Assembly (NCBI GenBank): GCA_041598975.1
Contig: JBFHXM010000001.1
Coordinates: 1 to 31,139, forward strand
Direction: 5' to 3'
Length of the DNA stretch: 31,139 nucleotides
DNA from: Candidatus Woesearchaeota archaeon
GTDB taxonomy: Archaea > Nanobdellota > Nanobdellia > Woesearchaeales > UBA583
A model generated the notes under the pieces. The model had not been told where the DNA came from, searched no databases, and was given only the letters and a program-made list of their open reading frames with translations. Below are positions 1 through 31,139 of the stretch, piece by piece; within the stretch, counting starts at the first letter, position 1, and each line of letters begins with the position of its first letter. A program made the translations under genes and the position numbers.

Positions 1-51
1 ATTTTTTTTGAGTCAAAAGATTTTTAATAATGTTGTTACAATTATATATTA

Positions 52-1008
52 ATGACAAATAAATCGGTTCAAGTTTTTAGAAGCAGATATGATAATTTTT
101 TTGGAAAAGGAACTTTTGATAAGTTAATTGAGATTAGAAAAAAAATATCTAAAGATGTTTATATTAGAGTTAATTTGTCTAAAACTAGTGTAAGTGATGT
201 TGAAGATTTTCTGAAGAAGAACAGAGTTAGATTTTCGAGAACATTTATTCCCAATTGCTTGAGAATTGAGAAGAGTTTTTTTAATCTTAGTTCTTCTTTG
301 CCTCATTTGAATTCTGAAATTTATTTTCAAGATTTAGCTTCACAAGTGCCTGTTAATTTGATAGATTTCAATAAGTTAAAAAGCAAGGGCAAGAGAATTA
401 GAATTTTGGATATGGCAGCATCTCCTGGGAGTAAAACAACCCAAGTTTTGGATTTCCTGAATTTTTATGAAATTGATTATGAAGTTGTTGCTCTTGAACC
501 GAATAAAATTAGGTTAAATCGGCTTGTAAATAATATTCAAAAGTTTGGTTTTGAAGGTACCCGAATTTTTAATGTGGATGGAAGAAACTTTTCTAGTGAT
601 GAGAAGTTTGATGTTGTGCTTCTTGATGCTCCTTGCAGCGGGAACTTGATTGATGATAAAAGCTGGCTTGATAAAAGAGATGTTTTGGGTATTGAGAAAC
701 AGGCGAAGTTGCAAAAGGAGTTGCTTAAAAATGCTTCAAGGCTTGTTTGTGATGATGGTGTTTTGATTTATTCCACTTGTTCGCTTGAAGTTGAAGAGAA
801 TGAAAAAAATGTTGATTGGGTAGTTAAAAATTTGAATTTGAAAGTTTCAAAAGTTGATTTTAAATTCCCATTTGAAGTTAGTTCTTTTAGTTTTTTTAAA
901 GATAAAAATTTGGTTGGAAATGATTTGAGAAATAGTGTTCGACTTATGCCTTATGTTTCTAACACACAAGGGTTTTTTGTTTGTGTTTTTGAGAAGAAGC
1001 GATTATAG
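52..1008 (+). CDS. RsmB/NOP2/Sun-family RNA m5C methyltransferase
   Basis: SAM-binding motif DMAASPGSKTT, motif IV DAPCSG and motif VI YSTCS with both catalytic Cys. Confidence 0.93.
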   Translation: MTNKSVQVFRSRYDNFFGKGTFDKLIEIRKKISKDVYIRVNLSKTSVSDVEDFLKKNRVRFSRTFIPNCLRIEKSFFNLSSSLPHLNSEIYFQDLASQVPVNLIDFNKLKSKGKRIRILDMAASPGSKTTQVLDFLNFYEIDYEVVALEPNKIRLNRLVNNIQKFGFEGTRIFNVDGRNFSSDEKFDVVLLDAPCSGNLIDDKSWLDKRDVLGIEKQAKLQKELLKNASRLVCDDGVLIYSTCSLEVEENEKNVDWVVKNLNLKVSKVDFKFPFEVSSFSFFKDKNLVGNDLRNSVRLMPYVSNTQGFFVCVFEKKRL

Positions 1009-1025
1009 ATAGATTATAGACATAA

Positions 1026-2573
1026 TTATGTTCCATATGCTTCTTTGTTGTAAAGATAGTGTATTTCTGTCTCTCTTTTTTCGGGATGAAGTGATGTTAT
1101 TGGATGTACACGTTTTCTTAGGTAATCGAATACTCTATTTAGAGGTTGCCGAGTGAATCCTATTTTCTGATATGGCAGAACATGCTCTGTCCCTTTTGTT
1201 ACATCCTTTATTGAAATTTGTGGCTCGCCTTGCTCTTGAAGTATTTTGTTTATGATTCTGAGTGTTTGTATCATTTCCTGTTCGAGAGTATAACTTCTCT
1301 CTTCCATCTCTTCGTTGATAATTTCTTTTAGGAAGTATCTTGCTGAGGAGTGAATTTTTGAACTTCTATCACTTTCCTGTTCTGGATTGAGTAAGTATAC
1401 TAATGGGTTTTTTGAGAGTGCAACAAGGTTTATTATTTCGTCTCTTGGAACTAATGCGAATTGCGGGTCTTCAAGCATTATTTCGAGTTGTTGTTTTGTT
1501 ATTCCGCATGCTTCCCTGTACTTTTTGTTTTCAGTTATTTTTTTTAGCCACATGTGATTTGCATATTTGGCGATTAGTTCATCAAAGCTTTCATGGACGT
1601 ATAATGCTGTTGCTTTTGAAAGCGTATCTATTAAATCTGTCATGTTTGCTCCAACAATCAGATTTTTATGGTAGAGTCCTCTGTTTTTTATCCTTTTTAA
1701 TGGATCCCATCCTATGAATGCTGCGTTCATGCATGCAATGTCATCAGATACTCCTGGTCCTCTTACATATCTCATAAATTCTTGGAATAGGTTACCTAGT
1801 TTTTGATATTCTAATGCTTGGTCCAGAACATCTTCCCATCTTTCTACATGAGTTAAGTCAATAAGTTTTTTTTCTTGTATTAAGCCTATATTTTTGAATA
1901 CTTGGATTCTTTCTTTTGGAGTTAAGTAATTTAAAATCATTAAATTATAATTTCCCGAAGTTAGTTCAGTTATTCCTATGTTAAGTTTTTCTAGCATTTC
2001 TTTATCTATCAGATGTCTTTCCCCTCCACCAATTTCTATACCAAATCTTTTTTCTGCCTCGGTTCTGATTATTGGGTAATTGTCAAAGTACCCTCCAAAA
2101 AATATTCCTTTTAAAAATGGAAGTGGAATTATGTCTCTGTACATTGGAACCCCAAAAAGTGGCATTCTTTTATGTTTCATTTCAAGAAGAGGATTGCCCT
2201 TTGAGAGTGCTTTGTCTACTAGTCTTCCTATTTGGTTTATGAAATGTTGAGATTCTTCATAAAAGTTTTCCGGATGTTCTGATGCATGTTTAATTACTTC
2301 ATCAAGAGTTGTATTTTTTTTTTTGTTGTCTCTAAATGTGCAGTGTCCTGCTTGTGCATGCCCTACAATTGCTCTTATGAGTAGATTTTCATTTAAGTCT
2401 GTTTCTATGGTTCTTATTTTTACTGGTGAATTAAAATCTCTTTTTATTTCAAATGGTGTTGCTACTTGTTTTTTCCATATTGCTTGATTAAGTGATGTTT
2501 GAAATGGCTTGTTTAGAATTTTTGTTAGAGTTCTTGTTGCTTCTTCTACATCTGAGATTGGTATAACTTTCAT
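1026..2573 (-). CDS. hypothetical protein (515 aa), family not recognised
   Basis: Long ORF with ATG start, co-oriented with the rlmN gene run; no recognisable family motif. Confidence 0.85.
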   Translation of the reverse strand: MKVIPISDVEEATRTLTKILNKPFQTSLNQAIWKKQVATPFEIKRDFNSPVKIRTIETDLNENLLIRAIVGHAQAGHCTFRDNKKKNTTLDEVIKHASEHPENFYEESQHFINQIGRLVDKALSKGNPLLEMKHKRMPLFGVPMYRDIIPLPFLKGIFFGGYFDNYPIIRTEAEKRFGIEIGGGERHLIDKEMLEKLNIGITELTSGNYNLMILNYLTPKERIQVFKNIGLIQEKKLIDLTHVERWEDVLDQALEYQKLGNLFQEFMRYVRGPGVSDDIACMNAAFIGWDPLKRIKNRGLYHKNLIVGANMTDLIDTLSKATALYVHESFDELIAKYANHMWLKKITENKKYREACGITKQQLEIMLEDPQFALVPRDEIINLVALSKNPLVYLLNPEQESDRSSKIHSSARYFLKEIINEEMEERSYTLEQEMIQTLRIINKILQEQGEPQISIKDVTKGTEHVLPYQKIGFTRQPLNRVFDYLRKRVHPITSLHPEKRETEIHYLYNKEAYGT

Positions 2574-2627
2574 AATTAATCCATTTCAAATTAAGTATAT
2601 AAATCTTGCGTGTCTGTTTTTTGGGAA

Positions 2628-3641
2628 TCAGCTTTGTTTCCCACTTAGTTGTCCGCATGCTCCGTCAATGTTGTCGCCCAAACTTTTTCTTATGGAACAT
2701 TCGATATTGTTGTTGTCAAGAATTTGCTTGAATGTTTTGACAGTTTTTTCATCAGGTTTTTCAAAGTCTGCAAATTCATGAGGATTGTAGATAAGCAGAT
2801 TTACATGTGCGAGTTTCTTTTGGAGAAGTTTTGCGAGTTCTTCTGCATGCTCTGGTTTGTCGTTGATGTTTTTGATTAAAACATATTCGAAGCTTACCCT
2901 TTTGTTTGTTTTTTTTGAAAATTCGTCCGTTGCTTTTATCAGTTTTTCTATTGGATATGTTTGATTGATTGGCATTAGTTCGTTTCTTATTTTGTTATTT
3001 GGTGCATGAAGTGAAATTGCAAGTCTTATTTGGATTCCGAGTTTTGCAAATTCTTTTATTCTTGGAATTATTCCGCATGTTGAAATTGTTATGTGCCTGG
3101 CTCCTATGTTGAAGTAGTCTTGGTTGTTTAGTATTTTTATGCTTTCAATTACATTTTCGTAGTTTAGGAAAGGTTCTCCCATTCCCATGTATACTATATT
3201 TGTAATTGTTTCGTTGGTTTTTTGTTTTAGGTATTTTGAGGCATGGGTTGCTTGCTCGATTATTTCTTGTGTTGTCAGGTTCCTTCTGAATTTGTTTGCT
3301 CCTGTTGCACAGAATTTGCAACCCATTGCACAGAAGATTTGCGAGGATACGCAGAGTGTTCTTCTTTTTTCGTGGATTAGCAGAACAGATTCTATGTAGT
3401 TTTTGTCTTCTGTTTCGAAGAGGAATTTTATTGTGTCTGGGTTTTCTTGTGTTTGGATTAGTTTTAGTTGGTTTAGTTTTATGTCAGATTTAAGTTTTTC
3501 TCTTAGGTCTTTTGAGTATGTAGTTATTTCGTCAAAGGATGTTATGAATTGTGTGAAGTATGCTTTTTCAAATTGTGTGTATCTGAATTTGGGGATTTTG
3601 TTTTTTTCAAAATAGGTTTTTACTTTGTTTAGGATTTGCAT
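2628..3641 (-). CDS. rlmN: dual-specificity rRNA/tRNA adenine C2-methyltransferase RlmN (radical SAM)
   Basis: LCVSSQxxCAMGCKFC (CxxxCxxC plus upstream Cys), MGMGEP, ISTCG, LAISLHA, C-terminal GACGQL with the methyl-carrier Cys. Confidence 0.93.
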   Translation of the reverse strand: MQILNKVKTYFEKNKIPKFRYTQFEKAYFTQFITSFDEITTYSKDLREKLKSDIKLNQLKLIQTQENPDTIKFLFETEDKNYIESVLLIHEKRRTLCVSSQIFCAMGCKFCATGANKFRRNLTTQEIIEQATHASKYLKQKTNETITNIVYMGMGEPFLNYENVIESIKILNNQDYFNIGARHITISTCGIIPRIKEFAKLGIQIRLAISLHAPNNKIRNELMPINQTYPIEKLIKATDEFSKKTNKRVSFEYVLIKNINDKPEHAEELAKLLQKKLAHVNLLIYNPHEFADFEKPDEKTVKTFKQILDNNNIECSIRKSLGDNIDGACGQLSGKQS

Positions 3642-3651
3642 TTTTTTAGTT

Positions 3652-4332
3652 TTATTTTTTGTTTTTAGTTTGTTTTCTTGGTTTGTTTATGATTTCTAAT
3701 TTTCCTGTTTGTGTGTCAAATTCAAAAACTTTGAATGTTTGTCCGACATTAATTACTTTTGTTTTGTTTATTATTTCTTCTAGGCCGGAAGTTTCGTGTA
3801 TGTGTCCTACTAATGCAATGTCTGGATGGAAATGTTCAAGAAATTCTTTCACTGCATCGCTTCCACCTATGAATGGGAAGAAGGGACTAGCATCACCAAT
3901 TTTTGTACCTGCGGGTGGCAGATGGCTAAGAAGTATTTTGTTTTTTACATCTTTTATTGCATGAAAGTTTGCAATTAAGTTTTCGAATATTTTTTCTTCT
4001 GGGATTCCATATGGTCCGATGTTAATGTAGTTTGTTCCAAATATTGCAAGGTCGTCATGAAGTAGAATTGGCCTGTTTCCAATTAGGTCTATGTTGTAGT
4101 GTTTTTTTAGTATTTCTATTTTCTTTTTTGTTTCGTGATTTCCTGGAACCATGAATATTCTTTTGTTTTTGAACATTTCAAGAAGGTCTGCAAAGTCGTT
4201 GTTTTTTTCTGAGATGTCTCCGCCTAGAAACACGAAATCTATTTCCTCAAGAGGCGCGTTTTTCTTAATGTATTCCAGGATTTTTTTTTTTGAATGCAGA
4301 TCAGCTGTTGCAAGAAATCTTATTTTAGTCAT
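3652..4332 (-). CDS. calcineurin-like metallophosphoesterase
   Basis: Motifs ADLH, GGD, PGNHE, SHLPP and GHIHE in canonical order. Confidence 0.9.
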   Translation of the reverse strand: MTKIRFLATADLHSKKKILEYIKKNAPLEEIDFVFLGGDISEKNNDFADLLEMFKNKRIFMVPGNHETKKKIEILKKHYNIDLIGNRPILLHDDLAIFGTNYINIGPYGIPEEKIFENLIANFHAIKDVKNKILLSHLPPAGTKIGDASPFFPFIGGSDAVKEFLEHFHPDIALVGHIHETSGLEEIINKTKVINVGQTFKVFEFDTQTGKLEIINKPRKQTKNKK

Positions 4333-4380
4333 CTTGTCAAAATTTTTATTTTATTTATTTTTTGTTTTTGTTTTGTGTTT

Positions 4381-5484
4381 TTAAGTTTCGATTGGGAACC
4401 TGAGTATGCCGCCAATTCCAGTGAGTCCTTTGAATTGAACCCCTTCTGGAGTTTTGTCTGTTACAAGTATTAGTTCGGTTTTGCTGGCTTCTGCGAGTGT
4501 GCTTAGTTCTTCAAGTTGCTCGTCTGATACGATGTCATCGATGATTATAAGTTTTCCAACAGCAGACATTTCGAGTGCTGATTTTGTTCTTTCATATCCG
4601 TATGTTACAAAATTTGTTTTTTTTGCAAGTGTTTCAAAAAATTCCTGAAGATTTCTTTTTTCTGTCATGATTTCGTCTTCTGAAAGCAGGTCTTGGGATT
4701 TTTCTACAAGTTCGTATAATCCTGTTTCGTTTGTGTATGTTATATCTTTTATTCCAAGAACTTTTTGTTTAATTTGTTCGTTCATGTATGATCCGTCTGC
4801 GAAATTGTTTTTTGTTGTTCCGGGTCCTCCGATTATGATTCCTTTTAGCTCTTTCATGTATGTGAATTCTTTGATTAGTACGTCCGCCACTCTTTTGTAG
4901 AATTCTACTGCTGCTCCTGCCCTGATTCTCTCAAACCTTTGGGCTGACTGTCCTCCCGTTTTGAATTTTCCGGGGACGGTTGAAGTCATATTTCTTATCA
5001 CTTTGATTGATGAGCCGATTAAAAGTCCAACAGTTGCTTCACTTTTGTCTATTGCTACAAGACCGTACGTTGTTTCGTTAGCGTCCATTTCTTCGAGTGC
5101 GTCGAGAATGAATCTTTGGTCGCATCGGTAGATTTTCTGGTTTAGTGGGTCAGGAGGTTCTATCCAGAATACTTGCACATTATCTACGTTGTCTTTTTCA
5201 GATACGTTTCCGGAAAATATTGCAAGTCCGTTTTCTGGTGTTTTTTCAAATGTTCTTAGTGTTCTTATCATTCTTTCAAGAGCGTTGATTACGGCTTTGG
5301 AAGTGTTTTTGTCTTTGATGTTTGTTGCAGTTCCCTGTTCGTCTTGAAGTTGGTTTATTGTTTTAGTAATGTCTCCTCCTGGCGGAATATATACTGTAAC
5401 AAATTCTGTGTGTCTGCCACGATATGATTTTAATTGTTTTATCAGTTTTCTAAGTTTTAATCTTTCATTTAAACTTGCTTTCAT
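4381..5484 (-). CDS. prf1: archaeal peptide chain release factor aRF1
   Basis: GTATNIKD (NIKS-like), YRCDQRF (YxCxxxF), GGQSAQRF (GGQ), C-terminal GIGGILRF. Confidence 0.96.
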   Translation of the reverse strand: MKASLNERLKLRKLIKQLKSYRGRHTEFVTVYIPPGGDITKTINQLQDEQGTATNIKDKNTSKAVINALERMIRTLRTFEKTPENGLAIFSGNVSEKDNVDNVQVFWIEPPDPLNQKIYRCDQRFILDALEEMDANETTYGLVAIDKSEATVGLLIGSSIKVIRNMTSTVPGKFKTGGQSAQRFERIRAGAAVEFYKRVADVLIKEFTYMKELKGIIIGGPGTTKNNFADGSYMNEQIKQKVLGIKDITYTNETGLYELVEKSQDLLSEDEIMTEKRNLQEFFETLAKKTNFVTYGYERTKSALEMSAVGKLIIIDDIVSDEQLEELSTLAEASKTELILVTDKTPEGVQFKGLTGIGGILRFPIET

Positions 5485-5506
5485 AGTAATGATTAATTAG
5501 CGGGTA

Positions 5507-5514
5507 TTTATAAA
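5507..5514 (-). promoter_or_regulatory. putative TATA box for aRF1 (near-leaderless transcript)
   Basis: TTTATAAA about 23 nt upstream of the ATG at 5484. Confidence 0.55.
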
Positions 5515-5528
5515 TATATACTTGGGGA

Positions 5529-6044
5529 TTATTTTTTTTCAGGTTTTTTAATATAGTGTCGATAATAACCAGTAATATTTCCTAAAAGAAAACTAATTTC
5601 TGCAATTATTCCCATTGGCGAGAATATTATTGCATTGTATAAAATTAATAATGACGTTCCAACCATCATTTGTTTTCTCATTAATTTATCATTTTTCTGA
5701 AAATTGCCAACAATAAAAATAAACAGGCCGATGTAAATTATAAAGTCATAAATTTCTGTATAGGTGTAGATTAAAGCGAATGTGTTTAGTATTAAAAATA
5801 TTATCAAGTACTTTTTGTTTGTAGTAAACATATAAGTTAAAAACCTTAATACTGAAAAGAATACTATTATTCCGGCAGTGATTTTATTTAATAAAAAATA
5901 ATGGGCACTAATTAGGCTTGCTGAAAAAACTAGTGTCAGGTAAATTTGTTTTCTTTTTTTGAATTGCAGACTTAAAAAATCTAATCCCATTGCTAAAAAC
6001 ATTGCAATTTGTGACAGGATGAATGTTAGTGTCAATTCAATCAT
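5529..6044 (-). CDS. YgjV-family inner-membrane protein
   Basis: Hydrophobic multi-TM protein with SQIAMFLAMGLDFLSLQFKKRK and AHYFLL patterns typical of YgjV; start moved to the ATG at 6044. Confidence 0.7.
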   Translation of the reverse strand: MIELTLTFILSQIAMFLAMGLDFLSLQFKKRKQIYLTLVFSASLISAHYFLLNKITAGIIVFFSVLRFLTYMFTTNKKYLIIFLILNTFALIYTYTEIYDFIIYIGLFIFIVGNFQKNDKLMRKQMMVGTSLLILYNAIIFSPMGIIAEISFLLGNITGYYRHYIKKPEKK

Positions 6045-6103
6045 ATTATTTTCAAGTTTAAAATGTTTATTAAGTTTGTTATTATTGTTTGTATAGCATA
6101 ACA

Positions 6104-6111
6104 TTTAAAAA
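6104..6111 (+). promoter_or_regulatory. putative TATA box
   Basis: TTTAAAAA about 22 nt upstream of the ATG at 6133. Confidence 0.45.
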
Positions 6112-6132
6112 CTTGAAAGAAACTTGTTTATT

Positions 6133-7113
6133 ATGATACTTACAAAGGACAATCTTTTGCGTTATGTTCGTGAGAAAAAAGCAGTCACACCTACGATGGT
6201 TGCTGAGAGTTTTGATACCACGACAATGATTGCGTCTGCTGCTTTGAGCGAGCTTGCAAAAGATAAGTTAATTGCAATTACAAATTTGAAACTTGCTTCT
6301 TCCCCGTATTATTATGATTTGAAACAGAAATCTTATTTGATGGAACTTGGTGAGAAACATTTGTCCAAACATGAAAAGGACATTTTCTTGAAGTTGAAAC
6401 AAAAGGAGATTGTGAGCGATAATTCTTTGACTATTCAAGAGAGGCTTGCAATAGAAAAAATAAAAGATTTCGCAGTTCCGCTTAGTATAAATTTTCAAGG
6501 AAATGACATGCTTTTCTGGGTTTGGTACATGAGAAATGTTGATGAGACGCGGAAGCAGATTCTTGATGCTTTGAACCCTTCTAAAAAAAGCAGTCCGCCT
6601 CCTGCAAGTTCAAACACCATCGAGCCTAAAAAGATTGTAAGAGAGATAAAGGAGGAGCTTTCCGAGGCTTCTGTTTCTTCTTCGGGTTCTGCACAAAGTC
6701 AAAGGACAGTTCCTGACTTTAACAAGCATCAAGTAGGGAGTCAAAACCTGGGTCAGAGTCAACAACAGGTAAGGGTTCAGCAACAAACACCTGCTTTCAA
6801 GCCGCCTTCTGCACAGTCTCAAGAGGATAGTCAAATAGAGTCTTTCATCGAGCATTTTTTCAGGCAGAATTACCTTAAGATTGAGAACAAAAACAAAGAG
6901 GAAAAAGGGATATTGTATGAAACTTCGCTTCAATTAAATAAAATGAAGATTAAGATTGATTGTTTTTATTTTTACAAGAAAACCAATGAATCAGAACTTA
7001 TGAAATTTCATACTTCATCTTTAGCACCAAAGATTGTTTTTGTAGTAAATTGCCCAAAAAAGCTTTTGAAATTAAGTGAAAATATTGAAAATTTAACCAT
7101 TGTTAATATTTGA
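6133..7113 (+). CDS. hypothetical protein: N-terminal winged-helix-like region, Q/S/P-rich linker, C-terminal alpha/beta domain
   Basis: ORF; HTH-like VTPTMVAESFDTTTMIASAALSELAKDKLI; low-complexity central linker; ATG at 6133. Confidence 0.8.
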   Translation: MILTKDNLLRYVREKKAVTPTMVAESFDTTTMIASAALSELAKDKLIAITNLKLASSPYYYDLKQKSYLMELGEKHLSKHEKDIFLKLKQKEIVSDNSLTIQERLAIEKIKDFAVPLSINFQGNDMLFWVWYMRNVDETRKQILDALNPSKKSSPPPASSNTIEPKKIVREIKEELSEASVSSSGSAQSQRTVPDFNKHQVGSQNLGQSQQQVRVQQQTPAFKPPSAQSQEDSQIESFIEHFFRQNYLKIENKNKEEKGILYETSLQLNKMKIKIDCFYFYKKTNESELMKFHTSSLAPKIVFVVNCPKKLLKLSENIENLTIVNI

Positions 7114-7181
7114 TTTCTTTTCTTTTTTGACTGTGTAGGGTTGAAAGAATTTTTTTAAGTGGAAGTTTTGTTTTTATAGTA

Positions 7182-8861
7182 ATGGAGAAAAAAACAGAAG
7201 CAATTTTAAGAGGAATTTTGATTTTTATAGGAGTTTTGTTTTTTGTTTTTGCTTTTTATTTTACTTATGTCCAAGTTTCTGAGATACTGGATATGATTGT
7301 CAATAGTTCTAATCCTATTGAAGTTTTGTTCTCGTCTTTTGAGACTTTTAGTATCTTTTTACCGGCATTGTTTTTGTTTTCTGGGCTTGTTATTTACAAA
7401 GTTGGAAGGCATTGGGATAATTTTTTCAAATATTTGGCTAATTCGTTCATAAGTTTGGGCTTGTTTTTTTTGTTTATGTGTTTTATGATTTTCCCTATGA
7501 ACAATTCTGCTTCTGAGATTGCAGATTCTTTGCAGCCGACAATTGATAGCGTGATTGTGACTGTTGTTGATGATTTGATTGAAAGCCAGCTTGGCGGGGA
7601 GCCTTACAATGGAAATATAGATTTGACATATGGTGAAAGTGATGAAGTAAGGGAATTTTTTGTAAAGGATCTTTCGGTGTCGGATGCAGAATATTTGGCA
7701 GGCGTTTTTAGTGTTGATTTTCAAGGAGAGGAAGCTTTGACTTTTTCTAAGATAATGATTTCACTTATATACGAAGAGATGTTGAAAACCGATTCTCGGG
7801 CTTTGGATATTCCACTTCCTGTGAGCGAATTTGAAAGCATGTTGGAGTCTCAAATGATTGGGTCTGATTTAGGTCTTTTGGATGTTTCTTTGCTTGGAGA
7901 GATTTATCCTATTAATGATGAGGCTTATTTGAAGCTTTTGATTTCAACAAATGTGGTTTCTAAGAGGGTTAATCCTTCTTCTTTGTCTGAGAGCGATGTT
8001 AATCTTATTTGGAACAAACTTCGTTTAGGAGAAGATATTTCTAAAGAGACTAAGAAGAATATTGTTGTTGGTTTTTTGTCCATGGTCAGTTCCGAGATGT
8101 CCAATCAGCCTTATGTACAAGGTATTAGTTTGCCTCTTGCATCTATTTCCAGTTTGCTTCCTATTGAGCTTAGAAACATGGTCCAAAATGGAATTTTTTC
8201 AGAGAATATGTCTAAACGTGTTGAAGCTTTAGGGGTTGTGAGGAGGGATTGCAAGGACGAGAGCATTCTGCGAGGTCCTATTTCTGTTCAGATGTGCGAA
8301 GGGATAGTTATTACAGAGTATGACACATTCATGGCTTTTGCAATTTCTAGTAATGCTTCTGAAGATATGAATATGAGCATGAGCCCTGCTCTTTTGGATT
8401 TTTTTGACAAGATTTCGACTACTGAAAAGATTGAAAAGGAAGTTTATGACATGACTAGTGGTTGGGAAAAGTTTTTTTACATTTATCTGATTTTTATGAT
8501 TGTTGCTTTGGTTTCATATTACCTTCATTTTAAGTTGTTTGACAGAGAGGTTGTTTTACTTCATATTCCATATTATGTTGCCAAGAAAAATCTGTTTTTG
8601 TATTTGCCAACTTTTGTTTTAGCTTTAGGAATTTATTTTGTTTTGGCGAGCGGAATTTTGGTAAGTTTTGTTATTGATTTATTTGGATTGGGTGATGGCT
8701 ATTTTAATTCTGAATTTTTTATGAATCTTGCAATTTATAAGGTTATTATGGACATTAACTGGCAGTTTTTGGTTTTGGCCATAGTTTATCTTGTTTTGAG
8801 TATTGGCGTTTATGCGTTGTTTTATTTTTTGCTAAGCAGAAAGCTGAAAAATTATGGGTAA
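7182..8861 (+). CDS. multi-pass membrane protein with a large acidic soluble domain
   Basis: About 3 hydrophobic segments at each end flanking a ~330-aa D/E/S-rich region. Confidence 0.8.
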   Translation: MEKKTEAILRGILIFIGVLFFVFAFYFTYVQVSEILDMIVNSSNPIEVLFSSFETFSIFLPALFLFSGLVIYKVGRHWDNFFKYLANSFISLGLFFLFMCFMIFPMNNSASEIADSLQPTIDSVIVTVVDDLIESQLGGEPYNGNIDLTYGESDEVREFFVKDLSVSDAEYLAGVFSVDFQGEEALTFSKIMISLIYEEMLKTDSRALDIPLPVSEFESMLESQMIGSDLGLLDVSLLGEIYPINDEAYLKLLISTNVVSKRVNPSSLSESDVNLIWNKLRLGEDISKETKKNIVVGFLSMVSSEMSNQPYVQGISLPLASISSLLPIELRNMVQNGIFSENMSKRVEALGVVRRDCKDESILRGPISVQMCEGIVITEYDTFMAFAISSNASEDMNMSMSPALLDFFDKISTTEKIEKEVYDMTSGWEKFFYIYLIFMIVALVSYYLHFKLFDREVVLLHIPYYVAKKNLFLYLPTFVLALGIYFVLASGILVSFVIDLFGLGDGYFNSEFFMNLAIYKVIMDINWQFLVLAIVYLVLSIGVYALFYFLLSRKLKNYG

Positions 8862-8945
8862 GTTTTTCTTTTTTTTGAAAAAATGTTTTTAATTACTCTT
8901 TGATTAGTATAAATATATTTAACATTTTTTGTTAGTTCTATATAT

Positions 8946-9383
8946 ATGTTAAGTAAAGTTCTTAAAACTCCTATTGATGATTTGATGGATTTTATTAAGG
9001 AAAAGAAAGAAGTTAATATCTTAACTATTCGGCAGAAATTTAATTTTCCTATGGATGTTATTGAAAAATGGCTCGTGATTCTTGAGGAATATAATATTAT
9101 CAAGATTCATTACAGGGGTTTTGAAGGCATAGTAAATTATGTTGAGAAAACCAAAGACAAGGGAAAATTAAGCATTGAAAATTTGAAAGAGGTTTTTATA
9201 CAGAAATCTCGGGGCAAAAATCTTTCTACTGCAGATATGCAGAAAATCTGGCCGATGTTTATATTAAATCATGAAGAGGATATTAAGGTTTTATTTTTTG
9301 AAAGTGCAAAGCAAAGGAGTTTTTCATTGGAGCTTGCAAACAAGGCTTGGACAAAATACAGGGAGGAACTAGTAAATTTTTAG
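8946..9383 (+). CDS. small winged-helix-like protein heading the pilus cluster
   Basis: TPIDDLMDFIKEKKEVNILTIRQKFNFPMDVIEKWLVILEEYNIIKIHY has an HTH-plus-wing pattern; 6 nt from the next gene. Confidence 0.7.
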   Translation: MLSKVLKTPIDDLMDFIKEKKEVNILTIRQKFNFPMDVIEKWLVILEEYNIIKIHYRGFEGIVNYVEKTKDKGKLSIENLKEVFIQKSRGKNLSTADMQKIWPMFILNHEEDIKVLFFESAKQRSFSLELANKAWTKYREELVNF

Positions 9384-9389
9384 AATAAA

Positions 9390-10835
9390 ATGGTAATAGA
9401 TATTGATAAGTTTTTGGATGACTTCAATCAAAACAAGTTGGAGACTAAGGAAAGCACAAGAAATGTGGATTTGGAATTTCAAAAAGATGTTGAAGACAGG
9501 ATTCAGGATGTTAAGAAGTTAGCCCAGAGCAGAGAAGTTAGTTTTTTGAAAAAGATTTATGATGAGGTTAAGGATTTTGATCAGGATTTGCCAAGCAAGT
9601 TTTTTGGTATTGAAAATGTTGGTGGAAGTGCTTTGGAGAATGTTGGAGAGAGGTATTCTGATGAGTTTTTCAATGTTAGCAAGAATAATGTTGAAATATT
9701 GACAAAGAGAATTAATGAGGGTCTTGCATTGCTTGACCAGGAACTGCCTTCAAAGGATTTTACAAAGATACTTGCAAGGTACAGAAGCTTGCTTGTAGAT
9801 TATGCACATTTTCCGAAAACTTTCATGGTTGACAGAGTTGAAATTGGAAAGAAGCTTAGGTTGAAGGAGGTTGAATTGAATGAACTTTTGGGCGTTTATA
9901 AAACTGAAGTTGTGAACGATACTAAACAGAGATTGTTTGAAGCTTTGACTAATTTGAAAAATGCGATGCTTAATATGAGCATTGATGATACTGAGAAATA
10001 TATTGTTGAGATTGAAGCGATAAACAATTCCATACCTAAAGTCTTGCTTTCAAATTTCACTCAGGAAAGAGCGATAGTTTCAAAAGTTTTGTACAAGGCA
10101 GAGTCCTTTTTAGTTGAAAAGTACAAAGAGGATTTTGATTTCAAAGTTAAGGATATTGAGTCTTTGGTTGAGAGGTTTCACAAAGAGTACATTGATAAAG
10201 ATTTGGATAAAGTTTTGTTAACTTACAACGAGATTATTTCTGAGTTCAGATCTTTGCCAGAAGTTTTTATTGAGAAGAAGATTCATATTTACAAGAAGGT
10301 TAATGGCTTGTTTGATTTGGTGAATAAGTTGATTATGAATAGGAATGTTTCATTGTTCATGGAAACTTATGAATATGGTAAGAAAATTGAGGCGCTCAAG
10401 GAATATTTAAGGCATGTTTCTTTAATGAAAACTGTTAGCACTCAGAATTTGGTTGACATTAAGAAAAGGATAGAGGATTTGCCTGAGAAGTATTACATTG
10501 AGAGAAGGGAACTTTTGATGGATTTGAAAAAGATAGTTATGGAAAAAGGGAAGAATGTCCAAATAGAGCACAAAGTTAAGAAAGAAGAGAAGCCTGCTGA
10601 GGTAAAAAAGAATGTTCAAAAATCTCCAATCGTTTCATCAATTAATATAATGAATCCTGTTGAAAAGCTGAATTCTGATTTTGAGACTTTTAAAAGAGTT
10701 AATGACAGGCAGGAAGTTATGAGTTTGTATCGTGTGATTGTTAATGATTTAAATAATAGGAGTTTTGAGATGAGTTTCAAGAAAAGTTTTTTGAAAAAGT
10801 TAAATGAGGAATTGATTAAGAAAAAGTTTAGTTAA
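9390..10835 (+). CDS. all-helical repeat protein in the pilus cluster
   Basis: 481 aa, charged amphipathic helices, recurring P-x-x-aromatic motif (FPKTF, IPKVL, LPEVF, LPEKY); 2 nt from the ATPase start. Confidence 0.8.
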   Translation: MVIDIDKFLDDFNQNKLETKESTRNVDLEFQKDVEDRIQDVKKLAQSREVSFLKKIYDEVKDFDQDLPSKFFGIENVGGSALENVGERYSDEFFNVSKNNVEILTKRINEGLALLDQELPSKDFTKILARYRSLLVDYAHFPKTFMVDRVEIGKKLRLKEVELNELLGVYKTEVVNDTKQRLFEALTNLKNAMLNMSIDDTEKYIVEIEAINNSIPKVLLSNFTQERAIVSKVLYKAESFLVEKYKEDFDFKVKDIESLVERFHKEYIDKDLDKVLLTYNEIISEFRSLPEVFIEKKIHIYKKVNGLFDLVNKLIMNRNVSLFMETYEYGKKIEALKEYLRHVSLMKTVSTQNLVDIKKRIEDLPEKYYIERRELLMDLKKIVMEKGKNVQIEHKVKKEEKPAEVKKNVQKSPIVSSINIMNPVEKLNSDFETFKRVNDRQEVMSLYRVIVNDLNNRSFEMSFKKSFLKKLNEELIKKKFS

Positions 10836-10837
10836 AA

Positions 10838-12400
10838 ATGGAAGTTATTGATAATTATGAGATTAATTTTGAAAATAGCAAGATTCCAATTTTAATTTAT
10901 AAAGATGATACGGACTTTGTTGGAACTTACGAAGTAGGGATTCTTGAAGTTGGAGATTACACCAAGTTTTTAATTGAGAAAGTTAAAGAGGATTTGCTTA
11001 GGGAAGGTATTGGGGAGCAAGACCCCGAGGAAGAAGGGATTGTTATTGATTATGATGAGTTGAAGAAGGCTTATGTTAAGAAGGTTAATGAACTTATCAA
11101 GTTTTATTTGCCGGTTTTGAATCAGGAAGATAAGAACAAGCTTGTGACTTATATTGTTCAGAAAAGTTTGGATTTGGGTTTTGTTGATATATTGATTTCT
11201 GATTCTGGTATAGAGGAAATTACAATTAATGGAAAGGATTCTGAAATCATGGTTTATCACAGAAAGCATGGTTGGCTTAAGACTAATTTGAAGTTTTTGT
11301 CTGATGAGGAAATTAAGAATATTGCGTCAAGAGTTGCTCTTGAGAATAAGAAATTTTTTTCTAATTTGAATCCTCTTTTGGATGCACATTTGAGAGGGGG
11401 ACACAGGGTTAATGCGACACTTGATGCTATTTCAACGAAAGGTTCAAGCATTACAATTAGGCGATTTTCAGATGATCCTTGGACTGTTTCGCAACTTATT
11501 CAGGCGAAGACTTCTGACCCTATTGTTTTGTCGATAATTTGGCTTGCAATTGAGAATGAATATAGTGTGATTGTTGCAGGAGGTACGGGTAGTGGCAAGA
11601 CTTCATTTTTGAATGCGATTTCATGTTTTATTCCTGCTAGTCAGAGGATTGTTTCTGTTGAGGATACAAGAGAAATCAGGCTTCCTAAATATACTCACTG
11701 GGTGCCTATGGAGGCAAGGCAGGCAAATCAAGAAGGCAAAGGTGGAGTTTCAATGCTTGATTTGATTGTGAACTCTTTAAGGATGAGGCCGGACAGGATT
11801 ATTATTGGAGAGATTAGGAAGAAGGCAGAAGCAGAGGTTTTGTTTGAAGCAATGAGGACAGGACATAGTGTATATGGTACTTTCCACGCAAATAATGCAG
11901 AGGAGACTATTTTGCGTTTGTCAAGTGCACCTATTGAGATTCCTAAGATTACTTTGAATGCACTTGGTTTGGTTGTTGTTCAAAATAGGGACAGGAAGTC
12001 AGGTAGAAGGATTACTTTGCAGATTGCTGAGCTTGACAAGCAAGGAAATGAGAAGGTTATTTTGCAGTTTGACCATAAAAAGAATAAGTATGTGATGAAG
12101 AACAAGCCAACTAATTTATTGAATAGGCTTGAGGAGTTCCAAGGTATTGATGAGAAGGAATTTTTTGACGAGATTAAGAAAAGAGCGCTTCTTTTGGATT
12201 ATATGGCGAAGTTTAAAATTAATAATATTGATGAAGTGGGGAAGGTTATCAACAGGTATTATTATGACAAGGAGAAGTTAATCAAGTTTGTTAAGAGGAA
12301 GCTTTACTTTTATCTTAAAAAACAGAAAATGGAAAAGCAGAAAGCTTTGGAGGAGAAGCAAAAACAAGGTGCTTTGAAGGTGAGTGAGGGCAAGAAGTAA
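10838..12400 (+). CDS. type IV pilus/Tad assembly ATPase (CpaF/TadA/VirB11-like)
   Basis: Walker A GGTGSGKT, Asp box VEDTRE, LRMRPDRIIIGEIR Walker B, His box TGHS...TFHA. Confidence 0.95.
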   Translation: MEVIDNYEINFENSKIPILIYKDDTDFVGTYEVGILEVGDYTKFLIEKVKEDLLREGIGEQDPEEEGIVIDYDELKKAYVKKVNELIKFYLPVLNQEDKNKLVTYIVQKSLDLGFVDILISDSGIEEITINGKDSEIMVYHRKHGWLKTNLKFLSDEEIKNIASRVALENKKFFSNLNPLLDAHLRGGHRVNATLDAISTKGSSITIRRFSDDPWTVSQLIQAKTSDPIVLSIIWLAIENEYSVIVAGGTGSGKTSFLNAISCFIPASQRIVSVEDTREIRLPKYTHWVPMEARQANQEGKGGVSMLDLIVNSLRMRPDRIIIGEIRKKAEAEVLFEAMRTGHSVYGTFHANNAEETILRLSSAPIEIPKITLNALGLVVVQNRDRKSGRRITLQIAELDKQGNEKVILQFDHKKNKYVMKNKPTNLLNRLEEFQGIDEKEFFDEIKKRALLLDYMAKFKINNIDEVGKVINRYYYDKEKLIKFVKRKLYFYLKKQKMEKQKALEEKQKQGALKVSEGKK

Positions 12401-12407
12401 GAGTAAA

Positions 12408-13226
12408 ATGTCATTTGCTAATTTTGTAAGAGGACTTGTAAGAAGGCATCCTGAATTGAAGTTGAAATTGAAGAGGGCAAACAGCAAACTTAGTCCTTTT
12501 CAGTACATGCTTCAAACGTTGTCGATGACAGCTTTTTCTTTCATTTTTTTTGCAGTGATTATTTTTATGTTTTTCAAACAGAATTTTCTTTATCTTGTTT
12601 TTGGTTGGAGCGGTTTGTTTTTCATGATACCTTTTTTTTATGGATTTTGGCTTACTGTTGTTGATGTTCAAACTAACAAGCTTGGAAGGGAACTTGACGG
12701 GGATTTGCTTTTTGTTTCTGAGTATTTGCTTGTTAGCTTGGAGTCGGGACTTCCTATAGGGAATGCGATTGAGAATCTAAGTAAGATTAAGAGGCCAGGA
12801 GGGGTTTTTTTTAAGAGGGTTTATGATGAGTTCAGGACAGGAAAAAGTTTTGAAGAGGCTTTGAAGGTTGGTGCGGAATTTTCCGCGTCTAGGAACTTGA
12901 AGAAACTTGTTAAGAAGTTAAGGGATAGTATGGAAATTGGTGTTGATTTGAGAATTGTTCTTGTTAATTTTATTGAAGATGCTTCTGAGAGGAAACTTCT
13001 TGAAGTAAAAGCTTTTGCAAAGAAACTTAACCCACTTGTTATGATGTATTTGCTTATGGGTATTGTTTTGCCTTCACTCGGTATTACTTTTTTCATACTT
13101 GGGGCGGCAATCATGGATATGACGCCTGGGCTTTTAAAGCTTATACTTATGTTTGTGTTTTTGATTATGTTTGCGTTCCAGTACTTTGCATATTCCACAT
13201 TTAAGTTTAGCAAGGCTACAATATAG
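12408..13226 (+). CDS. type II secretion F-family (TadB/TadC-like) membrane platform protein
   Basis: LESGLPIGNAI and SMEIGVDL T2SSF patterns, TM helices, position after the ATPase; ATG at 12408. Confidence 0.88.
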   Translation: MSFANFVRGLVRRHPELKLKLKRANSKLSPFQYMLQTLSMTAFSFIFFAVIIFMFFKQNFLYLVFGWSGLFFMIPFFYGFWLTVVDVQTNKLGRELDGDLLFVSEYLLVSLESGLPIGNAIENLSKIKRPGGVFFKRVYDEFRTGKSFEEALKVGAEFSASRNLKKLVKKLRDSMEIGVDLRIVLVNFIEDASERKLLEVKAFAKKLNPLVMMYLLMGIVLPSLGITFFILGAAIMDMTPGLLKLILMFVFLIMFAFQYFAYSTFKFSKATI

Positions 13227-13235
13227 ATTTAAAAA

Positions 13236-14291
13236 ATGGTTGATTTAAACAAAATAAGTAAGGAGGAATTTGGAAAATTTGTTGTACCAGAGAAAATATA
13301 CAAGTTCGAGTACAGGGACCAAATTGAAAGACTTTACACAAAACTTTATTTTGATAATATCCGACATACTGTTTTTGCGAATATTTTTGTTATTTCTGTT
13401 TGTTTGAGCCTTTTTGTTTTCTGGTACATGTATGGTGTAGTGTATTCGATGGATTTGTTCAATCATCTATTTTACAAGTTTCATACAAAATTTGCTGTGA
13501 TGTTCGGGCTTTGGTTTTTGATTAATGTTTTTATTTATTATTTGTGCTTGTTTTTTTATTTTTTCATGCACGAGTCTAAGTTTAGGAAGAATGAAGCTGA
13601 GATTGAAAAGGATTTGCCGGAGTTTATTGATAATTTGGTTTCCAATTTGAAAGGAGGTATTTCTTTAGAGAAGGCGCTTTTGAAGTCTATTGGTTTTGAC
13701 CAGAAGGCATTGAAGTATGAAGTTACACTTATTAACCAGAAAATCATGATGGGGACGAATGTTTATCAAGCTTTAAGGGAGTTTAGGGAGAGGTTTGATT
13801 CAGAGATTATTAATCGTACTTTTTTCTTGATTGAAGAGGGAGTTAAGGGCGGAGGTAATTTGGCTGCACCTCTTGAGAGGATTAGTGAGAACTTGAAGAG
13901 GATTTACATGCTTAATGATGAGATAAAGGCTAGTTCTGGAGGATTTTCCATAGTTATCAGAGTTATTACCATTTTGGTTGCTCCGCTTCTTTTCGCACTT
14001 GCTTTGACGCTTTTGAATTTCATTGGTAATTTGTTCAAGCTTATTGCGTCAGCAGGAAGTGATATTATTAGTGTTTCTGAAATTCCTATTGAGTTTGGAG
14101 ATTATCTGACTATTTTTTCGTATTCGATGATTTTTTTGATTACTTTTTATTCGTCTTTGATTACTTCAGAGCTTAAAAATGAGAAGATTCATGAATCTAT
14201 CAAGTATTTACCAATTTTTGTTGTTTTGGCAATCATTTTATTTAGGATTTTTACAAGTTTCTTGCTTGGAATGTTTGGAAATATTTTCTAA
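13236..14291 (+). CDS. type II secretion F-family (TadC-like) membrane platform protein
   Basis: IEKDLPEFIDNLVSNLKGGISLEKAL and GVKGGGNLAAPLERI T2SSF patterns, TM helices. Confidence 0.9.
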   Translation: MVDLNKISKEEFGKFVVPEKIYKFEYRDQIERLYTKLYFDNIRHTVFANIFVISVCLSLFVFWYMYGVVYSMDLFNHLFYKFHTKFAVMFGLWFLINVFIYYLCLFFYFFMHESKFRKNEAEIEKDLPEFIDNLVSNLKGGISLEKALLKSIGFDQKALKYEVTLINQKIMMGTNVYQALREFRERFDSEIINRTFFLIEEGVKGGGNLAAPLERISENLKRIYMLNDEIKASSGGFSIVIRVITILVAPLLFALALTLLNFIGNLFKLIASAGSDIISVSEIPIEFGDYLTIFSYSMIFLITFYSSLITSELKNEKIHESIKYLPIFVVLAIILFRIFTSFLLGMFGNIF

Positions 14292-14379
14292 ATTTTTTGT
14301 TTTTGTATAATAATTATATGTTTAATTTACTTTTTAGGGATGAATAAATTATTTAATAAAAACTTGCAAGGTATTTGTT

Positions 14380-14976
14380 ATGGTTTTAATAAATAAAAGA
14401 AAAGGACAGGCTGCTATTGAGTTTTTAATGACTTATGGTTGGATGCTTTTGGTAGTACTTATTGTAGGAGCATTGATTTTCAGTTTCGTGGATTTTGGTG
14501 CACTTTTACCTAATAAGGTAGATATTGGTGGCAATTTGAAGGCTGCTGCTTCAGAAAGTTTTGCTTCTGCTAATAGTGGAGCAACAAGTTATGCTATTGT
14601 TACTTTTACCTATAATGGAGCTAAACAAGTAGTAATTGATGCTGGTGCTGGAAATACTAATGAAATTGTTTCGGATATTAATGGTGAAACTTGTCCTTTA
14701 GTTTGGCTTAAGAATGTTGATACAGATGCTGCTGAGCCTCTTGCTGCTGACGCTATTACTCTTTTAGCTGCTGCAAGTTCAAGTGGTGCGGGAACTTTGC
14801 CATTTTTAAATAGTCATACAGGTGTTGCAGTTTTTGATTGTAGTGGTATAAATGGTGGTGCTGGTTTGTATGAGAATGATGCTTTAGAAGGAAGAATTAC
14901 AATTGCTCTTCAAAATGCAAAAACTGGAGTTTCAACTCCTAATAGTGGTCCTTTAAGATTAACTGTTAGAGAATAA
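14380..14976 (+). CDS. archaeal type IV pilin (class III signal peptide), likely major pilin
   Basis: RKG/QAAIEFLMTYGWMLLVVLIVGALIF: basic leader, Q+1, E+5, hydrophobic helix; A/G/T/N-rich body. Confidence 0.88.
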   Translation: MVLINKRKGQAAIEFLMTYGWMLLVVLIVGALIFSFVDFGALLPNKVDIGGNLKAAASESFASANSGATSYAIVTFTYNGAKQVVIDAGAGNTNEIVSDINGETCPLVWLKNVDTDAAEPLAADAITLLAAASSSGAGTLPFLNSHTGVAVFDCSGINGGAGLYENDALEGRITIALQNAKTGVSTPNSGPLRLTVRE

Positions 14977-15021
14977 ATATTCTAATAATTTTTTGTAAGT
15001 TTTATCTAAAACTTATGTTTG

Positions 15022-15591
15022 ATGATGGGTAGAGATAAAAAAGCTTGTTTTTTGAATTTTAATTTTTCTAATAATAGAAAAGCTCAGTCAGGTATGGAGT
15101 TCTTGGCTATTTTTGCGATTGGTTTTTCCTTAATTGTTATTTTTACCGGAATCTTTTTTACGTATTTTACTGGTGAGAAGGAAGCTATTGACAAGAAGCA
15201 TATTGAAAAAATCGGTCATGAGATTATTTCTAATGTTGAAAAAATATATTTTTTAGGTGAGGAGAACAGAGTTACTATCGATACCAAGTTTCCGAAAGGG
15301 ATTGTAGATTTGAGAATTCATCATGTTTACAATTATACTTTACCTGTCACGGGAGAGAATGTGTCTTATGATTATTTGAATATATCTTATGTTTCTGATG
15401 GTGATGTTTATTCGATGCTTTTTGAGCCAAGAGAGATGTATATAAGGTTTAATTGCACGATTTGTTATCATAATACCACCCATAATTTTTCATATTATAA
15501 TGAGTCTTTGCATGGTGAAGGTTTTAGGAGAATCAGATTTGAGTCTATGGGCGATTGGGTGGCTGTCGATTTCATGCAACTCATCAAATAA
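15022..15591 (+). CDS. archaeal type IV pilin-like protein (class III signal peptide), likely minor pilin
   Basis: RKA/QSGMEFLAIFAIGFSLIVIF: Q+1, E+5, hydrophobic helix; exact start uncertain (15022 or 15025). Confidence 0.82.
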   Translation: MMGRDKKACFLNFNFSNNRKAQSGMEFLAIFAIGFSLIVIFTGIFFTYFTGEKEAIDKKHIEKIGHEIISNVEKIYFLGEENRVTIDTKFPKGIVDLRIHHVYNYTLPVTGENVSYDYLNISYVSDGDVYSMLFEPREMYIRFNCTICYHNTTHNFSYYNESLHGEGFRRIRFESMGDWVAVDFMQLIK

Positions 15592-15598
15592 AATATAC

Positions 15599-15680
15599 TT
15601 TTTCCCTATTTCTGTGTTATTTAAAAGATAGATGTAGCGCTGCTACTATCTATTTTTAAATGCCTTGAAATAGAAAAAAA
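15599..15680 (+). repeat. long-hairpin intergenic repeat, copy 1
   Basis: TTTAAAAG-A-TAGAT-GTAGC-gct-GCTAC-T-ATCTA-TTTTTAAA inner stem inside CTATTTC/GAAATAG outer stem; aligns with 28164 and 28959. Confidence 0.85.
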
Positions 15681-15790
15681 TTATTATTTTATTTTGGGCA
15701 GATTGGATTTGTTGGTTAATTAAGAAGGAGTATGCGGGGAGAAGTTTGTTTTTGTTTGATTTGTGGGCAAGGCAAAAATTGATTGTGTTT

Positions 15791-16708
15791 TTACTTTTCG
15801 AGGTCGAGGTATGTACTCCATGCAGCTATGCTTCCTGCTGATGCTGCCACAATTGCTTGTTTGAATGTAAAATCTGTCACATCTCCTATTGCATAAAGGT
15901 TTTTGATGTTTGTTCGCATTTCTCTTGTAACTATTATTTCACCTTTTTCGTTTAGTTCTGCACCTAATTGTTTTGCAAGTTCTGAGTTTGGTATTTGTCC
16001 GATTTCTACAAATACTCCTTGAATAGGGAATTCGTTTAAGTTGTTGTAAGGTTTGTCAAATACAACAGATTTTACTATTTGTTCGCCTTTTATTTCTGTT
16101 ATGTTTGTGTTGTATATAATTTCAATATTTTCTTTCTTTAATGCTCTGTCAAGGTTGATAGGTTCTGCTCTTAGTTTGTTTCCTCTGTATACAATGTATA
16201 CTTTCTTACAGTGTTCGCTTAACATTAAAGCTTCTTTTGTTGCACTATCACTTCCTCCTACTATTATTACTTCTTTGTTTCTAAAGAACATACCATCACA
16301 AGTTGCACAGTAGCTTACTCCTTTTCCATCGAATTCTTTTTCTCCGGAGATATTTAGTTTTCTTCTTTCTGAACCTGTTGCAAGAATTACTGCTTTTGCT
16401 TTGTATGTTTGTTTTGAGTTTAGAGTTTGCATTTCAAATAAATCTTTTTCTTTTTTTATTTTATTAACAATGTCATCTACAATTTCTATGTTGTATTTTT
16501 TAGCATGTTCTTCTATTTTTCCCATTAATTCTGGTCCTGTTAGTGAGTCGTATCCTGGATAGTTTTCTATAAGGTGTGTTTTTGTTACAAGTCCGCCTCT
16601 TTCTTTTACTATTACTAATGTTTTGAGGTTGTATCTTGCAGCATAAATTGCAGCACTAAGTCCGCCGGGCCCACCCCCAATAATTATTAAATCGTAGTTT
16701 TCGGTCAT
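15791..16708 (-). CDS. trxB: thioredoxin-disulfide reductase
   Basis: GGGPGG FAD motif, IENYPG, GVSYCATCDG redox motif, VGGSDSA NADPH motif, AIGDV. Confidence 0.95.
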   Translation of the reverse strand: MTENYDLIIIGGGPGGLSAAIYAARYNLKTLVIVKERGGLVTKTHLIENYPGYDSLTGPELMGKIEEHAKKYNIEIVDDIVNKIKKEKDLFEMQTLNSKQTYKAKAVILATGSERRKLNISGEKEFDGKGVSYCATCDGMFFRNKEVIIVGGSDSATKEALMLSEHCKKVYIVYRGNKLRAEPINLDRALKKENIEIIYNTNITEIKGEQIVKSVVFDKPYNNLNEFPIQGVFVEIGQIPNSELAKQLGAELNEKGEIIVTREMRTNIKNLYAIGDVTDFTFKQAIVAASAGSIAAWSTYLDLEK

Positions 16709-16798
16709 ATTTATTATATATTTATTTTATTTTATTAAGTTTTGGTTTTATTTTTAATGTAATAACATTTTTAAGTATGTTGTTGTTTGTTTGTTAGT

Positions 16799-17473
16799 AT
16801 GAATAGGTATTTAAGGCAAGAAATTTTGGATTTCATCCCGGAGAATTTTTCTGAGAAAGTTAAAGGTAAGAAAATAGTTTTGATTGGGTGCGGAGGAGTT
16901 GGAAGTGTTTTTGCTGAGCTTTTAGTTAGAGGGGGTTTTTTGAATTTAGTTCTTATAGATTTTGATAAGGTGGAGATTACTAATTTGAATAGGCAGATAT
17001 ATTTTGAGAATGACTTGGGTAAGTTTAAAGCTGAGAGCTTGAAGAAACATTTGCTTGAAATTGATAAGAATGTTAATATTGATGTTATTTTGGAGGAGAT
17101 TGATGAGGTTAATATTGGTGATTTTTCTAAGGATTCAGATTTAATTATAGATGCTAGTGATAATTTTAAGATAAGGAATTTGATTAATGATTATTGTGTT
17201 CAAAATGGAAAGGATTGGCTTTATAATGGTGCTGTTAGGACTGAAGTTGTTAGTTGTTTGTTTTATGGTAAAAATAATTTGTTTGATAAAGTGTTTAGTT
17301 CGGGTGTTGTTGAGCAAAAAGCAAGGGATGTTGGAATTTTGCCTTCGACAACTTTTTTGGCAGCTAGTTTAGGTTTTAATCAGGTTATGAAGTATTTTTT
17401 AGATAATAGGGAAAATAAATTGGTAAAAATTAATTTGTGGACAAATAAAGTATTTGAAGTTAAGATTAAATGA
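16799..17473 (+). CDS. ThiF/MoeB/HesA-family (E1-like) adenylyltransferase lacking Zn and catalytic cysteines
   Basis: RYLRQ, GCGGVG, DFDKVEITNLNRQ, DASDN; start moved to the ATG at 16799. Confidence 0.88.
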   Translation: MNRYLRQEILDFIPENFSEKVKGKKIVLIGCGGVGSVFAELLVRGGFLNLVLIDFDKVEITNLNRQIYFENDLGKFKAESLKKHLLEIDKNVNIDVILEEIDEVNIGDFSKDSDLIIDASDNFKIRNLINDYCVQNGKDWLYNGAVRTEVVSCLFYGKNNLFDKVFSSGVVEQKARDVGILPSTTFLAASLGFNQVMKYFLDNRENKLVKINLWTNKVFEVKIK

Positions 17474-17541
17474 TTTTGAAAAAGAAAACATTTAAAATAA
17501 GAAATTAATTATTATAATTTAGAAGTTGTATTTTTCTTTTT

Positions 17542-17614
17542 GGGGACGTAGTATAACTTGGCAGAATAGCTGGCTCCAGACCAGCAGATGGGGGTTCAAA
17601 TCCTTCCGTCCTCA
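17542..17614 (+). tRNA. tRNA-Trp (CCA), intronless, CCA end not encoded
   Basis: Acceptor GGGGACG/CGTCCTC, anticodon arm GCTGG-CTCCAGA-CCAGC, T arm GGGGG-TTCAAAT-CCTTC, discriminator A. Confidence 0.93.
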
Positions 17615-17711
17615 CTTGTAAACAAATTCGGATTACATGATTTTAACCTTTATGTGGTCACTCGAATAAATTCTTGTTCCCACATTTTGCGAGACTTCGC
17701 TTACGCAAAAC

Positions 17712-17734
17712 TTCAAATCTTTCCGCCCTCACTT
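17712..17734 (+). repeat. direct repeat of the tRNA-Trp 3' end (att-like)
   Basis: TTCAAATCTTTCCGCCCTCACTT vs 17595-17617 TTCAAATCCTTCCGTCCTCACTT, 21/23 identical. Confidence 0.85.
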
Positions 17735-17773
17735 TTGTTTTTAATAATATTTATTAATGATTTGTTATTAGTG

Positions 17774-18385
17774 ATGTATATGATTGAAAAGGATTTAAAA
17801 CTTTCTGGAGTGTTTGTAGGAGTTATTGGACCTACTTATTCAGGTAAAACTACTTATACCTATAGGTTTCTTGATAAACATCCTGAAGCTTTTTATCCAG
17901 TTTCTTGTACTACTCGGAAACCGAGGGCTAATGAGGTTCATGGCAAAGATTATTATTTTTTATCTGAAGGCGAATTCCATGATAAATTTGAAAATCATGA
18001 ATTTTTAGAATGGGCAGTTGTTCATGGCGAATATTATGGAACTTTGAAAAATCCAGTTTTTGAATTTTTGAGTAAAGGAAAATTGGGTTTGACTGAGATT
18101 GATTATCAGGGTTTGTTTGAGATGAGAGAACATTTGCCTTCAGAAAATTTGAAATCTGTTTTTTTGATGCCGCCACCTGAAGAATTTATAATTCAGAAAT
18201 TAAAGGAAAGAGATTTAAATATTTCAAGGCACGAGATTAAAAAAAGGCTTGATTCTTTGAAAAAAGAGGTCGAGGTTGCAGAAAAATTTGATGTAAGGCT
18301 TAGGATGTTTGATAATGACCCTGATACCTCTTATTCTATTTTTGAACATATTATTTTGGGTTTTATGAAATCTAAAAATATTTAA
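17774..18385 (+). CDS. gmk: guanylate kinase (bacterial/eukaryotic type)
   Basis: P-loop GPTYSGKTT, GMP-binding signature TTRKPRANEVHGKDYYF, EFLEWAVVHGEYYGT, EIDYQG, FLMPP; start at ATG 17774 or 17780, not the track's 17588. Confidence 0.9.
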   Translation: MYMIEKDLKLSGVFVGVIGPTYSGKTTYTYRFLDKHPEAFYPVSCTTRKPRANEVHGKDYYFLSEGEFHDKFENHEFLEWAVVHGEYYGTLKNPVFEFLSKGKLGLTEIDYQGLFEMREHLPSENLKSVFLMPPPEEFIIQKLKERDLNISRHEIKKRLDSLKKEVEVAEKFDVRLRMFDNDPDTSYSIFEHIILGFMKSKNI

Positions 18386-18407
18386 ATGATAATGTTTTTG
18401 AGTTTTT

Positions 18408-19022
18408 ATGGTTGGGCAAAGATATGCTACTTTAGTGGGTCCGGTTTTTAAATTTAATCCTGATGGTGAGAGAAATTTAATGAATTTTAATTATGGTTTT
18501 TTTAATTTTGCCCCTATTAGCAAAGAGCAGTTTGGCACTATAGATGATAAAATCTGGGATTTTCTTCGTTCTATGGAAAGAGAAAAAGGATGGCCAGTTA
18601 CTTTGTCTAAACCTTCTCTAAGTTCTTCTAGAATGAACTATATTTTAGAAATCCCACAAAAAATGCATGATGGCAGAGATGATATTAATATGACTTTGTA
18701 TAAATTTGAAATTTTTGGGAGGAATAATGGTTATTATAGATTTTATAATTCTTTTATGGATTCTGTTTTTAATTCTTATTATTTTGAACAATTTGTGGCA
18801 AGCATTATTAAATTTCATAGGGAAATTTTTGATATTGATTTGGAATCAAATGGTAATTTTACTATTAATTTTGAAAATATGAGACAGCAGGTTGAAAGTT
18901 TTGATGAGCTTTATCAGAAAGAATTGGAAGAGGAAACTGAGAAGTATTTTAATGAAATGTGGGTTAAGGGAGTTGTTTCTGGTTTAAGTTTTCTTCGAAA
19001 TGATGCTGGAAATAATTCTTAA
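18408..19022 (+). CDS. hypothetical protein, paralog of 19077-19712
   Basis: ORF; shares blocks LMxFNxxF, IxDF, NxGxxRFxxSF, VFxSxxFxQ, IIxxHxxIFxIxL with the neighbour. Confidence 0.78.
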   Translation: MVGQRYATLVGPVFKFNPDGERNLMNFNYGFFNFAPISKEQFGTIDDKIWDFLRSMEREKGWPVTLSKPSLSSSRMNYILEIPQKMHDGRDDINMTLYKFEIFGRNNGYYRFYNSFMDSVFNSYYFEQFVASIIKFHREIFDIDLESNGNFTINFENMRQQVESFDELYQKELEEETEKYFNEMWVKGVVSGLSFLRNDAGNNS

Positions 19023-19076
19023 TTATATTTTTATTAGAATCATTAGTTATTTAAATAACGATTATTTACTTTTTTT

Positions 19077-19712
19077 ATGTTATTAAAAGATTATTTAATT
19101 ATAAGTCCACCTATCTTAAGTTATAATCCTCAAAATCAATTAATGGATTTTAATTTTTCTTTTAAAAATAATTCTAGTTTTGATGAAAAGAAATATTTGG
19201 AAATTGTTAATAGAATTAGAGATTTTCATGATTTTCTGGAAGAGAAATCTTTTTTCAAATCCAAAGTCACGAGGGAGAAAAATCCTGATTTAGATGAAAT
19301 CATTTTTAAATTTCTAGTTCCAAGATTTGATGATTTGAATACATTGGATCAAGTTTTGAATAGTTTTTATATTGTTGAAGAAAATAGGGGCATTTTTAGG
19401 TTTGTTAGTTCTTTTAAGTATGAAGTTTTTGATTCTCAGGATTTTAATCAAAATTTTTCTGAAATTATTCAAGCTCATAAAACAATTTTTCGCATTAATT
19501 TGTTTGATTTTCCTGATTTTGTTTATAGCGCAGTTGATATTGGAAATTACATTCTTGCAGATGAATGTTTGTCTGAAGAAGAATACGAATTAATGCAAAG
19601 AGTTAGATCTTGGGAATCCTGGCTTAAAATTTCTTCAGAAGTGGACGATATAGCAAAAAAGGCAGGGGCAAAATCTAACATACATTTCCCTTTAGATCCT
19701 TATCAATTTTGA
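19077..19712 (+). CDS. hypothetical protein, paralog of 18408-19022
   Basis: ORF preceded by a TATA-like TTTAAATA (19050-19057); same shared blocks. Confidence 0.78.
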   Translation: MLLKDYLIISPPILSYNPQNQLMDFNFSFKNNSSFDEKKYLEIVNRIRDFHDFLEEKSFFKSKVTREKNPDLDEIIFKFLVPRFDDLNTLDQVLNSFYIVEENRGIFRFVSSFKYEVFDSQDFNQNFSEIIQAHKTIFRINLFDFPDFVYSAVDIGNYILADECLSEEEYELMQRVRSWESWLKISSEVDDIAKKAGAKSNIHFPLDPYQF

Positions 19713-21723
19713 TTATTTTATTTTTGATTTTAATTTGTTTATCGTTTAAATAGATGTTTTTCCCATCACTTATCATTTGGATTTTGAAGAAGTCATCAAT
19801 TTTTATTTGGCTTTTGTTGTTTGCTGTTTCTTTTTCACATTCTAGGTTTGTTCCTATTTCGGCGTCTGTTTCTATTACACCTACCTTTTTGTTTTCATCT
19901 TCTACTGCAAGTACCATACCTTCGGACATTTCTCCTCTGAGTTTTGCAGGTTTAAGGTTTGCAACCACTATTACTTTTTTGTTTAACAACTCTTCTTCTT
20001 TGTAGTGATCTTTAAGTCCTGAAATTATTTGTCTAGGTTTTTCTTCTCCAATATCGATTTCTTCTATGTATAGCTTTTCTGCTTCAGGGTGTTTTTTAAT
20101 TGAGATTATTTTTCCAACTTTCAGGTTTAAATCAGAGAATGTTATTTCTCTTGATTTTTTTTCTTGTTGTTCTTTTTGTTTTTCTTCTTTTTTAGGTTCT
20201 GGTTGTTTTTGTTGAGGGGTTTGTTCTTCTGTTATTTTCTGAAATAGGTTTTCTTTTTTTCCTATTTTGTGTCCTTTTTTTACATTTTCAAATTTTTTGA
20301 AGTTTCCTTTTTCAAAGTTGTATTGTTCTCTTATTTTTTGAGCTTTTTCTGGCATGAAGCAGTCGATGTAGTCAGCGAACATTTTGATTGCGAATATTAA
20401 TGTATTGATGATTGCTTTTAGTCTTTTCTTGTCTGTTTGCTTCCAAGGCTCTACTTTGTTTATGTATGCATTTGTGTTTCTTATTGCTGTCCATAGTATG
20501 TCTATTGCCTGGTTGAATTTTAATTGCTGCATTGCAGAGTTGAATTCTTTTAAAATATTTAATTTTTTCATTAGTTCTGCTTCGTCTTCTGTTAGAGCTT
20601 CTTGAACTGGCACTTTTCCTTCGAAGTATTTTGTTGTCATTGTATGGACTCTAGATACAAGGTTACCCAGGTCGTTGTTTAGTTCGTTGTTTATTTTTTC
20701 ATTGAATACTTTTTGTGAGAAATCCAGATCGTCTCCAAATCCTCCTACACTCATTACGAAATACCTGAATTCGTCTGTTCCGTATTTTTCTGCGATTTCT
20801 ATTGGGTCAAGTGTGTTTCCCATGGATTTTCCCATTTTCTCTCCTTCAACTGTCCACCATCCGTGCGCATACACTTTTTTAGGGGGCTTCATTTCTACAC
20901 TCATTAAGAATGCAGGCCAGTATACCTTGTGGAACCACATTATATCTTTTCCTACTACATGCACATCTGCTGGCCAAAAGTCTTTCTTTTCATTTATTTC
21001 AAGGCCTGATACATAGTTGAATAATGCATCGAACCATACATAGGTTACATGTGAATCGTCGAATGGAAATTCTATTCCCCATTCTAGTGTTTCTTTATTT
21101 CTTGAAATTGAGATGTCATCAAGACCTTCTTTTACTCTGTTTATTGTTTCTTGTGCTTTTGATTTTGGAGATAGAAAATCAGGATTTTCTTCATAAAATT
21201 TAAGTAGCTTTTTTTCGTATTTTGATAATTTGAAGAAATAGTTTTCTTCTTCCATTGTTTTCACTTCTCTTTTGTGGTCAGGACATTTTTTTCCGTCAAT
21301 AAGTTCGTCTTCTTTATAGTATCTTTCACAATCCACACAATACAATCCTGAATATTTTGCTTTGTAGATGTCTCCATTTTGCAGGGATTTTGATAACATG
21401 TCTTGCACGAAGCTTTTGTGTTTGTCGTCTGTTGTTCTTATGAAGTAATTGTGTGAGATATTTAGTTTTTCTAATTGTTCTTTGAAAAATGGGATAAGTT
21501 CGTCCACAAATTCTTGTGGAGTTTTGTTTGCTTCCTCGGCTTTATTTGCAACTTTTTGTCCGTGCTCATCTGTTCCAGTTTGGAAGAATACCTCTTTACC
21601 AATATTTCTGTTCCATCTTGCAAGAACGTCACAAGCAATAGACGTGTATGCATGCCCTAAATGTGGTTTTCCTGATGCATAATAAATCGGCGTTGTAATG
21701 TAGAATGTGTTTTCTTTTTTCAT
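19675..21723 (-). CDS. metG: methionine--tRNA ligase, bacterial MetRS1 type, with C-terminal Trbp111-like tRNA-binding domain
   Basis: FYITTPIYY, HLGH, GTDEHGQK, single knuckle YCVDC...CPDH, YVWFDAL, GKDI, KMGKS; C-terminal NLKPAKLRGEMSEGM; start moved to the ATG at 21723. Confidence 0.96.
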   Translation of the reverse strand: MKKENTFYITTPIYYASGKPHLGHAYTSIACDVLARWNRNIGKEVFFQTGTDEHGQKVANKAEEANKTPQEFVDELIPFFKEQLEKLNISHNYFIRTTDDKHKSFVQDMLSKSLQNGDIYKAKYSGLYCVDCERYYKEDELIDGKKCPDHKREVKTMEEENYFFKLSKYEKKLLKFYEENPDFLSPKSKAQETINRVKEGLDDISISRNKETLEWGIEFPFDDSHVTYVWFDALFNYVSGLEINEKKDFWPADVHVVGKDIMWFHKVYWPAFLMSVEMKPPKKVYAHGWWTVEGEKMGKSMGNTLDPIEIAEKYGTDEFRYFVMSVGGFGDDLDFSQKVFNEKINNELNNDLGNLVSRVHTMTTKYFEGKVPVQEALTEDEAELMKKLNILKEFNSAMQQLKFNQAIDILWTAIRNTNAYINKVEPWKQTDKKRLKAIINTLIFAIKMFADYIDCFMPEKAQKIREQYNFEKGNFKKFENVKKGHKIGKKENLFQKITEEQTPQQKQPEPKKEEKQKEQQEKKSREITFSDLNLKVGKIISIKKHPEAEKLYIEEIDIGEEKPRQIISGLKDHYKEEELLNKKVIVVANLKPAKLRGEMSEGMVLAVEDENKKVGVIETDAEIGTNLECEKETANNKSQIKIDDFFKIQMISDGKNIYLNDKQIKIKNKIIKIDKDLKGNVC

Positions 21724-21805
21724 ATATATGTAGAAATGTATCTTTTTTATAAAATTATTTGTTGTAATTATAGTGATAGTCTGTTGTTTTTTGATTTTAT
21801 TTGAT

Positions 21806-22378
21806 TTAAAAATATAGTCTATTATGTTTAGCAAATAGAAAATCAGCATATTTTTCAATTTCAAAAATTTCATCTATATTTTCAAACTGTGATTCTTGTG
21901 GATTTGTTAAAAAGAATTCATCTTTGTCTCCAAGGTTTCTGTAAGAAAATGCACCTAATATGTTTGGATATTTTAAATTATAACCTAAAGCTCTGAGATG
22001 TTCAAGGCTTTTTTTAAGTTCTGGGTTTTCTTTTTGACTTATATTAACTGACATTAAACCATAATTGTTATCTTGAATTAAATAATACACCCTATTATTT
22101 TTTTTATCAAATCCTACTACAACTGCAAATTTTGGAGATTGAATTGATTTTGGATCAAAAACATGTGTTAAAAATCCTATTTCAAAATGTGCTTTTTCTA
22201 TCGGATTGACTTTAAGTATTATGTCATGGTTTAGGGATTCATTTTCTATTAGTACTTTATTTTCTGAAGATAATTCTTCTAAGTATTCTTTTGCTCCTTG
22301 AATTAATTGAGTTAAGTTTTTGCTTTTTTTTATTCTATCTCTAAGTTTGAAGGAGTGATTTAAAAATGTGGGTTGCAT
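21806..22378 (-). CDS. hypothetical protein
   Basis: 190-aa ORF, ATG start 5 nt after the aIF6 stop; no family recognised. Confidence 0.7.
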   Translation of the reverse strand: MQPTFLNHSFKLRDRIKKSKNLTQLIQGAKEYLEELSSENKVLIENESLNHDIILKVNPIEKAHFEIGFLTHVFDPKSIQSPKFAVVVGFDKKNNRVYYLIQDNNYGLMSVNISQKENPELKKSLEHLRALGYNLKYPNILGAFSYRNLGDKDEFFLTNPQESQFENIDEIFEIEKYADFLFAKHNRLYF

Positions 22379-22383
22379 TTTAT

Positions 22384-23070
22384 TTATAGATAATCTAGGT
22401 TTTCAACTATGTTTTGGATTTCGATTGTGGAGCACATTGAACCAAGTATTATTCCGTATTTGTTCCCTACTACTCCTGAAGACATATAATTGCTTCCTGA
22501 GTTTACAGTACCTAGTCCTGCGATTTTGTCAAGTATTTCTTTTACTTCATTTTCTTGGTATTCTTGTGATAGGAAATAGTGGTTGTTTAGAAATATGCAA
22601 GTTGAACCTATTGAGTTGAAATTGGTGTTTTTTATTCTTATTATTTTGAATTTGTTGTTTGTTTGTGTTTTTATTTCGTTTTCGAATCTTTTTGAATAGT
22701 TAGGGTTGATTAGCATTTCTTCATCCCCGATGCAGATGTTGTTTCCGTATGTGTTTTGTATGTCGCTTAGAGTTATTATTTTTATGTTGTGCCTTTTTGC
22801 GATTTTGTCAAATTCTTTTAATTCATAGTCGTACATTTGCGGAATAAATAAGTATTCGTCGTTTCCGTTAACGAAAATTCCAATTAGTTCTGTTCCAAGT
22901 ACTGTGAGATTGTAGACAGGTACACCGAGGGTTTTTTCTATCTCTTTTTGCTTTTTTTCAGAGATTTCAGGTCCAATGAGGCAGAATTTGTTATTTGCAA
23001 ACATGTATATTCCGATGTTCGGATTTCCTTCAAAATCCATCATGCTAATTCTTTTTTCAGTTTTTGTCAT
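22384..23070 (-). CDS. eif6: translation initiation factor 6 (aIF6)
   Basis: FEGNPNIGIYMFANNKFCL, LTVLGTELIGIF, GNNI, GTVNSGSNYMSSGVVGN...GS; start uncertain (23070 chosen). Confidence 0.92.
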   Translation of the reverse strand: MTKTEKRISMMDFEGNPNIGIYMFANNKFCLIGPEISEKKQKEIEKTLGVPVYNLTVLGTELIGIFVNGNDEYLFIPQMYDYELKEFDKIAKRHNIKIITLSDIQNTYGNNICIGDEEMLINPNYSKRFENEIKTQTNNKFKIIRIKNTNFNSIGSTCIFLNNHYFLSQEYQENEVKEILDKIAGLGTVNSGSNYMSSGVVGNKYGIILGSMCSTIEIQNIVENLDYL

Positions 23071-23227
23071 AGTTAGAAGATAATACATTTCCATTTATAT
23101 TTATTGGTATTTTTTGTCTTGTTGTTTATTTAATATTTAGAAACATTTAAAAACGATTTTGCATTCGATAAAGTAGGTCACAACGATAATTGTGTGAAAA
23201 ATAAATTCAAAGCAAAATTAATTAAAA

Positions 23228-23332
23228 ATGAAAAGAAGTTCAAGAAGATGGAAAAAGAAAGGCCAGATGAGATGGAAATGGCAGAAAAAGATTATGAGAG
23301 CTAGAAAGAGAAAAGACAGAAATAACAGATAA
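23228..23332 (+). CDS. rpl41e: ribosomal protein eL41 (L41e/eS32), 34 aa, absent from the ORF track
   Basis: Manual translation MKRSSRRWKKKGQMRWKWQKKIMRARKRKDRNNR*; carries the archaeal L41e pattern KRSSRRWKKKGxMRWKW. Confidence 0.9.
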   Translation: MKRSSRRWKKKGQMRWKWQKKIMRARKRKDRNNR

Positions 23333-23348
23333 AATTTTTAATTTAATT

Positions 23349-23903
23349 ATGTCAAAGATAATTTTAAATAAACTTAATTCTCTTCAGTTAAACAAAAGTT
23401 CTAAAAAAAACTGGAATATTACTTGGGTTCAGGGGGTTTTCTTATCTAATTTGGTGGATATTAAAAAGCCAAAGAATATCTTGGAGATAGGAACTTCTAA
23501 TGGTTTTTCTACTTTGTGGATTGCAAAAAGTCTTGATGAAGATGCTTTTATTGATACCATAGAGATTAATTCTGAGAGATTTGAGGAGGCAAAGAAGGTT
23601 TTTAATCAGTGTAGTTTGAAGAATGTTAATCCTATTTTTGGAGATGTTTTTGAGATTTTGCCTACTTTGGGAAAGAAGTATGATTTTGTGTTTATGGATG
23701 CTAAGCAGGAATTTTATTTGGATTTGGTAAAGTTGATTGAAAAGCTTGAATTGTTTGGCGAGGATTTTACTTTTGTTGTTGATAATGTTACTAATCATGA
23801 TAATATGGGGGAGTTTGTGAAGTATATGGAGAAAAATTATACTTGCGAAGTTGTTGATATTGGTGGCGGGTTTTTGATTGCTAAGGCTAGGAAAGGTTTT
23901 TAA
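23349..23903 (+). CDS. class I SAM-dependent O-methyltransferase (COMT/YrrM-TrmR-like)
   Basis: ILEIGTSNGFSTLWIA, TIEINSER, GDV, YDFVFMDAKQ, VVDNV. Confidence 0.88.
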   Translation: MSKIILNKLNSLQLNKSSKKNWNITWVQGVFLSNLVDIKKPKNILEIGTSNGFSTLWIAKSLDEDAFIDTIEINSERFEEAKKVFNQCSLKNVNPIFGDVFEILPTLGKKYDFVFMDAKQEFYLDLVKLIEKLELFGEDFTFVVDNVTNHDNMGEFVKYMEKNYTCEVVDIGGGFLIAKARKGF

Positions 23904-24063
23904 TAGGTTTTAGTTTTCTTTTTATTGAGAATTTCGAAAAACTTTGTTTTTTCTCAGCTTCTCAGAAGATAGTATTGTAAAACTTCAATCTTTTGCGTTT
24001 TCACAGCATTATTATTTGTGAAATTCACAAAATATTGTGTTTTCCAAAACTCTCTATTATAAC

Positions 24064-24157
24064 GGTCCTGTGGTCTAGCCTGGATGCAATCACTGCGTCC
24101 TTTGGACTACGTTCGGCACACTTTGAGCAAGCTCAAAGAGTATGTCAATAGCCTCCT
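24064..24157 (+). pseudogene. interrupted 5'-half copy of tRNA-Arg(CCT)
   Basis: 24063-24085 matches 24177-24199 (22/23); 24142-24157 matches 24200-24215 (15/16); a 56-nt insert lies between; no 3' half. Confidence 0.8.
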
Positions 24158-24177
24158 TGGAGGCATCTTTCCTTTAC

Positions 24178-24252
24178 GGTCCTGTGGTCTAGTCTGGATA
24201 TGACAATAGCCTCCTAAGCTGTGGATCGGGGGTTCGAATCCCCCCGGGATCG
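24178..24252 (+). tRNA. tRNA-Arg (CCT), CCA end not encoded
   Basis: Acceptor GGTCCTG/CGGGATC, D stem GTCT/TGAC with A20, anticodon arm ATAGC-CTCCTAA-GCTGT, T arm GGGGG-TTCGAAT-CCCCC, discriminator G. Confidence 0.95.
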
Positions 24253-24279
24253 TTTTTTGTTCTTTGGTTAAACTAAATA

Positions 24280-24287
24280 TTTATAAA
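24280..24287 (+). promoter_or_regulatory. putative TATA box
   Basis: TTTATAAA about 22 nt upstream of the ATG at 24309. Confidence 0.5.
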
Positions 24288-24308
24288 AGTTTTATTTTTT
24301 AATATATT

Positions 24309-24545
24309 ATGTCTAATTTGTTTGAGATATTTTTGATATCATTGTTGTTAATAGGTTTTTTATTCCTTTTTCTATATTTCATTTATCTTTTTAAAAAAGG
24401 TATTGTGCCAGTTACAAAATTTGGCCCTATAATTACAAGGGCTAAAAATCCTTTTGTTTTTTGGTTTATATGGTTATTTTATTTTATTTTTATAACAGTA
24501 GTTATTTGTTCTCTAATATATTTTTTAATTTCACTTTTTACATAA
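24309..24545 (+). CDS. small two-TM membrane protein
   Basis: 78 aa, two hydrophobic stretches around a KKGIVPVTKFGP loop; TATA at a typical distance. Confidence 0.65.
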   Translation: MSNLFEIFLISLLLIGFLFLFLYFIYLFKKGIVPVTKFGPIITRAKNPFVFWFIWLFYFIFITVVICSLIYFLISLFT

Positions 24546-24576
24546 GTTTTTTATTTGTGGGATTTTTTGTTTTATT

Positions 24577-25152
24577 ATGAATAAGTTGGATTTGTCTTTT
24601 TTTGAAGGAAAGTGTACGCTTGATGTTGCAAAAGAGTTGTTAGGGAAAGTGCTGGTTTTTGAGAGTTCAAAAGGTGTTATTAAAGGAGTAATCAATGAAA
24701 CAGAAGCATACACAGAAGAGGATGAGTCGTGTCATGCTTTTGGCGGCAGAAAGACAGCAAGGAATGAAGTGATGTTTAACAGGGCAGGGCATTTGTATGT
24801 GTACTTTACTTACGGCATGTATCATTGTTGTAACATTGTGACTGGTTTGGAAGGCAAGGGTGAAGCAGTTTTGATTAGAAGTGTGATTCCAATTGAAGGG
24901 AAAGATATTATGATTGAAAATAGGAAAGGCAATACTAAGAATGTTGCAGATGGTCCTGCAAAGTTGTGTTTGGCGTATGGTTTTGATAAGTTGCATAATG
25001 GAATAGATTTATTGGATGAGAAATCAAAGATTTATATTGAAGATAGTGATTACGTGCCTTTGGATGTTAAGCAGACTAATAGAATTGGTATTTCTAAAGC
25101 AGTTCATCTTGATTGGAGGTTTGTTGCAAGTAAGTTTTCAGGTTTGAAGTAA
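24577..25152 (+). CDS. mpg: 3-methyladenine DNA glycosylase (AAG/MPG family)
   Basis: VAKELLGKVLV, INETEAY, SCHAF, YVYFTYGMYHCCN, AVLIRS, GPAKLC, RIGIS. Confidence 0.94.
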   Translation: MNKLDLSFFEGKCTLDVAKELLGKVLVFESSKGVIKGVINETEAYTEEDESCHAFGGRKTARNEVMFNRAGHLYVYFTYGMYHCCNIVTGLEGKGEAVLIRSVIPIEGKDIMIENRKGNTKNVADGPAKLCLAYGFDKLHNGIDLLDEKSKIYIEDSDYVPLDVKQTNRIGISKAVHLDWRFVASKFSGLK

Positions 25153-25201
25153 TACATAATGTTTTTAAAGTATTATTTTCTTGTTATAATTATAGTAAAA
25201 A

Positions 25202-25540
25202 ATGTATGAGGATAGGCTGGTTGTTGGTTTGATTGAAAAGGTTAAATTTGATAATGGTGAGGAGTTTTTAGCTAAGGTTGATACAGGAGCTGATTCCAGT
25301 TCTATTGATGAGGAGGTTTTTGAGAAGCTAGGTAAACCGAAAATCGTTGCTTACAAGTATGTGAAGTCTGCTTTGGGCAGGCACAGAAGGCCTATTGTCA
25401 GGCTTAAAGTTGTTTTTCAAGATATGGAATTTGAAGAAAAGTTTACTATTTCTGATCGTGGAAATTTGAGTTATAAAGTATTGATTGGCAAGGATATTTT
25501 GAGAAAAGAGGGTTTTTTGGTTGATCCTAGAAAAAATTGA
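25202..25540 (+). CDS. retropepsin-like protease of the RimK-associated (RimB-like) family
   Basis: AKVDTGADSSSID aspartyl-protease-like motif, RRPIV, FTISDR, VLIGKDIL; directly upstream of rimK. Confidence 0.82.
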   Translation: MYEDRLVVGLIEKVKFDNGEEFLAKVDTGADSSSIDEEVFEKLGKPKIVAYKYVKSALGRHRRPIVRLKVVFQDMEFEEKFTISDRGNLSYKVLIGKDILRKEGFLVDPRKN

Positions 25541-25586
25541 GGGGGCAAAGTTATTTAAATTAGTGCAAATAAAAATTATTTAAAAA

Positions 25587-26666
25587 ATGGGTTTGAAGTT
25601 TGGTCTTATAAGTTTGGGAAGTGTTTCATCAAAGATGGTTTTGAAAGAAGCAGAAAAGTATTTTGATGAGGCAGACCATATTGATTTGAGGAAGATTGAG
25701 ATTAGAATTGACAAGGAAACAAAGGTTCTTTATGACGGAAAGCCTCTTAAAAATTATGATTGCCTTTACATGAAAGGAAGTTTCAGATATTCTGGGCTTT
25801 TGTATGGACTTTCTGAAATTTACAAGGATAAGTGCTTTGTACCTATTGACCCTAGTTCCCATATTATTGCACATAATAAATTTATGACGCATTTATATTT
25901 TTCACAAAATAAAAATTTGAAGATGCCTGATACTTATTTTGCAGCGAAGGTTTCAGAGACGAAGGAGTTTTTGAAGACTCTTAATTATCCTATTATTTTG
26001 AAGTTTCCTTCTGGAACTCATGGGAAAGGAGTTATTTTTGCAGAGAGTTATTCAAGCGCGACTTCTATGGTGGATGCTCTTGATGTTTTCAAGCAGCCGG
26101 TTATTATTCAGGATTATGTAAATGTTAAAAGTGATATCCGAGTTATTGTTGCAGGAGATAAAGTTGTTGGGTCCATGAGGAGGATTGCAAAAGGTGACGA
26201 GGTTAGGGCTAATGCTCATTTGGGAGGAGATGCTGAACCTTATATTGTTACACCAACAATCAAGCAAATGTCTGTTGAGGCGGCAAAGAAGATTAAGGCG
26301 AGTATTTGTGCGATAGATTTGATTGAGAGCGATTATGGTCCTCAGATACTTGAAGTTAACACTTCTCCAGGTTTGCAAAAAATTACGGAGGTTACTAAGA
26401 AGAATATTGCAGATGAGATTGCAAAGTATTTGTTTGATGAGACGAAAAAGCTTAAAGAAGGCAAGGATAAAATCAAGACTAAGGATGTTATGACTGATTT
26501 GGGGATTGCAGAGATTGGAGCAAGAGAGTTTGAAGTTGAACTTGACGTTAGAAATGGAAAGATTATCATGCCCGAGTTTGCTTATAAAATGTCTGGACTT
26601 AAGGAAGGTGAGGATGTTATTTATAGAATTTCCAAGAATAAAATTGAGATTGTTAAGAACAATTAG
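25587..26666 (+). CDS. rimK: RimK-type ATP-grasp alpha-L-glutamate ligase with a C-terminal AbrB-like extension
   Basis: YPIILKFPSGTHGKGV, IIQDYV, DIRVIV, RANAHLGG, IDL...GPQILEVNTSPGL, closer to RimK than to LysX. Confidence 0.85.
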   Translation: MGLKFGLISLGSVSSKMVLKEAEKYFDEADHIDLRKIEIRIDKETKVLYDGKPLKNYDCLYMKGSFRYSGLLYGLSEIYKDKCFVPIDPSSHIIAHNKFMTHLYFSQNKNLKMPDTYFAAKVSETKEFLKTLNYPIILKFPSGTHGKGVIFAESYSSATSMVDALDVFKQPVIIQDYVNVKSDIRVIVAGDKVVGSMRRIAKGDEVRANAHLGGDAEPYIVTPTIKQMSVEAAKKIKASICAIDLIESDYGPQILEVNTSPGLQKITEVTKKNIADEIAKYLFDETKKLKEGKDKIKTKDVMTDLGIAEIGAREFEVELDVRNGKIIMPEFAYKMSGLKEGEDVIYRISKNKIEIVKNN

Positions 26667-26696
26667 GTTTATAATTGGGAACTTGTTAGTAAATTT

Positions 26697-26954
26697 ATGG
26701 GAAAGGTTAAAGATTTAGCAGAGATTTTTGTTCCAGGTTTAGTAAATTATGCTTTGCTTATTGGTTTGACTTATGGTATTAATAATGTTTCTTTTCAAGT
26801 TCAAGAGCGTTTATTTGGTTTAGAGAGTTCTATTTTACGAGCAGAGAGGATTTTAAAACATGGTGAACTGAACCCTTATAATCCTGCTAGAGCTTTAGTT
26901 TTGGGTGTTGAGGTAAGTGCAACAAATTATTTGATTAGTAAGGATAAATTGTAA
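26697..26954 (+). CDS. small hypothetical protein
   Basis: 85-aa ATG ORF, co-oriented, one hydrophobic stretch. Confidence 0.5.
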   Translation: MGKVKDLAEIFVPGLVNYALLIGLTYGINNVSFQVQERLFGLESSILRAERILKHGELNPYNPARALVLGVEVSATNYLISKDKL

Positions 26955-27002
26955 TGTTTTTTATCCAAGTTTTTAATTTTTTTCCGATAGTTGAACAAAA
27001 AA

Positions 27003-27010
27003 TTTATAAA
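27003..27010 (+). promoter_or_regulatory. putative TATA box upstream of the structured radA leader
   Basis: TTTATAAA about 24 nt before the first helix of the structured region. Confidence 0.5.
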
Positions 27011-27033
27011 TATGTTTCATTATAATCTTTCTT

Positions 27034-27149
27034 ATCTAAGAATTTAGCCTTAGATGGTTTTTCCAGTTTTGCATTGATTTGCCTTGGCGCCTTTTCTGTC
27101 TTGCCGAAAAACTGGTAAAAGGGCTAAAAAACATAATTAATGTTTTAGC
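27034..27149 (+). ncRNA. candidate structured leader or ncRNA upstream of radA
   Basis: Helices ATCTAAG/CTTAGAT and CCAGTTTT/AAAACTGG; GCTAAA(A) 27123-27129 has two alternative partners; relatively GC-rich core. Confidence 0.45.
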
Positions 27150-27193
27150 AGAAGTTGTAGTAAAACAGTGTTTTTATTACGGAGATATTTAAA

Positions 27194-28153
27194 ATGACAG
27201 ATAAAAAAAAAGAATATACTATCGAGGATTTACCAGGTGTTGGACCTTCAACTGCTGAGAAATTGAGGGCTGCAGGTGTTGATACATTGCTTGCTATTGC
27301 TGTTGCTTCCATTGGTGTTTTAACAGAGGAGGCAGGTGTGAGTGAGAGCGTTGCAAGAAAAATGATTCAAGCTGCAAGAGATATGCTTGACATGGGTTTT
27401 GAGACTGGAGCGACTATTTTAGAAAAAAGACAAAATGTTAAAAAGATTAGTTCTTCAAGTGAAGGATTTGATGAGATTATGGGCGGTGGTTTTGAAACAG
27501 GTGCGATTACTGAACTTTATGGGGAGTTTGGTAGTGGTAAAACACAGGTTGCTCATCAGTTAGCAGTTAATGTACAGATTCCTGAAGAAGATGGAGGTCT
27601 TGGCGGCAAGGTTATTTACATTGATACTGAAAATACTTTCAGGCCGGAGAGAATTTTACAGATGTGCAAGAGAGCAGGCATGGATTCTAATGAGGTTTTG
27701 AAGAATATTAAGATTGCAAGAGCTTATAATTCAGATCACCAAATGCTTCTTTCTGAGAAGGCAGAAGATTTGCTTAAAACAGGCGAGTATAAATTGTTAA
27801 TTGTGGATTCTCTTACTGCGCATTTCAGAGCAGAGTTTATTGGAAGGGGAACACTTTCAGAGAGACAGCAAAAGTTGAACAAACACATGCATCAGTTACT
27901 TAAAGTTGCTGATATGTACAATTGCTGTGTGATTGTGACTAATCAGGTTATGGCTAAACCTAATGTGATGTTTGGGGACCCTACTCAAGCTATTGGTGGA
28001 CATATTGTTGGGCACAGTTCCACTTTTAGGATTTATTTGAGGAAAGGAAAAAAAGGTTCAAGGGTTGCAAAGCTTGTTGACAGTCCTAATTTACCGGAGC
28101 TTGATTGCATGTTTTTTGTGAATGAGGGTGGAATTTCCGATAAGGAAGAGTAA
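27194..28153 (+). CDS. radA: DNA repair and recombination protein RadA
   Basis: N-terminal Hh[10 protein letters not shown], Walker [42 protein letters not shown]; SD-like GGAGA at 27181. Confidence 0.97.
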
Positions 28154-28163
28154 TAATTTGCAC

Positions 28164-28291
28164 TTTTTTCTTATTTCTTCGTTACTTAAAGGACAGATAT
28201 AACTTGCTATTATCTGCCTTTAAGTGCCTTACATGAAAAATCAAAGATTTTTGGCGTATTGTGAATAAATTCACAACAAACTAAGAAAAAA
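28164..28291 (+). repeat. long-hairpin intergenic repeat, copy 2, with palindromic insert in the 3' outer arm
   Basis: CTTAAAGG-A-CAGAT...T-ATCTG-CCTTTAAG inner stem followed by TGCCTT; outer TTTTTTCTTA/TAAGAAAAAA. Confidence 0.85.
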
Positions 28292-28352
28292 TTACTAAAT
28301 TATTTATTTTGTAATAGAAATGTTTAAATAAAGAAAAAAATAGATTTCTTTT

Positions 28353-28631
28353 ATGGATAAAGAAAGAATTATATCTGCAACAAAAATCGGTTCTATTGTT
28401 GGAGGTCTTGTAGGTGTAACTTCTGCAGTAATTGTTTCTATAAAAAGTCCAGAATATGCACAAAGTTTAGATTATATTATTTCTTGTACTAAACAAATTC
28501 CTATAACTGAATTTAAAGGAGCAGTTGCAGGAACAGTACTTTCTATAAGTGCTCAATTTAAAGAAAATTATGTTGATAAAATGTATATATTTAATAAACC
28601 TTCATCAGTTAATTGTAATTATTACAAATAA
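28353..28631 (+). CDS. small hypothetical membrane protein (Gly-zipper-like)
   Basis: 92-aa ATG ORF with GSIVGGLVG and GAVAG hydrophobic segments. Confidence 0.55.
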   Translation: MDKERIISATKIGSIVGGLVGVTSAVIVSIKSPEYAQSLDYIISCTKQIPITEFKGAVAGTVLSISAQFKENYVDKMYIFNKPSSVNCNYYK

Positions 28632-28712
28632 ATATTTTTCTTTATATAGGATTGATTGTTATTTGATTAGGTAACATTATTTTTTAAATGAAAGATTAGA
28701 GTATTAATTAAG

Positions 28713-28958
28713 ATGGAGATGGTTCAAGATTTTGTTGATAAAAAAGAAAAGTTAGCTGATTTGCTTGAAGAGTATATGGCTAATCCTGATATTGAAAAGG
28801 AACTTGTAGATTTGGTCATTGTTTTTGCAGAAGATGAGGATTTTAAAGACAAGGCATTGTTTAAGAGTATTTTTTCTGATGTTATGGAATATTTGCATGA
28901 TCTTTCCAGAAAAGAGATTAAGCAGAGAGTTTTAATGATTAGAAGCTATCTAGATTAA
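28713..28958 (+). CDS. small acidic helical hypothetical protein
   Basis: 81-aa ATG ORF, TATA-like TTTAAATG about 23 nt upstream. Confidence 0.7.
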   Translation: MEMVQDFVDKKEKLADLLEEYMANPDIEKELVDLVIVFAEDEDFKDKALFKSIFSDVMEYLHDLSRKEIKQRVLMIRSYLD

Positions 28959-29093
28959 TTTTTTCTTATTTCTTCGTTATTTTCAGGATGAATGTAGCGC
29001 TGCTAATGACAATCAAAGATTCTCAGAAAATTATTTCTCATAAATTCGAAAGAATTTACTATTCACCTAAAAATGCCTTGAAATAATTAAAAA
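28959..29093 (+). repeat. long-hairpin intergenic repeat, copy 3, with a 53-nt insert in the apical stem
   Basis: TTTTCAGG-A-TGAAT-GTAGCGCTGCTA...C-T-ATTCA-CCTAAAAA, then TGCCTTGAAATA; outer TTATTTC/GAAATAA. Confidence 0.85.
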
Positions 29094-29178
29094 TTATTCG
29101 AAATTATTATGTTATAATTTGTTTTTTCTTTTTGTAGTAGGTATAAAAGTTTTAATTATCTGAAGTTTTGAAATTATT

Positions 29179-29847
29179 ATGGGTATTACAAGAATGTTGT
29201 TTAATTCTATGGTCGTGAATAGGAATCCTGCTAAAAGGTTGGAGCAGGAAAGGGATAAGATTTTGAAATTTTTGTATGATATTCAGGCACTTGAGTCTAA
29301 ACTTTGGGGAGTTATTATCAAGGATATTAACGCTAATGAGGAGAAGGTTTTAGAGGATAGCAATCATTTAATTTATTTGTATTCAAGAGGAAAACATCAG
29401 GATTTGCATAAGATTTTGAAGAAGAAGGATTTTAAGGCATTTTTGAAGGATTTAAATGATTTGAAGAAGGATTTTAATTTGCTTAAGAAGACTATTAAGG
29501 ATAAAGATAGGTTGAAGCTTCTGCTTTCCAATTTTACAATCAAACTTGTGGATGCGAGGAATTATGATAAGTTCAAGGATGTGTTTTTGCTTGAGAGGAT
29601 GCTTTATGATGTTTTGGATAATCAGGATGATGAGCTTGCAGTTATAATTGGCGACATTTCCAAGATGAAAGTTGATACTGATGATGAGAAGTTTGATGTG
29701 TTTTTGCAGTCTTTAAAGAATATTCGTGAGATTTTGGCAGGGCATATTGAGACGCATAATCTGTTTGAAGATGAGAGAGGCGGATTTTCTAACGTGTCAA
29801 ATATTATTTATGCTTTAATTAAGATTTTCAAACAAGATTTGGATTAA
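29179..29847 (+). CDS. hypothetical helical protein
   Basis: 222-aa ATG ORF, L/K/D-rich amphipathic helices. Confidence 0.8.
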   Translation: MGITRMLFNSMVVNRNPAKRLEQERDKILKFLYDIQALESKLWGVIIKDINANEEKVLEDSNHLIYLYSRGKHQDLHKILKKKDFKAFLKDLNDLKKDFNLLKKTIKDKDRLKLLLSNFTIKLVDARNYDKFKDVFLLERMLYDVLDNQDDELAVIIGDISKMKVDTDDEKFDVFLQSLKNIREILAGHIETHNLFEDERGGFSNVSNIIYALIKIFKQDLD

Positions 29848-29913
29848 GTTTCCCCAAACCTCCCCAAATTCTTCGAATTTGCAACCGAACTTTTGATAAT
29901 CAGAAATATTTTT

Positions 29914-30645
29914 TTAGATTTTATTTGATTTTGCGTATTTCCAGAATAATTCAAATTGTTTTTTAGCAGTTTCTGCTAGTAGTTGGTTTTTTGATACTAT
30001 TCCATAAATTGGTGTTCCGTATATAATATCAATAACAGTGTCTTGGTATATGATTTTTGCAGTATTTCCTATTAGTTCTGGATTGATGAATTTGTATTTG
30101 CTAGTTTTTGCGTAGTCTAGTTTTTTAGTTCCTTTTTTGAGTATTACTTTTTCAGTTATGTTGTTATCTTTCATGAAGTTGAAAATCTTTTTAAGATACA
30201 TTGGTTCAATTTCTTCCATTTGTTTTTCGTCAATTCCAAATGTTAACACTTCTTCATTTGGTTTTAATTCTGACATAGCTTTTTTGAAAAGGTTTCTAAT
30301 TACAAATTTTCCTTTTAATATTTCAACATTTATTGAATCATCATCTTTTTTTGAATAGATTTTAAGTTCTTCAATTAGTTTAGAAAATATTTCGAGTTTT
30401 TGTTTTTGTGAGGATTCAATTTGGTTTAAGGATATTGATTTAAAATGTTTTTTATTGTTTATGAATTCTTGCGTGATATATCCTTTTTCTAATAGTCTTT
30501 CTAATGCGTAGTATACATATGGTCTGTTTTGTCCTGTTTCTTTTGCAACTTGAGTTGCGCTTTGTGAGCCTTTTTTTATAAGTGTTAAAAATATTTCTAT
30601 TTCATTTTCTGTAAGTCCAAACTCTTCGAGTATTTGTGTGTTCAT
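29914..30645 (-). CDS. TrmB-family transcriptional regulator
   Basis: LEEFGLTENEIEIFLTL...SATQVAKETGQNRPYVYYALERLLEKGYI wHTH plus a C-terminal effector domain. Confidence 0.9.
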   Translation of the reverse strand: MNTQILEEFGLTENEIEIFLTLIKKGSQSATQVAKETGQNRPYVYYALERLLEKGYITQEFINNKKHFKSISLNQIESSQKQKLEIFSKLIEELKIYSKKDDDSINVEILKGKFVIRNLFKKAMSELKPNEEVLTFGIDEKQMEEIEPMYLKKIFNFMKDNNITEKVILKKGTKKLDYAKTSKYKFINPELIGNTAKIIYQDTVIDIIYGTPIYGIVSKNQLLAETAKKQFELFWKYAKSNKI

Positions 30646-30740
30646 AGTTTTATTAGTGTTTTGTTATTTATATGTGTTTGTTTTGTTGTAATAATTATTA
30701 CAACATTGTTTTTTATATTTTTTAAGACTCTTTAAAAGTA

Positions 30741-31139
30741 ATGAAAATTGAAGCTATTTCTTTGGAAACTGAAAAAATATTTAATTATTATAGAAGTAAA
30801 TATAGGCCTAATAGCTTTAGATTTGAAGACAGCTGGGCATATATTATTCAAGCTTGTAGAAAAAATGGAAAAGTAATTCAATATAAAGATAATGTTGTTT
30901 TTACTGGAGAACATTCTGAAGATGATAGTATAATTCTTGTAAATCATTTTGGAAATTTATTTGATTTACTAAAATTAGTTGAAGAAATTAAGACAAAAAA
31001 TAAAAAAGTAATATATAAAAATGTCAATCCTTATGATTTACCTGTTTTTTTGAGTAATGGATTTAGACTATATAATTCTGATGAAAGATGGAATAATAAT
31101 TCGAAATATGATGATCAAACTTATCCTCAACAGATTATA
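30741..31139 (+). CDS. partial CDS running off the window edge, divergent from the TrmB gene; product uncertain (possibly GNAT-fold/DUF2156-like)
   Basis: Manual translation from ATG 30741 is open for 133 codons (MKIEAISLETEKIFNYYRSK...FEDSWAYIIQACRKNG...DDQTYPQQII); the family guess is weak recall only. Confidence 0.75.
   Translation, partial: MKIEAISLETEKIFNYYRSKYRPNSFRFEDSWAYIIQACRKNGKVIQYKDNVVFTGEHSEDDSIILVNHFGNLFDLLKLVEEIKTKNKKVIYKNVNPYDLPVFLSNGFRLYNSDERWNNNSKYDDQTYPQQII

Follow-up and report, generated by a model that had tools for sequence, protein, structure and literature searches.

A structurally constrained hairpin repeat at gene stop codons in a Woesearchaeota archaeon, with relatives in marine bacterial MITEs

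Three related hairpins with strongly co-varying base pairs, as reported in an earlier note on this DNA, were present in the window (the whole stretch of 31,139 nucleotides that was analysed), and their shared 5' word was matched at just these three places. They were placed by covariance model at positions 15586-15700, 28151-28267 and 28945-29113, and begin 4, 9 and -2 nt, respectively, from the stops of + strand ORFs. The rod is really ~115 nt in length rather than the ~80 nt first given for the element, with two outer helices extending back to the stop codon.

Copy 1 (15586-15700, + strand; 108 bits with the model R1) is a compact 115-nt rod with a minimum free energy (MFE) of -28.8 kcal/mol (z -4.9 against shuffled sequences). 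In the consensus structure, basal helices 1-3 lead to an asymmetric internal loop, beyond which an inner stem with one A bulge and one T bulge is capped by the apical helix GTAGC/GCTAC. The TAA stop (15589-15591, + strand; alignment column 4) of the upstream ORF 15019-15591 lies within the 5' strand of basal helix 1; this ORF matched no Pfam family, and its earlier label of "pilin" is without Pfam support. The 5' side of the internal loop (15613-15618, + strand) reads TGTGTT, for a family consensus of TKCGTT, and the 3' side (15661-15666, + strand) reads TGCCTT, a word of which G, C and T are invariant and which recurs in bacterial copies. Copy 2 (+ strand; 59.5 bits with R1) is a rod directly 3' of radA, the product of which was recognized as RadA through Pfam Rad51, and the radA stop codon (28151-28153) forms its first three bases. 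It was folded out to ~28304 (28151-28304) with an extra two-hairpin branch, the MFE over 28151-28312 being -38.8 (z -6.1), so that copies 1 and 2 both fold far better than their shuffles. The branch corresponds to insert B (28230-28277, + strand), an optional module 3' of TGCCTT that folds into two additional hairpins and of which an exact 25-mer was found in three copies only (copy 2 and those on contigs C29 and C31). Copy 3 (28945-29113, + strand; 63 bits with R1) follows an 81-aa ORF (28713-28958), the stop of which (28956-28958; alignment column 13) is inside the element. Its 3' arm contains insert A (29006-29058, + strand), an optional module of ~53 nt directly past the apical helix. A blastn search of the genome recovered the same insert unchanged from the C38 copy, and a version with 87% identity from the copy on contig C19. 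Folding relative to shuffles was weaker for the insert-bearing copy 3 (z -2.6).

The repeat unit is a rod-like palindrome of ~115 nt without an ORF. Its base is made of two A/T-rich basal helices, with a T-run on the 5' strand and an A-run on the 3' strand, followed by a short third helix and by the conserved asymmetric internal loop (5' TKCGTT, 3' GCCTY), which is flanked on both sides by co-varying stems. Above the loop, a variable inner stem, interrupted by two bulges of one base each, leads to an apical RTAGC/GCTAY helix; the bulged A of the 5' arm and the bulged T of the 3' arm, described from the window copies, were seen in most copies of the genome. The GTT of the 5' side of the loop was invariant in 14 copies, and the T35.G141 pair was kept in 64 of 65 rows of the larger alignment. 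The covariation was upheld and grew stronger as copies were added: double-sided change was recorded in 33 of 38 pairs with 14 copies and in 36 of 38 with 65 rows, and the paired cells of the 65 rows amounted to 90.3%, as compared with 64.9% after shuffling (0 of 500 shuffles as high) and at most 49% after sliding. Terminal inverted repeats are present in the sense that the whole unit is palindromic, the basal helices being paired in 87-93% of cells. The rod core is structurally constrained. The proposal that G.T pairs favour the + strand as the folded strand was not upheld, with 90 G.U-type against 67 A.C-type cells once the one invariant T.G by the loop was subtracted; the more stable fold was that of the reverse strand in 51 of 63 copies.

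The family is also larger than the three copies from which it was described. Further copies were sought with the covariance model, and 20 were found in the 1.09-Mb draft genome, on 17 contigs, scoring 60-113 bits on one strand, whereas the opposite strand never exceeded 39 bits. Within the genus, four of 19 congeners were also carriers, the copies per genome ranging from 1 to 35 (33-35 in the richest carrier, G015) and totalling ~65, while 15 of the 20 species were copy-free; among 150 other genomes of the phylum the model found none. Carrier genomes were scattered on a RadA tree, and presence/absence differences were seen between related genomes. Insertion sites were mostly non-orthologous, only 2 of ~18 being common to carrier genomes, and no element followed radA in 17 congeners. 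Mosaic copies were also found: copy 3 of the window contig (C1) and the C38 copy have a common core and insert A within different shells, and two copies on contig C46 have a common shell with different cores, patterns that fit recombination between copies equally well as transposition. In Rfam, only two tRNAs were matched in the window and the hairpins were absent; 13 archaeal copies gave nothing better than E 0.6, and the bacterial copies described below gave no match. The repeat family is not in Rfam.

The position of the archaeal copies relative to genes is strikingly uniform. The left neighbouring gene was co-oriented with the element in 63 of 63 copies, the upstream stop lay at or within the basal helix in 57 of 63, and none of the copies was found in a 5' region; the right neighbours (64 copies) were in tandem in 36 cases, convergent in 25 and divergent in 0. 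In 40 of 58 folds, at least two of the three bases of the stop codon were paired with the far 3' strand, and the offset of the stop from the conserved core was variable, from -14 to +13. The preceding genes, on many contigs, are unrelated housekeeping genes, including those for RadA, aIF5B, EndA, L30, S24e, CDC48 and TFS. A T-run of at least four was present in the first 28 nt of 55 of 64 copies (at least five in 42), and one of at least four closed the rod in 41 of 64. General enrichment of hairpins after genes was not found in this genome. In archaea, termination does not require a hairpin, and only T-runs are thought to be necessary. The likeness of the rod to archaeal oligo-T and bacterial intrinsic terminators lies in the T-run 10-15 nt past the stop, in the A-run/T-run pair flanking the hairpin and, for about two thirds of copies, in another T-run following the rod, whereas the rod differs in being a hairpin of ~50 bp that is A/T-rich and contains a conserved loop. 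A putative role as a 3'-UTR or terminator hairpin fits this anatomy, and a putative 3'-end RNA function is likewise consistent with the orientation being locked to stop codons throughout.

Relatives were also found in bacteria with a search model built from archaeal copies only. Thalassotalea marina KCTC 42731 (4.9-Mb genome) has about 20-27 copies, 20 of them found with the archaeal-only model at E-values down to 3e-8; four other bacteria also yielded copies with this model, and in the bacterial order of Thalassotalea 29 of 151 genomes carried 1-21 copies. In Thalassotalea the rod core is the centre of a 195-bp MITE whose terminal inverted repeats are ACCTCAG/CTGAGGT and which is bordered in 18 of 22 cases by perfect target-site duplications of 6-7 bp; one copy with 89% identity was found in Pseudoalteromonas. 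In a second bacterial family the core lies at the apex of a MITE with TACCAAT/ATTGGTA ends and TTA/TAA duplications. The bacterial relatives are classical MITEs, and their terminal inverted repeats and target-site duplications point to DDE-type cut-and-paste rather than HUH chemistry. Neither a recurrent neighbour gene nor an autonomous copy was found in bacteria, and the bacterial genomes searched contained no pairs of solo ends separated by 1-3 kb. For the archaeal copies no consistent target-site duplications were found, one 10-bp candidate occurring at a single locus (L033) and the remaining candidates being at chance level in AT-rich DNA, and no transposase family was found to track with the archaeal carriers; in G015 there were no matches to Y1_Tnp, RVT_1, IS110, DDE_3 or DDE_Tnp_1. 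Relative to genes, ~17 bacterial copies were co-oriented and 9 were not. Since the bacterial copies are not orientation-locked, the lock is a property of the archaeal hosts, which the element alone does not explain.

The rod was also compared with the integron attC site, which it resembles in having a basal helix, a two-strand unpaired spacer, a further helix in which some bases are extrahelical, and a tip that varies, in its sense position just past an ORF, and in the conservation of structure above sequence. The AAC (R'')/GTT (R') triplets by the spacer that define attC are, however, not kept in the rod (TTC/GAA, AAC/GTT, AAT/ATT and TGC/GCA occur), pairs 27-29 with 150-152 varying freely (UA/AU/GC; CG/UA) over the 65 rows, and the conserved bases of the rod are inside the spacer. 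The copies are moreover single, on 17 contigs and after scattered housekeeping genes, rather than in cassette arrays, and identity with attC was rejected on account of the freely co-varying triplets and the lack of such arrays.

On balance, we consider it fairly probable that the hairpins are copies of a MITE-like mobile repeat that is non-autonomous and whose core is under structural constraint. The occurrence of the same rod in marine bacterial MITEs and in archaea makes passage between the domains the most likely history, and the repeat is likely to represent a non-coding mobile element so transferred. In the small archaeal genome, all copies found begin at a gene's stop codon and run in the same direction as that gene. 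Given the stop-codon start and the co-orientation, each copy should be transcribed as the start of the 3' untranslated region of its gene. Copies may survive there because a 3'-end hairpin or terminator module, including the T5 run 10-15 nt past the stop, would be harmless or useful at such sites, and insertions elsewhere or in the opposite orientation may have been removed or never made.

Several bacterial hairpin-forming MITEs, namely ERIC/IRU, the Correia elements of Neisseria and RUP, are known. By description, not by sequence comparison, the rod family is likewise a short, non-coding, dispersed intergenic repeat, the whole unit of which can form a long hairpin when co-transcribed with a neighbouring gene, the copy number of which is highly variable among related genomes, and the bacterial members of which have terminal inverted repeats and target-site duplications. 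It differs from them in that the centre of the rod (the loop and the paired stems) is conserved while the ends differ by lineage, in that at least two shells (with 6-7-bp and 3-bp duplications, respectively) and an archaeal genus share the core, and in that the archaeal rods are all sense-oriented at stop codons and show no consistent duplications. Classical MITEs conserve their ends and not their centre, and here the reverse holds; such conservation of the centre from marine bacteria to a small-genome archaeon, with full covariation, suggests that the hairpin has a use for the host or for the element. For a MITE, it is also unusual that the orientation at stops is always sense (63/63), and this offers a natural test of the influence of a hairpin on 3'-end formation in archaea; among the carriers, T. 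marina KCTC 42731 is cultured and experimentally accessible.

As a more tentative alternative, the rod (~100-115 nt) may itself be a conserved, structure-defined module common to Bacteria and Archaea. It would be carried within several unrelated MITE shells and, in the archaeal genus, would multiply alone, reaching stop codons in sense orientation by a strand-specific route (ssDNA- or transcript-linked) and acting there as a portable 3'-end or terminator module. If this were true, the rod would represent a novel type of mobile cis-element and not a degenerate transposon.

It is also possible, though doubtful, that the rod is mainly a host-selected 3'-UTR RNA element, the loop being a putative protein-binding site for mRNA 3'-end formation, stability or translation termination, that it spread by duplication and gene conversion, and that the bacterial MITEs merely carry the module. 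Complete sense orientation and adjacency to stop codons agree with this, as do a conserved loop between freely co-varying stems, like those of protein-binding RNAs, the one invariant T.G pair, which is standard on the + strand only, a stop codon that is paired within the basal helix (40 of 58 folds), the mosaic copies, which suggest conversion, and the failure to find a transposase. A needed element should, however, be kept more evenly than in 5 of 20 species, scattered and with 1 to 35 copies; the preceding genes are unrelated, orthologous sites are rare, bacterial rods lie in either orientation to genes, and the + strand was not singled out by the wobble or energy tests.

The earlier note had also proposed a non-autonomous ssDNA hairpin element, of which the non-autonomous mobile element is supported and the HUH form is not. 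That the rod is the substrate of an HUH (Y1) enzyme, REP/RAYT-like or IS200/IS605 PATE-like, and is inserted strand-specifically is accordingly considered unlikely. In its favour, conservation concerns the structure, including bulges and an asymmetric loop, rather than the sequence, no target duplications are seen in the archaeal copies, and one Y1_Tnp gene does occur in this genome (G000, contig C113). This gene was, however, the only match to PF01797, the carriers G002, G015, G010 and G012 giving none; the hairpins at its ends bear no relation to the rod, and no TnpB domain was detected at the Pfam cut-off. The bacterial relatives, in turn, have both terminal inverted repeats and target duplications, neither of which HUH elements make, and stop offsets of -14 to +13 from the core imply that there is no fixed junction. 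REP/BIME sequences with their RAYT are similar in being extragenic palindromes at gene ends with compensatory stem changes that are recognized as structure, but REPs are of 20-40 nt, in both orientations, clustered and accompanied by a RAYT gene, whereas the rod is of ~115 nt and single, and the only Y1 gene is missing from its richest carriers. PATEs derived from IS200/IS605 are likewise non-autonomous, hairpin-bearing and known in archaea, and they make no target duplication, as none that was consistent was seen for the archaeal rods, but a PATE has a distinct hairpin at each end and relies on TnpA(Y1) or TnpB, whereas the rod is one long hairpin with which neither gene is associated. Identity with an HUH, REP or PATE element was not supported, given the absence of Y1 from the other four carriers, the unrelated hairpins, the lack of TnpB and the bacterial inverted repeats and duplications.

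Highly unlikely is the reading of each copy as a free-standing small RNA gene with a TATA-like box ~26 nt 5' of the invariant CGTT and an end at the T-run past the rod. A/T-rich TATA-like words, e.g. TTTTTATAC, do stand 5' of CGTT in several copies and a closing T-run of at least four in 41 of 64, but the supposed promoter is the 5' strand of helices 1-3, which co-varies with the 3' strand (87-94% pairing), and this is explicable only with both helix strands on one molecule; a small RNA gene, moreover, has no need to adjoin a stop codon or to match its orientation, yet 63 of 63 copies do. Chance resemblance or recent local duplication, for which the distance of just ~0.8 kb between two of the window copies might speak, is practically negligible and was refuted by the 20 copies on 17 contigs, the ~65 in the genus, the bacterial relatives and a covariation far above the controls.

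The repeat that occurs in the window at 15586-15700, 28151-28304 and 28945-29113 (+) is a structure-constrained, non-coding dispersed hairpin element (hereafter the rod), patchily distributed within one archaeal genus. The three stretches described in the earlier note were present in the window sequence as it had said, and the shared 5' word TTTTCYYTATTTCTKYGTTA was matched within the window at these copies only. They follow an ORF without Pfam family (15019-15591, +), radA (27194-28153, +; a member of the Rad51 family) and an ORF of 81 aa (28713-28958, +), respectively. The family had been counted as three copies; 20 copies on 17 contigs were detected in the whole draft genome (1.09 Mb, 153 contigs, 31.7% G+C and 83% completeness), in which the window is contig C1, with agreement among fuzzy matching, nhmmer and a covariance model (R1) built from 14 compact copies. 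With R1, the 20 copies scored 60-113 bits on one strand and the other strand gave no more than 39 bits, which makes the element clearly asymmetric. In accordance with the earlier note, no known Rfam family was recognized: the window gave two tRNAs only, and matches in the gathering and E-value modes were otherwise at chance level. A description of the family was not found in the literature searched.

The anatomy of the rod was derived from the 14 copies with RNAalifold. The consensus contained 38 pairs, with a helix 1 of 9 pairs, a helix 2 with a T-run in the 5' strand and an A-run in the 3' strand, a helix 3 of at least 3 pairs, an internal loop (TKCGT in the 5' strand, CCTY in the 3' strand) with an invariant T.G as its closing pair, and an apical GTAGC/GCTAC helix; the bulged A in the 5' arm and the bulged T in the 3' arm of the inner stem, as noted earlier, were both recovered. 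Two kinds of optional modules were found, each in three copies: insert A (~53 nt) in the 3' arm, carried by window copy 3, and insert B, a two-hairpin branch following TGCCTT, carried by window copy 2. The ends of the element differed between lineages (ACCTCAGC..., TACCAAT... and the archaeal TRAAGTTTG...). Mosaic copies were present in the same genome: window copy 3 and the copy on contig C38 had a common core and insert A with different outer helices, the two copies on contig C46 had common outer helices with different cores, and the core of the second of these (8475-8570) was common to the copy on contig C19. Empty outer hairpins as pre-existing targets of a mobile core were looked for and none was found. 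At locus L090 of a congener (G015, contig C12), a partial second 3' half (…CAAATGTCTTGAACTAGC…) directly followed a full copy, and tandem or broken copies therefore exist. A second short repeated module, AAAAATC-RAA-GATTTTT then GGCACCAAAGGTTTGAAAAA, similar to the first of the two insert B hairpins, was seen in the draft genome on contigs C6 (~9637, -), C77 (~4640) and C9 (after the gene at 5306-6364), and also beside elements at loci L107 and L024.

The covariation analysis was based on an alignment to the model of 65 rows, drawn from five archaeal genomes. In this alignment, which was fitted to the model and is hence biased toward structure, 90.3% of cells formed standard pairs, versus 64.9% after partner shuffling and at most 49% after sliding by 1-3 columns, and double-sided changes were observed in 36 of 38 pairs; none of 500 shuffles equalled any observed covariation measure. 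Double-sided changes were also observed in 33 of 38 pairs in an independent MAFFT alignment of the 14 copies, and the covariation reported in the earlier note was thus upheld. Its statement that G.T pairs favour the + strand was not: with the invariant T.G set aside, G.U-type cells numbered 90 versus 67 of A.C type, and for 51 of 63 copies the reverse complement had the more stable predicted fold, because the mismatches of the + strand are mostly pyrimidine-pyrimidine. Since the wobble-pair and folding-energy tests disagree, neither assigns the folding strand.

The archaeal copies are locked to stop codons in the sense orientation. By an ORF map, which is crude but blind to orientation, the left neighbour was co-stranded in all 63 copies having one, which extended the common orientation noted for the window copies. 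The stop codon fell within -39 to +11 nt of model column 1 in 57 of the 63, usually within the 5' strand of helix 1, and two or all three of its bases were paired to the far 3' strand in 40 of 58 minimum-energy folds. All eight copies of one G015 subfamily started with the TGA or TAA that is the stop of the host gene, and the far-strand partner tracked it (TGA with TCA, TAA with TTA). The right neighbour was tandem for 36 and convergent for 25 of 64 copies, and none of the 64 was located in a divergent spacer. The preceding genes were of unrelated housekeeping types (RadA, aIF5B, tRNA-splicing endonuclease, L30, S24e, CDC48, TFS and dihydroorotate dehydrogenase), which identify the host as an archaeon; the gene ahead of one copy, on contig C48 of the draft genome (2651-5260, -), bears an intein with a LAGLIDADG domain. 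A T-run of at least 4 was present in the first 28 nt of 55 and in the last 25 nt of 41 of the 64 copies. A T-run then GG(TT), for example at window 15690-15700, followed the rod in 26 of the 64, versus 11% of other gene ends, and may be part of the end of the element or of the next promoter. General use of hairpin terminators in the draft genome was rejected, as structure after stops was not generally enriched across its genes. As a separate observation, two near-identical structured 70-nt stretches (start ATCAAAAATCGCTGACTCATGC, MFE about -17 to -18) were located right after unrelated genes of this genome, on contigs C47 (gene 5649-6749, -) and C4 (gene 15275-15592).

Among 60 genomes of the order, matches were confined to the same genus, in which 4 of 19 other species carried the family (G015, 33-35 copies; G002, 10; G010, 1; G012, 1 to 5 weak ones), and a cross-domain covariance model (R2) detected no copy in 150 high-quality genomes from 119 genera of the phylum. 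On a RadA tree, a single-gene tree with weak support, the carriers were scattered, each next to a non-carrier. Only 2 of ~18 insertion sites were common to carriers, and the site after radA was empty in 17 congeners. No target duplication was recognizable in the archaeal copies except for one 10-bp candidate. Neither a filled nor an empty site that could be used emerged from the contigs of three DNA runs of one marine metagenome study; a loose end at 29005 derived from another repeat copy. G002 and G015 (CAYGPK01 and CAZLRR01; loci L127, L136, L138 and L140) were deposited as 'uncultured Methanosarcinales archaeon' MAGs, a label which may be imprecise.

Bacterial relatives were detected. A 21-base pattern built from both conserved words had exact matches at 35 loci in a species-representative genome collection, including G002, G015 and many marine bacteria, and the bacterial copies scored 30-59 bits with R1, a model of archaeal copies alone. 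In whole genomes, R1 detected 20 copies in Thalassotalea marina KCTC 42731, 4 in Thalassotalea sp. G2M2-11, 3 in a Saprospiraceae MAG and 1 each in a Thiotrichaceae and a Planktotalea MAG, and of 151 genomes from the bacterial order to which T. marina belongs, 29 gave matches to R2 (1-21 copies each). The Thalassotalea rod forms the middle of a 195-bp unit whose ends are ACCTCAG and CTGAGGT. Of 22 copies, 14 are flanked by 6-bp direct repeats with the pattern TAnnTA and four more by 7-bp ones, and an 89%-identical copy was present in a Pseudoalteromonas xiamenensis replicon. A second bacterial family, 65-97% alike inside genomes, has TACCAAT/ATTGGTA ends, TTA or TAA duplications and the same core at its apex. 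Both are classical MITEs, and the rod is homologous to the centre of such true MITEs. Stop codons are common in the TAnnTA target, so that many Thalassotalea copies lie directly next to one; relative to genes, these copies were of mixed orientation (~17 co-oriented versus 9 not). No autonomous copy, paired solo ends or recurrent neighbour gene was found in the bacterial genomes searched, and an Rfam search of the bacterial and archaeal copies gave chance matches only.

We infer that the family entered the archaeal genus by transfer from bacteria and that it is, or was, mobile there; the surviving archaeal copies would be those acting as, or passing for, 3'-end hairpins. Several features weaken a reading of the archaeal copies as plain MITEs: the centre is conserved, the ends vary, copies are mosaic, and duplications and a transposase are missing. 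The rod may accordingly have a primary RNA role or be a new kind of mobile module defined by its structure. The earlier suggestion of an HUH transposase substrate was not supported. PF01797 (Y1 transposase) was matched only in the draft genome of the window, on contig C113 (3210 bases), where the ORF at 1948-2634 adjoins a DDE_Tnp_1 ORF at 323-1756 and the pair is probably a separate insertion sequence; the Y1 gene did not track the carriers, and its own end hairpins were unrelated to the family. As other partners, TnpB (no domain above the cut-off), reverse transcriptase, IS110 and DDE_3 (IS630-type; all three absent from G002, G015 and the draft genome) and an IS4/IS5-type enzyme (G015 is without DDE_Tnp_1) were rejected, with the carrier genomes being 83-93% complete, so that the absence of a transposase is not proven. 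Integron attC sites have a plan similar to that of the rod, but the AAC/GTT rule fails in the rod and the genomic context is wrong. A resemblance, short and by eye, to words of 5S rRNA and 4.5S RNA was dropped, as the Rfam models do not match.

Two individual bacterial copies were further recorded. A TACCAAT-type copy on contig C97 of genome G349 (3328-3634) was interrupted at the apex by ~157 nt, a nested insertion into the hairpin tip. In Colwellia maritima, the 6S RNA gene is followed after ~176 nt, on its own strand, by a low-scoring copy (L143, 1369-1480, -) that matches the pattern exactly.
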